Shown here: in pieces, positions 1 to 64,000 of the stretch | Position numbering within the stretch: position 1 is the first letter of the stretch | How the letters are laid out: each line of letters begins with the position of its first letter | Sequence record: NC_031927.1 | Reading direction: 5' to 3' (one strand) | DNA: 64,000 bases | Translations under genes and position numbers: made by a program | Notes under the pieces: model-generated | What the model saw: the letters and a program-made list of their open reading frames with translations, nothing else | Told to the model about the DNA's origin: nothing | Databases searched by the model: none

Positions 1-942
1 ATGTCATTCAAAGATCTAAAGAAGCAATCATCTCTCGGCGCTCTTACCCAGAAGCTCGTCAAGGAAGTAGAGAAGATGAATACAGCTGGCTCAAGCGGTG
101 ATGACCGCTACTGGAAGCTAGAATGTGATAAAGCCCAAAACGGTTATGCTGTGATCCGTTTCCTTCCACAGCCCGAAGGTGAAGATATGCCTTTCGTCAA
201 GATGTATTCCCACGCATTTCAAGGTAAAGGTGGCTGGTATATTGAGAACAGCTTGACTACACTAGGTCAGAAAGACCCCTTGTCTGAGTTCAACTCTGAG
301 CTTTGGAACAATGGTACTGATGCTGGTAAAGAGCAAGCACGTAAGCAAAAGCGTAAGCTCACATATATTGCTAACATTATGGTCGTCAAAGACCCAGCAA
401 ACCCCCAGAACGAAGGTGGAGTATTCCTCTACAAGTTCGGTAAGAAAATCTTCGACAAGCTTATGTCTGCTATGCAGCCTGAGTTTGAAGATGAAGAAGC
501 AATCAACCCATTCGACTTCTGGGAAGGCGCTAACTTCAAGCTCAAGGCAAAGAATGTAGCTGGCTACCGCAACTATGACTCTTCTGAGTTTGCGAAGGTA
601 GAAGCTCTTCTAGGTGGTGATGACGAAGCACTTGAAGGACTATACAATAAGTTGAACTCACTATCCGAGCTTGTTGCTCCAGATCAGTTCAAAGAGTATG
701 AAGTTCTTAAGAAGCGTCTCAATCAAGTCCTAGGCTTAGGTGCTCCTAGCAGCCGTCCAGCTGCCCAAGAGGATTCTGGTGATGAGGACATTGAAGAGCA
801 GCTACGGTCCGCTAGACCTGCCTTTAAGAAGGAAGTAGCAGCCTACTCTGAGCCAGAACTACCATCAACAGCAACGCCAGAGCCTGCCTCTAGTGAAGAT
901 GATGATGCCCTCAGCTGGTTCCAGTCACTTTCTGAAGATTGA
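1..942 (+). CDS. gp32: T4-like single-stranded DNA-binding protein
   Basis: MSFKDLKKQSSLG..L start, GYAVIRFLP, WYIENSLTTLGQKDP, FLYKFGKKIFDK, NPFDFWEGANFKLK, RNYDSSEF and acidic C-terminal tail are typical of gp32. Confidence 0.97.
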   Translation: MSFKDLKKQSSLGALTQKLVKEVEKMNTAGSSGDDRYWKLECDKAQNGYAVIRFLPQPEGEDMPFVKMYSHAFQGKGGWYIENSLTTLGQKDPLSEFNSELWNNGTDAGKEQARKQKRKLTYIANIMVVKDPANPQNEGGVFLYKFGKKIFDKLMSAMQPEFEDEEAINPFDFWEGANFKLKAKNVAGYRNYDSSEFAKVEALLGGDDEALEGLYNKLNSLSELVAPDQFKEYEVLKKRLNQVLGLGAPSSRPAAQEDSGDEDIEEQLRSARPAFKKEVAAYSEPELPSTATPEPASSEDDDALSWFQSLSED

Positions 943-1311
943 TTAACTCTGATACAACTGCATCAGTGGTAAAGTCAAAGCAGCCTGAACTTCATTAGGC
1001 TTTAACATATACAGAGGCGTAGTATTGTTCCCAGTACTATAGTTCCTCTGTTTTTTTATGTGTAAATTTATTCCAGTCCAGCCCCACTCATAGACCCCCA
1101 ATACCTGCACAATAGGATACATATCCGTCAAGAAGTCTGGTTTCTCTGCAATGTAAGTATAGACATAAACCTTACCAGGAATAGGCATAGGAGCGATACT
1201 ATCAGAAAGAACCGCTTCTAGTTCTTTCATAATATCTTCAGAGTTTTCAGTACCAATAAGTTTGTCTAACAGAGGTCTAACTCTGTTGTTGCTCTTTTTC
1301 TTTTTAGCCAT
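943..1311 (-). CDS. Short gp2-like DNA end protector homologue (cyanophage type)
   Basis: PGKVYVYTY, D.YP...V, W.GINLH pattern; lies next to gp4 as in T4-like phages. Confidence 0.55.
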   Translation of the reverse strand: MAKKKKSNNRVRPLLDKLIGTENSEDIMKELEAVLSDSIAPMPIPGKVYVYTYIAEKPDFLTDMYPIVQVLGVYEWGWTGINLHIKKQRNYSTGNNTTPLYMLKPNEVQAALTLPLMQLYQS

Positions 1312-1742
1312 TAGACCCCTAGCTCCTTTTCAGTCATAATTTTGAACTCCCACCCCTGATCCAGGCAAAACTCCTTAGCAGCTGCCCATTTAGCCTGATT
1401 CTGAGAGAACATAGCCTCTGCTAGGAGAGTATTTTTAGTTCTCCTCTTGTATTTGGGTGGTTGAGTCTCCTTATATGGCTTAACTTCAATTAATATCTTT
1501 TCCCTCTTATCATCCTTATTAATTGCTTCCATATAAAAGTCTGGGTAATACTTAGCCATCCTTTTTTTGACAGGATTGTAATATGGGATTACAATTTCTT
1601 CTGATGCCCACTTAATTATTTTACTGTTAGTATCACAATAACGCATAAGTTTGCGCTCCCATAACGACCTATAAACAATCATATTGGGATTACCAATATA
1701 TTTCTTGGGATTCTCTGGTTTATAGATTCCTTTATAGGACAT
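1311..1742 (-). CDS. gp4: Head completion nuclease
   Basis: YKGIYKPENPKKYIG, YRSLWERKLM, WASEEIVIPY, YYPDF, IEVKP, NQAKWAAA, FKIMTEKEL. Confidence 0.95.
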   Translation of the reverse strand: MSYKGIYKPENPKKYIGNPNMIVYRSLWERKLMRYCDTNSKIIKWASEEIVIPYYNPVKKRMAKYYPDFYMEAINKDDKREKILIEVKPYKETQPPKYKRRTKNTLLAEAMFSQNQAKWAAAKEFCLDQGWEFKIMTEKELGV

Positions 1743-1747
1743 AAATA
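1740..1747 (+). promoter_or_regulatory. T4-type late promoter (CATAAATA)
   Basis: Upstream of 1774; similar (C)TAAATA motifs at 2517, 4126, 8796, 12877, 20606 precede other structural genes. Confidence 0.7.
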
Positions 1748-1773
1748 GAGTAGGTAGTTCAATAGTATTTAGT

Positions 1774-2520
1774 GTGCCTAGAGTATTAACGCTAGAAGAT
1801 GTAAAACCACTACTTGGTAATTTGTCAAGGTCAAATTACTATCAGGTGCAGTTTGGTGGATTATCACCTGCATTGCTTGGAGCACTATCTGCAAGGGGCG
1901 TGGATCCATTTTTTGTATCTAATGATTCTGGGTTGCTTTGCTATCAAGCACAGCTTCCAGGATCTTCATTAGCTAGAACAGAATCTACAAACTTTACTGG
2001 TATTACAGAAAACTTTGCCCATAGGAAAGTATTTACTCCATTGAGCTTAGACTTTTATTGTGATGATAGATATAGATCTCTAAAGTTCTTAGAGCACTGG
2101 ATGGAATATGCCGTCAGTGGTAATGGGCTTAGTGGATATGCTGATAGTAACTACACATATAGGATGCAATATCCTAACGATCCTCTAACTGGGTATAAGT
2201 GTAGTGGTTCTAAAATATATAAATTTGAAGCTAATGTGAGTAGGATTATTGAATACTCTTTTATTGGATTATTCCCAATTAATCTATCATCAACTCAAGT
2301 TAGATATGGCGCAGATGGTGAACTCACCAGAGTCAGTTGTCAGTTTGGATATACGAGATATATTGCTGGATCTGTATTGTCTATAGATGAGGCTAGAGGT
2401 TTCTCAAATAATTTGCAGTCTGGTCTAACTAATATTACGGGCAACATTAATACCGTAATAGATACTGTAGATAGGCTCAGAGGAACAGCTGCAAACGTAT
2501 TGGACCTATTCACCAACTAA
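1774..2520 (+). CDS. Tail tube/baseplate tube initiator (gp19/gp54 fold)
   Basis: LCYQAQLPG, LSLDFY, FLEHWM, LFPINLS, F.Y pattern of gp19/gp54-like proteins; GTG start after a late promoter; precedes gp48. Confidence 0.75.
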   Translation: MPRVLTLEDVKPLLGNLSRSNYYQVQFGGLSPALLGALSARGVDPFFVSNDSGLLCYQAQLPGSSLARTESTNFTGITENFAHRKVFTPLSLDFYCDDRYRSLKFLEHWMEYAVSGNGLSGYADSNYTYRMQYPNDPLTGYKCSGSKIYKFEANVSRIIEYSFIGLFPINLSSTQVRYGADGELTRVSCQFGYTRYIAGSVLSIDEARGFSNNLQSGLTNITGNINTVIDTVDRLRGTAANVLDLFTN

Positions 2521-2528
2521 ATATCACT

Positions 2529-3467
2529 ATGGCTAAATCATCCCCCAAACCAAGCTTACAATACCCCACCAATATTGCTAATGGCAATAATGACTACTTT
2601 CATTTGCAAATTTTTGAATATAAACCACTGGGTCTTGGTGGGGGTGGTGATAATTTATTTGATGTTTCGTCAAGTCAAGCTCAAAGACCTAAAGTAGATA
2701 AAGAAACTAGTGGTGATAACCAGTCATACTTAGGGCAAATTATATTACCTATGCCAGACAACATTGGTGATAATAACTCAGTTTCTTGGGACACTGATAC
2801 ATTAAACTCATTGACCATTGCCGGTGCAGGTACGCTCAGTGATGCTATATCAAAATTAAATTTTAATAATCCTGATCCAGGAGGGGCTTTAGATACAGTA
2901 AAAGATGGTGCATCCAAATTTTTAGATGCACTAAAAGATATTGATGTAAGAGGTACTTTAAAAAATACGTTAATAACTAGTGCCATAACTGGGGGAAATG
3001 TTGATCCAAACTCAATAGTTAGTAGAACAACTGGACAAGTATTAAACCCAAACTTGGAGCTTCTATTTAAGGGAGTTATTTTGAGACAGTTTAACTATAG
3101 CTTTACACTAACACCAAGAACCAGTGAAGAGGGAACTCAGATTAAGGGTATCATAAATACTCTTAAGAAAAGAATGTCAGCAAAAAATACCACAGGTGCT
3201 GCTGCTGGTATATTCATTAAGGCACCTGATGTGTTCCAGCCAAGATTCATGCAAGGTCAAAAACTACATCCATTTTTATATAGTATAAGGCAGTGTGCTT
3301 TAGTGTCTATGAATGTTAATTATGATGGTGCAGGAATATATGCAACATATGGAGACGGCACACCAGTTAAAATGACTTTACAGATGTCATTTAGAGAATT
3401 GAGTCCATTATACTCTGAAGACTATAAAGATGGTTTACCTGGTCCAGATGAAGGAGTTGGATTCTAA
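2529..3467 (+). CDS. gp48: Baseplate tail tube cap
   Basis: LQYP start, IILPMP.NI.D.NSVSW, NPNLELLFKGV.LRQF.YSF.LTPR, CAL.SM.VNY, L.F.EL.P. Confidence 0.9.
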   Translation: MAKSSPKPSLQYPTNIANGNNDYFHLQIFEYKPLGLGGGGDNLFDVSSSQAQRPKVDKETSGDNQSYLGQIILPMPDNIGDNNSVSWDTDTLNSLTIAGAGTLSDAISKLNFNNPDPGGALDTVKDGASKFLDALKDIDVRGTLKNTLITSAITGGNVDPNSIVSRTTGQVLNPNLELLFKGVILRQFNYSFTLTPRTSEEGTQIKGIINTLKKRMSAKNTTGAAAGIFIKAPDVFQPRFMQGQKLHPFLYSIRQCALVSMNVNYDGAGIYATYGDGTPVKMTLQMSFRELSPLYSEDYKDGLPGPDEGVGF

Positions 3468-4117
3468 TGACTTATTTCAGACAGCTACCGAATATTGAAT
3501 ATCAAAACTTCCTAAATGATCGCACAGGATCACAGGATTACATTTTGATGAAGAATATTTTCCTTAGGGGAAAATTGAGAGAAGACCTAGAAAGTAATTT
3601 TACAGTATTTCAGAAGTATAGTATTAAAGGTGATGAAAGACCTGATGAGATTGCCTATGATATATACGGATCATCCCAATATGACTGGGTTGTTCTAATT
3701 ACTGCTAGGATCATTACTTATCAAAATGACTACCCATTAACGAGTCAAGAACTCTATGACTATACCTTAAATAAGTATGGTGTTGAGGGGATGAATGCTA
3801 TCAATCACTATGAGAGCGTTGAGGTTAGAGATAGATTGGATAGGTTGGTATATCCAGCAGGTATCGTTGTAGCTAAAGATTTTACTATACCCAATCCAGA
3901 TACCCCAACATCATTTATCAGCCCTGTAGTTGGGGTTAGTAACTTTGAATATGAGACAAATAAGAATGATAGAAAGCGTAATATAACTATTCTAAGACCT
4001 CTATACTTAAATCAATTCTTGAATGATATGAGAGAAATCTCTAAGTATGGATTTAACTCAGAATATGTTAATTCAACTACGATTAGAGCGGAGAATAGCA
4101 AGACTAAGAGCCCCTAA
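3467..4117 (+). CDS. gp53: Baseplate wedge subunit
   Basis: YFRQLPNIEY, Y.IKGDERPDEIAY..YG...YDWVVL LysM-like motif, KYG...INHYE. Confidence 0.92.
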   Translation: MTYFRQLPNIEYQNFLNDRTGSQDYILMKNIFLRGKLREDLESNFTVFQKYSIKGDERPDEIAYDIYGSSQYDWVVLITARIITYQNDYPLTSQELYDYTLNKYGVEGMNAINHYESVEVRDRLDRLVYPAGIVVAKDFTIPNPDTPTSFISPVVGVSNFEYETNKNDRKRNITILRPLYLNQFLNDMREISKYGFNSEYVNSTTIRAENSKTKSP

Positions 4118-4159
4118 TTAGCCGTCTAAATAACTATAGCATTCTACAAATTCTTTATT

Positions 4160-4870
4160 ATGGCGCTTCCTAAGATTGCCAAAGTGACTCACGAGACTAT
4201 TATTCCCTCAACTGGGAAGAAGATTAAGTTTCGTCCGTTTCTTGTGAAAGAGGAAAAGGTACTTATTTTAGCTCGCGAGTCTAACGACCAAAACGAGATG
4301 GTTAAGGGTATCATTGATGTAATCAATGCTTGCGTTATGACGAAAGGATTTTCTACTGAAAATCTATCCACTTTTGATATTGAATATATTTTCCTTAGTA
4401 TTAGGGGTAAATCTATTGGGGAAGATGTTGAAGTTGTTGTTACTTGCCCTGATGATGGAGTGACTAGAGTCAATCATACCATTTTCTTGGATGAGGTAAA
4501 AGTCATCTTTGATGATGAACACTCAATGCAAGTTAAGATTGATGATACTTATTCTGTTCTGATGAAGTATCCTAGTATTGAATCTGTTATGGCTGCTGAT
4601 TCTGAGAATGTGAGTGTTACTGATAGTCTAGAGCTTATTGCATCTTGCATAGATCAGATTTATTCTGAGGAGGACTCCTGGTCTTCTAGTGATAGTACTA
4701 CAGCAGAATTGGTCGAATGGGTTGAAGAACTCGAACCAAAGCAATTTGAGGGAATTGAGAAGTTCTTTACTACAATGCCCAAACTAAGTCATACCATTCA
4801 GGTTACTAACCCAGAAACTAAGGTGACTAGTGATGTTGTACTTGAGGGGCTAGGATCTTTTTTCGCGTAA
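4160..4870 (+). CDS. gp26: Baseplate hub subunit
   Basis: MALPKI, IKFRPFLVKEEKVL, FDIEYIFL.IRGKSIGE, CPDD, MKYPS, FF.TMPKL. Confidence 0.92.
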   Translation: MALPKIAKVTHETIIPSTGKKIKFRPFLVKEEKVLILARESNDQNEMVKGIIDVINACVMTKGFSTENLSTFDIEYIFLSIRGKSIGEDVEVVVTCPDDGVTRVNHTIFLDEVKVIFDDEHSMQVKIDDTYSVLMKYPSIESVMAADSENVSVTDSLELIASCIDQIYSEEDSWSSSDSTTAELVEWVEELEPKQFEGIEKFFTTMPKLSHTIQVTNPETKVTSDVVLEGLGSFFA

Positions 4871-4872
4871 GT

Positions 4873-5052
4873 ATGGCTCACGAAGACCTTGAGTCATACT
4901 ATAAAACAAACTTTGCTCTAATACAACATCATAAATACAGTTTAAGTGATATTGAAAATCTTATCCCTTGGGAAAGAGATATATACATTACACTACTTAA
5001 AAACTGGATTGAAGAAGAAGAGCAACGCATAGCACAACAACAGCAGCGCTAA
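4873..5052 (+). CDS. gp51: Baseplate hub assembly catalyst (59 aa, not in ORF track)
   Basis: Manual translation MAHEDLESYYKTNFALIQHHKYSLSDIENLIPWERDIYITLLKNWIEEEEQR matches gp51; follows gp26. Confidence 0.9.
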   Translation: MAHEDLESYYKTNFALIQHHKYSLSDIENLIPWERDIYITLLKNWIEEEEQRIAQQQQR

Positions 5053-6899
5053 TGAACTTATTTGGAGCCGCCACTACGGGAGTTGATCCACAAACTGGAA
5101 AATACCTCTCCAAAGAACAAAGAGTCGCAATGTTCCGCGCATCTAGGGGACAGGGTGGCGGAACAGCTGGTGGCGGAAACAATTCTGCTGGGTCTCAAGT
5201 AACTCCAAAGACTGCTATTGTTGTAGCTAATAAGTTTTCTGAAATTACACAGACACTTAGTAATAACTATCAGACTGCTAGTGCTGGTGTTGCAGAGCAG
5301 GTTGCCGAAAATAGGGCACGTATTGAAAATCTTTATCGTATTGTATATGATAGAAGAAAAGAAGATTTAAAAAGAGAGAAGCAAGAAACTAGAAATACTT
5401 TAATTGGAGCTGAGAGGAGTAAGAGAGGACTTAAGGAGGGATTTGTAGAAGGTATCTCTTCCGCAGCAGCTGCAGCAGTAGCACCATTACAGAAAGCAGC
5501 AGCGGCAGTACAGAAGCCCATTATGTCCCTATGGGATAAAATAAGGAATGCTCTACTGTTATTGACTGCAGCTTGGGTTATTGATAATCTACCTGCAATC
5601 CTGAAGAAGTTTGATGAATTTTTTGGTAGTATAAAGAGCTTAAAGAATACATTGACAAAAGCTCTGGTTAATATCAGAGGTGTATTTGGTATATTTGATG
5701 GTATTATTAGGGGTATAGTACGTGGAATTGGTGCAGTAATTAAAACTGCTTATAGAGTTGGTAAGACTATCTTCCAGTCAGCATTTCGTTTAGGAAGAGC
5801 AGTATTTAATGCTATTAAAAAGGTAGTTGAGACCGTAGTTAGGACTATTTTTAAGGGTATTCGTGCTTTAGTTGGTGGTATAGGCAATGCTTATCGTGCC
5901 GCTAGGGGATTATTACCAGGTGGAAATAAGCCAACAACCCCAAAACTACCAGATAAACAGCCTAAAAATGTCTTCCAAAGGTTGTGGGGTAAGGTTACTA
6001 AAGCTGCTACAGGACTAAAAGAATTTGCTGGAAATCAATACGGCAAACTGAAAGAGGGTGCTGATAAATTTATGACGGGATTTAGTAATCTACGCTCCAA
6101 GGCAATGGAGAAACTGAATCCCATACAAGCTCAAGCTACAAAAGATGGTATTGAAAAGGGTACCACTGCAAGTAGGGAAAAGGGTGTAAAGAGTCTTCTT
6201 ACACGTATCCTTGAGAAGGCAGGCATCAAGGGTGGTAAGGGGTTGATGAATAATCCTGTACTCAAAAAATTATTAAAACTACCTGGAATTGGTATTGCTA
6301 TTGATGTAATTCTCAATAAAGCAGGTGGGCAAGGGGTAGCAGAGTCCCTAATCAGAGGATTCTCTTCTGGTATTGCTGGTATGGTTGGTGCGAAGGCAGG
6401 TGCGGCTGTTGGTGCTGGTGTCGGTACAATAGCAATTCCTATTCCTGGAATCGGTACGGCTGTTGGTGGTATTTTGGGTGGTATTATAGGATCTATATTA
6501 GCAGCAAACACGGCTGATTCTCTCGCTAAAGCAGGTATGGAGAGTGTTGGGATGGAAACCACATCTGATGCCCAGATGAGGGAGAATTATGAGCCAGTTG
6601 TAGAGTCTGTAATTGGTAGTAATAAGTCCAGTACCGCAGGACAGCCTAGTCCTGCTGCAGCCATCACTCCAAGCACTCCAAGCACACCAGATGGTATGCA
6701 AGTTCCCGAAGGCTCTAATACTACAAATAATGTTACTGTTGAGCAAATGCCCCCTATTATGGAAAATATAGAGAGAGAAAAGAAGGAAGTTATACCTGAA
6801 CAACCAGTTCCTACAATCTCTACTAGAGACCCTCAGACAGATCTTTATAGAGCTATGGCTAGTAAGAGCTATCAGCTTAATTTGGCGGGTACATTCTAA
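5052..6899 (+). CDS. Tape-measure/baseplate hub (gp29-like) protein
   Basis: Long amphipathic, basic helical segments and a glycine-zipper hydrophobic stretch (GAKAGAAVGAGVG...GGILGGIIG); position after gp51. Confidence 0.6.
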   Translation: MNLFGAATTGVDPQTGKYLSKEQRVAMFRASRGQGGGTAGGGNNSAGSQVTPKTAIVVANKFSEITQTLSNNYQTASAGVAEQVAENRARIENLYRIVYDRRKEDLKREKQETRNTLIGAERSKRGLKEGFVEGISSAAAAAVAPLQKAAAAVQKPIMSLWDKIRNALLLLTAAWVIDNLPAILKKFDEFFGSIKSLKNTLTKALVNIRGVFGIFDGIIRGIVRGIGAVIKTAYRVGKTIFQSAFRLGRAVFNAIKKVVETVVRTIFKGIRALVGGIGNAYRAARGLLPGGNKPTTPKLPDKQPKNVFQRLWGKVTKAATGLKEFAGNQYGKLKEGADKFMTGFSNLRSKAMEKLNPIQAQATKDGIEKGTTASREKGVKSLLTRILEKAGIKGGKGLMNNPVLKKLLKLPGIGIAIDVILNKAGGQGVAESLIRGFSSGIAGMVGAKAGAAVGAGVGTIAIPIPGIGTAVGGILGGIIGSILAANTADSLAKAGMESVGMETTSDAQMRENYEPVVESVIGSNKSSTAGQPSPAAAITPSTPSTPDGMQVPEGSNTTNNVTVEQMPPIMENIEREKKEVIPEQPVPTISTRDPQTDLYRAMASKSYQLNLAGTF

Positions 6900-8797
6900 T
6901 GGCTATACCACTTATTGCTGCTAAATCACTTAATATTGCTAAAACTCTTATTGCATCTAGTAAGAATGTAGCTAAAGGTGTATATTCTACAGCAGCTTCT
7001 ACGGTAAACAGAACCGGCGAGAAGATTAAATCAACCAATGCAAAAATTACTGCAGAGAAAAAGAAGCAGGCAGATATTAATAGAAAAAAATCTGAGAATG
7101 AATCTCGCGCAGCAAAAGAGAATAATGCAGAAAATACCAATAAGAAAAAGGGTGCCGTTCTTAGCTTAGTTGGTGTTGTTAAAAAATCTATAATGGGGTT
7201 TTGGAAAATAATTGGTGCTTGGCTTCTAGACAACTTGCCTAGAATTATTGAGGAAGTGCGAAAGTTTGTGAAAAAGATTAGGATTGTTGGTGCTGCTATT
7301 AAGAGAGCTGTTACTCTCGTGGGTAGTGTATTTTCTTCTATTGGTAAGATTGCTAAAGCTGTCGTAAAAAATATCCTAAACTTTGATTTTACTGATAAGT
7401 CGGGCGATATTAGAGAAGCTAGAGAAGAACTTGACGCCAGTGTCGATGGTATTGGATCATCTATAAGCGAGATTGGTACTGTTTGGGGTAGGGAAGAGGA
7501 TGAGTTGGATTATATTTTGACCCAATTAACAAGTAATCAAAATCTTGAAAATATTCGTAAGAACATTCTTAGTGAGTTCCCCGAAGTCGAGAAAGGGACT
7601 AGTGCCGTTGGTGATGGTTCTTCTCCTTCTTCTGGTGGTGGATCCTCTAGGGGTGATGCACTATTCGATTTAATTGGTAGTGGTGAGGGTGATTACAACT
7701 CAGTCAATAGGGGTAATGCTGGAGATACTCCAGGTGGTGCCGAGGCTATTTTTGGGAAACCACTTACAGAGATGACTGTAGGTCAAGTTGCTAGTGCTCA
7801 ACAGAGTGGTCAAGTATTTGCTGTAGGAAAATATCAGATTATCCCAGACACTATGGTGGAATTTTTAAGGAATAGTCCTGACATAAAACCCACTGATAAA
7901 TTTGATTCAAGAACACAGGAGAAGTTTAAGGAGTATGTTATTAATGTAAAGAGACCTGCTATTGGTAAGTATCTTCGTGGTGAAAGTGATGATAGAGATG
8001 CTGCAGCACAGGCAGTTGCTAGGGAGTTTGCTTCCGTTGGTCTAACTAAGGCTGAAGCTGGTAGAGGTCGTGGTCAATCTCGCTATGCAGGTACTGGTAA
8101 TAATGCAGCTTCTATCAGTCCAGACCAGGTTGCTTCTGCATTGGATGCTGATAGATCTGCAACTCTATCTCCACCTCAACCACAGGCTCCCCAACCAGCT
8201 AATGGGCAGACTCCTGCTCCAGGTAAACAAAATGCTGCATTAGCATCTAGTGCGGGTAGACTCAATAAGAGTAGACTTGATACTAGTAGATTTGGTCGTA
8301 ATGGGTGCGTATTTGCAGTAAATCAGGCATATAAAGCAGCTGGTATGACACCTCCTTGGGGAACTACTAACTATGTCCCCGATGCTAGAGCTATGATGAT
8401 TAAAAAGGGATATGTTCAAGTTGGCGTTAAGAATGCTCAACCTGGTGATATTGTTATTATGGCTGATAGAGGATCTCCTCCGTGGGTCCATATTGGCATT
8501 GTTTCAAATTCGGGCACAGTACTACACAATTCATCAACAAATCAGGCATTTACTAACAATGAATCATTTTCAAGTCTTATGAGAAGGTATGTTAAAATTG
8601 AAGTTTATAGAGCACCTTCAGTAATATCTAGAGAATCATCTAATGTAAGCAATGCTGTTAATGGTTCTAAGAATGGAAAAAATAACGTGAAGGCATTGAA
8701 TGATAGTATGACTATTGCTTCAAGAAGAACTGGCGGAACTCAAGTAGTTAATAACACAGTCGTCTTGAAGCAGGATCGTGTTGTTATGGTGAGCTAA
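6899..8797 (+). CDS. Tail-associated protein with lysozyme-like and NlpC/P60-like domains
   Basis: GEGDYNSVN...AVGKYQIIPDT...FD..TQE lysozyme-like block; C-terminal GCVFAV...PGDIVI...HIGIV Cys/His pattern. Confidence 0.7.
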   Translation: MAIPLIAAKSLNIAKTLIASSKNVAKGVYSTAASTVNRTGEKIKSTNAKITAEKKKQADINRKKSENESRAAKENNAENTNKKKGAVLSLVGVVKKSIMGFWKIIGAWLLDNLPRIIEEVRKFVKKIRIVGAAIKRAVTLVGSVFSSIGKIAKAVVKNILNFDFTDKSGDIREAREELDASVDGIGSSISEIGTVWGREEDELDYILTQLTSNQNLENIRKNILSEFPEVEKGTSAVGDGSSPSSGGGSSRGDALFDLIGSGEGDYNSVNRGNAGDTPGGAEAIFGKPLTEMTVGQVASAQQSGQVFAVGKYQIIPDTMVEFLRNSPDIKPTDKFDSRTQEKFKEYVINVKRPAIGKYLRGESDDRDAAAQAVAREFASVGLTKAEAGRGRGQSRYAGTGNNAASISPDQVASALDADRSATLSPPQPQAPQPANGQTPAPGKQNAALASSAGRLNKSRLDTSRFGRNGCVFAVNQAYKAAGMTPPWGTTNYVPDARAMMIKKGYVQVGVKNAQPGDIVIMADRGSPPWVHIGIVSNSGTVLHNSSTNQAFTNNESFSSLMRRYVKIEVYRAPSVISRESSNVSNAVNGSKNGKNNVKALNDSMTIASRRTGGTQVVNNTVVLKQDRVVMVS

Positions 8798-8825
8798 TAA
8801 ATAGTAGTGGTGAAACTGTATTGTA

Positions 8826-10145
8826 ATGTCAACTAAGCCATCACTGTATAAAATACTTACTATTAAGAAGGGTGATAGAGATGCTGACTTTAGATTAGCT
8901 GCTGTATCAATCGATTTTTATGAGGACATTATGTGTCCGACAGTTTCGTGTACCATACAAATTGCAAACTCCGGTGGGGTTATCAAGAGTGAAGAGACGG
9001 GGGAGAAAGTTTCTCTTTACGAAGGTATGAAAATTCGTAGTGGAGAAGAGGTTCAAATTTTAATTGCTGCCAACTCACCTACAAATGAAGATCTTGATTA
9101 TTCCACTACCAAACCTCTATATGTAAATCGTATAAGTGGTTTAATTAGAGATGATAACTCTGAGTTTTTTAAGATGCATCTCATATCTAGAGAAGCATAC
9201 GATAATGAGGTAACTTTTTTAGAAAAACAATATCCAGAAGGTGTACCTGCCAGCAACCACGTAACAGATATTTTGAATGATAGTTTTATTTTTCCTAGTG
9301 AGAATGATATAGAACAAACGACCAATGAATTTGGCTTTTGGGGTAATCAAATGAAACCATTTGATGCCTTGTTAAAAATTGCTAGCAAGTCTACTTCTGG
9401 TGTTGGTTTAAATGAGAGTGCTGGGTTTTTCTTCTACCAGACTAGGAGGGGCTTCTCATTTAAGTCTATTGATACCTTAGTGTCTCAGTCTGTTAATGTT
9501 CCTAAGTATGTTTACACACAATATAATGTAAATTCTGTGGATTTTAAGCCCGTTGGTGATTTAGAGTCTCTGGATTATAAAATAACTTCATTTGTTATTA
9601 ATGAGACGGGAAATATGATTGCAGATTTAAGGAAGGGCACTTTTTCATCATCGAGGAGAATATTTGATCCATTAACATTTAATATTCAAGTTGATGATAA
9701 TTTTACCGGTAATGATTACTCAAGAGTAAAGACATTAGGTGAAGCATTTTCTGAAGGGCAGGACACTTCTATTGGTGGTGTTGATTTATCCAAATTTCCA
9801 TCACAAATTATTATGGATACTAGGGATATTGGGACAGCTAATGCTGGTGTTAGTAGAAAAGATAACCAAGATCCAAAATTGTTTGTATCACAAAGAAAGA
9901 TGCGATACAACACACTCTTTAGCCAATCCATCACTATTCAAGTACCACTAAACACCCGATTACACGCTGGTGATTTAGTTGAATGTGTTTTTCCTAGTAT
10001 TGGAGACTCTGAAGTAACACAGCCAGATAGGACCCAAATAAGTGGTATATATATGATAAAGGAACTATGTCATCACTATGATACACAAGCTTCCTACACA
10101 TCTATGATGTTAATTAGAGACACCTTTGGTGAAAGACAAAAGTAA
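8826..10145 (+). CDS. Baseplate hub protein (gp27-like)
   Basis: IDFYEDI..PTVS, GFFFYQTRRGFSFKSID, VPLNTRLHAGD.V, SG.YMIKELCH; directly upstream of gp5. Confidence 0.7.
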   Translation: MSTKPSLYKILTIKKGDRDADFRLAAVSIDFYEDIMCPTVSCTIQIANSGGVIKSEETGEKVSLYEGMKIRSGEEVQILIAANSPTNEDLDYSTTKPLYVNRISGLIRDDNSEFFKMHLISREAYDNEVTFLEKQYPEGVPASNHVTDILNDSFIFPSENDIEQTTNEFGFWGNQMKPFDALLKIASKSTSGVGLNESAGFFFYQTRRGFSFKSIDTLVSQSVNVPKYVYTQYNVNSVDFKPVGDLESLDYKITSFVINETGNMIADLRKGTFSSSRRIFDPLTFNIQVDDNFTGNDYSRVKTLGEAFSEGQDTSIGGVDLSKFPSQIIMDTRDIGTANAGVSRKDNQDPKLFVSQRKMRYNTLFSQSITIQVPLNTRLHAGDLVECVFPSIGDSEVTQPDRTQISGIYMIKELCHHYDTQASYTSMMLIRDTFGERQK

Positions 10146-10147
10146 TT

Positions 10148-12232
10148 ATGAGACTCTATTTCGGCAGAATTGCTCCCACTAAACCACAACAACAGCAAGT
10201 AGCTGGTGGTGGATGGGCTTGGAGATATAAAGTTCGTATCTTTGATAAGCATCCCCCTGATAAAAATGTTTTACCTGATGAGAACCTTCCTTGGGCACAA
10301 GTTCTAATGCCCGTAACTGCTGGTTCTGGTGCCGCAAATTATGCCCAGACTCCATCACTAAATCAGGGTGATACTGTTAGTATCGCATATTATGATGAAG
10401 ATGAACAGCAACCAATTATTACAGGCGTGCTACCGAGGACAGAATCTGTATCAACATCAGAGCCCGTAGATACTGGTAAAACTGGGTACACTCCATCAAC
10501 AGGATTCACGGAGAATAAGCCACAAAATAGTAAAATACCATCTGATGAGTCTAATGAAAACAATGTAAATAGTCAGCCATCAAATAGACCTGATCAACTA
10601 GCAGCTGCTGTTGGTAGTAGTGCTGCTTTGGCTGATACTTGTGATCCCAATGCATACAAGACAACAGCAGTAGCAACGGAGATTAACAACCTACTAAATG
10701 AGATTGGTAAGTTTTCCGATCAAGCATCTCGTGTTGAGTCTATGATATCAGGCACAATTGATCGTGTTCATGCACTAGTCAATCCATATGTTGGAGAGAT
10801 GTTCTTCAATCTATATGAAGCTCTTGTTCCTGTATTGAATGCTGGATTATCTGCTTTATATAAGAAAGTATATTCTATTGTATTGGCATCAACTGGGAGC
10901 CCGATCAAAGCCAAACTAGCAGCAGAGGCAGCTCTAATTGCCCTTATACCACCTATTCAGGCACTACAAGAGGCAATTCAGTTACTAGCTAATGCCGTTG
11001 TTACTGGAATGTTGAGTAAAGTTGAGGATTTGATTAGAGATACTATTGAAAATAACGATCAGTTTACTAGTTGTGCTGGTACACAATTTAACGGTGCTCT
11101 AGTCAATTCAATCATTAACGATATTGATGATGGTATCGGTCCACTTATTGCGGCAGTATCTGCTATTTTGAGTGGTGGATTTGCTACGGCAGACGCAATC
11201 AGATCAAGCTTGGATATTATTAGAGACTTTGCTGGTGGACTACTCGGTAAAAATCAGGGTGGTAATAAGTGTGGAGGTTTGGTTAAAGAGTATGTTATTG
11301 GTGTTGGACCAAAGAAAGATGTTGGTGATATTTTGAGTAATGTATTAGCCCAAGCAAATATGGCTAATGCCGCAGTTAATAGTGCTATTGGAGTTATTGA
11401 TTCTGTTGGGGGTATTGTAGATTCTACGAATAGCCTAACGAGACAGTTTGGAGACTTCCCATTCCTAAGTGAATTCTCCGAAGCTAATAGCCCACTAAAA
11501 GAGTGTTCCACAGAACCACCAAAAACTTGCTATGCCCCAGAAGTTTTTATTTTCGGTGGTAGAGGTGAAGGAGCAAAGGCAACTGCTTATGTTGGTCGCT
11601 ATGTTGATAGTGATGATGGAAGGACCGTTACTAATAAGAGGGGTGGTGTTGTTTCTATCAAGGTAGATGATGGTGGGAGTGGGTATGTTTATCCACCATT
11701 CGTTGAGATTAGAGACAACTGCAACCTAGGTATTGGTGGAGTTGCTAGATCAGTTATCAAAAATGGTAAAGTTATCAAGATTTACATAGTTACTCCTGGT
11801 GAGGGATACCCATCTGCCGGTCAGGAGTTGTTTGTTGTTGATGATGTTGAGGTCATCAGTGGTGGATCTGGATATGTTCCTGGTATTGTGCAGGATCAAT
11901 ATGGTGGTGAATACGAAGTAATCGTTGATGATGGTAGAGTAGTTACAATATTACCAATAAACATTATCCAAGTCCCCGATATTCCAGTTATCAAAATACC
12001 ACGGATCAGCCCTGAAATACCACCAGGAGGTATTCTAAATAATGGTAAGATTTATGATGCCTCTGGTGCATTCTTTGCTGATGCTGTTATTGGTAATGGA
12101 CTAACATTCAAGCCAGTTCTAGTTCCATTACCAACGGCAGAACAAATCGCATCGGGTGATGTATCAGATAATATCACCCCAAGACTTCTACAAACGGAAG
12201 TTGTCCAAGTTATTGATTGTGTGGAGGATTGA
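10148..12232 (+). CDS. gp5: Baseplate central spike, N-terminal/OB-fold part
   Basis: RYKVRIF..H, LPWAQVLMP.T.GSG, G..V....D...Q.P.I.G OB-fold signature; no T4-type lysozyme motif seen. Confidence 0.8.
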   Translation: MRLYFGRIAPTKPQQQQVAGGGWAWRYKVRIFDKHPPDKNVLPDENLPWAQVLMPVTAGSGAANYAQTPSLNQGDTVSIAYYDEDEQQPIITGVLPRTESVSTSEPVDTGKTGYTPSTGFTENKPQNSKIPSDESNENNVNSQPSNRPDQLAAAVGSSAALADTCDPNAYKTTAVATEINNLLNEIGKFSDQASRVESMISGTIDRVHALVNPYVGEMFFNLYEALVPVLNAGLSALYKKVYSIVLASTGSPIKAKLAAEAALIALIPPIQALQEAIQLLANAVVTGMLSKVEDLIRDTIENNDQFTSCAGTQFNGALVNSIINDIDDGIGPLIAAVSAILSGGFATADAIRSSLDIIRDFAGGLLGKNQGGNKCGGLVKEYVIGVGPKKDVGDILSNVLAQANMANAAVNSAIGVIDSVGGIVDSTNSLTRQFGDFPFLSEFSEANSPLKECSTEPPKTCYAPEVFIFGGRGEGAKATAYVGRYVDSDDGRTVTNKRGGVVSIKVDDGGSGYVYPPFVEIRDNCNLGIGGVARSVIKNGKVIKIYIVTPGEGYPSAGQELFVVDDVEVISGGSGYVPGIVQDQYGGEYEVIVDDGRVVTILPINIIQVPDIPVIKIPRISPEIPPGGILNNGKIYDASGAFFADAVIGNGLTFKPVLVPLPTAEQIASGDVSDNITPRLLQTEVVQVIDCVED

Positions 12233-12234
12233 TC

Positions 12235-12873
12235 ATGGCTGCTAATTGGGAAAAGAGGTCACTACATAGTTTTGGTTCAAACTTTAGGTTGGACATATGT
12301 AATCCGCAGACTACAACATCAGGTAATCAAATCTATGAGTTGTATGCTGTTACTGATGAAGAAGAGGATGTAAGTCTTATTGGTTTAGGTGAGGATGGTA
12401 AATTCCACTTATATAATGATAAGACTATTGAGATCGTTGGTGGTCAAAAAGCATCATCAAATGGTATAGATATTCTCATTCAAGGTAAGAATGGTGATGT
12501 ATGTATCAATGCCGATAGAAATGGTCGCATCCGTATTCGTGGTAAGGACATTGTATTACAGGCTGATGAGGATGTAGATATTGTTGCTGGTAGAAACATC
12601 AACTTGAAATCCGGTTCTGGTCGTGTTCTTATTTCAGGGAACACCTTGGAGAAGACTGGATTGAAAGGTAATTTACTTGACCCATCCGCACAATGGGCAT
12701 TTAGAGTATTTGAAGGAACAGGTCTCCCAGCAGGTTCATTTGCACAATTAGCGTCACCATTCTCCGGTATTTCTAATTTAGCTGGTGACCTAATCAAAAA
12801 TCCCAATTTATTTTCTGGGTTCGTTCAAGGTGCTGTTAGTAACGCTATTGCTTCAGCATCCTCTTTTGTATAG
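12235..12873 (+). CDS. gp5 C-terminal beta-helix spike-like protein
   Basis: Repeating beta-strand pattern (GDVCINA, GRIRIRG, DIVLQADEDVDIVAGRNINLKSG); ATG at 12235 preferred to track start 12217. Confidence 0.65.
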   Translation: MAANWEKRSLHSFGSNFRLDICNPQTTTSGNQIYELYAVTDEEEDVSLIGLGEDGKFHLYNDKTIEIVGGQKASSNGIDILIQGKNGDVCINADRNGRIRIRGKDIVLQADEDVDIVAGRNINLKSGSGRVLISGNTLEKTGLKGNLLDPSAQWAFRVFEGTGLPAGSFAQLASPFSGISNLAGDLIKNPNLFSGFVQGAVSNAIASASSFV

Positions 12874-12913
12874 TGCCTAAATATAGCAGCACCCGTTTTA
12901 TTATTGTTTAGTA

Positions 12914-15874
12914 ATGTCTATTCAATTTCCAGCAAATCCAACAATTGGTCAAACATTTACAGATCCTGTAACTAATATCACTTACTATTGGAGTGGTAGT
13001 TATTGGTCTGCTCAAGGTCCCGGAACGGGTATTGGAGCCACAGGCGCTTCAGGTTCCGCAGGGGCTACGGGCGCTGGTGCTACGGGTGCTTCGGGTATTC
13101 CTGGTCCTAGGGGAAAGACTGGATCAACAGGTCCTAAAGGAGATAAGGGAGATAGAGGTTTTATTGGATTGACTGGCGCAACTGGTCCCGATGGATCACC
13201 TGGTGGTGCTACTGGTCCTCAAGGTGAGTTGGGTTCTACTGGTGCTACTGGTACTGTTGGACCTCTAGGTTCTACTGGTGCTACTGGTATTAGGGGTCTT
13301 ACAGGTGATCCAGGTGGTGCTACTGGTGCTACTGGTATTGCGGGTCTTACTGGAAATCAGGGTGCTACTGGTATTCAGGGTCCTATTGGTGATCCAGGTG
13401 GTGCTACTGGTGCTACTGGCGTTCAGGGACCACAGGGAGCAACTGGATCTGGTGCTACTGGTGTCCGAGGAGCAACTGGTGAGCAAGGACTAACTGGACC
13501 ACAGGGTGATCCTGGTGGTGCTACTGGTGCTACAGGTCCTCAAGGTTTTATTGGCGCTACTGGTATTGGTGCTACTGGAGCCACTGGTATTCAGGGACCA
13601 CAGGGAGCTACTGGTGTTCAGGGTCCACAGGGAGATAGTATTACTGGAGCAACTGGTCCTTTCGGTCCTGGCGGACTACCTGGAGCCACTGGATTAACTG
13701 GTCCCACTGGTCCACAGGGTGCTACTGGTGTTGGTGCTAGTGGTGCTACTGGTATTCAGGGTGATCCTGGTGGAGCCACTGGTGCTACTGGTGTTCTTGG
13801 TTCTACTGGAGCAACTGGAATCACTGGAGCTACGGGTGAGTTGGGTGCTACTGGACCACAAGGACAGCCGTCATTGGTTCCTGGACCTGATGGCTCTACG
13901 GGTTCTACTGGTCCTATTGGTCCTGTTGGTGCTACTGGTGTTGGTGCTACTGGTGCTACTGGTATTAATGGTCCTCCTGGTCCAAGAGGGCTTACTGGTC
14001 CTACAGGTGCTACTGGGGTTGTTGGTCCTTCAGGTGGTATTACAGCTCAATGGGACGCTAATGTATCTGTTCTAAATGCTAACAACGCTGCCCTTATCGC
14101 AGACTCCACAGGTTCTAATCTAAAAATATTTAAAGTATCAAAATTTGATCAAGGTTTTGGTGATCAAACAGCATTCTTAAGTGGATTGGTGCGGGGAAAT
14201 ACAATCACACTAGCTTCTGGTACTGGATCTTATATCTTTGAGGTCAAGGCTAATAGTGGTCTAGTCAATTCTGCTGGCGTTGAATGCTTCACCATCTTGG
14301 TTGAATCAACAGGTGGTAGTGGAGTACTTGATGCAGGTGCAATCACACTAACCAAGACAGTAACCAGCGCAACCTTCGCATTCTCTACAGCATCAATTGC
14401 ATATCCTAGTGCTGATGGTGATTTAACAATTGACTATAACTTTGAGTTCAACGGATATCCAAAGTATGTCGCATTCTCCCCAACAGATGTTTTAGGTGAA
14501 GATGTATCACAATTCTTCTTTGATCCTTTAGCCAATAGCCCAAACTTCACAGAGTTCTACTTCCAAGCACAAATCAGTGGTTCTATTAACGACTTCAGGT
14601 TTAATGTGAGGGGTGGTAATTACTATGCAGATATTAACTCTTGGTTATATGTTGGTGAAGTAGAGACTTTATATGAAGTTCCTGTAGGTAGTGCTGATAA
14701 TATCTCTGCTATTTGGAATGTTCAGGTTGCTGCTGTAGCTACGGGTGCTACTGGTCTTCCTGGTAATCCAGGTGGAGCCACTGGTGCTACTGGCGCTCAA
14801 GGTGTTGCAGGTTCTCCTGGTGGAGCCACTGGTGCTACTGGTGTTCAAGGTATTGCTGGTTTAGATGGAGCAACAGGTCCACAAGGTGCTGCTGGTCTTC
14901 CTGGTATTCAAGGTGATCCAGGTGGTGCTACTGGTGCTACTGGATTTACTGGTGCTATTGGAGCTACTGGTATTGATGGGATAGTTGGAACAACTGGAGC
15001 CACTGGTCCTCAAGGCGATCCTGGTGGTGCTACTGGTGCTACTGGTCTTCAAGGTTCAACTGGTTTAGGTGCTACTGGCGCTACAGGTCCTCAAGGTGAT
15101 CCTGGTGGTGCTACTGGTCCTCAAGGTCTACAAGGAAATCCTGGTACAAATGGTATTCCTGGTGATCCTGGTACAAATGGATTGAACGGGTCTACAGGTG
15201 CTACAGGTCCACAAGGTACATTTGGATTAACGGGTGCTACTGGATTAACTGGTCCCACGGGTCTTGGTGAGCTTGGTGGTACAGGTGCTACTGGTGCTAC
15301 AGGTCTTCCTGGTGCTGGCGGTACTCCTGGTTCTGATGGTGAGATTGGAGCTACTGGTCTTCAAGGTACACAAGGTGTGGATGGTGTACAAGGTACTGAA
15401 GGATTGGTTGGGGCTACTGGTCCTATTGGTCCACAAGGTCCAGCAAGTGGTGCTACAGGTGCTACTGGCTCTATTGGTCCACGGGGTTCTACGGGTGATC
15501 AAGGCGAGCCTGGTCCTCCTGGTCCTTTCGGTGGTCCTGCTGGTCCTCCTGGTCCTCCTGGTCCTGGTGGCGGTCCTACTGGTGCTGATGGCGCTACGGG
15601 TGCTACAGGCTTAACTGGTCCTTCAGGTGAGAAAGGAGATGCTGGTTCAATTGGTGCTCCTGGCTCTACTGGTGTTGAGGGACCCAAAGGTGATGGTGGA
15701 GCTACTGGTCCACAAGGTATTCAAGGTATTCAGGGAAACAATGGTGGATTGGGAGCTACTGGTGCTACTGGACCCGATGTGAGGGCAGTTGGTATCAACG
15801 CAATCTTTACTACCGCAGATGGAAAGACTATAACTGTTACTGATGGAATTATTACTAATGTAGTTGACGCCTAA
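12914..15874 (+). CDS. Collagen-like fibre protein (G-X-Y, GAT-rich) with central globular domain
   Basis: Two long G-X-Y tracts dominated by GAT/GPQ/GDP around a ~230-aa non-collagen domain; N-terminal FP.NP..GQ.F motif of fibre proteins. Confidence 0.85.
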
Positions 15875-15889
15875 TTTACCTTTTTTATT

Positions 15890-17797
15890 ATGACTTACGA
15901 GAACAAAAAAATCCCAGCTAACGGTTCTTTACTAGTTACCAGTAATGGTGCCGTCTCATATGCAGGCGCACCAACTGGAGACAAGAACCAAATTGTTACC
16001 TTTGATAAATTAAGGGCTGAACTACAAGCAACTAACTTGGGAGAACTTTTGTCTCTGGCTGGTATTTCAAGTGGTGGTGGTGGTACTGGTGTAGCTTTGA
16101 CTGTGAGAGAATCACAAGGGCTCGGCGGTACTGTTGGTAATAGTCTTGCTAATATCAATACTCTTACCTTTGACCAAAATACTGGTTTTAATGTAGAAGA
16201 GACTGGTGAAGATGGTGAGGCATTCATTAGGTTGGGTTCAGCATTCGCACCTTGGTTTGTAGCTGATTCCGAGACATTGAGACCAGAAGGTGAGGAATCA
16301 ATTGCATTCCTAACTGGTCCAGGTATTGCTATTACCACAAAAACTACGCGGACAGGTATTGGTACAACATTATCAAAAGCCATTATCTTTACTGGTACTT
16401 CTGCATTTGCCCCTTGGCTTGTAGATGGGCAAGATACACTAACTCCAGATGGTCAAGAGCCCATTAAGTTTGTTGGTATAGGTATTACTATCCTCACTGG
16501 TGCTACGGGTATTGGTAGCACTGAAGCCGAAGCTATTGGTATTGGTAGCACTGATGTAGTCAAAACTATTACATTCATTGGAGAAAAGGGTGCCCCTGGT
16601 GAGGGGGGCGGATCTACTGGTGCTACTGGTGTATTTGGATCTACTGGAGCAACTGGTCCTACGGGAGCTACTGGAAGTGATGGTTCTACGGGTGCTGGTA
16701 CGACAGGCGCTACTGGTGTTGCGGGTGCTACTGGGGCTACTGGAGCTACTGGAATGTTGGGTTCCACAGGAGCCACTGGTATTGGAGCTACTGGACCCAT
16801 TGGATCTACTGGTGCTACTGGTCCTCTTGGAACAACTGGTGCTACAGGTGTAGGTTCTACTGGTGCTACTGGACTTGCGGGATCCACTGGAATTGATGGT
16901 GCTACTGGTCCTCTTGGGTCCACTGGTGCTACTGGTCCTGTTGGTGCTACTGGTATTCCTGGTCCTCCTGGTCCTGGTGGTGGAGATCCTGGTCCCCCAG
17001 GTCCTGGTGGCGGTGCTACTGGTGCTACAGGTCCCGCAGGAGCTACGGGTATTCAGGGGGCTACTGGTTTAGGTGCTACTGGTGCTACTGGCGTATTTGA
17101 TAATACTAGTGATATCAATACTAGTGGGAACATTACTGCTGCTACTATCACTGCTACTGTTAAGTTTGATGGTGATCTAGAAGGTAATGCTGATACTGCT
17201 ACGGTATCAACTAACTCTAATATTATTACCGCTACTGGCTCTAACGAGCATAGGGTGATTATCGTTGATGGTGATACAGGAGATCTTGGATTGGAGAGTG
17301 ATAGTAATCTCACATTCAATCCAAATACAAATACTCTCACCGCTGGTAGTTTCGTTGGCGGTGGTGTTATTTCTGGCTTCGTACAGAACAGCACTACTAC
17401 AAGAGTTCAAACTAGTAGTACTAACTGGGCAAGTACTACATTATCTGCCACCATCAATAAAAAAACTGTAGATAGTTCTATTCTTATTATGGTGAATCAG
17501 AATTACTTGATCAGTAACGTTATTGGTAGTTTTAGGATTATGAGGGGGACAACTCCAATTTTCGCTGTTGATGGTGATATTGGTTTAATTAACAATACAA
17601 CTGGAAATCCAATTGTTTCAACAACAGCAGTTGCTTCTAGGTGGGCAGCTACCTTTATCGACACAACTCTAACTTCTGGTAATATCACATACTCAACAGA
17701 GTTTAGAAAGAGTTCTGGCGGTAGTGGAGCAACAGAATACCTTGTTGTTCAAAGTGCGAATATTGAGAGTTTGATTCAGGTGATTGAAATCTCATAG
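15890..17797 (+). CDS. Second collagen-like fibre protein
   Basis: GAT-rich triplet tract (~16600-17090), duplicated SAFAPW..D..TL.P.G.E.I.F motif, beta-rich C-terminal fibre domain. Confidence 0.8.
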
Positions 17798-17802
17798 GAA
17801 TA

Positions 17803-17823
17803 TGGTATAATAGATACTATAAT
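17803..17823 (+). promoter_or_regulatory. Sigma70-like extended -10 promoter(s) for the glycosyltransferase operon
   Basis: TGGTATAAT (17803-17811) and a second TATAAT at 17818-17823. Confidence 0.6.
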
Positions 17824-17836
17824 ATAGTTGTTTATT

Positions 17837-18910
17837 ATGCGATTTCATATTCTGGGTTTGCCCCACACAGTATCCAGTAAAGAATATGTTGCCTGTGCTT
17901 ATACCCAAAAGGTAGTAAAGTTCGGCAAAATGATGAAGGAACGTGGTCACGAGATAATTCACTATGGTCACGAAGATAGTGATCTAGTATGCGATGAGCA
18001 CGTCACTGTGACCACTAATGCCGACTTGGAGAAGGCATATGGTTCATATGATTGGAGAAAGAACTTCTTCAAGTTCAATACAGGCGATCACGCATATCAA
18101 ACATTTTATAAAAACGGGATTGAAGAAGTTGGAAAACGTAAGCAGAAGAATGACTTTATTCTCCCTTTTTGGGGATCAGGTACTCGCCCTATTTGTGATG
18201 CTCATCCTGACCTTATCACAGTAGAGCCTGGTATTGGCTACGCAGGAGGTCATTGGGCTAACTGGAAGATCTTTGAGAGCTACGCTATTATGCACGCTTA
18301 TCAAGGTCTTGAATCTGTTGGTACTTGTAAGCAGAGCTGGTATGATGTAGTCATCCCAAACTATTTCGATTTAGAGGACTTTGAGTATGCGCCAGAGAAT
18401 AAAGAGGATTATTTTCTATTTTTGGGTCGTGTATATGCTGGTAAAGGTATTGATATTGCCGTCCAAGTAACCGAGAAGATCGGAGCGAAGCTAGTAGTAG
18501 CTGGACAGAACCCAGAGAACAGAACATTCCCCCCACACGTTGAGTTTGTTGGCTATGCCGACGTAGAGACCCGTAAGAGGCTTATGAGCCGCGCCAAGGC
18601 ATCCTTTGTAGCTTCCACCTACTTGGAGCCATTCGGTGGCGTACAGGTGGAGAACTTGCTCTCAGGCACCCCTACGATCACCACTGATTGGGGAGCATTC
18701 GTTGAGAACAACCCACACGGACTAACGGGATTCCGTTGCCGCACTTTTGCTGACTTTGTAGATGCCGCTAAAAACATTGATACTATTGCTCCTAGCGTAT
18801 GTCGTAGTTATGGTGAGCAGTTCGCCTTAGAGAATGTAGCACCACGATATGAGAAGTTTTTCCAAGATGTTCTCAATGTATATACTGGTGAAGGCTGGTA
18901 TCAACTATGA
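17837..18910 (+). CDS. Glycosyltransferase family 4 (GT-B)
   Basis: FLFLGRV...KGIDIA and [26 protein letters not shown] (E-x7-E motif); ATG at 17837. Confidence 0.9.
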
Positions 18911-19809
18911 AGAGAATAGCATTCTTTACATATAATGAATGGGCTTTCGGGTCCATTCATAAAGCATTGATAAAGGAGCTATACAAAACTGGTATTGACT
19001 CTAATATCATTGATTGGAATGTCTCTTATAGTAGAGAAGAGTTCAATGCTTTTATGGATACATATGATGTATTTGTTACAGTACCAGGAAACGCAGTAAC
19101 TGCTCTGCTATCCTATGGTGTTCCTTATAATAATATCATTGCTATTGCCCACGGTAGGTATGATATACAATTTGGTTTAGCGGAATGTAATGACTTTAAT
19201 GCCTTCCGTGCTTATGGTGGGGTTAGTTTAGATTTAGCTGATTTTTCACATAAGAATGGAATAACCAAGGACTTCTATGTTGTCCGTAATGGTATTAACT
19301 TTGATGAGTTCTATCGTCCAGTAGCAGAACAACTAAATGTTATTGGTTATTCGGGTGTTATTGAAAAGGAGAATCCACACTCCAATATAAAAGATTGGAA
19401 GCGTGGTTATCTAGTCAAAGAAATAGCATCTAAAACAGATACCAAGTTACTTCTACCATCACAGAGGAGTCATCTAGCTATGGCTGCCTACTATAAGAAT
19501 GTTGATTGCCTTATGGTATCATCCACAGAACAAGAATCTTGTAGTCTTCCACTATTAGAAGCTGCCGCAGCAGGTAGGCTACCTATATCAACTCTCACTG
19601 GTATTAATAGAGACTTTGAAGTTCCTACTGGCGTTATACTACCGATGGAAGAAGACCGTTATTTGTTTGCTGGTACAAATGCTATCAATACACTCAAAGA
19701 AAACCCCAAGTTCTTTAAGCAGCTATGTACAAATGCCCAAGATTTTGCTAGAATGCATTACGATTGGTCAGTTGTTATAGACGGCTGGATTACTCTACTC
19801 ACACAATAA
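18907..19809 (+). CDS. Second GT4-like glycosyltransferase
   Basis: [44 protein letters not shown]. Confidence 0.82.
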
Positions 19810-19813
19810 TATT

Positions 19814-20410
19814 ATGCTTACCGATTTAATACAAGTTGTAGATTGCCTTACACCAGAACAAACTCAAAGGTGTTTGGAATTGCTGGAAAATTATGAATGG
19901 ACTCCAACTACCGTATTTGGTATGAGTGGTTGTGAAGTAAATCCAAGCATTCGTCTCAATGATAGAGTTTGTTTGAGTGATGCAGACGAGTGTGCTAAAA
20001 TTATGCACGAGGGAATGAATGCATCTCTTCTTACATACAAAGATATTGTGGGTGGTATTAACCAGGAGTTTCAAAAGTATCCTGTCCCAGGCACATATAG
20101 AACAAATTGTTATAGAGAATCCATTCAAGTCCTCCGATATACAGAAGGTCAATACTATAAATGGCACTCTGACGAAGCCACTGATAGGACTATAAGTGAA
20201 GCTAATAGAACTATTTCTATGGTTCTATACCTAACAGATGACTTTGAGGGTGGTAGAACTCACTTTATCCACCGCCACTATAAGCCAAAAGCTGGTCAGG
20301 TATTAGTATTCCCATCTAACTGGTGCTTCCCACACGAGTGTGAGGTAATCACCAAAGGAACTAAAATCGCAGCAGTTACTTGGTATCATTCACATTACAA
20401 TTTTGACTAA
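19814..20410 (+). CDS. 2OG-Fe(II) oxygenase, prolyl-4-hydroxylase-like
   Basis: YKWHSD (HxD), ISMVLYL.DDFEGG.T.F, PKAGQVLVFPS, distal PH, basic residue before VTW. Confidence 0.92.
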   Translation: MLTDLIQVVDCLTPEQTQRCLELLENYEWTPTTVFGMSGCEVNPSIRLNDRVCLSDADECAKIMHEGMNASLLTYKDIVGGINQEFQKYPVPGTYRTNCYRESIQVLRYTEGQYYKWHSDEATDRTISEANRTISMVLYLTDDFEGGRTHFIHRHYKPKAGQVLVFPSNWCFPHECEVITKGTKIAAVTWYHSHYNFD

Positions 20411-20601
20411 TGAGTAAAACTACACCCCAGACCGTCCACGAAGCACATCTAGCATCATTCAGTGGACGCTTAAATATGATTGCTGCCGCAGCACATTGTG
20501 GCTTAACATTACGAGAGTTTAAGATGACTTTCCGAGAGTTTTTGAAGTATAATCCACCTTCATATAGCCCAGAAACCACTCTACAACTTGATCTATTTTA
20601 G
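20410..20601 (+). CDS. Small hypothetical protein
   Basis: 63-aa ORF translationally coupled to the oxygenase (TAATG). Confidence 0.7.
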   Translation: MSKTTPQTVHEAHLASFSGRLNMIAAAAHCGLTLREFKMTFREFLKYNPPSYSPETTLQLDLF

Positions 20602-20642
20602 CCTGCTAAATATAGTAACAGTTTTATTATGGGTACGGAAAA

Positions 20643-23600
20643 TTGCCACTTAATAAGTTAGAAAATTTCATTAAGAACGTTGACGGTCGCACTCTGTATG
20701 TGAATCCAGCGGATTTGAATGCGACCGACAGTATTACAAACGAAGGCACTTCTCTCACAGAGCCCTTCCGTACTCTTCAAAGGGCACTCATAGAGTCAGC
20801 TCGTTTTTCCTATGTTCAGGGAGATAATAACGATTTAATCGAAAAAACTACGATTATCTTATATCCAGGTGAGCACACTATTGATAATAGACCTGGCTAT
20901 GGTATTAAGGTTGATGGTAGTGGTGATGCTATTGCGGTAGCTCCTAATGGTCAGCAAGTTACACCAGCACCAGTATTCAACCTAGCTTCTGATACAAACT
21001 TTGATATTGAGTCCCCAAACAATATTTTATGGCACTTCAACTCCATTTATGGTGGTGTTGTAATTCCTCGTGGTACTTCTATCGTAGGTATGGATCTACG
21101 TAAGACAAAGATCCGCCCCAAGTATGTACCAAACCCAACAGACCCATCAGTACCATCCTCTGCAATTTTCCGTGTTACTGGTACCTGTTACTTCTGGCAG
21201 TTCACAATTTTTGATGGTGCTGAAAATGGTCTAGTATTCACTGACCCACAAGATTTCTCTGAAAACAATCAGTGTCGCCCAACATTCTCCCACAATAAAC
21301 TAACCGCATTTGAGTATGCTGATGGTGTAAATCCTGCTATTGCTAATGGATTTGAGCTAACTGACTTGCAGATGTATTATAGTAAGCTATCAAATGCTTA
21401 TAATGAAGCATCTGGTCGTCAAATTAAGCAGAAGTTTCCAGCACAGCCTGAGGGATTTGCTCCAATGCTCCCTGAGTTTGAGATTGTGGGTGCATTTGCA
21501 ACAGATCCTATTCGTATTGCTTCTCTAATTTCGGGTGATGGATTTACCCCAGACGCTGTTATTACAGTTGATACTGTTGTTCCCAATGATTTAGCCGTTG
21601 GAACTCCCATTAAGATCCGTGGAGTAGCTATATCAGATTATAATATTTCTGCGAAAGTTGCGACAGTCATTAACCCAACACGTTTTACATACCTAATCCC
21701 ATTCGTAAGACCTGAACTTCCAGCGCGTCCATCAGTATCCTCTGCAACTGTAACCGTTGAGACTGATACTGTTACTGGTGCATCTCCGTACATTTTTAAC
21801 GTATCCATGCGATCCGTCTGGGGTATCAATGGTATGCATGCTGACGGCAGTAAGGCAACTGGATTCCGTAGCATGGTCGTTGCACAGTTCACCGCGATCA
21901 GCCTTCAAAAAGATGACCGTTCATTCGTTAAGTATAACGAACAGGCACGTAGATATGATGGTATTGATGTTAGTACCACAGTACGTGGTGCTGAACTAGC
22001 AGCAGGCTCATCCTCCACAAATAGTGCTCGTGTTTATCATCTAGACCCACGAGCAATTTATCGTCCAGGTTGGGATACTACTCACATTAAGATGAGTAAT
22101 GATGCTGTTATTCAGATCGTTTCAGTCTTTGCTATTGGATTCAACCAGCACTTCGCAGCACTATCTGGAGCTGACGCATCTGTCACCAACTCAAACTCAA
22201 ACTTCGGTCAATTTGCCCTATTATCAGGTGGATTTAAGAATGATGCATTTGAGAAAGACGACCGAGGATTTGTAACACAAATTGTTACACCAAATACTGC
22301 ATACAATCCATCAGAAGATGCTATCTCCAATATTGGTTGGGTTAATATTGACTTTTCGTTGACTAACAGCCAATCATTACCTGGTCAGTTATATCTACTT
22401 GGTTATTCTAATAAAGAGGATATACCACCATACATCAATCAGGGCTTCCGTATTGGTGGAAACTATAATGAGACTTTATATCAACCACTTAGTGATGAAT
22501 CACTGGAAAGTGCTTCAATTTGTATGGTTGATAACCTTATTGATGGCAATTCCAATGTTGCTACTGGTACTGATATTGCTCGCAAAACATATCCAGTAAT
22601 TGCTGGTCCTGGTCAAGGTCCAACATCAGGCTCCACTCTAACTCTTCCATTCCACGGTCTATTAAATGGAGAAACTATTCGTATCTTCTCTGGGACGGGT
22701 GATCTACCAGAAAATATCGATGCAGCTACATTATATTACGCAAACGTTGTTGATGCAGAGAACATTCGCATTTCAACCTCCCAGTCTAATGCTCTAAATG
22801 ACCTATTTTTGGATATTTACGGCGGCACTGATCTGCGCATTGAATCTCGTGTAAATGATAAGACACCTGGTGATGCGGGTCATCCAATCCAGTATGATGA
22901 TACTATAGGTAATTGGTTTGTTCATACTAATGTAAATAGTGATATCTATCAGTATGTTAAATCAAATCCCACATCTACTGAAGGTCTTGACTCTGTTACT
23001 TTCTACCAGAGAGAGGGTGATAATAGAAGCCTTGACGATAAAATCTATAGACTAAGATATGTTATCCCCAAAGAAACTGTAAATGCTAAGCCACCAACCC
23101 CAGGATATGTTATTCAGGAGTCTTCTTCTACTGGTGCTAGGGATAATGATGATTTCATCCTCAATGATTTAACATTCACTGATTATGAATATGATAGAAA
23201 CCCAAGATATATTGTTAGCTGTAACTTCATCTCTATCTCATCAGAGGTAGAGGTTCGCAGTGAAATCCCTCACCAATTATTTGTTGGTGATAAGATCAAC
23301 ATCATTAATGTTACTTCAACAAATAATCCTGACGCAGTAAATGGTAGAGGATATAATGGTGAGTTCTTAGTAACACGTATTATAGATGCTAGAACTTTCT
23401 ATTATAGTTCTACTGATGTTAATGGATTTACTAGAAACTTAATTGGTGAATTGTTTACCAATGATACAAACGATAGAAACATCCTACTACCACGTTTTCA
23501 GCGTAAGGATAATCAAACCAATACTTTCGTCTATCGTGTAGAGGAAATTTCTCCATTCAGTGAGACGATTAGAGATGGTATCTATCATTTGTTCTGTGTT

Positions 23601-26519
23601 AATGGTTCAAATCAAGTAACCGAGACCTTTACCAATAGATTCTACAATCAGCCCATTGAAGATCTTTATCCTCAATTAGATACTGATAATACTAATAACA
23701 ATGTTGAGTCATCAACAACTTTCGCCAATAGTTCACCACTAGGTAAAGTCGTTATTGATAGCCTACAGTCCTCTATCACTAGAGAGACTATTGATAAGCT
23801 ATCAAAGAGTTCAAGTACAAATATAATCAAAACAGTTACTATTGGTGCTTCAGAAACTACATTAGAATTTGAGCGTGAGCACAACTTCAGTGGAGTATAT
23901 GGTTACACTACATTAGCCGGTGGTAGTGGTTATGTTGATGGTACTTACTATAATGTAAGGTTGCTATCTGGTGCTGCCTGGAAAGGTGCATCTGCCGAGG
24001 TTGTTGTTATCTCAGGTCAAGTTAATTCACTAACCATTATGGACCCAGGTTCTGGGTATAGTGGTGGAGAAACATTGAATATTGATCCATCTGGCTTGGG
24101 TGGTGGCGTAGGCGCAAGTATTACTATCACTTCAGATGATATTGAAAGTTCTGCTGGATTCGTATTACAGCTTACTGGTGGTGGTCTAACAACACCCGAC
24201 TTATACGCACCTATTGTAACAGTAGATAGTACAACATCAGTATCAATTGCTAATTCTTCTATTGTTTCTGGTATCTCAACTACTGGAATGTATGCTCTAC
24301 CTACCGATAGTGGAACATCTATCGCAGCATATAGTTTTGATAGCACTACTGGAGTATCAACATTCACTGCAGACCCAACAACTGGCTTTGGTATGCAGAG
24401 GGGCAATAGCTTCGTAGCATTTGATTCTAATGGATATCCATTAGGTAAGTATTACGTGTCTTCTGTTCCATCTCCAAACATCATTGAAACTAAAACTAAT
24501 TCAAATCTAATAGATGTAGCATTAGTTGGTAAGTGTGGTTATGAAGATAACGATGCTAATACTGGTTCTAGTGGAGAAAATATTGGTATCCGTGGTACCG
24601 CAGCATTTGATTTGGGTGTATTCTACTTAGAAACCAATTCAGGCACTGGAAATGTATTGACTCTATCAGCCAGAGATGGCGGCGTAACTGGTAAAGTCGC
24701 ACAGAAACTACCTCTTGGAAGATACCTACAGATTGGCTCTGAAATTATTCGTGTTGCTAGCACTACATTTGGTGGACTAAACCTTAATGAAGTAACTGTT
24801 ATTCGTGGTGCTCTTGGTACTAATATCATCAACCACCCACAGTATTCTAAGGTTCGTGCTATCTCTCCATTAGCGATTGAGCTACGCAGACCTTCTATTC
24901 TCCGTGCATCTGGTCACACTTTTGAGTACCTAGGCTATGGTCCTGGTAACTACTCAACAGCACTACCACAGCTACAAGTAGAACAGCTCCCTGATGAAGA
25001 AGTATTCTTGGTACAGGCACAGGAACTATCTTGTGGTCAGGTTGTATACACTGGTATGTCCGATAATGGAGACTTCTACATCGGTAACACCAAGTATTCT
25101 GCTACTTCAGGCACACAAACTACATTTGATGTACCCATTCCAACAGTAGCAGGTCAAAATGCTTCCAGTAATAACGTAGTATTTGATGAAGTTATAGTCA
25201 ATCAGAGATTATTCGTTGCTGGTGGTGAGACAAATCAAGTTCTATCACAGTTTGATGGACCTGTTAAGTTTACTCAATCAGTTAACATAGAAAATACTTT
25301 AGGTGTAACAGGTAATAGTTCATTCAATACTGTAGATATTCTCTCACAGGAGAATGCTATTTCTCTAACTGATGGTGGAGCACTTACTATTCGTGGTGGG
25401 GCATCCGTTGGTAAGGATTTGTATATTGGAGGCACACTATACTCAACTGGTGATTTCTCTACTAATATTGTTTTAGCAGCTGAGCCAGATTCTCCTATTA
25501 GCCTATTTGAGAATCAGAATAATGGTTTGCTTGGTATTGGTAGTCAACCAGGTAAAGTTGTTTTCAACACAACAGTACCTGCTACTGGTGATGGTGGAGA
25601 TGACATTGCTGATGCTGATGCTGGTGTTGTTGTTGAGGGTGGTTTAGTTGTAAGGGGCACTCTACTAGCAGGTGAAGTTAAGGCTAATGGTCTTGGTAAG
25701 CCTGGTACCGTTATTATGTGGGGTGGTACTGTTGATAATGTCCCTGAGGGATACTTATTGTGTAATGGTGCAGCATATGATAGAACCACATACGATAAGT
25801 TATTCGCTTCCATTGGGTATGTTCATGGTGGTTCTGGTAATAACTTCAATGTTCCTGACCTAAGAGACAAGTTCATTACTGGTGCTGGTTCTCAATATAA
25901 TACTTCTGATGAAGGTGGAAGCAATACTGTTGTTTTAACTGAAGCGGAACTTCCCACGCATACTCACATCATAGACAATACGGATATATCCCATACACAC
26001 GCTCTTGATGCGGGGGCAACTGCAAGTGTTGTAAATGATAATACTCCATTATCTGTTAGTGGTTCTACTGATGATGATACAGGAAAGCATATACACTCTT
26101 CTGGTGCTACCAGTGATCCTGGAAATCATACCCATTCTATTACTGATGTACAACATGCACATAGTATGGCAGGCTTTAATCAAGAGGACAGTGCAGAAAG
26201 AAGTGCTGGACTCATTGTCGATGATGATCGAAGACCTAATGAGAATACTGGGTGGGCTACAAGGGGAGCATTCACTGGAATTACTGGCACGAATGGAGGT
26301 GGGAGTCATACCCATACTATTTCTGTAACTAATCTCAACTCCGAGCATAATCATACATTGACTGCTAGTGGTAATGCTAACCATAACCATGATCTTGAGG
26401 GAAATACTGCAAGTTCTCTTGGTGATCATGATCATACTGCACAAACCACTGGTGCTGATGTTGCTCACGAGAACCGTCCTCCATATTACGCTCTGGTCTA
26501 TTTGATCCAGTACAAGTGA
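20643..26519 (+). CDS. Large virion structural/fibre protein with C-terminal tail-collar domain
   Basis: PLNKLENFIKN..GRTLYV start typical of cyanomyovirus structural proteins; PGTVIMWGG...GYLLCNG...FNVPDLRDKF collar motif; His-rich HxH tip; ENRPPYYAL end; TTG start. Confidence 0.88.
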   Translation: MPLNKLENFIKNVDGRTLYVNPADLNATDSITNEGTSLTEPFRTLQRALIESARFSYVQGDNNDLIEKTTIILYPGEHTIDNRPGYGIKVDGSGDAIAVAPNGQQVTPAPVFNLASDTNFDIESPNNILWHFNSIYGGVVIPRGTSIVGMDLRKTKIRPKYVPNPTDPSVPSSAIFRVTGTCYFWQFTIFDGAENGLVFTDPQDFSENNQCRPTFSHNKLTAFEYADGVNPAIANGFELTDLQMYYSKLSNAYNEASGRQIKQKFPAQPEGFAPMLPEFEIVGAFATDPIRIASLISGDGFTPDAVITVDTVVPNDLAVGTPIKIRGVAISDYNISAKVATVINPTRFTYLIPFVRPELPARPSVSSATVTVETDTVTGASPYIFNVSMRSVWGINGMHADGSKATGFRSMVVAQFTAISLQKDDRSFVKYNEQARRYDGIDVSTTVRGAELAAGSSSTNSARVYHLDPRAIYRPGWDTTHIKMSNDAVIQIVSVFAIGFNQHFAALSGADASVTNSNSNFGQFALLSGGFKNDAFEKDDRGFVTQIVTPNTAYNPSEDAISNIGWVNIDFSLTNSQSLPGQLYLLGYSNKEDIPPYINQGFRIGGNYNETLYQPLSDESLESASICMVDNLIDGNSNVATGTDIARKTYPVIAGPGQGPTSGSTLTLPFHGLLNGETIRIFSGTGDLPENIDAATLYYANVVDAENIRISTSQSNALNDLFLDIYGGTDLRIESRVNDKTPGDAGHPIQYDDTIGNWFVHTNVNSDIYQYVKSNPTSTEGLDSVTFYQREGDNRSLDDKIYRLRYVIPKETVNAKPPTPGYVIQESSSTGARDNDDFILNDLTFTDYEYDRNPRYIVSCNFISISSEVEVRSEIPHQLFVGDKINIINVTSTNNPDAVNGRGYNGEFLVTRIIDARTFYYSSTDVNGFTRNLIGELFTNDTNDRNILLPRFQRKDNQTNTFVYRVEEISPFSETIRDGIYHLFCVNGSNQVTETFTNRFYNQPIEDLYPQLDTDNTNNNVESSTTFANSSPLGKVVIDSLQSSITRETIDKLSKSSSTNIIKTVTIGASETTLEFEREHNFSGVYGYTTLAGGSGYVDGTYYNVRLLSGAAWKGASAEVVVISGQVNSLTIMDPGSGYSGGETLNIDPSGLGGGVGASITITSDDIESSAGFVLQLTGGGLTTPDLYAPIVTVDSTTSVSIANSSIVSGISTTGMYALPTDSGTSIAAYSFDSTTGVSTFTADPTTGFGMQRGNSFVAFDSNGYPLGKYYVSSVPSPNIIETKTNSNLIDVALVGKCGYEDNDANTGSSGENIGIRGTAAFDLGVFYLETNSGTGNVLTLSARDGGVTGKVAQKLPLGRYLQIGSEIIRVASTTFGGLNLNEVTVIRGALGTNIINHPQYSKVRAISPLAIELRRPSILRASGHTFEYLGYGPGNYSTALPQLQVEQLPDEEVFLVQAQELSCGQVVYTGMSDNGDFYIGNTKYSATSGTQTTFDVPIPTVAGQNASSNNVVFDEVIVNQRLFVAGGETNQVLSQFDGPVKFTQSVNIENTLGVTGNSSFNTVDILSQENAISLTDGGALTIRGGASVGKDLYIGGTLYSTGDFSTNIVLAAEPDSPISLFENQNNGLLGIGSQPGKVVFNTTVPATGDGGDDIADADAGVVVEGGLVVRGTLLAGEVKANGLGKPGTVIMWGGTVDNVPEGYLLCNGAAYDRTTYDKLFASIGYVHGGSGNNFNVPDLRDKFITGAGSQYNTSDEGGSNTVVLTEAELPTHTHIIDNTDISHTHALDAGATASVVNDNTPLSVSGSTDDDTGKHIHSSGATSDPGNHTHSITDVQHAHSMAGFNQEDSAERSAGLIVDDDRRPNENTGWATRGAFTGITGTNGGGSHTHTISVTNLNSEHNHTLTASGNANHNHDLEGNTASSLGDHDHTAQTTGADVAHENRPPYYALVYLIQYK

Positions 26520-26522
26520 TAA

Positions 26523-26530
26523 TATAAATA
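26523..26530 (+). promoter_or_regulatory. Consensus T4 late promoter TATAAATA
   Basis: Exact consensus 30 nt before ATG 26561. Confidence 0.9.
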
Positions 26531-26560
26531 GCTAAAAGCACTTACCAGCATTAACTAATA

Positions 26561-28615
26561 ATGGCTAATTTTAATAAGTCCTTCAATTTTAGAGGTGGAT
26601 TCCAGGTCGATGAAACAACTTTCATCGTCCGTGGAGAGAAGGTGGGCATTGGTTCCAGTGTCCCCGATACTCTCCTAGATGTAAATGGAACCATCACAGC
26701 TAAAGGACTGGCTATTGATTCTAGTGCTGATGTTATTATAGAGAGTGCGAATGTAGGCTTCTTAAGTGCTACAACTATTCACGTTGGTGTTGCTTCTATT
26801 AGTGCTGGTATTATTACATCAGCAACTCCAACTGGAATCGTCACATACTATGGCGATGCAAGATTTTTACAAGGACTACCAACTTCGCAGTGGATTGATA
26901 CTGATGTTGGGTTAGGCTACACAAGTATCTACGCAGCTGGTAATGTTGGTGTAGATACAACAGATCCCCGTTATGCCTTCCAGGTTGGTGGTGTTCCTTT
27001 CCCCACCATAGATGGACCACCACTACCCGCACAGGATGGCGTAGGTATTGAGAATGGTAATGTATATGCTTCTGGTATTGTATCTACCCGTGGTGAGTTT
27101 ATTGGTTTAGGTAGTAATATCACTGCTATTGATGGTAGTAATATTACTGTTGGTGCTATTGGTTCTATGGCTTATGGTCCTCTAATTGTAACAGAGGAAG
27201 TCATTGCTGATAGGTTCACTGGTATTGCTTCTACAGCTATTAGTGTAACTCCTGATGCTACACTAGAGTTTGATACTGCAACAGCTAATGAGTTTAACGC
27301 AGTAAATAGATTCGTATCTACCACAGGTAAGCTACAGATAGGTGATGACTCAACATCTTCCGCTGTAGGTGATATTGATGTATTTAAGACTGGTTCTAAT
27401 TCATCAGTATATTCACTATCAAATCAAGTATCCAAGCTATTTGTAGGGGCACAAAGACAATCTGGTCAGGCTAGGCAGTTCGGTGGACTACGACACGGAT
27501 TAGTTGGTAGCGACCCACTCACTCAAATTAATGACCTTGACCTAGTAAACTATGATATTGGTAATCTAAACTTTTATCTACACTCTGGTAGTGGTGGTCC
27601 AGGTATTACTACTGGTGCTTTCCGCTGGATATATGGTCAGACTGGCTTCTCTCTAGCAGAACTATCCAAAGAAGGTGTATTTTCACTGAAAGGTAATGGT
27701 GTTTCTGGTTCTATTGTATTGGAAGTTGCTGGTATCTCTAGTTTTTCTGACGCAGTATATATTAACGGAGACTTAAACGTTCCCGCAGGGAATAATGTTG
27801 ATATTGGTGCTGATATAACTGTTAGTGGTAATTTTGACTTTAGTGGTAGTACTATAACCTTCCCAGATCAAGTTACAATGGAAGAATTGATAATAAGTGA
27901 TACTCTCACAGTTGGTAATCCATTATCAGATTTTGTAACTATTACATCAACGCAAATATCTAATGGAAATAGTATTATTGGTAATGGCACTATCAACTCT
28001 ACTTCAATTCAGGGTGATACAATTAATGGTACATCTGTAAATGCAACAGAATTACAATATACCACATCTTTAGTTGGTCCTCAATTCTCAATAAATTCTC
28101 TGGGTGATCTACAGGCATCTTCAATAACATCTGCATCTGCATCATTATCATCAATTATATCCACAGATATTACTACTGGCAGTCTTTCTGTTACTAGCTC
28201 TTTATCTGCAATTAATGCAAATGTAACTACAATTACTTCGGATACGGTTAATTCCACTAATATTAATGGAACAACATTGGATATTTCGGGAACCAGTACA
28301 TTAAATGATATATCTTCCAATTCTATAGATACCCCTTTAGCAAATATAACTGCGGTTAATACTAATAGTATTGCTCCACTTAGTTCATCATCTATCTCTA
28401 TACCTGGAGATATTGATGGCGCTGGAAATGGAACTATCACAGATTTTAGTGAATTGAATTCTAATTTAGTTAACTGTACAACACTTAGAGTTGATCAAAT
28501 TGAGATCGCCCCAGGATTGTTTAGTTCAACTAGCGTTAGATTGACCTTCACTAGTGATTCAGTTCCCGATGGTGCTTATGTTGATCTTACATTGACCCCA
28601 CTTCCATCTAACTGA
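26561..28615 (+). CDS. Virion structural protein (fibre/baseplate associated)
   Basis: MANFNKSFNFRGGFQVD, VGIG...P..LDV, YYGD...L.GLP, Ser/Thr-rich beta repeats; TATAAATA late promoter upstream. Confidence 0.8.
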   Translation: MANFNKSFNFRGGFQVDETTFIVRGEKVGIGSSVPDTLLDVNGTITAKGLAIDSSADVIIESANVGFLSATTIHVGVASISAGIITSATPTGIVTYYGDARFLQGLPTSQWIDTDVGLGYTSIYAAGNVGVDTTDPRYAFQVGGVPFPTIDGPPLPAQDGVGIENGNVYASGIVSTRGEFIGLGSNITAIDGSNITVGAIGSMAYGPLIVTEEVIADRFTGIASTAISVTPDATLEFDTATANEFNAVNRFVSTTGKLQIGDDSTSSAVGDIDVFKTGSNSSVYSLSNQVSKLFVGAQRQSGQARQFGGLRHGLVGSDPLTQINDLDLVNYDIGNLNFYLHSGSGGPGITTGAFRWIYGQTGFSLAELSKEGVFSLKGNGVSGSIVLEVAGISSFSDAVYINGDLNVPAGNNVDIGADITVSGNFDFSGSTITFPDQVTMEELIISDTLTVGNPLSDFVTITSTQISNGNSIIGNGTINSTSIQGDTINGTSVNATELQYTTSLVGPQFSINSLGDLQASSITSASASLSSIISTDITTGSLSVTSSLSAINANVTTITSDTVNSTNINGTTLDISGTSTLNDISSNSIDTPLANITAVNTNSIAPLSSSSISIPGDIDGAGNGTITDFSELNSNLVNCTTLRVDQIEIAPGLFSSTSVRLTFTSDSVPDGAYVDLTLTPLPSN

Positions 28616-28618
28616 TCC

Positions 28619-28647
28619 TTGACAAGCCGTAGCAGCTGTGCTACAAT
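28619..28647 (+). promoter_or_regulatory. Sigma70 promoter TTGACA-N17-TACAAT marking the start of the early/accessory region
   Basis: Direct match with TG extension. Confidence 0.85.
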
Positions 28648-28669
28648 TCATCCATATAATGCAAGACCA

Positions 28670-29071
28670 ATGCTCAAGCCTCTTCTCGCAGCAATTATAT
28701 TCTCTACGATGCCAGTTGCTACACTGGCACAGGAACAGGAACCATATGATTACACTGGTGCTACACTTAGACAGCAGCAGTATCAGATCTATGAGCTAAA
28801 CCGTCGCCTTCAGGTTCAAGGAAACCAGAGGGAGATTCAAATGCTCCAAGATCGTGTAGCGAATGGAGGTCAGCCACCCCAGCCAACTCAAGTTATAGTT
28901 GAGCAAAGAACTAACCCCATAGTACCTATTTTAGGTGCTGCTTTAATTGGTGGTGCTATCATCTACGGTGCTAATCAAAACAACCGTAGCTATCACCACC
29001 ACCACGAATACCACAGAAACGGTAATAGATACCGTATTTGTAGAGATCACAAACGTCGTTACTATTGTTAA
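28670..29071 (+). CDS. Putative exported protein with signal peptide
   Basis: MLKPLLAAIIFSTMPVATLA signal-like N-terminus; start placed downstream of the promoter at 28619-28647. Confidence 0.65.
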   Translation: MLKPLLAAIIFSTMPVATLAQEQEPYDYTGATLRQQQYQIYELNRRLQVQGNQREIQMLQDRVANGGQPPQPTQVIVEQRTNPIVPILGAALIGGAIIYGANQNNRSYHHHHEYHRNGNRYRICRDHKRRYYC

Positions 29072-29283
29072 TTATGGATTCCGTAGCACTATTCCTTTCT
29101 AGGGACTACACAATGAGTATCATTCAAGCATTACGTGAAGCAAAGGAGAGGTGTGATGGAGATGGGCGTAGGATTATGGCTAAACAATATGAAGAAGTTG
29201 AGACCATTATGCGTGCTCAACACGATATTGCCCAAAGTATTAGGGAAAATATGGATCGGAACGGCGGCGACTACTCAATCTGA
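29065..29283 (+). CDS. Small hypothetical protein
   Basis: ORF track; stop lies at the repeat element at 29285. Confidence 0.55.
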   Translation: MLIMDSVALFLSRDYTMSIIQALREAKERCDGDGRRIMAKQYEEVETIMRAQHDIAQSIRENMDRNGGDYSI

Positions 29284-29284
29284 A

Positions 29285-29338
29285 CCACTTACCAAAGTGT
29301 CCACTAACCCACCCGGTGCTGCCGTGGTGGGTTATACT
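29285..29338 (+). promoter_or_regulatory. Dispersed copy of dyad-hairpin-TATACT element (helicase)
   Basis: CCACTTACCAAAGTGTCCAC, AACCCACC..GGTGGGTT hairpin, TATACT; related copies at about 31785, 32894, 35084, 35378, 38973. Confidence 0.8.
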
Positions 29339-29365
29339 AGTTGTATCAACAGAGCAGAGAGCTAC

Positions 29366-30619
29366 GTGATCCAACTTCGTCCCCATCAGCAAGAAGCACT
29401 CAACAAGCTGACCGTGGCGAGCCGTGGTCAAGTGATCGTCCCTACTGGTGGCGGTAAGACTCTTATCGGTATTATGGATGCCTGTAAGCGCTTTGAGAGC
29501 GCTTCTGAGCCCATCTCCATCATTGTTGTGGCTCCACGTCTCCTTCTCGCTAACCAGCTCTGTGAAGAGTATATGGAGGTCATCAAGGATCAAGTTTCTA
29601 CTCAAGTTGTTCCCGCTCATATTCATTCTGGGGACACCTCACATTTCTCTACCACCAAAGCCTGGGAGATCCGTAACTTCGTCTCTATGACCCAGGCAGC
29701 TGGTCTTCACCGCATTTTCTTTACCACCTATCACAGCCTTCATAGGATCGCTGAGAGTAGTGTTCAAGCGGACACCATCTACTTTGACGAGGCACACAAC
29801 AGTGTCCAAAAGGGCTTCTACCCAGCTGTAAAGTTCTTCTCAGAGACCACGCAACGCGCATTCTTTTTTACCGCTACACCAAAACATTCGGTGACCCCAA
29901 AGAAGCCTGGAATGAACGACAGCAGCGTGTACGGCAACGTTATCGTGAACGTAGAAGCAGGCAAACTTGTCCAAGGGGGCTTCATTGTTCGCCCACAGGT
30001 CGTAGCACGTGAGCTGCGCCTACTCCAAAAAGATGAGCTGACTTCTCACCGTGATTCCGAGCACATCATTCAGAGCATCGACGAGAGTCGCGTTAGTAAG
30101 GTTCTGGTCTGCGCCAAGAGTGTAAAACAGATTGTTCGTATGGTTGCTGAGTCTTCCTTTGTGAATGACTTGAAGGCACGTGGCTTCTCCTATATGTACA
30201 TTGCTGCTTCCACAGGAGCAATCATCAACGGACACAAAGTAACCCGCGAAGAGTTCTTTAAGACTCTCAATGCTTGGGGTGCCGATAACACGAAGCAGTT
30301 CGTTGTTTTACATCACTCTATCCTCTCTGAGGGTATCAATGTGAGTGGCTTGGAAGCTGTTATTATGCTGAGAGCTATGGATGCGGTAGGTGTCGCACAA
30401 ACAATCGGAAGAGTTATTAGGCTTCACAAAGATGATGCCGCTGGTCTGCGTGCGGGAACAATCACACCAGGTAACACTTCTGAATATACTAAAAGCTTCG
30501 GTCTTGTTATTGTTCCCGTATTCAACACTACTCAACAGGGTGTAGCGCGTTCCGTTGATAAGATTGTTGATACCATCTTCAACAAAGGTGAGGCAGCTGT
30601 ATCTGTTATCCGTCGCTAA
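29366..30619 (+). CDS. SF2 (DEAH) helicase, restriction-enzyme Res-like
   Basis: LRPHQQEA Q-motif, PTGGGKT, DEAH, TATPK, SEGINV, QTIGRVIR; GTG at 29366 follows a repeat promoter, so track start 29135 is too long. Confidence 0.9.
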   Translation: MIQLRPHQQEALNKLTVASRGQVIVPTGGGKTLIGIMDACKRFESASEPISIIVVAPRLLLANQLCEEYMEVIKDQVSTQVVPAHIHSGDTSHFSTTKAWEIRNFVSMTQAAGLHRIFFTTYHSLHRIAESSVQADTIYFDEAHNSVQKGFYPAVKFFSETTQRAFFFTATPKHSVTPKKPGMNDSSVYGNVIVNVEAGKLVQGGFIVRPQVVARELRLLQKDELTSHRDSEHIIQSIDESRVSKVLVCAKSVKQIVRMVAESSFVNDLKARGFSYMYIAASTGAIINGHKVTREEFFKTLNAWGADNTKQFVVLHHSILSEGINVSGLEAVIMLRAMDAVGVAQTIGRVIRLHKDDAAGLRAGTITPGNTSEYTKSFGLVIVPVFNTTQQGVARSVDKIVDTIFNKGEAAVSVIRR

Positions 30620-30642
30620 ATACTAGAAAGAATGGCTATACC

Positions 30643-30795
30643 ATGGAACCAATCACACTAACAATACTAGTTGGCTTGATGCAAGTATCACCAACTCACT
30701 GTCAATTTGAATTGCTACATCCAAATGGAGTTATTGACACTCACGTTGTTAAGTGTGAGTATATCATCAATGGTGATATACTACCAATCACATAA
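30643..30795 (+). CDS. Small protein (50 aa) with hydrophobic N-terminus
   Basis: Manual ORF MEPITLTILVGLMQVSP...; CTAAATA upstream and terminator downstream. Confidence 0.55.
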   Translation: MEPITLTILVGLMQVSPTHCQFELLHPNGVIDTHVVKCEYIINGDILPIT

Positions 30796-30823
30796 ATATC
30801 ATTACATTACCTTTAACCACAAT

Positions 30824-30847
30824 ACCTCCCGCAAGGGGGGTTTTTTA
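30824..30847 (+). terminator. Rho-independent terminator
   Basis: ACCTCCC-GCAA-GGGGGGT then T-run. Confidence 0.85.
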
Positions 30848-30911
30848 ATGGAATCTTCACAATTCAGCTGATCTGTGTTAGAATACATATATTGTTACGA
30901 TACACTACACA

Positions 30912-31217
30912 ATGAAAGCATTTTTCTTAATCCTTGCTAGTGCAGTTCTAGCATCCCCCGTAGCTGCTGCTGAGGTAGGTGTGCGCCATACTCACGGTCA
31001 TACCACTAGTAACACATACAATGGTCGCTCAGTCACCCGTAGCCACTCACAGGGCAGCTTTGCAGAGGTCTCTGGTGGTGGTTCTGCCGGTCATAATGGT
31101 GGTTCTGGCTATCGCCGCGTAGAGGCAGGCAGCTATGGTAGCCGCACCCGTGAAAGTTTTGATTTTAACAGCAGAACTACATCAACATTCACTGAAAGTA
31201 GCACTTTTAGTCGGTGA
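30912..31217 (+). CDS. Putative exported Gly/Ser/Thr-rich protein
   Basis: MKAFFLILASAVLASPVAAA signal peptide. Confidence 0.7.
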   Translation: MKAFFLILASAVLASPVAAAEVGVRHTHGHTTSNTYNGRSVTRSHSQGSFAEVSGGGSAGHNGGSGYRRVEAGSYGSRTRESFDFNSRTTSTFTESSTFSR

Positions 31218-31280
31218 TCAGACCAATTCTTAGCGAGAAAGAAGAGATAAGCCCCAAAATGTCCTATTTTACCTACAACA

Positions 31281-31790
31281 ATGCTAAAACATTTGTTCGT
31301 GGGAGCACTTATCTCTTTTTCTTGCTCCCCTGTGCTTGCTAACGGTCAATCTACCGTGTCTTCCAGTAGTAATGCACAAAATAACCAGAATAACAATGGA
31401 ACTGTGAATCTTGCCCCTATGGGTGGTTCAAACTCCAACTATCAGATCAATTCTGTATCAAATAGCCAGTACCAATTCGGTCCTGGTATCTCTTGTCCCA
31501 CACCTGAACTTGGTATTGGGGCTTTTGGGGGCAATAATAGCTCATTTGATTCTGATTATAGCAACGGTTCTAACAATATAGGTGCAACCTTAATGTTTAC
31601 TACACCTTTGGGTGGTGATGTTGGTCGTTATTGTAAAGAATTGGTACAGGAGATCACCAAACAACGGCAATTGGACACAAAGGTGACTATGATTCGCCAA
31701 TGTGCGCAGTTTGCTCGGGAAGGTGTTATACTAGACACCGAACAGTTCCCCGAGTTCGCTATCTGCTCTGCTGTAACAGTCACTCGGTAA
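31281..31790 (+). CDS. Putative exported Asn/Ser-rich, Cys-containing protein
   Basis: Signal-like N-terminus (MLKHLFVGALISFSCSPVLA) and several Cys. Confidence 0.7.
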   Translation: MLKHLFVGALISFSCSPVLANGQSTVSSSSNAQNNQNNNGTVNLAPMGGSNSNYQINSVSNSQYQFGPGISCPTPELGIGAFGGNNSSFDSDYSNGSNNIGATLMFTTPLGGDVGRYCKELVQEITKQRQLDTKVTMIRQCAQFAREGVILDTEQFPEFAICSAVTVTR

Positions 31791-31862
31791 ACTGTCCACT
31801 AATCCACGACAGCCTAGCCTAGTGGGTTATACTATTCACATACCACACAAGGTTATTCACAA

Positions 31863-32057
31863 ATGTCTGAAAACATGAGCTACTCAGCAGTTCTTTATGA
31901 AATGCAAGAGATTAAAGATGAGTGGCGTCGCAATACCTATACATACCACGAAGGTCAAAAAGAACGTTATGCACTCCTTCTTGAGGTCCGCCGTATCCGC
32001 GTTGCTCAAATGTACGCAGATGGGCGAGTACACGATGGATCAATGCAGTCAGGCTGA
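31863..32057 (+). CDS. Small hypothetical protein
   Basis: ATG directly after the repeat promoter at 31785-31833. Confidence 0.7.
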   Translation: MSENMSYSAVLYEMQEIKDEWRRNTYTYHEGQKERYALLLEVRRIRVAQMYADGRVHDGSMQSG

Positions 32058-32330
32058 AACACAGCCAACTGAAGTAAACAACACAATTATTATGGAAAAT
32101 CAACCCCTAGATCAGTACTGGACCACTCCTTATGGCGATTTTGCCATCCGAAAGACTCGTTTTGGTGTATTCACTTCATATGATCGTGAGTTAGTTCAGT
32201 TAGTAACTGGTGGAACATATGAAGCCGTCTTCAAAATGACGCCATCACACCTACAATGGGCACGTGAAGGTTACATTGTCCCAGAAGGACAAGAAGTGGG
32301 CACCTATTCATCCTCTGTTGGAGTAAAACT

Positions 32331-32666
32331 ATGACACACGACTACAAAGAGACCCTTTACATCAATTTATTCAATATATTGCGGGAATTGACTGAGCACG
32401 AGTCTCCAGAAGTCATCTTTGATCGTATTGTAGAAGACTTTGCTATGAGTGCAGAGTATCATATGGGTCAAGCAGACACCTTCAAGTCAATGCTAGACAC
32501 ATTTAGGCACGACAATCCAACAGAAACTATCCCTGAGTTCAAAGTTACTGACCCCAAGGTAGTTATTGAGGACCTATATGGTGGAATTACCGATATCAAT
32601 AAGCAGTATATGTTAGAAGATCGTGATAAATTGATGGACTTTCTTAATGGAAGAACCGATATCTGA
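32331..32666 (+). CDS. Hypothetical protein
   Basis: 111-aa ORF with ATGA coupling to the upstream ORF. Confidence 0.7.
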   Translation: MTHDYKETLYINLFNILRELTEHESPEVIFDRIVEDFAMSAEYHMGQADTFKSMLDTFRHDNPTETIPEFKVTDPKVVIEDLYGGITDINKQYMLEDRDKLMDFLNGRTDI

Positions 32667-32709
32667 TATAATTATCCCATAAATATCCACATCCACCCAA
32701 CCTAATACA

Positions 32710-32865
32710 ATGCTAAACGACTATCAGGAAATTGATCCCTCGGCAATGGCTACTCAACAAGCCAAGTTCTTTGAAGAATTAGAAAAGAACAGTTGGAGAG
32801 CCCGATATGAGCGATTCTGCGAAGAGAATCCATGGGACCTAGAGTGCAAAATCTTTGATCTATAA
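32710..32865 (+). CDS. CP12 C-terminal-like micro-protein (51 aa, not in ORF track)
   Basis: Manual translation ends ERFCEENPWDLECKIFDL, a C-x8-C loop with NP and terminal FD as in the CP12 C-terminus; terminator follows. Confidence 0.6.
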   Translation: MLNDYQEIDPSAMATQQAKFFEELEKNSWRARYERFCEENPWDLECKIFDL

Positions 32866-32871
32866 TCATAT

Positions 32872-32893
32872 GCTCCCATCTGGGAGCTTTTTT
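32872..32893 (+). terminator. Rho-independent terminator after the CP12-like ORF
   Basis: GCTCCCA-TC-TGGGAGC then T6. Confidence 0.75.
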
Positions 32894-33596
32894 GTCCACT
32901 TTATTAAGTGGCACCTTCATCGACCATAAAAGCTCATACTGAGCTATATTAAATCCGTTGAGACAAGGACCTATTCCAATGTTCATCACTAACGAGTACA
33001 TCACCTTTGCTGATGCTGTTACCGAAGATGGAACAGACTACGGCACAGGCTACTATCTACTCCAAGAGTATAGTAGTGGAGTAACAGACATCTTTGGACC
33101 ATATCAATACGAAGAAGATGTTCCCAACAAAACACGCATTTTTTAATTATGAACAACATCATTACTGAAGACATCGATCTATTTGAAGCACTTGGTATTG
33201 CCGAAGAATGGGAAGACCAAGAAGTTGCTGACGAATACGCAGAACAGGACGCTCGCACACTAAAAGAATATGGCTTTTAATTTAGGCTATGCTGGAGAAG
33301 CATTCCCCTTCTTCAAGCTAGCCATTGGTGCTACACTTGTATGGATGGGACTAAACATCAGTATTGTTATTACTGATAGTCCAAAAGACGAATAGTTTAC
33401 ATTAAGGGGCATTAAGCCCCTTTGTTACAATATCAAAACATTTAAGCCAAATTTAGCAAAAATTATGCTATACTTGGTGAGGCAATACAGAGAGACTTCT
33501 TAAAAATCACTGATAGCCACTAAATATCATCAATGGTTGTATTTCAACCTGATGGTTTGTTACTTATATCTACACACAGAAAAAAAAAAACATATT

Positions 33597-33983
33597 ATGA
33601 CATCATTCAACAAGAGCCTTTTGCGTCAAATTGCCCAGAAAAAAAATAAAGCACAAAACGGATTTACATTGATTGAACTAATGGTCGTTGTTGCGATTGT
33701 TGGCGTTCTATCTGCCGTAGGTCTACCTCAGCTATTGAAAGCACAAGACCGAGCAAAGATTTCAGTGGCACAACAGGAAGCAGTCAACTACGCTAAAGAG
33801 TGTTCTATCTCCCTCCTTACAGGTGGTGCTGGTCCTGACGCTGGTGACTTTGAAACAGTTCCTGCCGCACAGACATGCGTCGCTGGTACAAGTGTAACCG
33901 GTGTATCTGATACTGACCCAGCAGTAACCTGGACAGTAACAATGGAAGGCGGCATCCCTGGCGTTCCTTCTTCCGATGAGTAA
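33597..33983 (+). CDS. Type IV pilin-like protein with class III signal peptide
   Basis: Basic leader then G|FTLIELMVVVAIVGVLSAVGLP (F1, E5), AQDRAK helix, two Cys; ATG 33597 preferred to track start 33537. Confidence 0.93.
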   Translation: MTSFNKSLLRQIAQKKNKAQNGFTLIELMVVVAIVGVLSAVGLPQLLKAQDRAKISVAQQEAVNYAKECSISLLTGGAGPDAGDFETVPAAQTCVAGTSVTGVSDTDPAVTWTVTMEGGIPGVPSSDE

Positions 33984-33989
33984 TCTATT

Positions 33990-34553
33990 ATGAACCTAAT
34001 GTCCACCATGGTGGGACTTAGCGTTATGGGAGTTATGGCTCCCTCCATAATGCAAATGTCCATCGCACCATACGAAGCAAATCTAAGGGCAAAAAACCTT
34101 GGAACTGCCGAAGCTGCTGCTACAGTTTTTGCTGCTACATATGAAGGTGGACTCGACACTCCACCAACAGTTGAAGGTCCCTGTACATCAGAGGCTAGAG
34201 AAAATACAGATAACGCATATAGCGTCACCTGTACCTATGGATCTGGTAAGTATGTTCAGTCTGTTATGCGTGCCTTTCGTACTGCTGTCCCCGATAAAGG
34301 ACTAGATGGTACAGGCGCTAGAGGAGGGAGAGAGTTTCAATTTGAGACACCCACACGCTACTCAGGTCACCAATGTCCTATCCACGACCCCTGGGGTGTT
34401 TATGGTTACAATGACCAAATGTATACAGCTCTAGGTGGTGCTTGTATGCCACATGATGCTTGGACTCCGACCAAATATCAGTTCTCTGACCCTACTGCCT
34501 GGCTCTACGACATCAACAACATCAAAGGTTACGGAGATCATCCAGACTATTAG
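33990..34553 (+). CDS. Pilin-like partner protein without cleavable leader
   Basis: N-terminal hydrophobic helix MNLMSTMVGLSVMGVMAP, amphipathic continuation, four Cys; 6 nt downstream of the pilin. Confidence 0.55.
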   Translation: MNLMSTMVGLSVMGVMAPSIMQMSIAPYEANLRAKNLGTAEAAATVFAATYEGGLDTPPTVEGPCTSEARENTDNAYSVTCTYGSGKYVQSVMRAFRTAVPDKGLDGTGARGGREFQFETPTRYSGHQCPIHDPWGVYGYNDQMYTALGGACMPHDAWTPTKYQFSDPTAWLYDINNIKGYGDHPDY

Positions 34554-34761
34554 TATAATGATTAAAAAACTGATTGAATCTTATAAAGATTATCTAAATT
34601 ATTTGAGAGACTTGTCTCACCGATCATCACCAATATATCGTGAATTAGCTATTGAGCGATTAAAAGCTCATAGAGAATATATGGATAATCGCAGAAGATA
34701 CAACCCATATCTTCATCCAGACGAATGGGATGCTGAAAATATCTAAAATAAATAGAGGGGA

Positions 34762-35082
34762 GTGATGCTCCCCTTTTTTATGGATTTTATAGTAACAGTT
34801 AGAACATACACTGGTGCTGTTAAGTCAGTAGAAGTCAAGAACATGCCCGATGAGGATGCTGCCCGTGCTGAAGCGGTTAGCTTAACCTTCGGGCGTGTTC
34901 TTTCTATTGAGAGGACAGATACTGAGGAAGTTGTAGTAGCTACTACACCAAAGAAGAAAAAGCGGAAACTACCTGAAATTGAAAGAGAACTGATGCCTGG
35001 TGAGACTGAAACTATCGTTACAGGATACGATAACAACCCACTAGCAGTCTTCTCATACCTAAATGATGATGGGCTAGTGTGA
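34762..35082 (+). CDS. Hypothetical protein
   Basis: ORF after AATAAATA late-like promoter at 34747. Confidence 0.65.
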   Translation: MMLPFFMDFIVTVRTYTGAVKSVEVKNMPDEDAARAEAVSLTFGRVLSIERTDTEEVVVATTPKKKKRKLPEIERELMPGETETIVTGYDNNPLAVFSYLNDDGLV

Positions 35083-35162
35083 CGGACAATTGTTAAACTG
35101 TCACACCACCTCTTCACAGGGGTGGTTTTTTATTATATGATGACTTCATACGAAACGAACTG

Positions 35163-35369
35163 ATGACTTCTCTCTTTTCAGTCAAATGCTTCAGTCCATC
35201 TCAAGTTTTTTATACTTGTCAAACTGAACTTTGGGTAGAAGCAGTTGCTATGGCACATCTTCTGGCAGAAACATATGGTCATCGTGCTAATGTGTATAAA
35301 CCCAATGAGGTTCATCACGCATATTCTGCCACAGGGAACCCCGATATCACTGATCGTATCTTTACCTGA
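35163..35369 (+). CDS. Small hypothetical protein
   Basis: Flanked by repeat elements at 35084 and 35378. Confidence 0.7.
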   Translation: MTSLFSVKCFSPSQVFYTCQTELWVEAVAMAHLLAETYGHRANVYKPNEVHHAYSATGNPDITDRIFT

Positions 35370-35454
35370 TACGATAACCACTTCCTAAACTGACCACTGA
35401 ACCCCCACAGGGCACCTAGATGCCCTATACTAATTACATCAACACAGCACTACT

Positions 35455-35886
35455 ATGGCTCGCCACTCCGAAGTTCTTATCCAAGGCGTCAACGTTCCAG
35501 GCGGAAACTTCAAAGTAACAGTTCCCGTAGACTCCTCCTATGCTTCCGATGCTGCTCGTAACATCTATCCATACGATGGAGCACAATACATCTGGATGAA
35601 GTCTTGGGAGGTTGGTCAGTCCTCTCGTGGCGGTGGTGGCTCCTCTTCTGGGGCAGGAATGGGTCCAGGCACCATCGTAATGGGGCTTATTGGTCTTATC
35701 CTGGTTGCTGGTATTGGTTCTGCCTTTGAGGATGATACAGCACCCGTTGAGACCCCCCAGGCTGCCCCTGTAGAGCGTGTTCAGGCAGCTCCTGCTCCCG
35801 TTGCACCTGCTGCTGAACCACAGTTTAGGGACTATGCTAGCCCTCCTCCTTCCTACTGCATCACTGAAAACTTTGAGCCTTGCTGA
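35455..35886 (+). CDS. Membrane-anchored protein with Pro/Ala-rich tail
   Basis: TM segment IVMGLIGLILVAGIG; ATG after repeat promoter. Confidence 0.75.
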   Translation: MARHSEVLIQGVNVPGGNFKVTVPVDSSYASDAARNIYPYDGAQYIWMKSWEVGQSSRGGGGSSSGAGMGPGTIVMGLIGLILVAGIGSAFEDDTAPVETPQAAPVERVQAAPAPVAPAAEPQFRDYASPPPSYCITENFEPC

Positions 35887-36202
35887 TATGATTGACTTCC
35901 GTCCCCCGCATCACATCACCACACAAGAAGAGTGGGATTTTATATTCAAGACACAGATCGAAAACTGTGCTAAACTAAAGAATACCGAGGCACAATACTA
36001 TACCTGTATTGATTCCACTGGTAAGACCACCCGTAAAGTTGTTATTGAGTTTGATGACTGAATCCGACATCACAATCTTCTTCCTAAAAACAATATCATT
36101 ATTCTTTGTTCTTGGATGTGCTTATGCCGTATCTTTGATGGAAGAGGATGATGATGACGATGATGATGAGGGAATGTATCAACCTGCATACAATAGAATC
36201 TA

Positions 36203-36505
36203 ATGACTGAAAAAGAAATTGAAATGAACTTTGGTAGTGAGTATGAGTCCGGCATTGATTATGGTGAGACTGCAATCCTAGACTATACCGAAGAAGTAAG
36301 TGTCACACTATCACGTTCTGATTGGAACTGGTTTGTTACACTTATGAGTGACTCCGTTGATAAAATGGAGCTAGCAGTTGCTGCTGCTGGTAAAGACTCT
36401 GCCGAGTTCCTAGCTATTGAGACCCTACGCACTATTCGTAATGAAATTGCCCGACAATCTGGACTTGACCAATTTATTGAAGGAGATGCCCGTCAAAGCT
36501 CCTAA
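36203..36505 (+). CDS. Acidic hypothetical protein
   Basis: ORF track; TAATG coupling. Confidence 0.65.
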   Translation: MTEKEIEMNFGSEYESGIDYGETAILDYTEEVSVTLSRSDWNWFVTLMSDSVDKMELAVAAAGKDSAEFLAIETLRTIRNEIARQSGLDQFIEGDARQSS

Positions 36506-36758
36506 AGGGTATCACTATGAGATTACAGAACATAAGCGGAATGTAGCGGCTATTTGGTTATGTGGTGGTCCCACATACCTCTATAATGGCGGAGAAACTG
36601 CTAGAACTATTCACTCATTCTATGACTATAAGAAGAAGGTATGGTTCTCTCCAATCAATAGTAAGAAGGTAGGTCAAGAAGTTCACCCTAGCAATATTCG
36701 TCCATATTCTTCTATGCCGTTGAACCTAAATCCACTGATGGCAGCTCTTATGTCTTGA
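36486..36758 (+). CDS. Hypothetical protein (cyanophage type, PKGYHYE...WLC)
   Basis: AGGAG directly before ATG 36486; sequence style of cyanomyovirus small proteins. Confidence 0.65.
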   Translation: MPVKAPKGYHYEITEHKRNVAAIWLCGGPTYLYNGGETARTIHSFYDYKKKVWFSPINSKKVGQEVHPSNIRPYSSMPLNLNPLMAALMS

Positions 36759-37275
36759 TACAGTACATAAGAGCTACGTTACGTGGTCGATATGATATCC
36801 AGTTGTCAACGTTAGGGGCAGCATTGTCCTGCGCACCCCTTGATACATTGTCTTGAGTAGAATTTGCCACACCACCATTAGACTGTAGTCTAGTCCCAGT
36901 TAGCTGATTACCATCAGCCTCTGCATATTGTTGACCAATATTGAAAGTGGGAGATGTTACATTACTATCACTGCCGAAAGCATCATTCATTGCCTGCCTT
37001 GTGGATGTAGCTGCTTGACTACTACCCAAAGCACGACCAGTATCAACACCAGCACCGTTATCCCAACCCCTAACAAACTCACCACGAAGATCTGGAGTGT
37101 TGGAACCAATTAGGGTCTCTAGGTCATCAAAGCCAGAAGTTGACTGACCATTACATTCCAAGTACCCAGTGGGAGGAACAGCACCATAGTACATAATAAC
37201 AGTACCTGTTGGATTGGTTCCTTGGGATACTCCACTTCCACTTTCTATTGTATCTACAACTAAAGTTCCTGCCAT
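36748..37275 (-). CDS. Stand-alone tail-collar domain protein
   Basis: PTGTVIMYYG..PPTGYLECNG...TPDLRGEFVRGWD.G.GVD.GR.LGS.Q and RPRNVALMYCIK. Confidence 0.92.
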   Translation of the reverse strand: MAGTLVVDTIESGSGVSQGTNPTGTVIMYYGAVPPTGYLECNGQSTSGFDDLETLIGSNTPDLRGEFVRGWDNGAGVDTGRALGSSQAATSTRQAMNDAFGSDSNVTSPTFNIGQQYAEADGNQLTGTRLQSNGGVANSTQDNVSRGAQDNAAPNVDNWISYRPRNVALMYCIKT

Positions 37276-37296
37276 GATAAATAAGAGACTTTTTAC

Positions 37297-37308
37297 TATT
37301 TATAAATA
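37297..37308. promoter_or_regulatory. Palindromic bidirectional late promoter TATTTATAAATA
   Basis: TATAAATA on both strands, between the divergent ORFs 37275(-) and 37333(+). Confidence 0.75.
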
Positions 37309-37332
37309 GAATTGTAAACATACGAACAACAA

Positions 37333-37494
37333 ATGACTTACGCACCTAAGCGTTGTCATGAATGTGCTCAAATTATTGTACCAAAGCGACCCTTAGAAAT
37401 TATTGAGATCATTAAACAGTCAGATGCTCTCCTGGAGGCAGAGATTCAAAGAGTCGAACAAGAACTTGTAGACAAGTACGGTCACAAGTGGTAA
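37333..37494 (+). CDS. Small hypothetical protein (53 aa, CxxC)
   Basis: Manual ORF MTYAPKRCHECAQ...; after TATAAATA, followed by terminator. Confidence 0.55.
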   Translation: MTYAPKRCHECAQIIVPKRPLEIIEIIKQSDALLEAEIQRVEQELVDKYGHKW

Positions 37495-37502
37495 GCTAAA
37501 TA

Positions 37503-37531
37503 ACCTCGTAGGGCAACCTACGGGGTTTTTT
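37503..37531 (+). terminator. Rho-independent terminator
   Basis: ACCTCGTAGG-GCAA-CCTACGGGGT then T-run. Confidence 0.8.
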
Positions 37532-37546
37532 TGTTGGATTGAAGAT

Positions 37547-37786
37547 ATGTCCTTTAAGAAGAGTAAGGAACAGCTTAATTCTGAGTTCAAACTAGTTATT
37601 GAACGGGCACGGGTATGTGGTAAGGGAGCTGCTAGGGCAGACAATCTACACAAACTATCCACTCAACTAGGATATATCGATGCTGCTCTCACAGGTGGTA
37701 AGCTGACCAATAAGCAGGCAGCACAGCAAGTTAAAGATTTGTATAAAGCTTGGAAAGAAACCAATAGAGCCATCGACCTGGAGTGA
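37547..37786 (+). CDS. Hypothetical protein
   Basis: 79-aa ORF in track. Confidence 0.6.
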   Translation: MSFKKSKEQLNSEFKLVIERARVCGKGAARADNLHKLSTQLGYIDAALTGGKLTNKQAAQQVKDLYKAWKETNRAIDLE

Positions 37787-37807
37787 TTCTGTGCTATAAT
37801 CTATGGT

Positions 37808-38194
37808 ATGGAAAGCTTTATGTCCCTAGCCATTGAGGTCGCCAAGACCTCACCATCACGCAAGCCTGTTGGGGCAGTTCTCTTACGGAAAAACAAGGTG
37901 ATTGCTACGGCAACCAACCACGACTGTAAGACGCATCCCATTCAAGCCAAGTGGGCAGAGCGTGTGGGATTATCTGAAAAGATCTACCTACACGCCGAAA
38001 TATCTGCTATGATAAAGGCTAGGGAAGAGGCAGACAAGATCGTTGTGGTCCGCCTAGGCGGTCATTCAGGCAACGAACTACGCCAAGCTCGCCCCTGTAA
38101 GATCTGTGAAGCATACTTGCGTCACACATCTAGTATCAAACACGTCTACTATTCAGAGTGGACAAACAAGTTCTCCTATGAGTATTGGGGTTAA
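37808..38194 (+). CDS. Cytidine/deoxycytidylate deaminase-family protein
   Basis: VGAVL, HAE and PCxxC zinc motifs (LHAEISA...RPCKIC). Confidence 0.9.
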   Translation: MESFMSLAIEVAKTSPSRKPVGAVLLRKNKVIATATNHDCKTHPIQAKWAERVGLSEKIYLHAEISAMIKAREEADKIVVVRLGGHSGNELRQARPCKICEAYLRHTSSIKHVYYSEWTNKFSYEYWG

Positions 38195-39027
38195 TCCCAC
38201 TAATTTATTATTATGAGTATCCAAACAGGCGACACAGTTATCTTCCGTGGTGGTGTAATCCCCGAGCAAGTTAAGTATTCTGGTTCGGACTATCCATCAG
38301 ACCTTACTATCGGCAAGACATATGTTGTTGCTAGTGTAGAGAAGACTAGCTCATACACCAACTTAACATTGGAAAATACCGAAGGTAGGTTCAACTCAAA
38401 TCAATTCCAAGTAGCATGAGTTCCATTAAAACATTCACACAAACAAGCGATGATCTCTATGATCGTCACAACTATAAAGTTGTATTCAAAGGTGGTCGTA
38501 AAGAGATCTACTGTGAATCTTGGGAAGGTGTCCAATCTATTTGGTTTCAATGGGCACAGATGCAAGCTATAGATTACATTGAAGTCTGTGATATTAAGAA
38601 GTACAAGCCGAAAGGATTTTAATTATGATTCCACTTGCGTTAGCTTGTGTTCTTGGTGGTTGTTTAGATGTACCTATTGGTACTACTAGTGATACTCTAC
38701 CGGAAACTATTGTAAAGGAGTTCCGTAGACAAAACCCCAAACAAACAACAAACCCATCCTGTTATGTGATGGGTACATTTTATGTAGAATGTCCAGAGGT
38801 TAATTATGACTAGAAGTATTATTCATCCAGAACTACAAATCCCCGAGTGGGGAACAGAAGAGTATCGTATTTGGTGGGAATCACAATATGATCAACACGA
38901 GAGCCACGAACTACAGCGGACACCGCCAATGGAAGTTTTAGAATGGGCTGATGGTTTCGTAGGTAAATAATAGACAGTTCCAATAGTGTCCACTGCCCCT
39001 TGCTAGGGGCTTTTTTGTTGTTATACT

Positions 39028-39405
39028 ATGTTCAACCAACCAAACCAACCCAACCAAATGGCTTCCTTCGCTGACTACGTTGACTCTAAGCCTGCTGCTG
39101 ATAAAGCTGAGGCTGATGTGCTACGCTACACCGAGGTGCTTATTGAAGCACTGACCCAGGATGCCCCTGACGACTACACCTACGCCATTGACGGTGGTCG
39201 TAAGTTCCATAAGGTGTGGATGTATCGCTATGGCAAGCGTGACTCCATCCACGCCTTTGTGGACAAGAAGACTGGTGAGGTTTACAAGCCAGCCAGCACC
39301 AAGGCACCAGCCAAGGGTGTTCGCTTCAACCTCCTAGACGAAGCAAGCCGTGAGGATATGCTCTCTCGTGCTGGCTGGTCCGGCGGCTACCTCTACATTC
39401 GCTAA
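39028..39405 (+). CDS. Conserved phage hypothetical protein
   Basis: GRKFHKV...SIHAFVDKKTGEVYKPAS.KAPAKGVRFNL, a pattern recalled from T4-like marine phage early proteins; probable start at the internal ATG 39058. Confidence 0.75.
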   Translation: MFNQPNQPNQMASFADYVDSKPAADKAEADVLRYTEVLIEALTQDAPDDYTYAIDGGRKFHKVWMYRYGKRDSIHAFVDKKTGEVYKPASTKAPAKGVRFNLLDEASREDMLSRAGWSGGYLYIR

Positions 39406-40144
39406 AATACTATGTATATTCTCCCTCTCATTTTCATTGCCTGCCTGACTACTGGTGAGTGCTTCAGCTCTAACAGAGCACCCGAAGTACGTGAACCAGT
39501 ACCATACGGCACAGACCTAGAAGCTCCCCGTAGAGGGATGCGTGACCCCCGAGTGAGGACAACTAATGATTGATTATTACAGCGAAGACCACATAGACTC
39601 GTTTGACTTTGAAAAAGCCGAACAACTTGAACAAGACATTTTAGAGATGATTTCTAACCCCAACAAAGAGTATTATCACCACAGCTCTCCCGCTTGGAAT
39701 ATTGCTGCACTTCTTGTATACTTGGAGGATATGGTGGACAAACTAGAGGAACTAAACTGATGAATCAAGCAAAGCAACTAGCAGAGAACCTTGCCTTTGA
39801 TGCCTATATGAGGTATCACCGCAACAGAATGACTCTCCCCTGCCCTGATGTGGACCAGCTCCGCACCTATGATGTGGTTGACCGTGGTGAGAGCTATGTT
39901 ATACTGTATAAGAACGGTATGGATGCTGGTAAGTCCTGTATCTATGCTACAATAAATAAGGAGACCTGTAAGGTATGCTCGAACTATCTCTGATTCTAGG
40001 GCTCGCTCTGACGCCCCTAGAAGCCTCTGAGAAGGTCAATGAGTTCTGTTCATATGTCGTTGGTATCCCCTACGCTAGCGACAACTTCACAGACGAAGAG
40101 TGGGGGAGATTTGTATATTGTAGAGAGTCCATAAGAGTACCACA

Positions 40145-40582
40145 ATGAAAAAAGTAATAGCAACATTAGCAACAGCAGCACTAGCAACAACAGTAGCACT
40201 ACCAGCAAAGGCTGGATATGGCTGGGATGTTACACACAATACTAGGTTTGAGTTTGTACCAGTCAGAGACAGAGAAACAAAGGTAGTAAACCATGTCATT
40301 TCAACTGGTGTTAATTTTGTGTGGACGCGATATGATGGAGAAAAGTTTGCATATCCTATCACAATAGAACATAAGGGAAATACCTGTGCTAGACCACCAA
40401 CACCCCGAGGTAGTAGTCATCTAACTGTATGTGTTGATAAGAGTTACTATGTTATAAGTCCTAAATGGGAAAGGAGAGGTTACTATACCAATGTTGAGTT
40501 ACAGTGCAATCGCCCCATCAAAATTAATGATAAGTTCCTTAACTTACAGGGAGCTTGTGATCACCTCAGTACCACTAGGTGA
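40145..40582 (+). CDS. Putative exported protein
   Basis: MKKVIATLATAALATTVALPAKA signal peptide, four Cys. Confidence 0.7.
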   Translation: MKKVIATLATAALATTVALPAKAGYGWDVTHNTRFEFVPVRDRETKVVNHVISTGVNFVWTRYDGEKFAYPITIEHKGNTCARPPTPRGSSHLTVCVDKSYYVISPKWERRGYYTNVELQCNRPIKINDKFLNLQGACDHLSTTR

Positions 40583-40626
40583 AGTGTCCACTGCCCCATC
40601 ACAGGGGCTTTTTTATGCTCTATAAT
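40571..40626 (+). promoter_or_regulatory. Dispersed copy of dyad-hairpin-TATAAT element (nuclease-helicase/MTase locus)
   Basis: CCACTAGGTGAAGTGTCCAC, GCCCC..GGGGC hairpin, TATAAT; related copies at about 44222, 44608, 45781, 47625, 50022 (partial), 51137. Confidence 0.8.
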
Positions 40627-40648
40627 AATCACATACACACAGAGAACC

Positions 40649-42784
40649 ATGCACACTAAGAACTTCTATATGCAGATCATTCCAGGTGTGGATAATGCCT
40701 TTGGATTTGGTGATACTGAAGATACGTATGAGCAGCGTCAGAAGGGCTCTGACTACTCTAAGGTGGGTGGCTATGGTTTTGCCCTAGGTCAAAAGAAGTG
40801 GACTACACATGGTTGGTGGGAAGACCAGACAGTCATTGATAGGGCTCACCACCAGGATAAAGAAGTTCATAAATTTATTATGACTTTCCCTACTATGAGG
40901 AAGAAGGACGAGGTATTTACTTTTGAAAAGTCCTCAGGTCTTACTCTTGATATTATTAAGCATAAGATTGACGAGCAGTTCTTTTCTGGTGAGACAACAA
41001 ATCGTGTTGAACTTACTCCACGTAAGCACCAGAGTGAGTTCTTAGCTAAGGTTCAAGCAGAGTATCTTGAGTTCTTACTGTTCGCTAAGTGTAGAGCTGG
41101 TAAGTCTATTATGTCACTACTACACGTAAAAGAGCGAGGATATAAAGTAACTCTTATTGTTGCACGTATGACCTCCCCTAAGGGATCCTGGGAGAGTGAT
41201 AGTCGTGGGTTTACTAACTTCGACAATATGATATTCATTGACCTACAAGGTAATAAGAACTATGCTAAGGAGATTGAGTACTGGACTAATACTAATAAGC
41301 AGGTAGTTCTATTCGACACTGTTCAAGGTGCTATATCTAAGGACTTCAACATTGACTTCCTTATTTACGATGAGGCTCATATTGGAGCTAAGGATACTGC
41401 TAAGCAGTGGAAGTCCCTTAGGTCTATGATTGACTGCCCTATTCTATATGTAACAGGTACTGCCTATAAGATGGCAGATGACTTTAGTGAAGATAATAAG
41501 TTTGTATACTCATACTTTGAGGAGCAGTTAGATAAGAAGAATGGGCTCATTGAGCGCCCTAGTATGAATGTTATCCTAGCTAAGTATGAGACTGAAGAGT
41601 ATCAGGCTATCTATGGAGATGACCCAGATGCTATGAAGAACCTATTCCAGATGGATGGTTCTAAGTTCGCTCAACCAGCACTAGTGAGTGAGTTCATTAA
41701 GATGTACTTTATGAATGACCGTAGTATCCGTAAGTTTAGTGATCGCCTTCTTAATGATAGTAATCACATTTATATGACTCTACCTAGTGTGGCTGCTTGT
41801 TACGCATTCAGTGAGTTGCTAGCATCTACTAGGTTCGCTCCTCTAGTTGTTACTGGAGATAGTAAGAAGTCTAATAAGGATATCAGTAAGCATATTCAAG
41901 AGAACCCCACTGGCTCTATTGTTATCACTCGTACAGCTAACGTTTTAGGTGTTACTGCTGACGTTGATACTGTTATGAATTGTGCTGAAGGTAGCTCTAT
42001 TGAGTTCTGGACACAGTTCGCATTCCGTGGTGGTAGTGGTGACAATGACTGGAGAGTTATTGACTTCGCACCTCAACGTTGTCTTGAGTCTCTCCGTGAG
42101 ATGTATGTCTTAGCGTGTGAGAATGCACCTACTATCAGTGAGTTTGAACTACTTGACTATGTGAACGTTACTGAATGGGATAGGGGCTTCGAGACACTAA
42201 CACAGGAGCAGGTTGAGAACATTCTTGGCTCAGATCCAGCTGGTAGTGTACGTCTAATCTCAGGATTAACAACTGCATTGAATGTAGAACTACTAGCTGG
42301 TATGGGGTTCAATGCTAACCTCACTCCTGTTGATAGTAACATTGCTAAGCAGGTAGTTGTTAATGATAACGAAGCTAACGGTAAAGGTGCTCTTAGTCGC
42401 ACATCTACACCAGAAGAGAAGGAGAAGGCAGAGAGCCTACGTCGTGAGGTTATGCACGTTCAGGCTATTCTTGAGCGTATCCCTCTCTCTATCCTCCATA
42501 GTCATATGTTATCTACTACCATCACTGGTATTGATAGCCTCATCACAAGTGAAGCCTATCTGAATGATACTAGTGATTATGATGGTGTTCTAGCTAAGTA
42601 TATGGAGAAGGATCAGTCGTTCTATCAGCGTCTCAACCGCCGTGTGGCTGCTGTATCTCTCGATATTAAAGCACAGATGAACCGTGATCTAGTACAGACA
42701 CTTGATAAACTGTCCATCTCTGCTACCGCACAGATGCCTATCCCTGCTACACTACTAACTGAAATGCACACCAGTTATGCCTAA
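40649..42784 (+). CDS. SF2 helicase with N-terminal T5orf172/GIY-YIG-like domain (restriction subunit-like)
   Basis: N-terminal FYMQ...FGFGDT...YEQR...DKEVH...DEVF; PRKHQ, KCRAGKS (motif I), DEAH, VTGT (motif III), QFAFRGG (motif VI). Confidence 0.82.
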   Translation: MHTKNFYMQIIPGVDNAFGFGDTEDTYEQRQKGSDYSKVGGYGFALGQKKWTTHGWWEDQTVIDRAHHQDKEVHKFIMTFPTMRKKDEVFTFEKSSGLTLDIIKHKIDEQFFSGETTNRVELTPRKHQSEFLAKVQAEYLEFLLFAKCRAGKSIMSLLHVKERGYKVTLIVARMTSPKGSWESDSRGFTNFDNMIFIDLQGNKNYAKEIEYWTNTNKQVVLFDTVQGAISKDFNIDFLIYDEAHIGAKDTAKQWKSLRSMIDCPILYVTGTAYKMADDFSEDNKFVYSYFEEQLDKKNGLIERPSMNVILAKYETEEYQAIYGDDPDAMKNLFQMDGSKFAQPALVSEFIKMYFMNDRSIRKFSDRLLNDSNHIYMTLPSVAACYAFSELLASTRFAPLVVTGDSKKSNKDISKHIQENPTGSIVITRTANVLGVTADVDTVMNCAEGSSIEFWTQFAFRGGSGDNDWRVIDFAPQRCLESLREMYVLACENAPTISEFELLDYVNVTEWDRGFETLTQEQVENILGSDPAGSVRLISGLTTALNVELLAGMGFNANLTPVDSNIAKQVVVNDNEANGKGALSRTSTPEEKEKAESLRREVMHVQAILERIPLSILHSHMLSTTITGIDSLITSEAYLNDTSDYDGVLAKYMEKDQSFYQRLNRRVAAVSLDIKAQMNRDLVQTLDKLSISATAQMPIPATLLTEMHTSYA

Positions 42785-43823
42785 GCTTCTTATTGTAGGC
42801 GATCCTACGGGCTCCACCTCTCTTGATGCTATCAACAACAGGGGCTGGAGTCCAGAAGATATAACAGTGTGGGAGAACGATCCCCGTCACGTGTATGCTA
42901 TTAAGTGTATTAATGGTATAATAGATATTATATTAGATGACGATAAACTAACTAAACTGAAGGAATGTACTATGAAGTTTGACGTTATTATTGGTAACCC
43001 ACCTTATCAGAATAATACTAAGAATGGTGCTGGTACTGGATCAGGTAGTTCAGCTCTATACTTAGACTTTGTTAGTTTAGCTAAGAGTATTTTGAAGCCT
43101 GGTGGTACCATCTCACTAATTACTCCCACAAGTATTGTAAGTGGTAGTAGTGACAAGACTAAGTATCTTGTAGGTAAAGATGCATTGTATAGTGTGTCTT
43201 CTATTGACTTTACCGCTAACGAGCAGTTCAGCATCGGTGAGCGAGTATGTCGATGGACTGCTACTAATAGTGATGAGAGTATAGTAACTAAACTATCTGA
43301 TGGACGTGAGGTTGACCTTAGAGAGGTTCCTTTTGTTGTTGAGGACTATGAAGTTAGTAATATTGTTCAGTCTCTTCTAGAGGCACCTGGACCACGCATA
43401 GAGTTTTCTAACCGTGGTGGCTTTGCATCTAAGGGTAGCTCTATTAAGACAGATACTCAGACACCACAGACACCATACCTAGTTGACTTCAATGGTAAGG
43501 ATAAGTATGTGTCTGAAAAGTGCAATAACTACCATCAGCCTAAGATCTTTGCCCCTCAGCAGACTAATCCTAAGAACTTTGAGTTCTACTGTGCAGAGGA
43601 TAAAGGTGCTAGTCAGTCAACATACACCTGTCCATTCAATACCATTGAAGAGGCACAAGTAGCCGTTGATATTCTAAACAACCCATACTATCTCTGGATT
43701 GTAAATAAAGTACGTATTGCAAGTCGCTTACGTAAGACACATCTTGACAGATTTCCCATTGTTGATATAGAATCAATCCTAAGCAAAGAGCAAAAGTCCT
43801 ACATTGACAGTAACCCACTATGA
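42777..43823 (+). CDS. Eco57I-like adenine methyltransferase, catalytic (NPPY) + TRD part
   Basis: KFDVIIGNPPY, LYLDFV, LKPGG.ISLITP; motif I region degenerate (IVGDPTGS). Confidence 0.85.
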   Translation: MPKLLIVGDPTGSTSLDAINNRGWSPEDITVWENDPRHVYAIKCINGIIDIILDDDKLTKLKECTMKFDVIIGNPPYQNNTKNGAGTGSGSSALYLDFVSLAKSILKPGGTISLITPTSIVSGSSDKTKYLVGKDALYSVSSIDFTANEQFSIGERVCRWTATNSDESIVTKLSDGREVDLREVPFVVEDYEVSNIVQSLLEAPGPRIEFSNRGGFASKGSSIKTDTQTPQTPYLVDFNGKDKYVSEKCNNYHQPKIFAPQQTNPKNFEFYCAEDKGASQSTYTCPFNTIEEAQVAVDILNNPYYLWIVNKVRIASRLRKTHLDRFPIVDIESILSKEQKSYIDSNPL

Positions 43824-44221
43824 GTAAGAACAAGCATAATGAAAATGTAGGATCGGATATTGTACGTTCTAATGATCGTATTAATGAGACGGGTGAGGTA
43901 TTCACTCCTATGGAACTATGTCGTGAAATGGTCAACGAACTACCACTAGATGTTCTGCAGAATCCTAAGAGCACCTTTTTAGATAATTCTGCTGGTCACG
44001 GTAACTTTATCATCGCTCTCCGCGATAAGCTATTGGAATATCACGAGTTATCACATATCTTAGACAATATGCTCTATGCTGTTGAGTTTATGGAGGATAA
44101 TCACGCCGAGTTGTGTGAGAGAATAGGTGTGCCTGTTACTCACCCACATTATGTTAGAGCTGATGCTACCACATATGATTATAGCTTTGGTGAGCCTATA
44201 GGATTAGAGGCATTCTTCTAG
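43820..44221 (+). CDS. Short methyltransferase SAM-binding subunit (motifs X-I-II, no NPPY)
   Basis: GEVFTP, FLDNSAGHGNF, MLYAVE; no catalytic motif IV in 133 aa. Confidence 0.85.
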   Translation: MSKNKHNENVGSDIVRSNDRINETGEVFTPMELCREMVNELPLDVLQNPKSTFLDNSAGHGNFIIALRDKLLEYHELSHILDNMLYAVEFMEDNHAELCERIGVPVTHPHYVRADATTYDYSFGEPIGLEAFF

Positions 44222-44296
44222 CCACTTTGAGTAGTGTCCACTGCCCCAACACAGGGGCATTTTTAATGTTATGATTTATCCATCAGCTTAACGCAT

Positions 44297-44614
44297 ATGA
44301 TCGAAGCTATCGCAGCTCCAAACACACAGGTCACTGAAGAGGGTGGACTCTTCTACATCTCTATGAGCGTTGGTGCTGATGAGGTATGCACTGCTTGTTA
44401 TATGCGCGACAAGGCGCAGAGAGTGGTCATTATCCAATTAGATACACCAGTGGAGTATAGAGGCAATGGCTACGCCACAGCCCTCCTGGAGGGCATACAG
44501 AGGCGTGAGAAGACTGGTCCTATCCGTGTGATTAGTACTAGCCATGCCGTTGGTTTCTACAATAAGCTAGGATACATTGAAGTATCACCATACGTGTTCC
44601 AAAGCTCAAACTGA
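44297..44614 (+). CDS. GNAT-family acetyltransferase
   Basis: EYRGNGYATALL motif A and AVGFYNKLGY motif B. Confidence 0.88.
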   Translation: MIEAIAAPNTQVTEEGGLFYISMSVGADEVCTACYMRDKAQRVVIIQLDTPVEYRGNGYATALLEGIQRREKTGPIRVISTSHAVGFYNKLGYIEVSPYVFQSSN

Positions 44615-44675
44615 CCACTGAACCCCCACAGGGCACCTAAATGCCCTATACTATTCACATAAGCAACGGACACCA

Positions 44676-45569
44676 ATGACCAAGAACCTACACCTTGAGC
44701 ACCCAGAAGACCTTATCTTGTCTGGTGACCTATCAGTGCTTGACTGGTTCTCTACTATCTCCACCACCAGTGTGAAGATGGACGGCAGTGTAGCCATTGT
44801 ATGGGGCATCAACCCAGAGAATGGTAAGTTTTTCGTAGGTAAGAAGTCAGTATTCAATAAGAAGAAGGTTGAGATATGCTATACACCACAAGATATTAGG
44901 AAGTTCTACGGTGACCGTGAGGAACTAGCAGACATTCTCCTCACTTGCCTTGACTTCTTGCCCCGCACTGGTGGTATCTATCAAGGTGACTTCATTGGGC
45001 TGGGTGGTAACTCAAAATACACACCTAACACCATCACATATGACTTTGGCGCTCCTGTTGAGGAAGTCATTATCATTGCTCCTCACACATACTATGTTGG
45101 TGATACTATCAAGGGATGTGTTGCTCACCCACTATCACACCAATTAGAATCAACTGGTGATGTTCTGTTTGTTCAGCCTACCGTTGATTGTAAGTGTACC
45201 TTCTATGATTCTGTTGATGCTATCCGCACATCAGTGAAGAAGTCCAAGTTCTTGACTGATAAATCAGCAAAAGAGGTTCGTGTTATACTTAACGCATTCG
45301 TTCGCGAAGGTAAGTCCATCAGCCCACAACTACTAGAGCAAGTTGTAGGTGACTGGAATCTCACTATGTCCTACTTCCAAATCATTGACCTAAAGGAGCA
45401 GATGATGGAAGCTATGATAGTATATGATGGACCAAAGGCATTCATTGGTGATATGCCCGTAGCTTGCGAAGGCTATGTTCGCACCAATCGCCACGGTTCT
45501 ATGAAACTGGTTGATCGCTACCAGTTCGCACAAGCTAACTTCAACAACACCCGATTCAGGTCAAACTAA
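44676..45569 (+). CDS. Nucleotidyltransferase/RNA-ligase-like protein
   Basis: KMDGS (KxDG), YQGDF, CEGYV and MKLV match ligase motifs I, III, IV, V in order. Confidence 0.55.
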   Translation: MTKNLHLEHPEDLILSGDLSVLDWFSTISTTSVKMDGSVAIVWGINPENGKFFVGKKSVFNKKKVEICYTPQDIRKFYGDREELADILLTCLDFLPRTGGIYQGDFIGLGGNSKYTPNTITYDFGAPVEEVIIIAPHTYYVGDTIKGCVAHPLSHQLESTGDVLFVQPTVDCKCTFYDSVDAIRTSVKKSKFLTDKSAKEVRVILNAFVREGKSISPQLLEQVVGDWNLTMSYFQIIDLKEQMMEAMIVYDGPKAFIGDMPVACEGYVRTNRHGSMKLVDRYQFAQANFNNTRFRSN

Positions 45570-45861
45570 TGGATTGCACTAGATGTCTACACTACTATGA
45601 AATACGTGGGAGAAAGATATGTCGCTCTCCCCATCTTGATGAGGAAGCACCTGTTGAACAGGAGAGATCTAGTTTAGGTCAATGCAATCAAGATGGAAAG
45701 AACTTTGAATTTTGTGTTTATAGGAAGGCACGTCACGTGTTTTGGGGCTCAATATATGATGAAAATGCAACTAGACTAGACCACTATCCAAACTGACCAC
45801 TAACGTTCCACAAGGCACACAGATGCCTTATACTACATACATAGCAAACGAGGCTTACTAA

Positions 45862-46191
45862 ATGCTTATCAACTGGACAGATGAAGAGAGAGCAGCCGCT
45901 ACCCGTGGTGATGTAAACATCTTCATCCTCAACACCACTCCACAAGCTATCAAGGAGATGGACAAAGAACTACCCACTGATACACATATCATTGAGTACG
46001 TTATTGATGGTGAGACATCCTATGATGCTGTTAGAGGCTATAAGATGAGCGATATCTTCAATGTATACCACGATAAGTTTAGAAGAGACGACATCACTGC
46101 TCAAGTCATTAGTATCAAGAGTGGCTATGGTGTTATCAAACCCAAGCTTTATGGCTATCAAGCCGTTGAATCATCCAAGAAAACCAAGTAA
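45862..46191 (+). CDS. Hypothetical protein
   Basis: ATG after the repeat promoter at 45781. Confidence 0.72.
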   Translation: MLINWTDEERAAATRGDVNIFILNTTPQAIKEMDKELPTDTHIIEYVIDGETSYDAVRGYKMSDIFNVYHDKFRRDDITAQVISIKSGYGVIKPKLYGYQAVESSKKTK

Positions 46192-46197
46192 TTCATT

Positions 46198-46575
46198 ATG
46201 ACTAACACAACACCCGATCCAATAGACAATCTTCCTTATCAACCCGTTGCTCGTGATAGAAATGCTGAACAGCAACGCTTCCAGGAGCGCGTCCTAGTGC
46301 GCTCCACAGCCACTGGTTTCGAGCAGGGCATTGCTGCTATGGCTGGGCTGTTTACGGCTGGTCCTCTGGGCTCTCTGGCTGCCTGGGGGGCTCTCCGTGG
46401 TCTCCAAGGTAAGTGGGCACCCTGGTTCATCCTAGGCATCCCTGCTTCTGTTGCTCTCAACGTAGTTCAGTTGCTTATTATTGCTGCTATCTTTGGGGCA
46501 GTTGAGCCAGAAGCTGGAACAGACTATGAAGCACACCACATACAGGAGCAGCAAGAGCAAGTAACGAACATTTAA
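46198..46575 (+). CDS. Membrane protein
   Basis: Two hydrophobic Gly/Ala-rich segments. Confidence 0.7.
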   Translation: MTNTTPDPIDNLPYQPVARDRNAEQQRFQERVLVRSTATGFEQGIAAMAGLFTAGPLGSLAAWGALRGLQGKWAPWFILGIPASVALNVVQLLIIAAIFGAVEPEAGTDYEAHHIQEQQEQVTNI

Positions 46576-46844
46576 GTTTGTCTTGATTGGAGCACAAAAG
46601 TCTGTTATAATATGTGTGTAAATACTAACAGAGTAATTCATATAATAATGAGACACAATAACACAGACGCACTGATAAATGATTGCGAAGACTACCTACT
46701 ACACAGATATATTCCAATACATTCATATACAGGAGATGAAATCATAAAGCAAGCCATTAAGGAAGGTTATATGATGGACCTATTTTATAGACACTACTCA
46801 AAGTGACTACGGGGGGCAATATGCCCTCTTTTTTATGATATAAT

Positions 46845-47633
46845 ATGGAAACCAATTCAGAAACTATGAACAAGCTACTCAATGGTGAATGTCTTGAAGT
46901 TATGAAGACACTAGCTGATAATTCAATTGATATGGTTTTCTGTGACCTACCTTATGGTACTACACAGAACTCTTGGGATACTATCATCCCATTCGATGAG
47001 TTGTGGGCAGAGTATCATCGTATCGTCAAGATTGATGGTGCTATTGTACTAACAGCACAACCACCATTTGATAAGGTCTTAGCTTGTTCAAATCTAAAAG
47101 ACTTCCGTTATGAATGGATATGGGAGAAGAATAAAGCAACTGGGCACCTAAATGCTAAGAAGATGCCTATGAAGGCACACGAGAACATACTAGTATTTTA
47201 TAGAAAGCTTCCTACATATAACCCACAGATGACCACAGGTCATAAGCCAATGAATGCAGTATTGCCTAAGAGCAATATGCCTGCACCAAAGGAGAAGAGA
47301 AACTATAACCACGTAGAAGAGCGACTAGGTAATCCTGGTGGTGGAACTAGTAGGTATCCAAGAGATACTGTTAGGTTCCCCGTTATCAACAATGATGACC
47401 CAAAGAAGTTCCACCCAACACAGAAACCTATCCCCTTGATTGAGTACTTCATCAAGACATATTCTAATCCAGGTGATGTTGTACTAGACAATTGTATGGG
47501 CTCAGGTTCTACCTGTATTGCTGCATCTAATCTAGATCGACAGTTTGTTGGTATTGAGATGAGTGAGGAATATTACAACCTAGCAGTTGAGTGGGTCGAA
47601 TCCGAACGTAGACTCACCCAGTTCTTTAACTGA
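46845..47633 (+). CDS. Beta-class N6-adenine/N4-cytosine DNA methyltransferase
   Basis: GECLEVM, DLPYG (motif IV), KAHENILVF, HPTQKP, VLDNCMGSGST (motif I after IV). Confidence 0.95.
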   Translation: METNSETMNKLLNGECLEVMKTLADNSIDMVFCDLPYGTTQNSWDTIIPFDELWAEYHRIVKIDGAIVLTAQPPFDKVLACSNLKDFRYEWIWEKNKATGHLNAKKMPMKAHENILVFYRKLPTYNPQMTTGHKPMNAVLPKSNMPAPKEKRNYNHVEERLGNPGGGTSRYPRDTVRFPVINNDDPKKFHPTQKPIPLIEYFIKTYSNPGDVVLDNCMGSGSTCIAASNLDRQFVGIEMSEEYYNLAVEWVESERRLTQFFN

Positions 47634-47694
47634 CCACTGAACCACCACAGGGCACCCAAATGCCCTATACTATATTCATCAACCAAAGGGAACA

Positions 47695-47862
47695 ATGATC
47701 AAGTCACAAGTTCAGCGCATCGTTCGCGAAGTAGCTACTACTCAAGGTGCTACGCTCACACGTGATGAGAAGTGGTCCGTGTTCCTTAACGTCTGTGATG
47801 GTCTCTATCGTGACGGGCGCATCACACTCAAGCAACACGACAACTGGACATCCCCTTTCTGA
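47695..47862 (+). CDS. Small hypothetical protein (55 aa)
   Basis: Manual ORF MIKSQVQRIVREVA...NWTSPF after repeat promoter and AAGGGAAC RBS. Confidence 0.7.
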   Translation: MIKSQVQRIVREVATTQGATLTRDEKWSVFLNVCDGLYRDGRITLKQHDNWTSPF

Positions 47863-48013
47863 GTATAACAATGATCACCCAAGACGACCGCGATTTCGTA
47901 AACTTTCTGTTCGGTAAGTTGCTTACTGAGACAGATACTGATATGATTGATCTACACGATGACGATACTGCTGGTATCGACGCACTTGAATTTGAACAAC
48001 TCACCCTCGCTAT

Positions 48014-48367
48014 TTGATTATGAGCATCCTTACACAAGAGTCTACACAAAAACTTGCTGAGGCTATTGCACAAGATGTATTCGCATACATCTCCGAAGAT
48101 GGTCGCTACCTTGACGGTGTGATGAACACCATTGAGCCTGCTATTGTACACGTTATTGGTCAAACAAGCCCCGAGCTAGTTGGTGAGCTTGGTTGCGCTA
48201 TTATGGGTATGATTTGTATCCCTAGTGACCCAGATGTATACCAAGATGACCTATGGAAGACACGATATGAGCGACTCTATCGCTATGTGAAGCACACATA
48301 TGCTGAGAGTTACATTGATGGTGCTGAGTATGGTATAATTGCTAGTGATGAAGTTTACGGATACTGA
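48014..48367 (+). CDS. Hypothetical protein
   Basis: ORF track; co-oriented cluster. Confidence 0.65.
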   Translation: MIMSILTQESTQKLAEAIAQDVFAYISEDGRYLDGVMNTIEPAIVHVIGQTSPELVGELGCAIMGMICIPSDPDVYQDDLWKTRYERLYRYVKHTYAESYIDGAEYGIIASDEVYGY

Positions 48368-48563
48368 TTATGCCTGCACATAGTAATATGGGTCAATATA
48401 GACTCACTGATATTCAGGTAGATCTTATTCTCCATTGTTTGGAGTATACAAGAAACCTTACTATTGAGGAAGACAATGAGAGGAGGAAGATTGTAGAATC
48501 ACTACAGTCTGGAGTATTACCACCACCACCTCATACCATAGAAGAAGACCCCTACGCCAACTA

Positions 48564-48959
48564 TTGCGACATCTAATGCCTAAAACAAAGCAACCCAAAC
48601 TAACACAAGAAGAGCTATTCCCTCACGGTAGGGAGTTTGGCTATCGCCTACAACTTGAAGAGCGTATTGAAGGTCTAGGAACTATTGCTTGGTTTCAGTG
48701 TGAGTTCCACTTGACTAAACACGTAGAAAGATATAGAATAACCAAAGGTAAAATTGATGTGATGAAAGGGGCAACCCCCCTCACCAAAGACCCATTTACC
48801 CCTAAACGTACTAGGAAGGCTAGTGGTACCAAGGCATCTCAAGCATCAAAAACCAAAAAACCTGTAAAAACAGCAGCCAAGACCAAGAGTACCCCTCGCA
48901 CATCTAAAACTGCTAAAAAAGAGGTTTTTAGTAATCTAGACACATTCTTTTCTAAATGA
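48564..48959 (+). CDS. Hypothetical protein with Lys/Thr-rich basic tail
   Basis: WFQCEFHL.KHVERY core; KTKKPVKTAAKTK histone-like tail. Confidence 0.65.
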   Translation: MRHLMPKTKQPKLTQEELFPHGREFGYRLQLEERIEGLGTIAWFQCEFHLTKHVERYRITKGKIDVMKGATPLTKDPFTPKRTRKASGTKASQASKTKKPVKTAAKTKSTPRTSKTAKKEVFSNLDTFFSK

Positions 48960-50034
48960 ATAACCCATTGAGTGCTATAAAGCACACTAGAACAACATAT
49001 AGTAGGCAATATCAGAAAAACTATGTTGAGGTATTAGTCCAATTTAAGGATGAGCCTGAAGCATGGATACCCCTTGAAACTTTACTAGCACTTAAAGAAC
49101 AATGATTGAACTATTCAGTACAGTAAATTTTACTCCATTAGAAGCTTCTAAAGCAGCACTTTTAGCGTTGCTGATTGGTGGCATAGTCTACTACGCCATA
49201 TTTTTTTTGCTTCAAAAATGGATTTCTTTATCTGTTAGACTTGAAAGTCCTTGGTCAGAAATTGTATTTTATGTTCCGCTTATTTTTGGAGCATGGCTCG
49301 CTGTTTTCTCCGCTTTAATTTCCAAATGATTGAACTATCTCTTATCACACTACTCAATACAATGGCTCCACGCTATTGTGAATACAAGCGTAGTGGCTTA
49401 AATGATACAAAAGCAACTCTACTATCATACAGTGAGATGCATGACGAATACCCATCAGCTGCTATTAGAAAGGCAGTGCTTAATGGTAGGGGATTAGAAG
49501 CAATTGCTGTCGCTATGGTAGCAACAACTTGTCCACTTGATGCAATAAAAGACAATGACTAAACCACTCAAAACATATCACGTTAAGGTAAAGTTCCTTG
49601 ATGACCTAAAGTATGGTGAGTTTATCACAGCACCATCAGAAAAAGAAGCCCTCAAACTATTTGTAGAGGAGTATTTGTATGTTGCATCGGAGAGGGAAGA
49701 ATGAACAATAAACTATATGAACAGCACGATGATGAGAGTATTGAAGCACTCAATACTATCGACACATTGAAGCGTAGGATTATTGAATTAGAAGCAGAGA
49801 TTGTAACACTTAAAGCACGAATGAGGGATATGGGATGAGTTTTTCACCAGCACTAGGTATATTAGTTGAGTATAAGGGAAGCGTAGGTGAGATTAAGTTC
49901 ATTGATGACGTATATCTCACCATATGCACAAAGAGTAAGACTGATGGGATGATAGGTGACCTATGTTTGGTTGTCTACAAGCCAGAATGGGACCTAATCA
50001 AGATGATTGGTGATCGTAATAGACAGTAAGTAAA

Positions 50035-50739
50035 GTGTCCACTGCCCTCAGTGGTATTCTTCCTATTCTCTTGAGACAAGAATTTCCAGATGCTGAAATT
50101 TGCTGCCTTGAGTATAATAATATGTTTGTAAAACATCTAGAAACTCTTGGCTTTATCACTTATACATCTAAAGACACACTTCCTATGAATTTTGACTTAA
50201 CTATAGGCAACCCACCATATGGGAATAGAGCTTCATTAGCAATTAAGTTTGTTAATAAGGGGTTAGAGTTATCTGGTCGTGTTGATATGGTACTACCCCT
50301 ATCATTTAATAAACCATCAATACAAAACTCAATTGACCCATATTCTGAATGTATATTCAGCGAAGAACTACCTGCCGATACATTCCCCAATGGAATTAGG
50401 GCAGTCCGCCAAATATGGGTAAAGTCAAAGACTAAGAGGGAGCTAGTTCCCCTACCAACTACACACTCAGACTTTGAGTTTATTAAATGGGAAGATAGAG
50501 ACACTGCCGACCTAATGATTGGGGCAGTAGGCTCTGGTCCTTCTGGTAGAGTCTACACAGAGAACTTCAGTCATTATCAATGCAAGCATAGTTTCATTAA
50601 ATGTAAGTCTCAGGAGATTATTGATAGGTTGGTTGAGATGGGACCTGAACTGAGAGAAACTTCTAAAGCTCAAAATGGTAGAGGTGGTGTATGTAAGTCT
50701 GATATTGTTACACTGTACATTAGTAAGTATGATTCATGA
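50035..50739 (+). CDS. Second Eco57I-like methyltransferase catalytic (NPPY) + TRD part
   Basis: NFDLTIGNPPYG, LAIKFVNKG, VLPLSF; no intact FxGxG; start uncertain (GTG lies inside a repeat dyad). Confidence 0.82.
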   Translation: MSTALSGILPILLRQEFPDAEICCLEYNNMFVKHLETLGFITYTSKDTLPMNFDLTIGNPPYGNRASLAIKFVNKGLELSGRVDMVLPLSFNKPSIQNSIDPYSECIFSEELPADTFPNGIRAVRQIWVKSKTKRELVPLPTTHSDFEFIKWEDRDTADLMIGAVGSGPSGRVYTENFSHYQCKHSFIKCKSQEIIDRLVEMGPELRETSKAQNGRGGVCKSDIVTLYISKYDS

Positions 50740-51137
50740 GTAAGAACAGGCACAACCTGGATGTTGGTTCATCCATTGATAGAAGCGATGAGCGTATTGC
50801 AGAGACACAAGAGGTATTCACTCCCATTTCTCTATGTGCATCTATGGTCAATGATATTGATGAAGATACACTCAAGAATCCATCCAGTAAGTTTCTAGAC
50901 AACTCTGCTGGTTCTGGCAACTTCTTGGTTGCCCTCCGCGATGAGCTATTGGAATATCACGAGTTATCACATATCTTAGATAATATGCTATATGCGGTTG
51001 AGCTTATGGAAGACAATCACGCCGAGTTATGTGAGAGGTTAGGTGTTCCTGTCACCCATCCACACTATGTCTGCCACAATGCACTCACATATGATTATAG
51101 CTTCGGTGAGCTTGTAGGATTAGAGGCATTCTTCTAG
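50736..51137 (+). CDS. Second short methyltransferase SAM-binding subunit, paralogue of 43820-44221
   Basis: EVFTP, FLDNSAGSGNF; the C-terminal half is nearly identical to 43820-44221 in both protein and DNA. Confidence 0.88.
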   Translation: MSKNRHNLDVGSSIDRSDERIAETQEVFTPISLCASMVNDIDEDTLKNPSSKFLDNSAGSGNFLVALRDELLEYHELSHILDNMLYAVELMEDNHAELCERLGVPVTHPHYVCHNALTYDYSFGELVGLEAFF

Positions 51138-51219
51138 CCACTTTCAATAGTGTCCACTAATACACCACAGCCCACCTAGGTGGGTTATACTATATTCAAC
51201 AAGCAAAGCAAACTAGCCA

Positions 51220-51477
51220 ATGCGATCACTACTACTAGCGGGGGTCTTGATGCTCTCCACACTACCAGCACAAGCCCAGACCCGTGTGGTGTGTGGTTTT
51301 ATGCTAGAATACAATGCCTGCCTAACGGACAACACCAACACCACTGATATTGTGCTGGTACTAGGACCAGATGGTGGAGAGAGAATCACTATTGATTGTA
51401 GTAACAGTCAATGGAACTCACACGGTCCTAACACACAAGAGTTCGTTCAGTCCATCGTAGATTCTTACTGTAACTGA
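51220..51477 (+). CDS. Putative exported Cys-containing protein
   Basis: MRSLLLAGVLMLSTLPAQA signal peptide; repeat promoter upstream. Confidence 0.72.
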   Translation: MRSLLLAGVLMLSTLPAQAQTRVVCGFMLEYNACLTDNTNTTDIVLVLGPDGGERITIDCSNSQWNSHGPNTQEFVQSIVDSYCN

Positions 51478-51479
51478 TT

Positions 51480-52016
51480 ATGAAAGCATTTATCTCCGCA
51501 TTCCTTGCATCACTCGCTATTGCTGCTCCTGCTATGGCAGCACCACTCCCAGCAGATCATCAACGATTTGTAGACACAATGGTCAACGATGGTGTGATCT
51601 TCAAGGTTAATGAACCAGCAGAGCTATGTTATGGTGATAAAGACGTTGACGGTGGCTATGTTGTATATAAAGGTGATCGCTATCTAGTAGTATGTCAAGA
51701 CAATCGCACAACCAGTGATGTAACAAACTGGACTGCTAATGACCTTGATACTATCAGACACGAAGGTTTCCACGTCATCCAAGACTGTATGTCAGGAGCC
51801 AAGAATGATAATGTATTTGATACAGTATTCACTAGTCAAGAGGAGGTCATTGATGCTCTTGGTGTAGAAGAAGCAATGCGCATTACGAGTATCTATTCTA
51901 ATAACTATAATAAAGATAGGCACGGTGATATTAAGATGGAGATTGAAGCATTCTATGCTGCTAGGGACTACTCTGCTACAGAACTAAATTCTTTGTACAC
52001 ACAATACTGTAAGTAA
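51480..52016 (+). CDS. Putative exported zinc metallopeptidase (HExxH)
   Basis: Signal peptide (AAPAMA), IRHEGFHVIQD, distal EIEA. Confidence 0.75.
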   Translation: MKAFISAFLASLAIAAPAMAAPLPADHQRFVDTMVNDGVIFKVNEPAELCYGDKDVDGGYVVYKGDRYLVVCQDNRTTSDVTNWTANDLDTIRHEGFHVIQDCMSGAKNDNVFDTVFTSQEEVIDALGVEEAMRITSIYSNNYNKDRHGDIKMEIEAFYAARDYSATELNSLYTQYCK

Positions 52017-52390
52017 AATGAAACGCTACGGTCTTTATTGGTTACGAGCACTCACACTAGGTGCTGGTCTTAATGCTCTTATTGTAAGCTCATTGATGAA
52101 TCATAGGGATTGGAAGTTTCATCAAGCAGCACCTATTGGAGCTCTTGTGTGTGTTAATTGTTCCTTTGCTGCTGACCGTCTTATCTTTGGTAGAACAAAA
52201 AAGAAGGCAGTTGTACCCACCATAACACCTACCGAGACACCCCACAGTTGCCCTGTATGCTCTGACTACCCTTGTGTATGTGACGCTTGGAAAAGTGGCT
52301 CATAAGAGCATACAGTGCCCACTCATAGACTATAATTACAGGAGTAGACACACCCCCACCTCAATCAAACAAACTACACACAAATAACAA

Positions 52391-52549
52391 ATGAAAACAT
52401 CACACACTGTATTAATTTCAGCTACAGCAGCATCTTCATTCGTCATTGGTAAGAACTATGCACCTCGAACAACTTGGGACATTTTTATTGTTTTGTTGCT
52501 AACTGCTATTATGAGTCTTATGATTCAATTTGTGAGGGAAAATAGTTGA
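52391..52549 (+). CDS. Small membrane protein, copy 1
   Basis: Manual ORF MKTSHTVLISATAASSFVIGKNYAP... Confidence 0.6.
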   Translation: MKTSHTVLISATAASSFVIGKNYAPRTTWDIFIVLLLTAIMSLMIQFVRENS

Positions 52550-52639
52550 GGTATATTCTAATTCCACCCATTGCAGCGCCTATTCACCTGTCGCGCCACT
52601 AATTGTACTTGCAGTAATCTTTACTTTGGATAATAAACT

Positions 52640-52816
52640 ATGAAAACATCACACACTGTATTAATTTCAGCTACAGCAGCATCTTCATTCGTCATTGGTA
52701 TGAACTACGCACCTATAATATCTTATAATATTTTTGCTGTTTTAGCACTAACTGCTGTATTTACTCTTATTGTTAAAGGAATCCAATTCATTATTAAAAA
52801 CCCAAATGAAATCTAA
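52640..52816 (+). CDS. Small membrane protein, copy 2
   Basis: Manual ORF MKTSHTVLISATAASSFVIGMNYAP...; first ~60 nt identical to copy 1. Confidence 0.6.
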   Translation: MKTSHTVLISATAASSFVIGMNYAPIISYNIFAVLALTAVFTLIVKGIQFIIKNPNEI

Positions 52817-52969
52817 CTATCTACCATATATTGTTGTAGGGCTCACTATTGTTGTTGGTGTTAATCTATGGGTAATTGAGAGAGATGCCGAATCATTTGA
52901 ACGTTGGTGTTCTAGTGAATCAGCACAGACACAAAGTCTAGCTTGTTACCCACAGTTAAACCCAATGCC

Positions 52970-53668
52970 CTAATCATCATCAGCATAGAACCACATATAA
53001 CCTTTCCAACGTTGATTCCATTTGATAGAAGTACAAATGCCTTTACCTCTATCATCTTCACCCATAGCTCTCATAGCATCACTGATAGAGTCGAAGATAG
53101 GAGTAACGTGACCTTCTTTGTGTATGCCGTATACCTTACGTTTGTTACTACCAATTTGTTTATATACCCACCATTTGTATCCATAGGCAGTACCATCTCT
53201 AGCAATAGCATCTTTAATTTTAGTTATCTTACCATTAGCAAACTCAGCAGCAGCTTTCCATCCGTGATGAGTCTTAAGCTTGCCCGTTTTAGTACAACGT
53301 GATTTAATGGTATTACAAGGGTGTTTAGGTGATGGTTTCTTCTTTCTCTGTATGCCCCATTTACGCTTACTAGTAGTATGCCGTTCCCTTGTAATGTTAT
53401 GCTCTAATACGTCTTGATTATACTCTGGTTTATATCTATCGAACCAGTATTCCATACGGTTAGCAATGTCACACTTATAATACTCTTCAAGTATAGATAT
53501 CTTAAAATTAGAGGGATTGTAACGTCTCATCGACATAAATAGCGAGCTATTCTCAGACTCATATTTTTGTAACATTTCACGCCACTCTCGATTGAGTGGT
53601 TTTTCCGTGTAATCTATGTAAGAGTGCCCTGTTTCAAGGTTTTTAATGACGTAGATGTTATAGAGCAT
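52970..53668 (-). CDS. GIY-YIG homing-endonuclease-like protein with two NUMOD1-like repeats
   Basis: NIYVIKN..TG.SYID, R, F.I.ILE, YN core; two C-terminal repeats ending GYKWWVY / GYMWFY. Confidence 0.78.
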   Translation of the reverse strand: MLYNIYVIKNLETGHSYIDYTEKPLNREWREMLQKYESENSSLFMSMRRYNPSNFKISILEEYYKCDIANRMEYWFDRYKPEYNQDVLEHNITRERHTTSKRKWGIQRKKKPSPKHPCNTIKSRCTKTGKLKTHHGWKAAAEFANGKITKIKDAIARDGTAYGYKWWVYKQIGSNKRKVYGIHKEGHVTPIFDSISDAMRAMGEDDRGKGICTSIKWNQRWKGYMWFYADDD

Positions 53669-53733
53669 TTGAGGTGTTTCTCTCTTTTATTATAGTATGT
53701 ATATTAAATATGTAAATAAACTAGGTTAGCTAC

Positions 53734-53763
53734 TTGACACCGATGAGTAGTATGCTATATAAT
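53734..53763 (+). promoter_or_regulatory. Consensus sigma70 promoter TTGACA-N18-TATAAT facing the 9-bp repeat
   Basis: Exact hexamers read directly. Confidence 0.75.
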
Positions 53764-53865
53764 AGTAACGTTCACGATGAATGTAGAAGATAAACCCAAC
53801 CAACCTAAACGATTGATTGAGTTGTTAATATAATCACTTGTAAGCACATAGGAACCATCTATACC

Positions 53866-53988
53866 CATAGAGTACATAGAGCCTATTAGCTCCATAGAGT
53901 CCATAGAGCCTATTAGCTCCATAGAGCCTATTAGCTCCATAGAGTCCATAGAGCCTATTAGCTCCATAGAGTCCCATAAAGTCCATAA
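53866..53988. repeat. Higher-order 9-bp tandem repeat (CATAGAGCC / TATTAGCTC / CATAGAGTC)
   Basis: About 13 consecutive 9-nt units read directly. Confidence 0.92.
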
Positions 53989-54327
53989 GGGGTACCCACT
54001 CATAACCGATGGGTCACCCGAGTCTTAGCCTATTTTCTATCGAAAGTCAAGCGGAACCCCACGGGACACAAAATTTTCTGGGAAATACCTCGGAAAAGTC
54101 CTCTCAGGTTCTCTCATAGAACTCTCATAAAGGTATCCTAAATAGATGTGCTTATCGACACAGCAATACGCTATAAACCTTAAGGATACTAGCTATTGCT
54201 TGAAAGACTGCTATAATATATCCATAGGGGGAAAGCAATGCCCCCACGTCAATCCCCCATATGGGGGAAAGACACTATGGTCATCTTCACAAACTGATGA
54301 ACCTCTGATCCATTACTTCCTACTACT

Positions 54328-54579
54328 ATGGCAATGATCTACTTATTTGAATCCAACCAAGACCTAGCTCAACGGGGCGGCGGTGTAATGTCGTGGGATG
54401 GCGAACCCGAAGAGATGTGGGGTGAAGTCAATCCTAACAATATCTCTAATGGTGATATCGCTGATATCATTGAGATGATTGGTCGTCCCGCATCTGCCGA
54501 GGTTGCTGCTGCTGAATATGATGAGTATCGTGATGAGCGTGATAGCTCTGAGCGTATGGCTGATCGTTATGGTTGCTGA
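54328..54579 (+). CDS. Acidic hypothetical protein
   Basis: ORF track; plausible composition. Confidence 0.55.
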   Translation: MAMIYLFESNQDLAQRGGGVMSWDGEPEEMWGEVNPNNISNGDIADIIEMIGRPASAEVAAAEYDEYRDERDSSERMADRYGC

Positions 54580-54584
54580 TGTAA

Positions 54585-54895
54585 TAATACTGCGCTGTAA
54601 ATAACCTTCGCGTGTGATATACTGCGATGCATATAACCTGTGTGCCTGCATACACTGCGCAGCATATAACATGCATTACGCAGCATATATCGCAGCATAT
54701 ATGCACACATTACGCAGTATATCTCGTACACGTACACGCAGTATATAATAATATTGTTCACTGCGGGAGCTGACACTCTCGCAGTATTTTTATGTGTCTC
54801 GCTGCGCCCCCTCTGATAAAGGCACAGCGGACTGCGGAATCTCTTAAGGATCCTGGAGATATTATAACATATGCGTATCACGCAGCGCAAGTGGG
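54585..54895. repeat. TACTGCG/CGCAG(T/C)ATAT-rich low-complexity repeat block
   Basis: Many direct and inverted copies; ACTGCGCAGCATATAACATGCA recurs at 56921-56942. Confidence 0.8.
54861..54890 (-). promoter_or_regulatory. Minus-strand sigma70-like promoter TTGCGC-N18-TATAAT facing the CGCAG repeat block
   Basis: + strand ATTATA (54861-54866) and GCGCAA (54885-54890). Confidence 0.5.
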
Positions 54896-54974
54896 TCTCA
54901 GAGTACTCTCATATATACTATTCTAGGTTTTTCCTAGAATATGTGCTATAATATATCTTCACCACCTTGGGCTA

Positions 54975-55142
54975 ATGAATACCTCGTACTCTCATAGAAA
55001 GTCTATTAGTATTACTTTAGACTTGGAAGTTTATGATGATTTTAATTACAATGAAATTGATTTTAATTCTTTATTAGAATTAGAAGGTAATGAGACTGTA
55101 GAGGTTAGTATTACCGACCATTCTGATGTAGAAGTATATTAA
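54975..55142 (+). CDS. Small acidic hypothetical protein (55 aa)
   Basis: Manual ORF MNTSYSHRKSISITLDLEVYDDF...; TGCTATAAT upstream. Confidence 0.6.
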   Translation: MNTSYSHRKSISITLDLEVYDDFNYNEIDFNSLLELEGNETVEVSITDHSDVEVY

Positions 55143-55284
55143 TATACTTTGTAATTATACTTTGAGTTAATTGTTATTGCTTAATGAGGCATTATGTGCC
55201 AATAGGTGAAGTGTCCACAAAACCGAATATTTACCTCAGGATGCCTTATAGTTGATTCATCAACACAAAGGGGCATCCTTTTTA

Positions 55285-55566
55285 ATGAATACCGAGTATC
55301 AACTGGCAGACACAATTACTGAAACTTTAACAACAATTTCATCTCGTTGTAGTCAGTTAATCAATGAAGATCGCCTAGAAGATGTTACATCAATGCTCAA
55401 TGAGTGGACACTTAATGATGACACAGTAGTGCTGACTCACTTCCTCAATGAGACTACTGATAGTATTGAAGATCAGCTGATGTATGTTACTATGAGTGAA
55501 ACTCACATCACAGAGGGGTCATTCTGGTTTGATCCCGAGGTTGAACTCCCCACCGACAACATTTAA
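55285..55566 (+). CDS. Array cassette gene, hypothetical
   Basis: ATG after the element at 55196. Confidence 0.65.
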   Translation: MNTEYQLADTITETLTTISSRCSQLINEDRLEDVTSMLNEWTLNDDTVVLTHFLNETTDSIEDQLMYVTMSETHITEGSFWFDPEVELPTDNI

Positions 55567-55848
55567 TTTTATTAAAAAAATGAATCTTACAAACGACCAG
55601 CGCCTAGCTCTTGCTCAACGTATTACTGATGAGTTCAATTTGTTCGTTAAAGAAGAACTAGTATATCAAGTTGATGATATGAAAGATAACGACCAGCTGA
55701 ATCACGACTACTATATTACATCTAGCGATCAAGAGGATATCACAAAACTAGTAATTGACCTCATCGCTGTGCCAGTTAGCTAGTGTCCACTAAATCCCCC
55801 ACTGGTCCGCTAGTGGGTTATATTACATACATCAACACAAGAACCCCA

Positions 55849-56037
55849 ATGACCTCCGATCTCATCGAACTAATGGAAGCACAGGGATCCGATGGAATCC
55901 TAGAAATGATGGCTGATAGAGATGGTTCAGCTTTCTTGCTTGATAGGCTCTTTGCTTCAATGGATGAGACGGAAGTTGCCGAGTGGACCACCTGGTTAAA
56001 GACCAGTTTGAAAACCTACACATCAAACCAACCATAG
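55849..56037 (+). CDS. Array cassette gene, hypothetical
   Basis: ATG after element; track start 55783 lies in the repeat. Confidence 0.65.
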   Translation: MTSDLIELMEAQGSDGILEMMADRDGSAFLLDRLFASMDETEVAEWTTWLKTSLKTYTSNQP

Positions 56038-56080
56038 GGTCCTCAATGCCCTATACTAATCACATCAACACAGGACCCCA

Positions 56081-56278
56081 ATGGACATCAGAGTATACTG
56101 TACATCTGAGGAGAGTTTAAACCAAGCAGTGGAGCTTATCCAAATGCTAGACGATAATGCTAGTATCTCCACGTGGGAGCCTGATGGGGACGATGGGACC
56201 TATGGGGCATTCGTTGATGGTATTGACGATCAACTAGCCACCACCTTGGGACAGTTGTACGAAGTGTCCACTGACTGA
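56081..56278 (+). CDS. Array cassette gene, acidic hypothetical
   Basis: ATG after element. Confidence 0.7.
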   Translation: MDIRVYCTSEESLNQAVELIQMLDDNASISTWEPDGDDGTYGAFVDGIDDQLATTLGQLYEVSTD

Positions 56279-56329
56279 CCCACTGGGCTCCTAATGCCCT
56301 ATACTAATCACATCAACACAGGAACCCCA

Positions 56330-56485
56330 ATGAAAAAGTCATTCAAGGTTTGTCTCTCAAAGATGGATAATCCAAATTTCCTTAATTTTATTATTGTTGA
56401 GGATTGTGTTGATATGGATGAATGTGTTGAACATATTCACTCCACCGAAAGAGGATGGGTGATTGATTCTATCAAGCAGCTTTGA
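56330..56485 (+). CDS. Array cassette gene, hypothetical
   Basis: ATG after GGAAC RBS; track start 56294 lies in the hairpin. Confidence 0.65.
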   Translation: MKKSFKVCLSKMDNPNFLNFIIVEDCVDMDECVEHIHSTERGWVIDSIKQL

Positions 56486-56567
56486 TGGGACACTTAGCTA
56501 AGTGACCACTGAACCACCCATAGGGCACTCAATGCCCTATACTAATCACATCAACACAAAACAACCA

Positions 56568-56888
56568 ATGACCACTGCCCCACATTTCGTTCGTTCTACA
56601 ATGAGCCTCGGACCTACTGAGAGCATCTGCTTCAAAGTGAGCTGTGACGCAAAAGCACAATGGGAGAATGGAATCTTCCACAACTCACGATATGGAATCT
56701 TCTTTCTTTGTGAGGAGGGAGGGAAGCTGAAGCTTGAGCTCACATCAAAGGGACTCGACACCATTAAGTTCCGTAAGTGTACAGTCAAGAGTGAAGCAGG
56801 GGCAGTGAACCGCATCCTAAAATGGATGGGTGATATTATGGGAGACAGTATCTTCCTTCCTATGCCTGAGTTTGAGGAAGCAAACTAA
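56568..56888 (+). CDS. Array cassette gene, hypothetical (W.NGIFHNSRY)
   Basis: ATG after element. Confidence 0.7.
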   Translation: MTTAPHFVRSTMSLGPTESICFKVSCDAKAQWENGIFHNSRYGIFFLCEEGGKLKLELTSKGLDTIKFRKCTVKSEAGAVNRILKWMGDIMGDSIFLPMPEFEEAN

Positions 56889-57222
56889 CAGCGCTCTATT
56901 TAACCTTCGCATCATAATATACTGCGCAGCATATAACATGCACGCAGTATATAATATACATCACACACATTACTAATGAACAACTACATCGACGACGCAG
57001 CACTCTATGAAGATATACTGCGCGAGGACGAAGTATATAATGGGCTACGCAGGCTTGAGCTGCCTGTAAGGGATGGACGCAGGCAACAGCGTAGACGCAG
57101 GGAGCGCCAGCGTCAAGCTTGTTACAATAAGTATCACAACTAGGACAGTATACTAACTGTCCACCAAACCAACACAGCGCAGCCATCTGCGCTATATTAT
57201 ATACATCAACACAAGGAACCCA

Positions 57223-57390
57223 ATGAACACATTCACACCCAATCCTATGCTTGAGATGTTAATGAGTCGTGAACAGTTAATGGAAGATATTGATGTGATT
57301 GTTGATAGTTTTGACCGTGATTCAGAAAGTAATGATGATTTAGTTTCCAGGCTATGTGATGCTGTATGTGCTAATTTCCCCGCTAAGTAA
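57223..57390 (+). CDS. Array cassette gene (55 aa)
   Basis: Manual ORF MNTFTPNPMLEMLMSREQLMEDID...LCDAVCANFP. Confidence 0.7.
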   Translation: MNTFTPNPMLEMLMSREQLMEDIDVIVDSFDRDSESNDDLVSRLCDAVCANFPAK

Positions 57391-57727
57391 TCCTAACTCA
57401 CACTACACTATCTAACAATGAACCTCGGTCATCTTCAAACAAAAATGTTGACGTTCGTCAATGAGCGTCCTGGTTTTCATCACATAAGAAAAGACAGAGA
57501 TACACTTAGAGTGGCTAATTCACTCGCAAAGCGTAACTTAATAATACTTGAAGAATATCTTGGAGACTATACTATTCGGGCTATTGATAGCGAACGTGTT
57601 GATGTAAATGATTATAACTACGCAGGGAGTAGGCATCACTATTGAGTGTGCCAGTTGCGCTAGTGTCCACTAAATCACCCACTGGGCTCCTGGTGGGTTA
57701 TATTAATCACATCAACACAAAACCTCA

Positions 57728-57970
57728 ATGAACACCCTCAAAGATCTCCAAGCTAGAGTTGCCGCACTAATTGAACAGCAAGGCGAAGATTCTGTATGTG
57801 CTGCGTGGATTTACACTGGCGAAGATGTTATTAGATATGACGAAAATTGTGATGCAATACGTCAGCCCAAAGAATTGAGTGATAAAGTAATAAATGGTTT
57901 AGATGACTATGATTACATTTATCAAGTTATTGATGAGGCTATTACTCAAGAATTAGATGAGTGTGTGTGA
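57728..57970 (+). CDS. Array cassette gene, hypothetical
   Basis: ATG after element. Confidence 0.75.
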   Translation: MNTLKDLQARVAALIEQQGEDSVCAAWIYTGEDVIRYDENCDAIRQPKELSDKVINGLDDYDYIYQVIDEAITQELDECV

Positions 57971-58050
57971 CAGTTGGGCTAGTGTCCACTGGGGCTAGCA
58001 GCTCCCCTCCTAGCTGCTACAATTGATTCATACCAAACAAGGGAACTCAA

Positions 58051-58251
58051 ATGACCACCGTTGAAATCAACTACGAAATCGCCAAGCTTCGTGAGGAGCG
58101 TCAGCAGCTGCTGAACCGTGCGAACGTAATCGGTGATTGTATCCAAGAGCTTGCGCAGCTGCGCACCAAACAGCAACTTGCCTCAAAGCGTGAGCACGAT
58201 GAGCGCTTCGAGTCCAGTGAAGACCTATTCGCTGAGATGTTTGGCGGTTGA
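58051..58251 (+). CDS. Array cassette gene, coiled-coil
   Basis: ATG after element; heptad pattern. Confidence 0.75.
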   Translation: MTTVEINYEIAKLREERQQLLNRANVIGDCIQELAQLRTKQQLASKREHDERFESSEDLFAEMFGG

Positions 58252-58325
58252 TTAAGTGGCACAAGGGGGCTAGGCAAGCCCCCACCACCTGCTACAATTG
58301 ATTCATACCAAACAAAGGAACCCCA

Positions 58326-58592
58326 ATGACTTCAGTTTTTCTAGTATTTCATGTTGAGTATCCTTTCAACGAAGGCTGTGATAATGTTATTGGTGATGAA
58401 TTCTCTAAAGTATTTCATACCAAAGAAGATGCTGAAGAGTACATTAAGAAGACTGATGTTTCAGAGTCAGTACGAGTTGCTAAGTGGGCAAAAGAAAAGT
58501 GTGATAGGTTGGGTTGGGGTGAGGACATGCTTAAGCGCCTGATTAAATCAAATGTCAAAGAATGGGAGATTAAAGAAATACCATTCGGCTGA
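58326..58592 (+). CDS. Array cassette gene, hypothetical
   Basis: ATG after element. Confidence 0.75.
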   Translation: MTSVFLVFHVEYPFNEGCDNVIGDEFSKVFHTKEDAEEYIKKTDVSESVRVAKWAKEKCDRLGWGEDMLKRLIKSNVKEWEIKEIPFG

Positions 58593-58973
58593 TGCCCTCT
58601 CGCTACAAATAAAAACCACTAAAAAACACAAAATGATCTCAACTCAAATCACTATTACAATCAAACGTAGCGAGTGGGAATGTTACATCGACACCCCAGA
58701 TTCAGTCATCGAAACTATTAACAACTACTTTGCCTTTGTATTACAATCACGTGATACGGCATTAGAAGCACAAGCTGAAATCTTTAAGTTTATGTGCATG
58801 TTTAGTGAGTTTGGTTTCTATGATAGTGAGCCTAGGCAATGTGCAACAGATACTATTAACGATTTCTTCGGGACAAGCTTGAGCAGGTGGGACAGTTGAG
58901 CTAGTGGCACAAGGGAGCCGCCACTGGCTCCCACAGCTGCTATGATTACAAAGTAATCGAGGGAGACACCCCA

Positions 58974-59165
58974 ATGAACATTCAAGTCAACGGCTACGCA
59001 ATCGACACCCTTAAGCAAGCGCTTCAAGAGTCTTCGATGCTATGGCAAGAGCGTATCGACCAAGCCGAGCGTGGCGAACGTCAGAACCTCAGCATCGAGG
59101 GAGCTCGTGCGATGCAAGATGACTTGAGGGACATCCTAGAGCAAATCAGGTTGCAAGACGCCTGA
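58974..59165 (+). CDS. Array cassette gene, hypothetical
   Basis: ATG after element with GAGGGAG RBS. Confidence 0.75.
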   Translation: MNIQVNGYAIDTLKQALQESSMLWQERIDQAERGERQNLSIEGARAMQDDLRDILEQIRLQDA

Positions 59166-59238
59166 TCAACTGGCACACGGGAGCCACACAGGCTCCCACC
59201 ACCTGCTACAATTGATTCATACCAAACAAAGGAACCCA

Positions 59239-59496
59239 ATGAACGGCTGGACTAACTACGAAACCTGGAACGCATCACTTTGGATCAGCAACGAGGAGTT
59301 CCTCTACAACACCGCTCGCGCTTGCGTGACCTATTGTGACCCCAGCGAGCAGCCTTGGACCAAGTTCGTCCGTTGTATGACCGAGGGACAGATCGGCAGC
59401 TTCCTTGGTGAGACTGGCGATGGCGTCCGCTGGGATGATACCAGCATCAACGCCGATGAGATGAACGAGATGATGCTAGAGTTAGTCGCTGACTGA
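59239..59496 (+). CDS. Array cassette gene, conserved phage protein (NGWTNYETWN..LW..N)
   Basis: MNGWTNYETWNASLWISNEE...T.DGV.W.D pattern recalled from many phage small proteins. Confidence 0.8.
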   Translation: MNGWTNYETWNASLWISNEEFLYNTARACVTYCDPSEQPWTKFVRCMTEGQIGSFLGETGDGVRWDDTSINADEMNEMMLELVAD

Positions 59497-59567
59497 ACTG
59501 GCACAAGGGGGCTCGCAGCCCCCTCCCACAGCTGCTACAATTACAGAGTAATCAAAACACAGCACCA

Positions 59568-59738
59568 ATGACCGAAATGACTTTCTACGTGATGTTCAGC
59601 TCCGAGGAGCTTACAGAGCCAGACTACATTGGTCCTTTCTACAAGCTAGAAGACGCCGAAGATTACGCAGATCACCAGAACCAAGGGCTTGCGAACAACG
59701 GCATCCCTGGCTGGGTTGCTTCCTACGGGGTCGTCTGA
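59568..59738 (+). CDS. Array cassette gene (56 aa)
   Basis: Manual ORF with YIGPF..LEDAEDYA. Confidence 0.7.
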   Translation: MTEMTFYVMFSSEELTEPDYIGPFYKLEDAEDYADHQNQGLANNGIPGWVASYGVV

Positions 59739-60236
59739 ACCAATCTCCAAACTGTCCCAATGGGGTTGACGGTTCCCCTCAAAACCGTTATATTAGATTC
59801 ATCGGTTGAGCCACTCTCTACAGGCTCCCGGTTATCCACCTCATTTCTCTACAACAATGAAAACCACACTTTCCACAATCTTCAGCCGCAATAACGTGAT
59901 GAATGCCCTCCTGGCTCTCTGCACTGCTATCGAGTTCTGCTACGATATGGGCGCACGCTTCGGCACCTGGTATCGCAACGGCGGCAACGCACAGCTCCGC
60001 AATGCCTTCGTAATGGCTGTAGCCGCTCTCCTATGGCTCGGCGAGACCGCTAGGCTAGGTTATGCCGTGGTTCGCCGTGATGGTCCCCAATGGCTCGCAC
60101 AGGCTAACGCAACACGCCATCGTATCAGCCGCGCATTCAGCTACGAGTATGCCGCCTGAGGCACTGTCACAAGGGGGCTAGGCAAGCCCCCATCACCTGC
60201 TACAATTGATTCATACCAAACAAAGGGAGCCACCCA

Positions 60237-60467
60237 ATGTCCAGCACCACTTACACCCAGGCAGCTTACGCCGAAGCAATCCGCCGCCTCTCGGCTGGCT
60301 ACGTTTCAGAGTTTGCTGAGTTTGCTGCAGGTGATGAGAGGATGCATGAGCTGATGATGGAACTTGCTTCTGAGTTCGTTGATGCCAATCTACCCATCGT
60401 CAGGGAGGAGGACGCAATCGACGTAGCTGCTGAGCTCCACTTGGGCATCACAATCCGTGCCGTGTGA
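60237..60467 (+). CDS. Array cassette gene, hypothetical
   Basis: ATG after element. Confidence 0.75.
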   Translation: MSSTTYTQAAYAEAIRRLSAGYVSEFAEFAAGDERMHELMMELASEFVDANLPIVREEDAIDVAAELHLGITIRAV

Positions 60468-60549
60468 CGGCTGACCAACTATCACAAGGGGGCTTGCCTA
60501 GCCCCCACCACCTGCTACAATTGATTCATACCAAACAAAGGAACCTCAA

Positions 60550-60864
60550 ATGCGCAAGATTGAAATCCAAATGAACCGCGCTGTTCAGTCTGGCACCAAT
60601 TTCAGCCAAGCTAACACCTCAGTTCATCATCACGAGGGCGTAGCAATTGTCCGCCTACACGGTAGCAAGATCGCTGAGGTAGGCGACGATTTCATCACTC
60701 TCTTCGATGGTGGCTTCCAATCCAATACTACCAAGAGCCGCCTCAATGCCTTGATGGCTGAGTTCTGCTCACCCGGTGAGAACGTATTCCAGAAAGCTTA
60801 CCAGTGGTTCATTCGCGCTAACGGCGTCACCATCCCATTTGAGTCAGGTGTGACACTCCGCTAA
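60550..60864 (+). CDS. Array cassette gene, conserved phage protein (RLHG..IA...TTKSRLNA)
   Basis: ATG after element; recognisable small phage protein pattern. Confidence 0.8.
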   Translation: MRKIEIQMNRAVQSGTNFSQANTSVHHHEGVAIVRLHGSKIAEVGDDFITLFDGGFQSNTTKSRLNALMAEFCSPGENVFQKAYQWFIRANGVTIPFESGVTLR

Positions 60865-60931
60865 ACTGGCACAAGCTCCCTAGCGGGAGCTCCCCCAGCT
60901 GCTACAATTGATTCATACCAAAGGAACCACA

Positions 60932-61501
60932 ATGAACACCTTTCTGACCTCCTCATTCCAAAACGTTCGCTCTTCAAAGCGTACTGACGAACTCCACACC
61001 GTCTTGCTAGCTGAGGTACTGGAAGCTAACCCCCAGTGGGCAGGCTACGACTGGCAGTTCGAATACCGCCTTCCCGTTGACGGCTTCGGTGGAACCTTTG
61101 ATATTGATATCGCCGGTTTCGTCAACGGTGAGCTGAAGGTGGCTGTCCTGGCTAAGGCAATGAACTCAAACGTCAATAAGAATATCAAAAACTACGCTAA
61201 CACCACCATTGGCGAAGCTGCCCGTCTGACCTATGCCCCTGGCTTAGACCTCGAGGCTGTGCTCTTCGTTTCAGTCCTTCCCCGCACTGCCCCCCGCTTC
61301 AATAAGGCAGGCGAGGTTGTGGGACTTGACAACGTGCTAAGCGCTAAGGCTCGCACCAACATCGGCAATATCATCGAAGCTCAGTACGGTGGGCTGGTTC
61401 AGGTCATCGACCTATTCTTCGATATCGACAATATCTCAGAGATGCTGACCTCTGCCGACTTTCAAACTATCACCGTATCGAACGTCGATAAGGTGAGCTA
61501 A
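60932..61501 (+). CDS. Array cassette gene, PD-(D/E)xK restriction-nuclease-like protein
   Basis: E...D..GGTFDIDIA...AVLAK..NSN..KN..NY...GE; track start 60908 lies in the repeat. Confidence 0.5.
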   Translation: MNTFLTSSFQNVRSSKRTDELHTVLLAEVLEANPQWAGYDWQFEYRLPVDGFGGTFDIDIAGFVNGELKVAVLAKAMNSNVNKNIKNYANTTIGEAARLTYAPGLDLEAVLFVSVLPRTAPRFNKAGEVVGLDNVLSAKARTNIGNIIEAQYGGLVQVIDLFFDIDNISEMLTSADFQTITVSNVDKVS

Positions 61502-61584
61502 GCCAATTGAGCCACTGGCACAGGGAGCCTAGCAGGGCTCCCCCCAGCTGCTACAATTGATTCATACCAAACAAAGGAACTCAA

Positions 61585-61863
61585 ATGAAAATCTCACTCG
61601 ATCAGCAAGTCGCTCAACTCGCAGCCGAAGGTCATCAAGAGATTGCAGTCATCAAACTCCCTAGTCAGGCAACCCGCAAGCGTCGCAAGCCTAGCAAGCG
61701 TCGCACTACCTCTACGAATGCGGTCAGCCAAACTGCCTACACTCAAACCGAGAGCCGCAACCTAGGCAAGATCAATTCAGCCTATGCGCGTCAGCATAGT
61801 GCCGATAGGAGGGCAGCAGCTCAACAGCGAGCAGCCGAGCTTAAAGGTCAGCCAATCTTCTAA
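61585..61863 (+). CDS. Array cassette gene, basic protein
   Basis: RKRRKPSKRR basic tract; ATG after element. Confidence 0.72.
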   Translation: MKISLDQQVAQLAAEGHQEIAVIKLPSQATRKRRKPSKRRTTSTNAVSQTAYTQTESRNLGKINSAYARQHSADRRAAAQQRAAELKGQPIF

Positions 61864-61933
61864 GAGGCACAAGGGGGCTAGGCAAGCCCCCACCAGCTGC
61901 TACAATTGATTCATACCAAACAAGGAACCCACA

Positions 61934-62383
61934 ATGGCTACTCTCAACTATTCACCCGCTCAGCAGACTCAACTCATTGAGTTCTATCAGCAATGGCTGC
62001 CTAGAGTCAATGCCTTTGGATACGACAATCTTCCCGATGGTTATCACACATACTACCGCCACGGCAAGAAGCTGGCTAAGGCAGCAGCAGCCGCTAAGGT
62101 AGCCGAAGCTAAAGCAGCTGCCCGTTCTATTCAGTGGACTGCCGAAGAATATGACGCGGTTGCTCTTGGCTACATCACATACGGCAAGAATGGATATAAG
62201 CAAGCAATCAAGGATTTTAGGTTAGTTAGCCAGCGTCACACAGACAACGCCATTAAGCTGGCAACCTACAGCTGTGCTCACCTTGATACCAAGTCAGACG
62301 TAGATGGATTAGCCGATTATGCCGAAGGTCTCCTAGACGCACTCAACGCAATTGAGCCTAAGCGATTCAAGGGCACCCGCTGA
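61934..62383 (+). CDS. Array cassette gene, hypothetical
   Basis: ATG after element. Confidence 0.78.
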   Translation: MATLNYSPAQQTQLIEFYQQWLPRVNAFGYDNLPDGYHTYYRHGKKLAKAAAAAKVAEAKAAARSIQWTAEEYDAVALGYITYGKNGYKQAIKDFRLVSQRHTDNAIKLATYSCAHLDTKSDVDGLADYAEGLLDALNAIEPKRFKGTR

Positions 62384-62454
62384 TTTCCCCTAGGGGCTAG
62401 CCACCTAGCCCCGATCTATGCTACAATTCATTCATACCAAACCAGGAACCATCA

Positions 62455-62673
62455 ATGCCTTTCTCACCTGCCTGCCGCCTTTCAGACCAGACCCGCGTAT
62501 GGGTTGAGCGCTCAATCTATGAAGGGTGCGATTGGCAAATCGAAAAGCACTTTGGACCAGCACAAGGGCAAGACGCCCAGACCATTGCCGCTCGCTTCGC
62601 TGCTACGTATGGGGATGAGGGCAAGACGATGAGCCTAGCTAACCCCTGCAGCGGAATCAGAGCCGAAGATTGA
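62455..62673 (+). CDS. Array cassette gene, hypothetical
   Basis: ATG after element. Confidence 0.7.
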   Translation: MPFSPACRLSDQTRVWVERSIYEGCDWQIEKHFGPAQGQDAQTIAARFAATYGDEGKTMSLANPCSGIRAED

Positions 62674-62741
62674 TCAGCCAAGGGGGTTGACGGATCAGCC
62701 CTCTATGGTCTACAATTCATTCATACCAAACAAGGGAACCG

Positions 62742-62948
62742 ATGACGACTCTTCACTCTATCGAAAATCTCACAGCCGAGCTCGACCGCCTAGAGGGAAT
62801 CAAGAATCGCCTAGCAGGGCTGATCGTAGACCTTAAGCTCACCAACCCAGACTCACTATTCATCGGACTCTATCAGGACCGCCTCAAGTTCAATGTTCTC
62901 CCAGCCATCAAGATCACCAAGGGCTACATTCTCAAGACCAGCAACTGA
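62742..62948 (+). CDS. Array cassette gene, hypothetical
   Basis: ATG after element. Confidence 0.72.
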   Translation: MTTLHSIENLTAELDRLEGIKNRLAGLIVDLKLTNPDSLFIGLYQDRLKFNVLPAIKITKGYILKTSN

Positions 62949-63018
62949 CCAGCCAAGGGGGTTGACGGATCAGCCCCCTATGGTCTACAATTCATTCATA
63001 CCAAACAAGGCAACCCAA

Positions 63019-63111
63019 ATGGACCCCATCTCATTCGCAATCGGTATGGTCGGCGCAGCTCTGGTCGGTATCGTCAACGCCGAGCTGATCAAAGCAAACA
63101 ATAAAGATTGA
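63019..63111 (+). CDS. Array cassette gene, 30-aa single-TM peptide
   Basis: MDPISFAIGMVGAALVGIVNAELIKANNKD after element. Confidence 0.65.
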   Translation: MDPISFAIGMVGAALVGIVNAELIKANNKD

Positions 63112-63429
63112 TCAGCCCAGCTCATCCCACTCAATCAAAACTTTTTTTCAAATGACTCCTTCCATCTTTATCGACACTGAGAACAGCTCAACAGCCGTTG
63201 ATGCCATCGTGCTCACCCCCCGTAGAGTTCAGTTCGCTTGGGCATCTGGTTCCGTCTCCGCTCACACCGTCCGCCTCCGCGATCAAGTGAGATTCTACGT
63301 TCGCCACTTGATGATGGATGAGGCTTTGAGCTACGGGCAATGGGCAAACTTCGTTCTAGATGAGCAGCTCTGACCCCTAGGCATCCTGCCCCATCCGTGC
63401 TACAATTCACTCAAGTCAATCAACCGACA

Positions 63430-63618
63430 ATGCTCAACATCACAGCCGACCAGAATGGAACCATCTCTTGGCAAGAGGCTCTCCGCTTCGTGAATGAGGC
63501 AGCAGCTGATCAGCGCAACTTCCTCATCCGTGATTTCTTACAGTCTGCTTACGCTGGATTGAGAGGAGAGAGAATCGACCTAGGTGAGCTCAACGTCTGG
63601 ATCACAGAGAACAGCTGA
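63430..63618 (+). CDS. Last array gene, hypothetical
   Basis: ATG after a degenerate element; followed by terminator. Confidence 0.7.
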   Translation: MLNITADQNGTISWQEALRFVNEAAADQRNFLIRDFLQSAYAGLRGERIDLGELNVWITENS

Positions 63619-63626
63619 ATCACACA

Positions 63627-63650
63627 GCCTCCCGCAAGGGGGGCTTTTTT
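63627..63650 (+). terminator. Terminator closing the cassette array
   Basis: GCCTCCC-GCAA-GGGGGGC then T6. Confidence 0.85.
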
Positions 63651-64000
63651 AATGCGTGCGTGTCAACAGTGATCGTTCGTGATAGGACAGTGCTATCCAT
63701 TCGTGCGTTGAGGACAGTGATATGGCGTTGCGATCCATCGATGGTGGGCGGCGTTACCCCGTATATAAAAAGTACCTTCTATCTAAGCTATAAAAGTAAA
63801 GATCGACCTATACTTATCGCTATTTAAAAAATTCTCCCAGATATTCTATGGACCCCAGAGTTGGCTCAGAGTTGCCTCAGAATACTCAGTGCCCCCCAGA
63901 GTTGTCTCTATATTATACCACACTTCTTAAATATTCCCCCATAAAAAAATCCCCCAGGTATTCAATACCCCTAGGAGATGATTATTATTATCTTGATAAC

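Follow-up and report, generated by a model that had tools for sequence, protein, structure and literature searches.

A gene cluster of cyanophage S-CAM7 that may encode a multi-chain restriction-modification relative around a composite N6-adenine DNA methyltransferase

Three overlapping genes of a marine cyanophage appear to form one transcription unit and, in the reading that we lean towards, specify a multi-chain relative of Type ISP and Type I restriction-modification (R-M) enzymes, with a composite N6-adenine DNA methyltransferase at its centre. The window, the whole stretch of 64,000 nucleotides analysed (record NC_031927.1), is DNA of Synechococcus phage S-CAM7 isolate 0910CC49 (100% identity, same coordinates). 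An earlier note on this DNA had picked out sequence motifs in the 711-, 348- and 133-residue products, and all of them are present where it placed them. The genes overlap by 8 nt (gp055/gp056) and 4 nt (gp056/gp057), and the features of the cluster are these:

40583-40626, plus strand: upstream repeat copy, with hairpin GCCCC-ATCACA-GGGGC (40593-40608), T-run and TATAAT (40621-40626)
40649-42784, plus strand: gp055, 711 aa; T5orf172-like domain, SF2 DEAH ATPase, helical C-terminal region, degenerate motif-X tail
40649-40993, plus strand: T5orf172-like N-terminal domain of gp055 (URI/GIY-YIG superfamily), aa 1-115, AF2 pLDDT 86.6
41084-42037, plus strand: SF2 ATPase core; Walker A 41084-41107, DEAH 41369-41380, motif III 41453-41467, motif VI 42014-42037
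42731-42766, plus strand: C-terminal tail of gp055, QMPIPATLLTEM, degenerate motif X (X') by sequence comparison
42777-43823, plus strand: gp056, 348 aa; TaqI/CamA-like gamma-class N6-adenine methyltransferase fold and C-terminal target-recognition domain (TRD)
42777-42956, plus strand: degenerate SAM-binding half of gp056, aa 1-60, beta1'-alphaA'-beta2'-alphaB'-beta3', from model and alignment
42978-43010, plus strand: motif IV of gp056, FDVIIGNPPYQ, by motif match
43011-43819, plus strand: catalytic remainder and TRD of gp056, aa 79-348, an exchangeable specificity module by cassette comparison
43820-44221, plus strand: gp057, 133 aa, small SAM-binding subunit; motif X 43892-43909, I 43976-44008, II 44075-44101, YDYSFGEP (degenerate IV) 44174-44197
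44231-44275, plus strand: downstream repeat copy (terminator/promoter), hairpin 44242-44259

The repeat is an element of about 40 nt in which a GC hairpin is followed by a T-run and a TATAAT-like box, and exactly two copies of it lie within the window (40586-40608 and 44236-44258; chance expectation 0). Since they stand at both ends of the cluster, we read the element as a combined terminator and promoter that delimits a single transcription unit; the upstream copy, its TATAAT box 22 nt ahead of the ATG, reads as terminator of the preceding gene and promoter of the cluster. Of the earlier picture of three overlapping genes under one repeat promoter, the overlaps stand, and the repeat flanks the cluster at both ends. 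The RefSeq start of gp055 (40670) probably lies 21 nt too far downstream, because the sequence MHTKNFY is kept in the MA01 homolog.

The motifs of gp055 run from FGFGDT (aa 18-23) through Walker A (AKCRAGKS, aa 146-153), DEAH (aa 241-244), TGTAY (aa 269-273) and QFAFRGGS (aa 456-463) to the tail QMPIPATLLTEM (aa 695-706). The helicase motifs are conserved across the family, and Pfam ResIII, weak in gp055 itself, reaches E 1.2e-12 among family members. The T5orf172-like character proposed for the N-terminus is borne out from two sides: Foldseek comparison of its model with viral models (BFVD) returns mostly T5orf172 proteins, at TM 0.5-0.59, and a homologous helicase, that of L103, has a Pfam-significant T5orf172 domain in the equivalent position, with which the gp055 domain aligns at hhalign E 1.4e-4. 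Near-invariant in this domain are F18, G21, T23, R30, K32, D35, K38, W56, W57, H74, P81, E88 and F90.

We put forward a nuclease or restriction activity of the module only tentatively. It is also possible, though we would not bet on it, that the module serves modification alone, as a translocating protective methylase with a DarB-like function, shielding phage DNA from host restriction, and that the T5orf172-like domain binds DNA and is not a nuclease. T5orf172 was originally described as a DNA-binding domain, and the searches agree with such a role: the gp055 domain has no Pfam match, its model has no match in the PDB and resembles no solved GIY-YIG nuclease, and no Pfam nuclease domain was found in 42 family members. 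In the same direction, the minimal conserved unit is NPPY gene plus small gene without the helicase, several architectures lacking a helicase and any nuclease-like domain altogether; S-CAM7 encodes other orphan methylases; and PHROGs contains large phage proteins that join methylase and helicase. However, R30, H74 and E88 are conserved where URI-type catalytic residues are expected, and in other cassette types the equivalent slot holds nuclease-like parts of a different kind, being occupied in the KpV477 cassette by a LEM-3 GIY-YIG domain (E 1.9e-15) and elsewhere by a family of ~200 residues with a Mrr-like motif, recognised by eye. The best defence-library matches, moreover, are Type IIG REase-MTases, and hypervariability at strain level suits conflict systems.

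Gp056 matches Pfam Eco57I (E 1.1e-14), and the top structural matches of its AF2 model (pLDDT 88; Foldseek) are DNA methyltransferases with TRDs, at E about 1e-13 (CamA 6e-14, M.TaqI 2.4e-13); DNA is the likely substrate of the module. Its motifs are LLIVGDPTGSTS (aa 4-15) and FDVIIGNPPYQ (aa 68-78). It has neither a glycine-rich SAM loop, the motif I loop being shrunken to GDPTGS, nor motif X, and these two motifs are missing in 48 of 58 relatives. The rest of the SAM half persists: AlphaFold places beta1'-beta3' in residues 4-53 at pLDDT 85-93, the model superposes on the whole of M.TaqI, and the relatives keep an invariant E33 (motif II position) and the motif I Asp, residues that could permit residual cofactor binding. 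Gp056 is thus, as had been proposed, a protein with NPPY and only a degenerate motif I, but the SAM half is not simply missing; a degenerate copy is kept within a predicted complete TaqI-like fold.

Gp057 has intact motifs X, I, II and III; GEVFTP lies at aa 25-30, FLDNSAGHGNF at aa 53-63 and NPPY is lacking, as the first reading of the sequence had it. Canonical motif I is found in 82/82 small proteins against 0/72 adjacent partners, and the glycine loop is deleted in every one of these 72. The small family is invariant in T-x-E-x-F-T-P, A-G-x-G-N, E89 and Y119-D120 over a range that reaches from cyanophages to phages of Klebsiella and Aeromonas; it is abundant (2226 clusters of about 133 aa) and under purifying selection (dN/dS 0.09-0.15). 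The small-protein HMM matches the N-halves of the L101, L102 and L103 partners. Small protein and partner N-half align over 104 collinear columns, with moderate significance only (hhalign E 3e-4, probability 40%), the AGxGNF loop being deleted on the partner side, and gp057 is probably paralogous to the N-terminal half of gp056-type enzymes. The proposal of a SAM-binding half carried by a separate 133-residue protein therefore holds for the complete motif set, which the 72 partners lack, and has to be qualified for the degenerate copy in gp056.

The three proteins are collinear with a single Type IIG profile of PADLOC, PDLC03626 (helicase 168-297, small protein 864-934, gp056 1003-1083), and the gene order in the window is permuted relative to this single-chain Type IIG/ISP layout, in agreement with the split, permuted enzyme that had been suggested. 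Mapping on CamA (small protein to residues 25-80, gp056 family to 88-277) and on TIGR02987 (2-59 and 100-124 for small protein and gp056) gives the same succession. In Aeromonas phage Aeh1, ORF084c carries NPPY..TRD..X-I-II-III in one permuted chain, matching the NPPY/TRD partner at E 8.5e-20 and the small protein at E about 1e-11.

Among 72 phage loci where the small gene has 1.5 kb or more of upstream sequence, the NPPY gene lies directly 5' of it on the same strand in all 72, and a helicase is present in 60. Some partners have no N-terminal half: in those of P-SSM2 type NPPY begins at residue 3-13, those of P0004 and P0010 are up to 52% identical to gp056, and one contig (L099) has five such NPPY genes around one small gene. 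Gp056 is probably complemented physically by gp057. Because gp056 keeps the degenerate SAM half in a predicted complete fold, supply of SAM binding in trans is something we can only infer for this type of cassette; and because its monomer model has its own beta1'-beta3', the canonical slot for gp057 looks occupied. These features, with the invariant E33 and retained motif I Asp, would also suit a self-sufficient gp056 with a divergent SAM loop, gp057 then having another role as allosteric second SAM site, SAM sensor of the helicase complex, regulator, or decoy poisoning host gamma-class methylase or R-M complexes. In two distant relatives, L101 and L102, the partner's motif I is apparently intact and a small-like gene nevertheless follows it, so that the small protein may do more than replace a lost site. 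We nonetheless consider self-sufficiency unlikely: it leaves unexplained the partners that begin at NPPY, unable to bind SAM, the loss of the glycine loop from all 72 partners, and the Aeh1 fusion, and near-identical small proteins pair with partners both with and without the N-terminal extension.

S-CAM7 has a second NPPY-plus-small pair (50035-51137), absent from the earlier note:

50035-50739, plus strand: short second NPPY protein, gp076 (RefSeq start 50122), P-SSM2-type with little or no N-terminal half; FDLTIGNPPYG 50191-50223
50736-51137, plus strand: gp077, 133 aa, second small SAM-binding subunit, 75% identity to gp057; overlap with the partner gene is ATGA

Between S-CAM7 isolates the partner cassette is wholly different and the small gene constant, small proteins 93-95% identical standing beside three unrelated cassettes; many partner switches are also seen in the small-protein tree. 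Breakpoints fall at the promoter repeat, the upstream copy of which is the 5' boundary of the variable cassette, just 3' of NPPYQ (in the L097 relative directly after motif IV, 43010/43011), and at the start codon of the small gene, where every observed swap has its exact 3' end. The small subunit would thus be constant and interchangeable, with recombination replacing the catalytic/TRD subunit and, in many cases, the helicase; phage strains would in this way acquire different specificities. That gp057 is a decaying fragment kept only as a homology arm for such exchange would fit the breakpoint and its terminal, seemingly degenerate motif IV, but is most improbable given dN/dS of about 0.1, constant length over the 2226 clusters, SAM-binding residues invariant out to Klebsiella and Aeromonas phages, and the in-frame fusion in Aeh1.

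In other architectures the counterpart of the X' tail lies at the start of the NPPY protein (GRQPIPDELAxxM); the motif X-like end noticed earlier in the helicase is thus real, though degenerate. An ancestral fusion, which had been considered, finds support in natural helicase-NPPY fusions (MA01, 1074 aa; P0266, 979 aa; IMG/VR loci, 1039-1177 aa), whereas the frameshift or indel suspected at the junction (42777-42784) does not: 489 gp055 relatives are mostly of 690-712 aa, about 480 relatives end at the same place, and the junction varies in frame (TAATG, ATGA, TGATG, 8 nt). The split is, on comparison of these sequences, a conserved arrangement, the fused forms notwithstanding. That the two ORFs are one gene for a chain of ~1060 aa, broken by sequencing error or recent frameshift, is hardly credible. 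Fusions do exist, and the gp055 tail and gp056 start together make up a single ancestral domain, but relatives preserve the junction with varied overlaps and reading frames, and some 20 gp056 relatives share their start residue.

In the composite enzyme that we favour, gp056 would contribute the catalytic strand with NPPY, everything else in the catalytic half and the TaqI-like TRD. Gp057 would bring the SAM pocket with its motifs X, I, II and III, and the copy attached to gp056, its glycine loop lost, would be a vestigial or adaptor element. The motor would be gp055, whose SF2 DEAH ATPase follows an N-terminal T5orf172-like domain (URI nuclease superfamily) and whose X'-like tail would most likely dock on gp056. 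Early in infection the complex would likely methylate a strain-specific site in phage DNA, and it may also translocate on and cut unmethylated DNA of the host or of co-infecting phage.

With the Type ISP enzymes LlaGI and LlaBIII the module shares the order of nuclease-type domain, SF2 ATPase, gamma-class N6-adenine methylase and TRD, collinearity with the single-chain profile, and relatives with fused helicase-methylase chains; it differs in having three chains in place of one, SAM motifs on a separate small protein, a T5orf172-like in place of a Mrr/PD-(D/E)xK domain, only putative cleavage, and a lytic phage as its carrier. Type I R-M (HsdR, HsdM and HsdS) likewise has a separate motor with N-terminal nuclease-type domain and SF2 ATPase, a gamma-class methylase, and specificity modules swapped by recombination, but specificity there resides in HsdS; in S-CAM7 it lies with the catalytic chain, in the TaqI-like TRD, the nuclease-type domain is different, and the cofactor half is a separate chain. 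DarB of phage P1 is similarly a phage-encoded N6-adenine methylase with SF2 helicase, possibly protective, but is a single giant virion protein. M.AquI and M.EcoHK31I are two-subunit methyltransferases encoded by adjacent or overlapping genes, as the S-CAM7 enzyme would be; they are however C5-cytosine DNA methyltransferases split elsewhere in the fold, and not N6-adenine enzymes divided into SAM half and catalytic half, with a small subunit apparently common to many partners. The gp056 model superposes on whole M.TaqI, CamA and M.BseCI (E about 1e-13, TM about 0.6) and shares their NPPY motif IV, and the small protein aligns with their motif X and I region; unlike these enzymes, gp056 has no motif X and no glycine-rich loop in motif I, both of which are intact only in gp057. 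Finally, permuted M.EcoKI-like adenine methylases have been noted in jumbo phages (PMC7824862). Among circularly permuted amino-methyltransferases, Aeh1 ORF084c, of order IV..TRD..X-I-II-III, is homologous to partner plus small protein, whereas in S-CAM7 the parts are separate genes and the partner keeps a degenerate N-terminal half: the arrangement seems to stand midway between gamma and permuted order.

The stretch corresponds to the opening 64 kb of the genome of Synechococcus phage S-CAM7, isolate 0910CC49 (NC_031927.1; 100% identity to the record, coordinates unchanged), a T4-like cyanomyovirus of the Kyanoviridae. The three overlapping genes described in the earlier note are found exactly as claimed:

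40649-42784, plus strand: gp055, 711 aa, T5orf172-like domain, SF2 DEAH ATPase and a tail with degenerate motif X (X'); RefSeq 'type II restriction-modification system restriction subunit', start 40670; phrog_22930
42777-43823, plus strand: gp056, 348 aa, NPPY protein with a target-recognition domain (TRD); RefSeq 'DNA methyltransferase'; phrog_3689
43820-44221, plus strand: gp057, 133 aa, candidate SAM-binding protein; RefSeq 'hypothetical protein'; phrog_4376

The overlaps are of 8 nt (gp055/gp056) and 4 nt (gp056/gp057). RefSeq probably starts gp055 too late: translation from the ATG at 40649 gives the N-terminus MHTKNFY, which is shared by the 48%-identical protein of MA01, a relative with a fused helicase-methylase. 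The genes had also been placed under one repeat promoter. The element concerned, about 40 nt with a GC hairpin, a T-run and a TATAAT-like box, does stand 5' of gp055, but a second copy lies 3' of gp057; these are the only two in the window, with none expected by chance. We read the repeat as a terminator plus promoter, which would bound a single transcription unit.

In gp057, the smallest of the three proteins, motif X is GEVFTP, motif I FLDNSAGHGNF and motif II AVEFMEDN; there is also a motif III-like YD, and the chain stops short of any NPPY. In its relatives, the small family, these residues are invariant from cyanophages through to Klebsiella and Aeromonas T4-like phages. The family comprises 2226 clusters at 90% identity, almost all of 132-136 aa; it has over 2000 clusters in marine metagenomes, is annotated almost everywhere as hypothetical, and is under purifying selection (dN/dS 0.09-0.15). 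Among cellular genomes (representatives of 185,579 species) the protein was found on 1 MAG contig only.

Pfam Eco57I matches gp056 (E 1.1e-14) around FDVIIGNPPYQ (aa 68-78), which is motif IV. The AlphaFold model of gp056 (pLDDT 88) superposes on the whole of CamA, M.TaqI and M.BseCI at E about 1e-13 (Foldseek: CamA, E 6e-14; M.TaqI, E 2.4e-13, 389 columns over 383 residues), then on BREX PglX, which makes the protein, on this model, a gamma-class DNA adenine methylase fold in two domains, the C-terminal one being a predicted TaqI-like TRD. Weak matches to Trm14 and HemK raised an RNA or protein methyltransferase as a candidate, which we reject because the whole-model matches are to DNA methylases with TRDs. 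Both motif X and the glycine-rich loop of motif I (D/E-x-x-x-G-x-G) are absent from gp056 and intact in gp057. The simple picture of a 348-aa protein missing its SAM-binding half nevertheless has to be given up: residues 4-53 are predicted by AlphaFold to run beta-alpha-beta-alpha-beta, forming a beta1'-beta3' of gp056's own, and E33, at the motif II position, is invariant in its relatives.

We surveyed synteny around the small gene in 80 IMG/VR loci and 2 metagenomic contigs, counting partners, the NPPY genes paired with it, in the 72 loci with at least 1.5 kb of upstream sequence. An NPPY-family gene stood immediately 5' of the small gene, on the same strand, in 72 of 72. Canonical motif I was present in none of these 72 partners, as against all 82 small proteins, and motif X (F/Y-T-P), absent from gp056, was likewise absent from every one of the 72. 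Sixty of the 72 loci also had a helicase.

Gene architectures at the small gene, 5' to 3' (lengths in brackets)
helicase (480), NPPY (420), 200-aa protein, small
T5orf172-helicase (700), NPPY (340), small; the type in the window
helicase (750), NPPY, small
fused helicase-NPPY (1040-1180), small
NPPY (410-520), small; without helicase
'naked' NPPY protein starting at motif IV, small

The window itself holds a second pair, both members of which are 'hypothetical' in RefSeq:

50035/50122-50739: gp076, a short NPPY protein, joined by an ATGA overlap to gp077
50736-51137: gp077, a second 133-aa small protein, 75% identical to gp057, all motifs intact

In isolate 0809CC03 the equivalent of gp076 is a 317-aa protein that matches Eco57I from residue 9 and starts at motif IV. 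The window also has a third DNA methyltransferase gene, gp064 (46845-47633); it is of the beta class (Pfam N6_N4_Mtase, 1e-29), and its motif I (DNCMGSG) comes after the catalytic motif in the chain.

Small and NPPY proteins fall on adjoining parts of complete enzymes. On CamA the small family aligns with residues 25-80 and the gp056 family with residues 88-277; on the single-chain Type IIG/ISP profile PDLC03626 (1359 positions) the helicase takes 168-297, the small protein 864-934 and gp056 1003-1083, and TIGR02987 gives a picture that agrees. In the partners of about 420 aa a degenerate motif X, GRQPIPDELAxxM, stands at the N-terminus. The tail of gp055 reads QMPIPATLLTEM, that of its family being QQxIPxELLDxML, and in the fused MA01 protein (1074 aa) a segment of this X' type joins helicase to methylase. 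Profile-profile comparison at first found no match between the small family and that of gp056 (probability 0.4%). A positive alignment came only with the N-termini of the long, ~420-aa partners: 104 columns run collinearly (E 3e-4, probability 40%), with X placed on X', the Asp of motif I and the Glu of motif II kept, the AGxGNF loop deleted from the partner, and the C-terminal YDYSFGEP of the small protein set against FDVIIGNPP. From this collinearity gp057 and the N-terminal half of the partners look like duplicates that have decayed in complementary fashion, the cofactor site being kept in one and the catalytic motif in the other.

Partners differ in how much of this N-terminal half they retain. 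Among the naked partners, P0004 and P0010 are closely related to gp056 itself (up to 52% identity). On a metagenomic contig of 5589 bp (L099:18-4831) five NPPY/TRD genes, each beginning M-x-FDVIIGNPPY and spaced 35-77 nt apart, surround a single small gene; the array looks like a multi-specificity methylase locus. Among more distant relatives, the partner in L101 and L102 retains glycine-rich motif I, yet a small-like gene follows, and in L103 motif X is in the partner and motif I in the small-like protein. Aeromonas phage Aeh1 ORF084c is a natural fusion with motif IV first and X-I-II-III last: its residues 1-249 match the NPPY/TRD partner (E 8.5e-20) and residues 281-408 the small proteins. 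The members of the family look like successive stages of a route to circular permutation that would run through duplication, degeneration, loss and re-fusion.

Two further loci deserve mention for their neighbours. At L100:733-2681 a naked NPPY protein, with no small gene in the 6 kb examined, adjoins a gene with a precomputed Pfam match to an AcrVA2-like anti-CRISPR family. In Aeh1, ORF087c (L011:1029-2228), two genes upstream of the permuted methylase, is a TET-associated glycosyltransferase (TAGT, Pfam 3.6e-44), which hints at DNA hypermodification genes nearby.

Among strains the small subunit is constant and the cassette beside it hypervariable. The three sequenced S-CAM7 isolates (0910CC49, 0910SB42 and 0809CC03) share 98-99.7% identity on both flanks of the cassette and 93-95% identity in the small protein. 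From the promoter repeat to the first codon of the small gene, each isolate has a helicase and an NPPY protein, but the three cassettes are unrelated. From the promoter to the end of gp056 codon 78, where NPPYQ ends, the metagenomic contig L097 matches the window at 90.5% identity; similarity is then absent up to the first codon of the small gene, so exchange here was confined to the catalytic remainder and TRD. Partner types form clusters on a tree built from 82 small proteins, with many switches between them, and one strongly supported clade mixes an NPPY-starting partner with partners that keep the N-terminal extension. A single conserved small protein therefore has to work with very different partners, which favours an interface with the conserved core of catalysis, at the canonical beta1/beta4 position, rather than with the variable parts.

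The gp055 homolog of L097 (3872-6008) is in two ORFs of 337 and 377 aa, which may reflect a frameshift, an assembly error or a pseudogene. Upstream of the cassette in the window is a 145-aa ORF (40145-40582) with a clear signal-peptide-like N-terminus, MKKVIATLATAALATTVALPAKA; RefSeq leaves it unannotated and calls a minus-strand ORF at 40087-40299 instead. Its similarity to the sister isolates, which encode a 214-aa protein there, ends at 40170, so a secreted-type protein with a variable C-terminal part appears to sit beside the cassette. Downstream of the cluster come a small GNAT-like acetyltransferase (44297-44614) and a DUF6267 protein (44676-45569); DUF6267 genes recur beside these modules in unrelated metagenomic contigs (L013, L014 and L097).

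The junction of gp055 and gp056 had earlier been suspected of hiding an ancestral fusion or an indel. A sequencing artefact at 42777-42784 is excluded by conserved family length, conserved tail and varied junctions: the 711-aa family has 489 relatives, nearly all of 690-712 aa, that end in a common tail; stop and start codons meet as TAATG, ATGA or TGATG, and through 8 nt in S-CAM7; and about 20 relatives of gp056 begin at the same residue. For these reasons we take the split to be old and maintained, with probable translational coupling. Programmed frameshifting at the same nucleotides was discarded, no slippery context being seen there and the junction varying between relatives. Helicase-NPPY fusions are nonetheless present in other lineages, which implies that fission and fusion of helicase and methylase have recurred.

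The SF2 motifs of gp055 (Walker A, DEAH, TGTAY, QFAFRGGS) are near-invariant across its family, and the Pfam ResIII match, weak in gp055, reaches 1.2e-12 among relatives. The N-terminal domain (aa 1-115) was harder to place. With 42 family members it gave no match at E<=1 to Pfam T5orf172, MUG113 or GIY-YIG, and no nuclease or T5orf172 match in Pfam, NCBIfam or PADLOC; exhaustive HMMER searching of 1.84 billion representative proteins returned only 15 matches, all to the same family or to small stand-alone proteins. The 711-aa family profile matched no PDB sequence at E<=0.01, and Foldseek of the domain, confidently folded in its AlphaFold (AF2) model (pLDDT 86.6), against the PDB gave a best E of 0.3 (TM 0.23), with no GIY-YIG nuclease among the matches. 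Among viral predicted structures (BFVD) the top 50 held its own family, then more than 12 proteins annotated as T5orf172 and one annotated GIY-YIG nuclease; these matches cover ~110 of 118 columns (TM 0.5-0.59, probability ~1, E 1.6e-3 to 2e-2). Models of T5orf172 type were matched and those of PD-(D/E)xK were not. Independently, the helicase of L103, homologous to gp055 (E 4e-10) and adjoined by a related Eco57I-family methylase, matches Pfam T5orf172 above cutoff (E 8.4e-8, aa 22-112) ahead of ResIII, in the position of the gp055 N-domain; hhalign joins the two domains over 100 columns (E 1.4e-4), including the signature D..(I/V)H..L and E.F. Because fold and homology agree in this way, the T5orf172-like assignment stands at those levels, the nuclease itself being putative. 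R30, H74 and E88 are invariant or nearly so, and may correspond, by pattern only, to the catalytic Arg, Glu and Tyr/His of the URI superfamily. The N-terminus of the ~750-aa helicases resembles the domain weakly (E 0.039).

We think it somewhat probable that gp056 and gp057 form a composite methyltransferase, gp057 supplying the SAM pocket. gp055 would be tethered through its own X'-like tail and the vestigial half of gp056, and the resulting gp055-gp056-gp057 complex, of Type ISP or Type I character, would methylate a strain-specific site on the phage DNA. The main objection to complementation in trans, for the gp056-type cassette, is that the confident monomer model already makes a complete TaqI-like fold; the invariance of E33 tells against it too.

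That the complex also cuts unmethylated DNA is possible, though we are rather doubtful. The T5orf172-like domain with its conserved R30, H74 and E88 favours cutting, as does the fact that the best defence-library matches are Type IIG REase-MTases. In Klebsiella phage KpV477 (L010:2493-3638) the NPPY partner has an N-terminal LEM-3-like GIY-YIG domain (Pfam E 1.9e-15), which points the same way and could be a true fusion or an inserted module of homing-endonuclease type. The ~200-aa proteins of other cassettes (phrog_7683; L002:4662-5273, L006:5985-6587, L008:4936-5499) share a pattern, GDxFEWF...DxGxDG...QxKxK, that by eye recalls Mrr-type PD-(D/E/Q)xK nucleases; profile searches of Pfam, PADLOC, NCBIfam and PDB gave it no support, and these proteins show no similarity to the gp055 N-domain. 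Against cutting stand the lack of nuclease support in profile or PDB searches and the existence of helicase-less versions.

Building on the composite methyltransferase, we tentatively offer a joint reading: plug-and-play methylation in T4-like phages, together with living stages of circular permutation by way of a trans-acting intermediate. One constant 133-aa SAM-binding subunit would activate many interchangeable catalytic/TRD subunits, up to five in an array and at two loci in S-CAM7 itself, and these, often with a T5orf172-helicase motor, would be exchanged between co-circulating strains; each strain would mark its own DNA and might attack the unmarked DNA of host or rival phage. Every stage would survive in a present-day gene: two intact halves in L101 and L102, a degenerate cis copy in S-CAM7 gp056, its loss in P-SSM2 and L099, and re-fusion in permuted order in Aeh1.

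Gene-level annotation, as a helicase or 'restriction subunit' with a methyltransferase, was already in RefSeq. In the literature we could search we found no description of a separate small SAM-binding subunit, its strict pairing with NPPY partners lacking motif I, arrays of naked partners around one small gene, or strain-level exchange of the cassette. A shared cofactor subunit, if real, would give a function to an abundant family, let phages change methylation specificity by replacing only the catalytic/TRD gene, supply, from nature, intermediates of a duplication route to circularly permuted methyltransferases that has been debated for a long time, and offer a naturally split adenine methyltransferase as a scaffold for tools. 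It would also suggest that lytic cyanophages separate self from non-self DNA by strain-specific methylation, which would matter for the degradation of host DNA and for competition among phages in one cell. Lytic cyanophages are not known to carry T4-style base hypermodification.

Among known systems, Type III R-M does not fit: its Mod is of the beta class and its Res carries a C-terminal PD-(D/E)xK, whereas gp056 is TaqI/CamA-like and the extra domain of gp055 is N-terminal and T5orf172-like. With gamma-class N6-adenine methyltransferases (Eco57I/TaqI-like) gp056 shares motif IV and a Rossmann catalytic domain followed by a C-terminal TRD; in those enzymes motifs I and X lie within the catalytic chain, whereas in S-CAM7 both are in gp057. 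A circularly permuted, M.EcoKI-like adenine methylase has been mentioned in jumbo phages (PMC7824862). The one-chain permuted order of an amino-methyltransferase (IV..TRD..X-I-III) is found in Aeh1 ORF084c; in S-CAM7 the permuted order exists only in the arrangement of the genes, over two chains, and a degenerate N-half is still present in gp056. Type ISP enzymes combine nuclease, motor, methylase and TRD in a single polypeptide, and S-CAM7 has three ORFs; in MA01 helicase and methylase are fused with the small gene still separate. The N-terminal nuclease of Type ISP enzymes is Mrr-like PD-(D/E)xK where gp055 has a T5orf172-like domain, but in both the methylase is preceded by an SF2 ATPase with motifs I, II (DEAH), III and VI, and the PADLOC mapping is collinear.

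Follow-up and report, generated by a model that had tools for sequence, protein, structure and literature searches.

A putative two-polypeptide amino-methyltransferase, split between cofactor and catalytic halves, on a repeat-bounded cassette of Synechococcus phage S-CAM7

Background

Can two adjacent phage genes, one encoding the catalytic motif of an amino-methyltransferase and the other the motifs of its cofactor site, specify the two halves of a single enzyme? The question is raised by a locus in isolate 0910CC49 of Synechococcus phage S-CAM7 (NC_031927 / KU686212), a marine T4-like cyanomyovirus (Kyanoviridae), from which we analysed a stretch of 64,000 nt, referred to here as the window. 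Orphan methyltransferases occur in phages, where DNA adenine methylation can guard the phage DNA against host restriction. In RefSeq the two genes of interest, gp076 (50122-50739) and gp077 (50736-51137; together locus 2), are both labelled hypothetical, and at a related locus upstream (locus 1) gp055 is named 'type II R-M restriction subunit', gp056 'DNA methyltransferase' and gp057 hypothetical. An initial annotation of the window had read gp076 and gp077 as a modular heterodimeric methyltransferase that pairs a constant SAM-binding chain with a variable TRD chain, and had counted three methyltransferases within ~10 kb. Three methyltransferase gene sets are indeed present, the third being the single-chain gp064 (Table 1).

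From the analysis described below we consider it likely that 50185-50739 and 50736-51137 encode one two-polypeptide amino-methyltransferase, most probably a DNA N6-adenine enzyme, within a cassette that is bounded by repeats and exchanged between phages. The physical assembly of the pair, its activity, its DNA target and its biological role are what we infer from sequence and predicted structure.

Table 1. Features of the locus-2 cassette and related genes of the window
Feature	Position	Strand	Remarks
Left border repeat, AGTGTCCACT + 4 nt	50034..50047	+	Truncated copy of the promoter-hairpin repeat; homology to isolate 0809CC03 stops here
Open in-frame leader	50048..50184	+	pLDDT 37-61; relatives only in S-CAM7; homology to contig L170 begins later, at 50185
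Large chain gp076, 184-aa core	50185..50739	+	NPPY (motif IV) at 50209-50220, 9 residues from Met; beyond it the remaining catalytic half and a C-terminal domain of ~100 aa, presumed target-recognition part
Small chain gp077, 133 aa	50736..51137	+	Motif X (FTP) at 50817-50825, motif I at 50892-50924, then motifs II and III
Right border	51144..51191	+	AGTGTCCACT at 51149-51158, GC hairpin at 51170-51185, TATACT at 51186-51191
gp057, paralogous small chain of locus 1	43820..44221	+	
gp056, NPPY methyltransferase of locus 1, 348 aa	42777..43823	+	NPPY at residue 74; own N-terminal three-strand extension
gp055, SF2 helicase-like protein of locus 1	40670..42784	+	Belongs to the variable cassette upstream of gp057
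gp064, separate single-chain beta-class N6/N4 DNA methyltransferase	46845..47633	+	Pfam N6_N4_Mtase, E 1e-29

Results and discussion

Complementary methyltransferase motifs are divided between two chains

The small chain carries a motif X of the form E-V-F-T-P, with FTP at residues 28-30, a motif I that reads F-L-D-N-S-A-G-S-G-N-F (F53...G59-x-G61-N-F), a motif II consisting of a strand with an acidic end (A-V-E-L-M-E-D-N) and a motif III, V-C-x-[DN]-A-L. These elements are kept across the cyanophage homologues, and motif IV is absent from the chain. In gp076 we observed motif IV after a hydrophobic strand (F-D-L-T-I-G-N-P-P-Y, 50191-50220), invariant in 24 relatives, and within the locus-2 module motif X and the FxGxG-type SAM loop of motif I occur on the small chain only. 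Two adjacent, co-oriented genes carry complementary motif sets, FTP and F-x-D-x-x-x-G-x-G-N-F on the small chain and NPPY on the large one.

Comparison with solved enzymes gave the same division. A small-family profile matches two of them, CamA at residues 25-160 (E 1e-10) and M.BseCI at residues 8-99, and the match in CamA ends immediately before its F-D-Y-I-V-G-N-P-P-Y; a profile of the gp056 family matches CamA residues 154-283 (E 2e-7), beginning at the NPPY strand. The two gene products therefore tile one solved catalytic domain as neighbouring, non-overlapping segments. Against Pfam the small chain scores 14.8-17.1 for N6_Mtase, below the curated threshold of 20.4, and gp076 scores 18.0 for Eco57I, below the threshold of 25.3; several gp076 relatives carry a precomputed PF07669 match, and gp056 itself lies above the curated threshold with a score of 55.4. 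PADLOC type II DNA methyltransferase profiles match the gp076 core (E 1e-9), and one of them aligns with it from profile position 96 on. A locus search with the single gp076 sequence returned no relatives, and an alignment-based search did recover them. Three families are entered in the PHROGs collection as of 'unknown function': that of the small protein (phrog_4376), that of the gp076 core (phrog_5172) and that of the fused proteins of the Aeh1 type described below (phrog_11371). The small family has so far been seen in viruses only, and the nearest ESM Atlas cluster, of 1,275 members, is entirely viral where a record exists. By its motifs X, I, II and III, the small protein is the predicted SAM-binding half of an amino-methyltransferase.

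The initial annotation had named pseudogenised small subunits, with dN/dS near 1, among the observations that would speak against its model. We find dN/dS between small genes to be 0.1-0.2 in every comparison that is not saturated, which rules out decay to pseudogenes, and the medians inside each partner class are 0.06-0.18.

Genomic linkage and natural fusions join the two halves

At both loci of the window the large and small reading frames differ and overlap by 4 nt, the TGA of the large gene being shared with the ATG of the small gene (ATGA), an arrangement that fits coupled translation, which is probable. Separately, we considered a programmed frameshift that would fuse the two chains and set it aside: overlaps vary between 1 and 44 nt in relatives, and no slippery site was seen on reading the junction.

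A survey of the gene pair across phage genomes had been proposed from the window alone, and when it was run, 68 of 80 IMG/VR viral loci with a close relative of the small gene had an NPPY-type frame nearby. In 51 of them an ORF with N-x-P-[YF] stands directly upstream, nearly always overlapping by 1-44 nt, and in 17 more it lies one ORF away. Among the remaining 12, nine are contig ends and three fall outside the strict pattern, having shown NPPY upstream in a first pass. One distant small homologue had no NPPY neighbour within 4 kb. Starting from the other gene, we found a small gene downstream of every one of 33 close gp076-core relatives, either immediately next to it or at a distance of one ORF. 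The small-family profile recognises no small domain in cis in 85 of 87 partner proteins, the exceptions being the fused protein of phage Aeh1 and CC03_055, which is of gamma type.

Fused relatives occur in both possible orders. In the 415-aa p090 of Aeromonas phage Aeh1 NPPY is found at residue 9 and FTP at residue 296, and the C-terminal part resembles the small protein (E 1e-12 to gp077, 7.6e-26 to the family profile). Four further proteins (P0051, P0102, P0113 and P0159) are fused in this same beta-type order; a word search with P0051 gave partial matches only, to its SAM half. Many other fused relatives are of gamma order: their NPPY follows FTP at a distance of ~100 residues, the very point at which the small protein stops. 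Gamma-fused, split and beta-fused forms occur within one family at 40-57% identity, and no fused form contains a second N-terminal half. More distant relatives of the gp076 core, single chains of ~265 aa, have canonical motifs X and I in cis, and no small gene accompanies them. Within the window, the order of the beta class (IV...TRD...X-I-III on one chain) is seen at the level of gene order only, and both halves on one polypeptide are seen only in relatives.

From these observations we propose the following arrangement. The 133-aa chain would give the N-terminal helix with motif X and strands 1-3 with motifs I-III, which would hold S-adenosylmethionine, and the 184-aa chain would give strand 4 with NPPY, the remaining catalytic half and a small C-terminal recognition domain. 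The break would fall at the junction of the two halves of the Rossmann-like sheet, strands 1-3 for the cofactor and strands 4-7 for catalysis; the gene order, catalytic-recognition-cofactor, corresponds to the motif order of the beta class. Translation of the two chains would probably be coupled via ATGA. The pair forms a cassette between promoter-hairpin repeats of the PeSL type that is exchanged among phage strains.

Partners that appear complete

The partners of small proteins are of several kinds: NPPY-first chains, enzymes with degenerate or complete N-terminal halves, and proteins of ~1,040-1,110 aa in which a ResIII-type helicase is joined to a methyltransferase region, most of which match Eco57I and some of which have an additional N-terminal T5orf172 domain. 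The second kind is the main reason for giving some weight to an otherwise unlikely explanation, in which the small protein is an accessory subunit (a shared activator, a stabiliser or a SAM sensor) that binds the outside of many methyltransferases, complete ones included, in the way that TRMT112 partners METTL5 and others. The high-confidence AlphaFold2 model of gp056 (pLDDT 89, pTM 0.83) has a complete M.TaqI/CamA-like fold, whose first 62 residues form strands 1-3 and whose E33, at the acidic end of strand 2, is nearly invariant in the family. Extensions of the gp056 type contain neither motif X nor a glycine loop of canonical form, and no relation between them and the small domain can be recognised. 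Canonical motifs X and I do occur in two further partners, CC03_055 and an enzyme of 564 aa on contig L171. Small genes beside partners with an N-terminal half of their own are under purifying selection (median dN/dS 0.15-0.18 for those partner classes), and at locus 1 a small gene of 93-96% identity is retained below three unrelated upstream cassettes in three isolates. Because the small gene is kept under selection beside complete-looking partners, completing a missing half cannot be its whole role.

Three observations argue against an accessory subunit as the general explanation. The NPPY-first partners, among them the closest relative of gp076, have no strands 1-3 and could not bind SAM alone; where the small domain is fused in cis there is no other N-terminal half; and its profile marks the small protein out as a canonical motif X-I-II-III half. 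Beside gp076 and other NPPY-first partners, fold completion would be the natural reading of the small chain. Elsewhere its role must be a further or a different one: it might take the place of a degenerate extension, contribute motif X or serve several enzymes as an activator. The two-chain enzyme of the initial annotation keeps its place as the best reading of the motifs, the tiling, the fusions and the linkage, and conserved small chains do face variable large ones, but the scheme is not uniform across partners, gp056 being modelled as complete on its own.

Partner architecture clusters on a tree built from 77 small proteins (20 changes, as against 38.5 with shuffled labels), and well-supported clades of near-identical small proteins nevertheless include different partner types. 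The tree thus shows that partners are exchanged frequently; as related rows share labels, it is no evidence of compatibility. We also compared the N-terminal extensions with the small domain: an hhalign comparison of the large-chain family, extensions included, with the small-chain family found no match (probability 0.3%), and a derivation of the extensions from the small domain is not recognisable.

More tentatively, and with more doubt than confidence, we suggest that the 133-aa protein may be a SAM-binding half-domain that stands alone and can be exchanged, a hub shared by many catalytic partners that may cross-pair between the two loci, and that its family may record how methyltransferases became circularly permuted, through fission and re-fusion of genes and not through duplication.

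The likely target is DNA

The pair could alternatively be a two-chain RNA adenine methyltransferase, acting for example on rRNA or tRNA, a reading that we regard as improbable. In fold and profile comparisons the gp076 core comes closest to PH1948, METTL5, ErmE, TrmN and KsgA, and the gp076 model resembles rRNA adenine methyltransferases (PH1948, METTL5, Erm, KsgA) as much as DNA enzymes, with TM values of ~0.35-0.4. These matches are weak, however, and confined to the common Rossmann core; Eco57I-type partners, some of them fused to helicases, are served by this small-chain family too; and the PADLOC profiles that match the core describe type II DNA methyltransferases. The three proteins of locus 1 align side by side on a single type IIG restriction-methylase profile, the helicase first, then the small chain and then the NPPY chain. 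Since the gp076 model resembles rRNA and DNA enzymes equally and weakly, it is from context that DNA is taken as the target. By analogy with other phage methyltransferases, the most likely role of the two-chain enzyme would be DNA adenine methylation that marks the phage DNA against host restriction.

The large gene probably starts at 50185

The reading frame that contains gp076 can be followed back to a GTG at 50035, which gives 234 codons with NPPY at residue 59. The relatives of gp076 share a common core of ~184 aa that opens M-K-F-D-V-[VI]-I-G-N-P-P-Y-G, and ahead of it they have either nothing or one of several unrelated extensions of ~55 aa. The closest relative, on the environmental contig L170, matches the window at ~93-95% identity from ATG 50185 across the large gene and on into the small one; upstream of its ATG it is unrelated to the window and has an in-frame stop five codons before the ATG. 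Gene 036 of P-SSM2 (193 aa), P0001 and several IMG/VR genes also start at the NPPY-first Met. An AlphaFold2 model of the 234-aa form has pLDDT of 37-61 for residues 1-50 and 75-96 for the core. Because homology with L170 begins at ATG 50185, L170 has a stop shortly before its ATG, and other relatives start at the same Met, GTG 50035 is probably not the true start; the functional gene would be 50185-50739, and the functional module 50185-51137. That the GTG lies inside a truncated repeat, as first noted, holds for its position within the copy at 50034-50043, which is without hairpin and box; its use as a start codon is improbable, L170 being homologous only from 50185.

For the 47-codon leader (50044-50184), a search of sequenced phages found relatives only in S-CAM7 isolates. 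The stretch 50048-50184 is likely a relic of an N-terminal extension minus its first strand, a label that depends solely on alignment position and a low-confidence model, and probably lies outside the functional protein. Recombination at the repeat may have removed the first strand of the extension; this origin is inference only, because the leader has no relatives outside the S-CAM7 isolates.

The core itself differs from that of L170 by 32 synonymous and 10 non-synonymous changes (dN/dS 0.07) and is under strong purifying selection. It is thus hard to credit that locus 2 is a decaying remnant whose large gene was cut short at its N-terminal end by the repeat and no longer works, leaving only a small gene that perhaps serves the locus-1 enzyme: the truncated left repeat and the poorly modelled 47 codons after it fit such decay, but the 184-aa core is intact and selected relative to a gene starting at the same Met, and NPPY-first partners of 179-202 aa recur in other phages.

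Repeat-bounded exchange of the gene pair

The sequence AGTGTCCACT occurs in 12 exact copies in the window, and in 16 copies when up to one mismatch is allowed, where 5.6 are expected; none of 100 shuffles reached 16. Copies lie at 50034-50043, 51149-51158, 44233-44242 and 40583-40592. Most are followed by a GC hairpin and by a TATACT/TATAAT box ~25-35 nt ahead of the next start codon, an anatomy shared with the promoter-stem-loop (PeSL) cassettes of T4-type phages (PMC2839356, PMC4122927). The copy at 50034 has neither hairpin nor box, and 'truncated' is a fair description of it for this reason.

Sister isolates show what the repeats delimit. Isolate 0809CC03 (MT586120) retains 98% homology over 43819-50047, which ends in the left repeat, and homology resumes at 51144, at the right repeat. 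The segment 50048-51143 is replaced as one cassette in sister isolates, with repeats at matching places in both. In 0809CC03 the replacement comprises a large gene of 317 aa with a motif IV of N-F-P-F near its N-terminus, a divergent small gene (136 aa, 68% DNA identity) and one extra small ORF, and its locus-2 units are each bounded by repeats. Because homology breaks in the flanking repeats and both genes are swapped, the locus-2 pair moves as a unit. The two features of a PeSL-type cassette, flanking repeats and breakpoints inside them, are both present at locus 2, which bears out the suggestion of the initial annotation that the module had moved through the repeat. At locus 1 the swap has its left break at the repeat near 40583-40656 and its right break precisely at the start codon (ATG) of gp057.

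Paralogy of the small genes, as had been proposed, holds: each encodes 133 aa, and a pairwise alignment is gapless with 75% identity (100/133, E 9e-77). As also anticipated, DNA similarity runs from the ATG past the stop into ...TTCTTCTAGCCACTTT..TAGTGTCCACT (the shared tail is also written ...CTAGCCACTTT..TAGTGTCCACT) and is lost beyond it; upstream of the two ATGs the alignment of the loci shows no DNA similarity. The NPPY proteins encoded upstream align over only ~55 residues round motif IV (31% identity, E 1e-4), in line with the scant likeness beyond this motif that had been remarked on. That the module had been duplicated, by contrast, finds no support. Synonymous divergence between gp077 and gp057 is high (dS ~1) and the genes are not sisters on the small-protein tree, which rules out a recent intragenomic duplication of the small genes, and identity changes along the gene like a mosaic, from 51-73% over the initial 210 nt to 82-96% for windows that span 181-330 and 84-93% across the final 50 nt of the gene and past the stop. 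Together these features suggest that the two cassettes were separately acquired and then underwent partial gene conversion, which fits better than duplication.

Comparison with known systems

Gamma-class N6-adenine DNA methyltransferases (M.TaqI, CamA, M.BseCI; Pfam Eco57I/N6_Mtase) have the same motifs X, I-III and IV (NPPY) as the phage pair, in which, however, the cofactor and catalytic halves are separate polypeptides and the gene order is reversed. That catalytic-recognition-SAM-binding order is common to the phage gene pair and the beta-class amino-methyltransferases, whose motif order is IV-TRD-I; the halves formed by strands 1-3 and 4-7 have been discussed as an ancient internal duplication (PMC7544214). 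Unlike the beta class, the phage family is Eco57I/gamma-like by sequence, not N6_N4_Mtase, and in the window the order is that of two genes.

As cited in PMC5944983, M.AquI is a naturally split C5 methyltransferase with alpha and beta subunits, and resembles the phage pair in that two adjacent genes make one methyltransferase; in the phage pair, by contrast, the putative enzyme is an amino-methyltransferase, its division lies between motifs III and IV, and the smaller part is found with many partners. TRMT112, to go by the title of PDB 6h2u, is a small partner shared by several class I methyltransferases, and the phage small protein is likewise of ~130 aa with several catalytic subunits; the two have no sequence relation, and the phage protein, with its motifs X and I-III, makes up half of a methyltransferase fold in its own right. 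PeSL cassettes (PMC2839356, PMC4122927) resemble locus 2 in having a module flanked by a promoter and stem-loop repeat with breakpoints in the repeat, whereas their cargo is a single small ORF and that of locus 2 would be a co-adapted two-gene enzyme. Engineered split enzymes are known, and 'split' type II enzymes with two or three subunits are mentioned in passing (PMC4335053). Full-text searches of the literature turned up no amino-methyltransferase whose motifs X-I-III are described as residing on a subunit of their own, which is weak evidence given incomplete coverage.

Conclusions

If the two-chain reading is correct, a function would be assigned to an abundant viral family, PHROG 4376, and nature would provide an amino-methyltransferase divided precisely where the cofactor half meets the catalytic half. 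The long-standing question of how the methyltransferase classes were permuted becomes testable, since a single family includes split forms as well as fused ones of gamma and beta order. A portable small SAM-binding half that activates NPPY-first chains would be of possible use in engineering split methyltransferases. For the phage, the split design would mean that methylation specificity may be changed by the swap of one gene while the cofactor subunit is kept.

The locus-1 enzyme and its relatives

Comparing the proteins of locus 1 (window 40670-44221) with one PADLOC type IIG restriction-methylase profile, we observed that the helicase-like gp055, the small SAM-binding chain gp057 and the NPPY methyltransferase gp056 each match a segment of the same profile (see table). 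Locus 1 resembles a type ISP/IIG-like enzyme that has been dismantled into three genes. Among the IMG/VR contigs, the gene 5' of the small gene can encode one protein approximately 1,040-1,110 residues long; an N-x-P-[YF] motif lies near residue 784-857 in all four of these large partners.

In an AlphaFold2 model (pLDDT 89), gp056 is predicted to have a complete Rossmann methyltransferase fold, whose strands 1-3 come from its own residues 1-62. Despite this complete predicted fold, gp056 is always followed by a canonical small SAM-binding gene. At least three unrelated types of degenerate N-terminal extension are common to the gp056 and gp076 families. The partner enzymes also include unusual variants of motif IV, noted at L002:15228-16181 and L005:3659-5038: N-F-P-F occurs in isolate 0809CC03, S-SKS1-type proteins have N-Y-P-Y, and some contigs carry N-F-P-Y.

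The same split arrangement was seen in the T4-like Klebsiella phage PKO111. Its large protein has 495 residues, with NPPF at residue 239 and an N-terminus that, by eye, looks like a GIY-YIG nuclease; the overlapping downstream gene encodes a small chain of 153 residues, which alone of the pair carries the RefSeq label 'DNA methyltransferase'.

Neighbouring genes

In S-CAM7 0910SB42, ACG-2014f and Bellamy, proteins of about 190-200 residues are encoded next to the genes for the methyltransferase, the helicase and the small chain, and the gene order takes three different forms. They have no Pfam match and share the pattern G-[IV]-D-G ... V-Q-x-K-[FY]-K, by which, to the eye, they look like PD-(D/E)xK nucleases. 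Two further genes lie just downstream of locus 1.

Features of the methyltransferase loci and their relatives (L-numbers denote phage genomes or viral contigs holding small-gene relatives)
Feature	Location	Match
gp055 (helicase)	window 40670-42784	type IIG profile positions 168-297
gp056 (NPPY)	window 42777-43823	type IIG profile positions 1003-1083
gp057 (small)	window 43820-44221	type IIG profile positions 864-934
Small ORF, 105 aa	window 44297-44614	GNAT acetyltransferase-like
DUF6267 protein	window 44676-45569	E 3e-76
Large partner	L054:385-3504	Pfam ResIII helicase, Eco57I
Large partner	L077:191-3517	Pfam ResIII helicase, Eco57I
Large partner	L087:310-3501	Pfam T5orf172, ResIII
Large partner	L082:224-3502	Pfam T5orf172 only
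Candidate nuclease	L003:5662-6273	
Candidate nuclease	L004:5486-6088	
Candidate nuclease	L009:2939-3502	
PKO111 split pair	L006:991-2926	
Distant small-chain homologue	L173:4001-4597	

Relatedness of the small genes

Identity between the two small genes of the window (43820-44260 against 50736-51176) is mosaic. In 45-nt windows across the first 210 nt it is 51-73%; windows spanning 181-330 give 82-96%, and the final 50 nt of the gene with the 20 nt past the stop give 84-93%. This mosaicism suggests partial gene conversion between locus 1 and locus 2.

A more distant homologue of the small chain, with 198 residues and a charged C-terminal tail, was found in L173, where neither flank has an NPPY gene within 4 kb. 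Some members of the wider small-chain family may act alone.

Follow-up and report, generated by a model that had tools for sequence, protein, structure and literature searches.

We consider it probable that the small genes of a dense array in the T4-like cyanophage S-CAM7 are individual expression cassettes exchanged by homologous recombination between promoter–hairpin elements, in a cyanophage-specific form of promoter-early stem-loop (PeSL)-like recombination, and that this array represents the early "hyperplastic region" of the phage at its densest. The evidence lies in the anatomy, hairpin covariation, geometry and strand bias of the elements, in their confinement to a variable region, and in recombination junctions inside them in natural isolates. 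The window, the whole 64,000-nt stretch analysed (record NC_031927.1), is from Synechococcus phage S-CAM7 (Kyanoviridae); its gene list contains 28 short + strand ORFs of 30–189 aa packed within 55285–63618, and the region around the array (28.6–67.6 kb), made up of small unknown genes, is flanked by tail/baseplate modules.

A composite element precedes most genes of the array

Approximately 22 of the 28 genes carry an element (13 type B, 7–8 type A and 2–3 degenerate or variant), and the count of about 20 genes of 30–190 aa in the first-pass annotation was thus accurate. The six genes counted as lacking one are g55580, g57418, g58633 and g63152, whose short upstream intergenic gaps contained no recognisable element, together with variants among the listed parts. 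The element is ~75 nt long and consists, in this order, of an upstream box/dyad (AGTGTCCAC / ACTGGCACA), a GC hairpin, a −10 box, a leader with RBS, and ATG. All copies are in gene orientation, each abutting a start codon exactly on its 3′ side and touching or overlapping a stop codon on its 5′ side, and neither terminal inverted repeats nor target-site duplications were found at the elements.

The repeat was present where the annotation had placed it, far beyond chance expectation in both core counts against shuffles and a covariance model. Two sequence subtypes were distinguished, A at 55.2–57.7 kb and B at 58.0–63.0 kb, the latter with 13 copies. The type A core TATAYTAnnnACATCAACACA had 7 matches at 55247–57719 and a few farther upstream (0.2 expected), and the type B core GCTACAATTSATTCATACCAAA had 11 matches at 58016–63005 on the + strand (0 expected from 100 shuffles); an identical 27-nt core, CTGCTACAATTGATTCATACCAAACAA, is common to eight copies. 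When the copies were aligned and modelled, a check that the annotation had proposed, the covariance model R1 built from the 13 type B copies recovered exactly these copies (52–96 bits, 57978–63021), with nothing else strong in the window and no match at 64–213 kb of the S-CAM7 genome; type B is thus absent elsewhere in the 213 kb scanned.

Type A part (55.2–57.7 kb):
55208–55284, +: type A element variant with −10 TATAGT, heads g55285; box AAGTGTCCACA 27 nt upstream of TATAGT; leader ends CATCAACACAAAGG
55781–55848, +: type A element, heads g55849; box TAGTGTCCACT, N27, TATATT; hairpin CCCACTGG/CTAGTGGG, −12.6 kcal/mol, then T-rich tail
56030–56080, +: type A element without clear box, heads g56081; hairpin, TATACT, leader ATCACATCAACACAGG
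56262–56329, +: type A element, heads g56330; box AAGTGTCCACT, N27, TATACT
56500–56567, +: type A element, heads g56568; box AAGTGACCACT, N27, TATACT; 14-nt palindrome CACTTAGCTAAGTG across the box
56889–56975, +: divergent promoter–hairpin region, heads g56976; hairpin ACTGCGC...GCGCAGT, −12.2 kcal/mol, directly before TATAAT
57155–57222, +: type A element, heads g57223; box AACTGTCCACC, N27, TATATT; terminator-like hairpin AGCGCAG/CTGCGCT
57661–57727, +: type A element, heads g57728; box TAGTGTCCACT, N27, TATATT; hairpin −12.7 kcal/mol

Hybrid and type B part (58.0–63.6 kb):
57978–58050, +: hybrid element at the A/B boundary, heads g58051; type A box (TAGTGTCCACT, spacing 27) fused to type B −10 and leader (TGCTACAATTGATTCATACC); R1 79.9 bits
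58252–58325, +: type B element, heads g58326; R1 96.5 bits; hairpin GGGGGCT-AGGCA-AGCCCCC; TAGGCA-16-TACAAT with TG
58900–58973, +: type B element with variant leader, heads g58974; R1 56.3 bits; hairpin GGGAGCC/GGCTCCC; −10 TATGAT
59166–59238, +: type B element, heads g59239 (DUF7249); R1 86.8 bits
59494–59567, +: type B element with variant leader, heads g59568; R1 56.4 bits
59750–59856, +: variant element with long leader, heads g59857; hairpin GGGGTTGACGGTTCCCC; TTGACG-17-TATATT
60160–60236, +: type B element, heads g60237; R1 81.3 bits
60475–60549, +: type B element, heads g60550 (Kyano_Gp96, Pfam PF23790); R1 90 bits
60862–60931, +: type B element, heads g60932, left edge of gene-replacement slot; R1 68.1 bits; hairpin AGCTCCC/GGGAGCT
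60932–61501, +: cargo gene g60932, likely restriction-endonuclease-like nuclease
61511–61584, +: type B element, heads g61585, right edge of replacement slot; R1 87.1 bits
61860–61933, +: type B element, heads g61934; breakpoint within hairpin loop by comparison with MT586120
62380–62454, +: type B element, heads g62455; R1 61.4 bits; similarity to both other isolates restarts at 62392
62669–62741, +: type B element, heads g62742; recombinant junction of 197-nt cassette indel, chimeric relative to other isolates
62941–63018, +: type B element, heads g63019 (30-aa hydrophobic peptide); R1 62.7 bits; 96% identical to the copy at 62671
63374–63429, +: degenerate type B element, heads g63430; TAGGCA-17-TACAAT with TG; weak hairpin; R1 15.7 bits
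63626–63650, +: canonical intrinsic terminator closing the block; 8-bp stem, then T6

The start codon of g59239 is supported by its Pfam DUF7249 match, which spans residues 2–82. The gene g56976 is annotated on the opposite strand in the record of the window and on the + strand in isolate KU686213.

Hairpin, putative promoter and box architecture

The anatomy claimed for the element, promoter, hairpin and RBS before each gene, held at the sequence level. The GC hairpin is present, with −12 to −22 kcal/mol in type B and stem sequences that differ between copies; the −10 box is TACAAT in type B, where a preceding TGn makes it an extended −10 (TGnTACAAT), and TATACT or TATATT in type A; and the conserved leader is A/C-rich and ~25 nt long, with a GGA-type RBS followed by ATG. 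Across 54 distinct copies from 4 phages, the hairpin stems showed 30 double-sided changes compared with 10.5 ± 2.7 in shuffles (0 of 500), the covariation score exceeded that of every slid register, and further compensated stems were found in L019. The hairpin occupies the −35/spacer region, and its loop contains a −35-like hexamer (TAGGCA, TTGGCA or TTGACG), which is weak (4/6 matches). Type B hairpins lack a U-tract (0–2 T among the 8 nt that follow the stem) and so do not qualify as canonical intrinsic terminators. A T-run does follow the stem in the copies at 40582 and 44232, as well as in several of ACG-2014f and L019, and would make these canonical terminators placed between box and −10. 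The single canonical terminator said to end the block was located at 63626–63645, followed by T6.

The imperfect dyad (consensus TGTGNCASTT-N4-AASTGKCCAC/GGCACA) stood only in part: its right arm, the box, occurs in almost every copy, but in S-CAM7 the left arm GNCAGTTG, which often holds the stop codon of the upstream gene, is clear in only about half of the copies; ACG-2014f shows it very clearly. The box occurs only on the gene strand, and a fixed distance of 27–30 nt separates its end from the −10; the pattern box-N(18–40)-(−10)-N(15–36)-ATG gave 24 matches, all on the + strand and none on the −, where simulations gave 1.8 ± 1.4 for both strands together, with a box to −10 spacing of 27 nt in 14 matches and 29 nt in 6. 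ACG-2014f and Syn9 also carry the box, which in Syn9 lies, as the same box/dyad, in the small-gene region at the same distance from the −10, and it appears to be common across Kyanoviridae. The box/dyad is most likely the binding site of a dimeric protein controlling early transcription; promoter and terminator activity of the elements and early timing are predicted from the sequence. Across 31–55 kb, the box-N27-(−10) architecture is found before multi-gene operons as well. The same architecture occurs with lineage-specific sequence in three genera.

Recombination junctions within elements

The element had been proposed as a recombination junction for the gain, loss or reordering of genes, and gene-order comparison, the check suggested for it, supported such a role in gain, loss and replacement, with breakpoints within elements and with cargo order differing between genera and between contigs. 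Among the S-CAM7 isolates, a 197-nt "element + gene" unit was present or absent, with the crossover inside the hairpin, in the 25-nt stretch GCCAAGGGGGTTGACGGATCAGCCC; the 5′ part of the element at 62669–62741 corresponds to the first, and its 3′ part to the second, of the two elements that flank the unit in the other isolates. A single slot is occupied by a different, unrelated gene in each of three phages (g60932 and genes in MT586120 and L006), with no similarity among the alleles compared, and g60932 is replaced exactly from ATG to stop; identity with MT586120 stops just after the ATG and restarts at the stop codon 61501. In the element at 61860–61933, MT586120 departs from the window after GGGGGCTAG, in the hairpin loop, and this is the left breakpoint of the replacement of g61934, whose alleles are 33% identical. 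Exchange at elements is further supported by the hybrid element at 57978–58050, which combines type A and type B parts where the two blocks adjoin.

Alignment of four ACG-2014f isolates revealed three indels (95, 258 and 300 nt) with both edges in elements, which make up 6.7% of the alignment columns, and their crossovers map to identical stretches of 31–35 nt. Most other ACG-2014f indels lie away from elements, several of them at HNH/endonuclease genes; thus the elements are one route of plasticity among several. Direct evidence is confined to clean indels whose junction elements are chimeric, of which S-CAM7 has one and ACG-2014f three; similarity edges by themselves overstate the case, because conserved repeats always look like "islands of homology" beside divergent genes.

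The cargo genes, which the annotation took for early anti-host genes, are at most candidates for such a role; a tentative function can be given to one of them only, g60932, which likely encodes a restriction-endonuclease-like nuclease; its predicted structure (pLDDT 87) matches restriction-endonuclease-like folds, and a homologue is paired with an N6/N4 methyltransferase.

Proposed mechanism of gene exchange

In the explanation that we favour, each small gene would be its own expression cassette under a composite regulatory element, whose hairpin, on read-through RNA from the upstream gene, may act as a terminator, attenuator or 3′-end stabiliser. The phage recombination machinery (UvsX, UvsY, gp46/47) could use the element as portable homology because ~75 nt recurs every 200–600 bp in one orientation; the S-CAM7 genome codes for UvsY, gp46/47 and a UvsX-type recombination protein, as well as RegA and gp55. 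Unequal or inter-phage crossovers in elements would delete, insert, replace or reorder whole "element + gene" units and spare neighbouring genes and their expression, and circular intermediates may occur.

The elements might instead be merely early promoters and terminators kept alike by selection for expression, recombination being incidental and without any role as a gene store. The same architecture before multi-gene operons at 31–55 kb and in Syn9, where there is no dense array, fits such an origin, as do crossovers anywhere in the longest identical stretch and the prevalence of ACG-2014f indels unrelated to elements. However, an element per 200–600 bp far exceeds expression needs, eight copies share the 27-nt core, and non-orthologous element copies of the window and L006 are 100% identical over 62 nt while genes are ~80–84% identical, so that the elements are more conserved than the flanking genes. 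These features point to homogenisation or repeated exchange, and we regard purely incidental recombination as unlikely; it differs from cassette exchange only in whether plasticity is selected, and the two are not really exclusive.

The integron-like framing of the first-pass annotation did not hold. One repeat per gene, a hairpin-forming core, a dyad as a possible protein site and cassette-sized indels would suit a dedicated site-specific recombinase acting on the folded repeat at a fixed point, but the annotation of the 213 kb of S-CAM7 genome examined lists neither an integrase nor any other site-specific recombinase, and the repeats are positioned 5′ of the genes, with putative promoters of their own. 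Moreover, crossover position varies by event (hairpin; −10/leader; leader and first codons), and the L019 element upstream of the g60932 homologue matches the S-CAM7 copy in the −10/leader part only. Varying crossover points argue for general homologous recombination and not a site-specific enzyme; together with the lack of an annotated integrase, they therefore indicate homologous recombination between cassettes and make an integron very improbable. Spread between genes of a MITE/REP-like small mobile element by transposition, with later co-option, deserves hardly any credence, since, despite many near-identical copies in one region only and a GC-rich type B block (52–53% vs ~41% for the genome) that looks imported, there are no terminal inverted repeats, target-site duplications or annotated transposase, every copy is in gene orientation with a stop codon at its 5′ end and a start codon at its 3′ end, and the architecture recurs with lineage-specific sequence in three genera.

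Comparison with known systems

Integrons require the IntI integrase, an attI site and, 3′ in each cassette, an attC site that recombines at a fixed point while folded as a single strand; the cassettes are promoterless and are read from one Pc promoter. Integron arrays resemble the S-CAM7 array in their short, unrelated same-strand genes, each with one structured repeat, and in cassette-wise gain and loss; however, none of the defining traits of integrons was found in the 213 kb of S-CAM7 examined. Bacterial REP/BIME repeats are likewise repeated intergenic GC hairpins, which can stabilise upstream mRNA and serve as recombination substrates, but unlike the S-CAM7 element they do not serve as promoters, can face either way and are placed independently of start codons.

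The annotation had pointed to PeSLs and to a cyanomyovirus early motif, and both pointers were apt. An early-gene regulatory element of T4-like cyanophages was reportedly described by Doron et al. (2016, ISME J), with transcription control as the subject. The cyanomyovirus motif lies upstream of early genes and, as described, is conserved and non-canonical like the S-CAM7 box; that work is not known to treat a whole 75-nt repeat, a hairpin or a gene-shuffling role. Sigma-70-like early motifs are also described for S-PM2 and Syn9 (review PMC2984593).

PeSLs were defined in the T4-like phages RB49/phi1, T4/PST and KVP40/nt-1 (Arbiol et al. 2010, PMC2839356; Comeau et al. 2014, PMC4122927), where crossovers were mapped in the stem-loop and nearby and the mechanism was described for enterobacterial and vibrio T4-like phages. 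Similar to the S-CAM7 element, the PeSL is a ~70-nt intergenic repeat of T4-like hyperplastic regions with a stem-loop (often G-run/C-run), host-type promoter, RBS and start codon, one per small ORFan; it clusters where genomes vary, marks insertions, deletions and replacements between close relatives, and recombines in or near the stem-loop with no need for a dedicated recombinase. The PeSL stem-loop lies upstream of a complete −35/−10, whereas that of S-CAM7 is inside the predicted promoter, between box/dyad and −10, with the −35-like hexamer in the loop and without an AT-rich upstream region; type B further differs in its extended −10 and lack of a U-tract. Promoter activity, terminator activity and mini-circles were demonstrated for RB49/phi1 PeSLs (PMC2839356, PMC4122927), whereas for the S-CAM7 elements both activities are predicted from sequence and mini-circles are a possibility. 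A study of S-PM2 gave isolated PeSL candidates only (PMC4503421), and no report of dense PeSL arrays in cyanophages was found in the searchable literature. By its predicted anatomy, the S-CAM7 array is the cyanophage counterpart of the PeSL cassettes found in T4-related coliphages and vibriophages.

The element-per-gene array of S-CAM7

The window is identical to positions 1–64000 of Synechococcus phage S-CAM7 isolate 0910CC49 (KU686212 = NC_031927; Kyanoviridae, Mazuvirus; 216 kb). The array lies at the 3' end of a 39-kb stretch (~28.6–67.6 kb) of small same-strand genes annotated as hypothetical, flanked by tail and baseplate genes on one side and by the gp25/gp6 baseplate-wedge module on the other; the stretch has the typical make-up of a 'hyperplastic region' in T4-like phages. 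The genome is T4-like and encodes UvsY, gp46/47 and a UvsX-type recombination protein (the T4-type recombination set), as well as RegA and the late sigma factor gp55.

Re-derivation of the genes by the conserved leader–ATG geometry revealed 28 + strand ORFs of 30–189 aa at 55285–63618, ~22 of which are headed by an element, in agreement with the first-pass annotation of about 20 cassette genes of 30–190 aa. This fixed geometry indicates that GenBank has the wrong start codon for several genes in 56294–63373. The revised genes are listed below together with the single canonical terminator, which closes the block as the first-pass annotation had stated.

Revised gene models and terminator of the array
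56330–56485, + strand: revised gene (element geometry)
56568–56888, + strand: revised gene (element geometry)
56976–57143, + strand: gene more likely than the annotated - strand CDS 56896–57186; + in the KU686213 annotation
58633–58899, + strand: revised gene (element geometry)
59239–59496, + strand: revised gene; DUF7249 match full-length only with this start
59568–59738, + strand: revised gene (element geometry)
59857–60159, + strand: revised gene (element geometry)
63019–63111, + strand: revised gene (element geometry)
63152–63373, + strand: revised gene (element geometry)
63626–63645, then T6: canonical terminator

The element copies at 55.2–63.0 kb comprise 13 of type B and about 8 of type A, and a repeat search placed them in families of 70–88 nt. 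The type B core GCTACAATTSATTCATACCAAA matched 11 times at 58016–63005, always on the + strand, against 0 expected, and the type A core TATAYTAnnnACATCAACACA matched seven times at 55247–57719 against 0.2 expected. R1, a covariance model of the type B copies, recovered exactly its 13 copies (52–96 bits; 57978–63021), with no other convincing match in the whole window with filters off and no match at 64–213 kb, structural and replication modules included. Core counts and the R1 scan confirm the repeat, which lies far above chance. An Rfam scan of 54–64 kb at permissive thresholds returned no relevant family, only a chance snoRNA-like match.

Several neighboring features were also observed. The same hyperplastic region includes, at 40670–43823 and 46845–47633, an annotated type II restriction subunit as well as an adenine-specific methyltransferase; type A box-terminator-promoter elements (40582, 47628) head them or lie nearby. 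At 52351–52816, a small tandem family of 159–177-nt genes with paralogues 82% identical has a unit that occurs once in the window and twice in each of the other two S-CAM7 isolates. Just past the end of the window, three ~700-nt paralogues in tandem, 83–87% identical, lie between the array and the baseplate genes (L001 12693–14701; record 64692–66865). The gene-poor stretch 3' of the terminator (63660–64000) contains direct repeats CCCCAGAGTTGKCTC (twice) and TATAAAA-type motifs resembling T4-like late promoters, and a similar stretch precedes gp91 of the cyanophage Syn9.

Anatomy of the element

From 5' to 3', each copy consists of the upstream gene's stop codon, followed by a box (AGTGTCCAC for type A, ACTGGCACA for type B) and a GC-rich hairpin. 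Then come the -10 box, which reads TATACT or TATATT in type A copies and TACAAT after TGn (an extended -10) in type B copies, and a conserved, A/C-rich leader of 23–30 nt with the 3' end AAGGAACCCCA, followed by ATG. Every copy ends 3' in the conserved ...AAAGGAACCCCA-ATG, which provides the downstream gene with its Shine–Dalgarno sequence and start codon. A consensus scan located -35-like hexamers (TAGGCA, TTGCCT, TTGACG) in the hairpin loop, 16–18 nt 5' of the -10. As matches to a sigma-70-type promoter, the -10 boxes are strong (TACAAT with TGn; TATACT) and the -35-like hexamers agree at only 4–5 of 6 positions at this spacing; the non-sigma-70 box at a fixed distance from the -10 suggests a candidate non-canonical early promoter.

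Stable hairpins are present in nearly all copies (-12 to -22 kcal/mol in type B), and the type B stems vary by copy (GGGGGCT/AGCCCCC, GGGAGCC/GGCTCCC, AGCTCCC/GGGAGCT, GGGGCTAG/CTAGCCCC). Since a plain MAFFT alignment (A1) put several hairpins out of register, covariation was counted on a model-based alignment (A2) that took in 59 copies, 54 of them distinct, drawn from S-CAM7 and a second isolate, from ACG-2014f and from two uncultured contigs; and because A2 is biased towards structure, a slid-register control was used in compensation. The 7-bp helix exhibited 30 double-sided changes, compared with 10.5 ± 2.7 in shuffles (0 of 500 reached the observed value), and its score exceeded that of every slid register. 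Alignment and covariance modelling of the copies, which the first-pass annotation had put forward as a check, thus yielded helix covariation above the controls as well as the recovery by R1. Some ACG-2014f copies have lost the pairing and kept the loop hexamer, so the hexamer and the pairing are separate constraints.

The 8 nt after the stem contain 3–5 T in type A and 0–2 in type B. The copies at 40582 and 44232 have a textbook terminator hairpin (GCCCC...GGGGC, then a T-run) between box and -10, and T-runs or T-rich tails also occur in several copies of ACG-2014f and of L019, a related contig. Given these tails, the family reads as a predicted composite 'terminator inside a promoter', the terminator character being weak in type B.

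A box and dyad shared among cyanophages

Scanning for the box, 18–40 nt, the -10, 15–36 nt and ATG revealed 24 matches on the + strand and 0 on the - strand, compared with 1.8 ± 1.4 for both strands together in simulation. The box-to-(-10) spacing was 27 nt in 14 matches and 29 nt in six. Matches span 31.8 kb to 60.9 kb; those 5' of 55 kb head multi-gene operons, roughly one per 2 kb, and those inside the array head nearly every gene. The box is linked to the predicted promoters and is not specific to the array.

ACG-2014f (Atlauavirus) contains about 30 related elements in its own region 5' of gp25. There the box forms the right arm of an imperfect dyad, TGTGACASTY-N4-RASTGGCACA, which stays strongly conserved despite its overlap with the 3' ends and stop codons of unrelated genes. 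The first-pass description of an imperfect dyad in S-CAM7 was partly upheld: the box (right arm) is present in both type A and type B, but the left arm is visible in only about half of the copies. The two mismatched positions of the dyad are kept, and its G/C position changes on one arm independently of the other, which argues for binding by a putative dimeric DNA-binding protein and against an RNA stem, and the latter reading was rejected. A sigma-54 reading of TGGCAC was likewise rejected, since cyanobacteria are not known to have sigma-54 and no GC element lies at the required spacing, as was a CRP/NtcA-type site, for which the spacing is wrong.

Syn9, of a third genus, has the same dyad/box at the same distance from the -10, heading small genes at 43–51 kb; the spacing is N27–30 across S-CAM7, ACG-2014f and Syn9. 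A novel regulatory element described by Doron et al. (2016) reportedly controls the early genes of Syn9 and is said to be conserved among T4-like cyanophages; we take the box to be probably this same element, the likeness being a conserved motif 5' of genes in several T4-like cyanophages. A further reaching scenario, to which we attach little credence, holds that the dyad (TGTGNCASTT-N4-AASTGGCACA) and the -35-bearing hairpin are a putative operator of a phage or host protein that would switch all early cassettes on or off and bias recombination there; cyanomyoviruses would then have a dedicated integrase-free cassette-exchange system, and another phage lineage would be the source of the GC-rich type B block, acquired as a whole array. 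Two related metagenomic phage contigs encode, in their small-gene region, a 250-aa sigma-70-family protein with regions 2 and 4 (L021 94–846 / L022 415–1167), a possible phage sigma factor with a bearing on promoter recognition in the group.

Gene gain, loss and replacement at the elements

Comparison of the three sequenced S-CAM7 isolates revealed exchanges of whole cassettes (cargo genes are named by their start coordinates). KU686213 and MT586120 contain an extra 197-nt unit between g62455 and g62742, which consists of one element and a 47-aa hydrophobic ORF, with element copies on both sides. In the window, the single element at this site (62669–62741) agrees with the first flanking copy in its 5' portion and with the second in its 3' portion, and the exchange point lies within a 25-nt identical stretch, GCCAAGGGGGTTGACGGATCAGCCC, in the hairpin. 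In MT586120, g60932 is replaced, from just after the ATG to the stop, by a gene without detectable similarity; L006, an uncultured relative, has a third unrelated gene in this slot, and the three occupants belong to different PHROGs. MT586120 also has g61934 replaced by a 33%-identical allele between flanks about 97% identical, with breakpoints on the left within the loop of the hairpin (GGGGGCTAG|) and on the right where the next element starts; KU686213 is chimeric here, with one more breakpoint in the gene itself.

L006 and the window are set apart by whole cassettes: L006 lacks g61934 and g63019, and three other genes take the place of g60237. At L006 4202–4438 and 3905–4126 (- strand), two tandem paralogues (79 and 74 aa, each beginning with MNLYIINEVL...) replace g60237; one has an element to itself, and translation of the other is coupled to that of the gene upstream. 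Within the window, the first type B element (57978–58050) is a hybrid, with the box and spacing of type A and the -10 and leader of type B, and sits exactly where the A and B blocks meet.

The small-gene region of ACG-2014f was aligned in four isolates. Elements make up 6.7% of the alignment columns, yet three of about nine indel events had both edges inside elements. One of these, of 95 nt, is a duplicated element, and the other two, of 258 and 300 nt, each comprise an element and a gene; the junction elements are chimeras. Their crossovers fell in two identical stretches, one of 35 nt over the -10 and leader and one of 31 nt from the leader through the ATG to the third codon after it. The crossover site varies among events and follows the longest identical stretch, which is a signature of homologous and not of site-specific recombination. 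Most other indels in ACG-2014f are far from elements, so that the elements are one of at least two routes of plasticity, and several of these indels involve HNH or endonuclease genes, which suggests homing endonucleases as a second driver in the same region. The off-element indels that coincide with such genes are at 23723–24118, 26590–27300, 29401–29823 and 31406–31834 (L010).

The cargo families that S-CAM7 shares with ACG-2014f, L004, L006 and L019 (L004 being another relative) differ in order. In L019, homology to the window starts at the -10 of the element 5' of the g60932 homologue, and the hairpin of this element goes with the upstream neighbor; the element behaves as a junction rather than as an intact travelling unit. 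Among close relatives (S-CAM7 isolates, L006 and ACG-2014f isolates), insertions, deletions and replacements map at elements. The gene-order comparison therefore placed presence/absence breakpoints inside the repeat in both S-CAM7 and ACG-2014f, and the 197-nt indel and the g60932 and g61934 swaps bear out its proposed role as a junction for gene gain, loss and replacement.

Cargo genes

Among the 28 cargo and six alternative cargo proteins, only Kyano_Gp96 (g60550) and DUF7249 (g59239) are named families (Pfam, PHROGs); the remainder belong to PHROGs of unknown function or had no match, and defence-system models (PADLOC) matched none of the same proteins. Cargo GC content is heterogeneous, from 34% to 57%, the type B block averages 52–53% GC, compared with about 41% in the genome, and 59000–63600 likewise has 52–53%, compared with about 41% in the rest of the window; this heterogeneity suggests a mixed, partly foreign origin of the cassettes. 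A low-GC pair at 58326–58899 (37–39% GC) adjoins genes of 53–57% GC.

A sequence search of g60932 (60932–61501) against the PDB gave nothing significant; the gene has 445 metagenomic homologues. An AlphaFold model from 22 sequences was confident (pLDDT 87, pTM 0.84), and its PDB fold matches, individually weak (best E = 1.3e-3, TM 0.46), were at the top ranks mostly restriction-endonuclease-like: BstEII, PaqCI, EcoT38I, OkrAI, BglII, FokI and the R2 endonuclease domain. D57, D59 and K69 are invariant, and in two metagenomic phage contigs (L021/L022 6001–7352) the stop codon of the g60932 homologue overlaps the start of an N6/N4 DNA methyltransferase directly 3' of it, an arrangement suggestive of a type II R-M pair carried by the phage. 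On the fold matches, the invariant residues and the methyltransferase coupling, g60932 is probably a type II restriction-type, PD-(D/E)xK-like nuclease. In S-CAM7 it stands alone under a predicted early-type promoter, and the predicted nuclease, a single gene, fits an anti-host or anti-competitor role. The MT586120 occupant of this slot (L003 14959–15549) has MutH/Sau3AI-like motifs (KGDRGQLLELALG ... DGEIK) by eye and no Pfam match, and a D...EIK motif is present in the L006 occupant. Nucleases may be the preferred occupants of this slot.

Implications and comparison with known systems

Marine T4-like cyanophages are among the most abundant viruses of the ocean, and their variable genes are mostly small ORFans of unknown function and origin. 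Our analysis places such ORFans in self-contained predicted promoter-hairpin cassettes, with natural isolates differing by whole cassettes exchanged within the repeat, and offers a concrete, testable mechanism for the acquisition and shuffling of early genes, perhaps with host-takeover and nuclease genes among them. As a practical rule, the fixed leader-to-ATG geometry allows start codons to be corrected and early transcription units to be predicted, and the conserved, family-wide dyad of the predicted early promoter should allow the early-gene regulator to be identified. The value of the finding lies in the clear natural examples of cassette exchange, the family-wide dyad and the use in annotation.

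The closest known system is the promoter-early stem-loop (PeSL) of T4-like phages, a ~70 bp intergenic element with a sigma-70-like early promoter, a stem-loop that ends transcription coming from upstream, a Shine–Dalgarno sequence and a start codon. PeSLs are dense in hyperplastic regions, and by recombining with one another they insert, delete and replace ORFans; the crossovers have been mapped to the loop and its vicinity, and mini-circles are formed (PMC2839356, PMC4122927). The S-CAM7 element resembles it in logic and comparative-genomic behavior: both are repeats of ~70 nt concentrated in a T4-like hyperplastic region, with a stable stem-loop, Shine–Dalgarno sequence and start codon, and with indels and replacements at the elements. 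However, the S-CAM7 hairpin lies inside the predicted promoter, between the cyanophage-specific dyad and the -10, overlapping the -35 region and carrying the -35-like hexamer in its loop; a GC stem and the box/dyad, and no AT-rich upstream region, stand 5' of this hexamer, and type B has no U-tract.

In substance the first-pass interpretation stands: the repeat is a predicted promoter and also a recombination junction where genes are gained, lost and replaced as modules. Its integron analogy fails. Integron cassettes are promoterless, with a 3' attC, a fixed crossover and an IntI-type tyrosine recombinase beside the array; in S-CAM7 the promoter-like repeat lies 5' of the gene on every cassette, crossover points vary, there is no attC/attI, and the record's own annotation lists no integrase or recombinase across 1–213 kb. 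A MITE/REP-type mobile repeat is very unlikely, as the S-CAM7 copies are all gene-oriented, abut stop and start codons, and lack the terminal inverted repeats, target-site duplications and both orientations typical of such repeats.

In the searchable literature, PeSLs have been linked to cyanophages only by a study of S-PM2, in which isolated candidates were found and their density was judged too low (PMC4503421); the ACG-2014f population paper reports some intergenic recombination breakpoints and leaves promoters, stem-loops and PeSLs unmentioned (PMC5112629). The array element is probably a cyanophage variant of a known, PeSL-like kind of element, and it carries the PeSL model, so far one of enterobacterial and vibrio phages, over to cyanophages.
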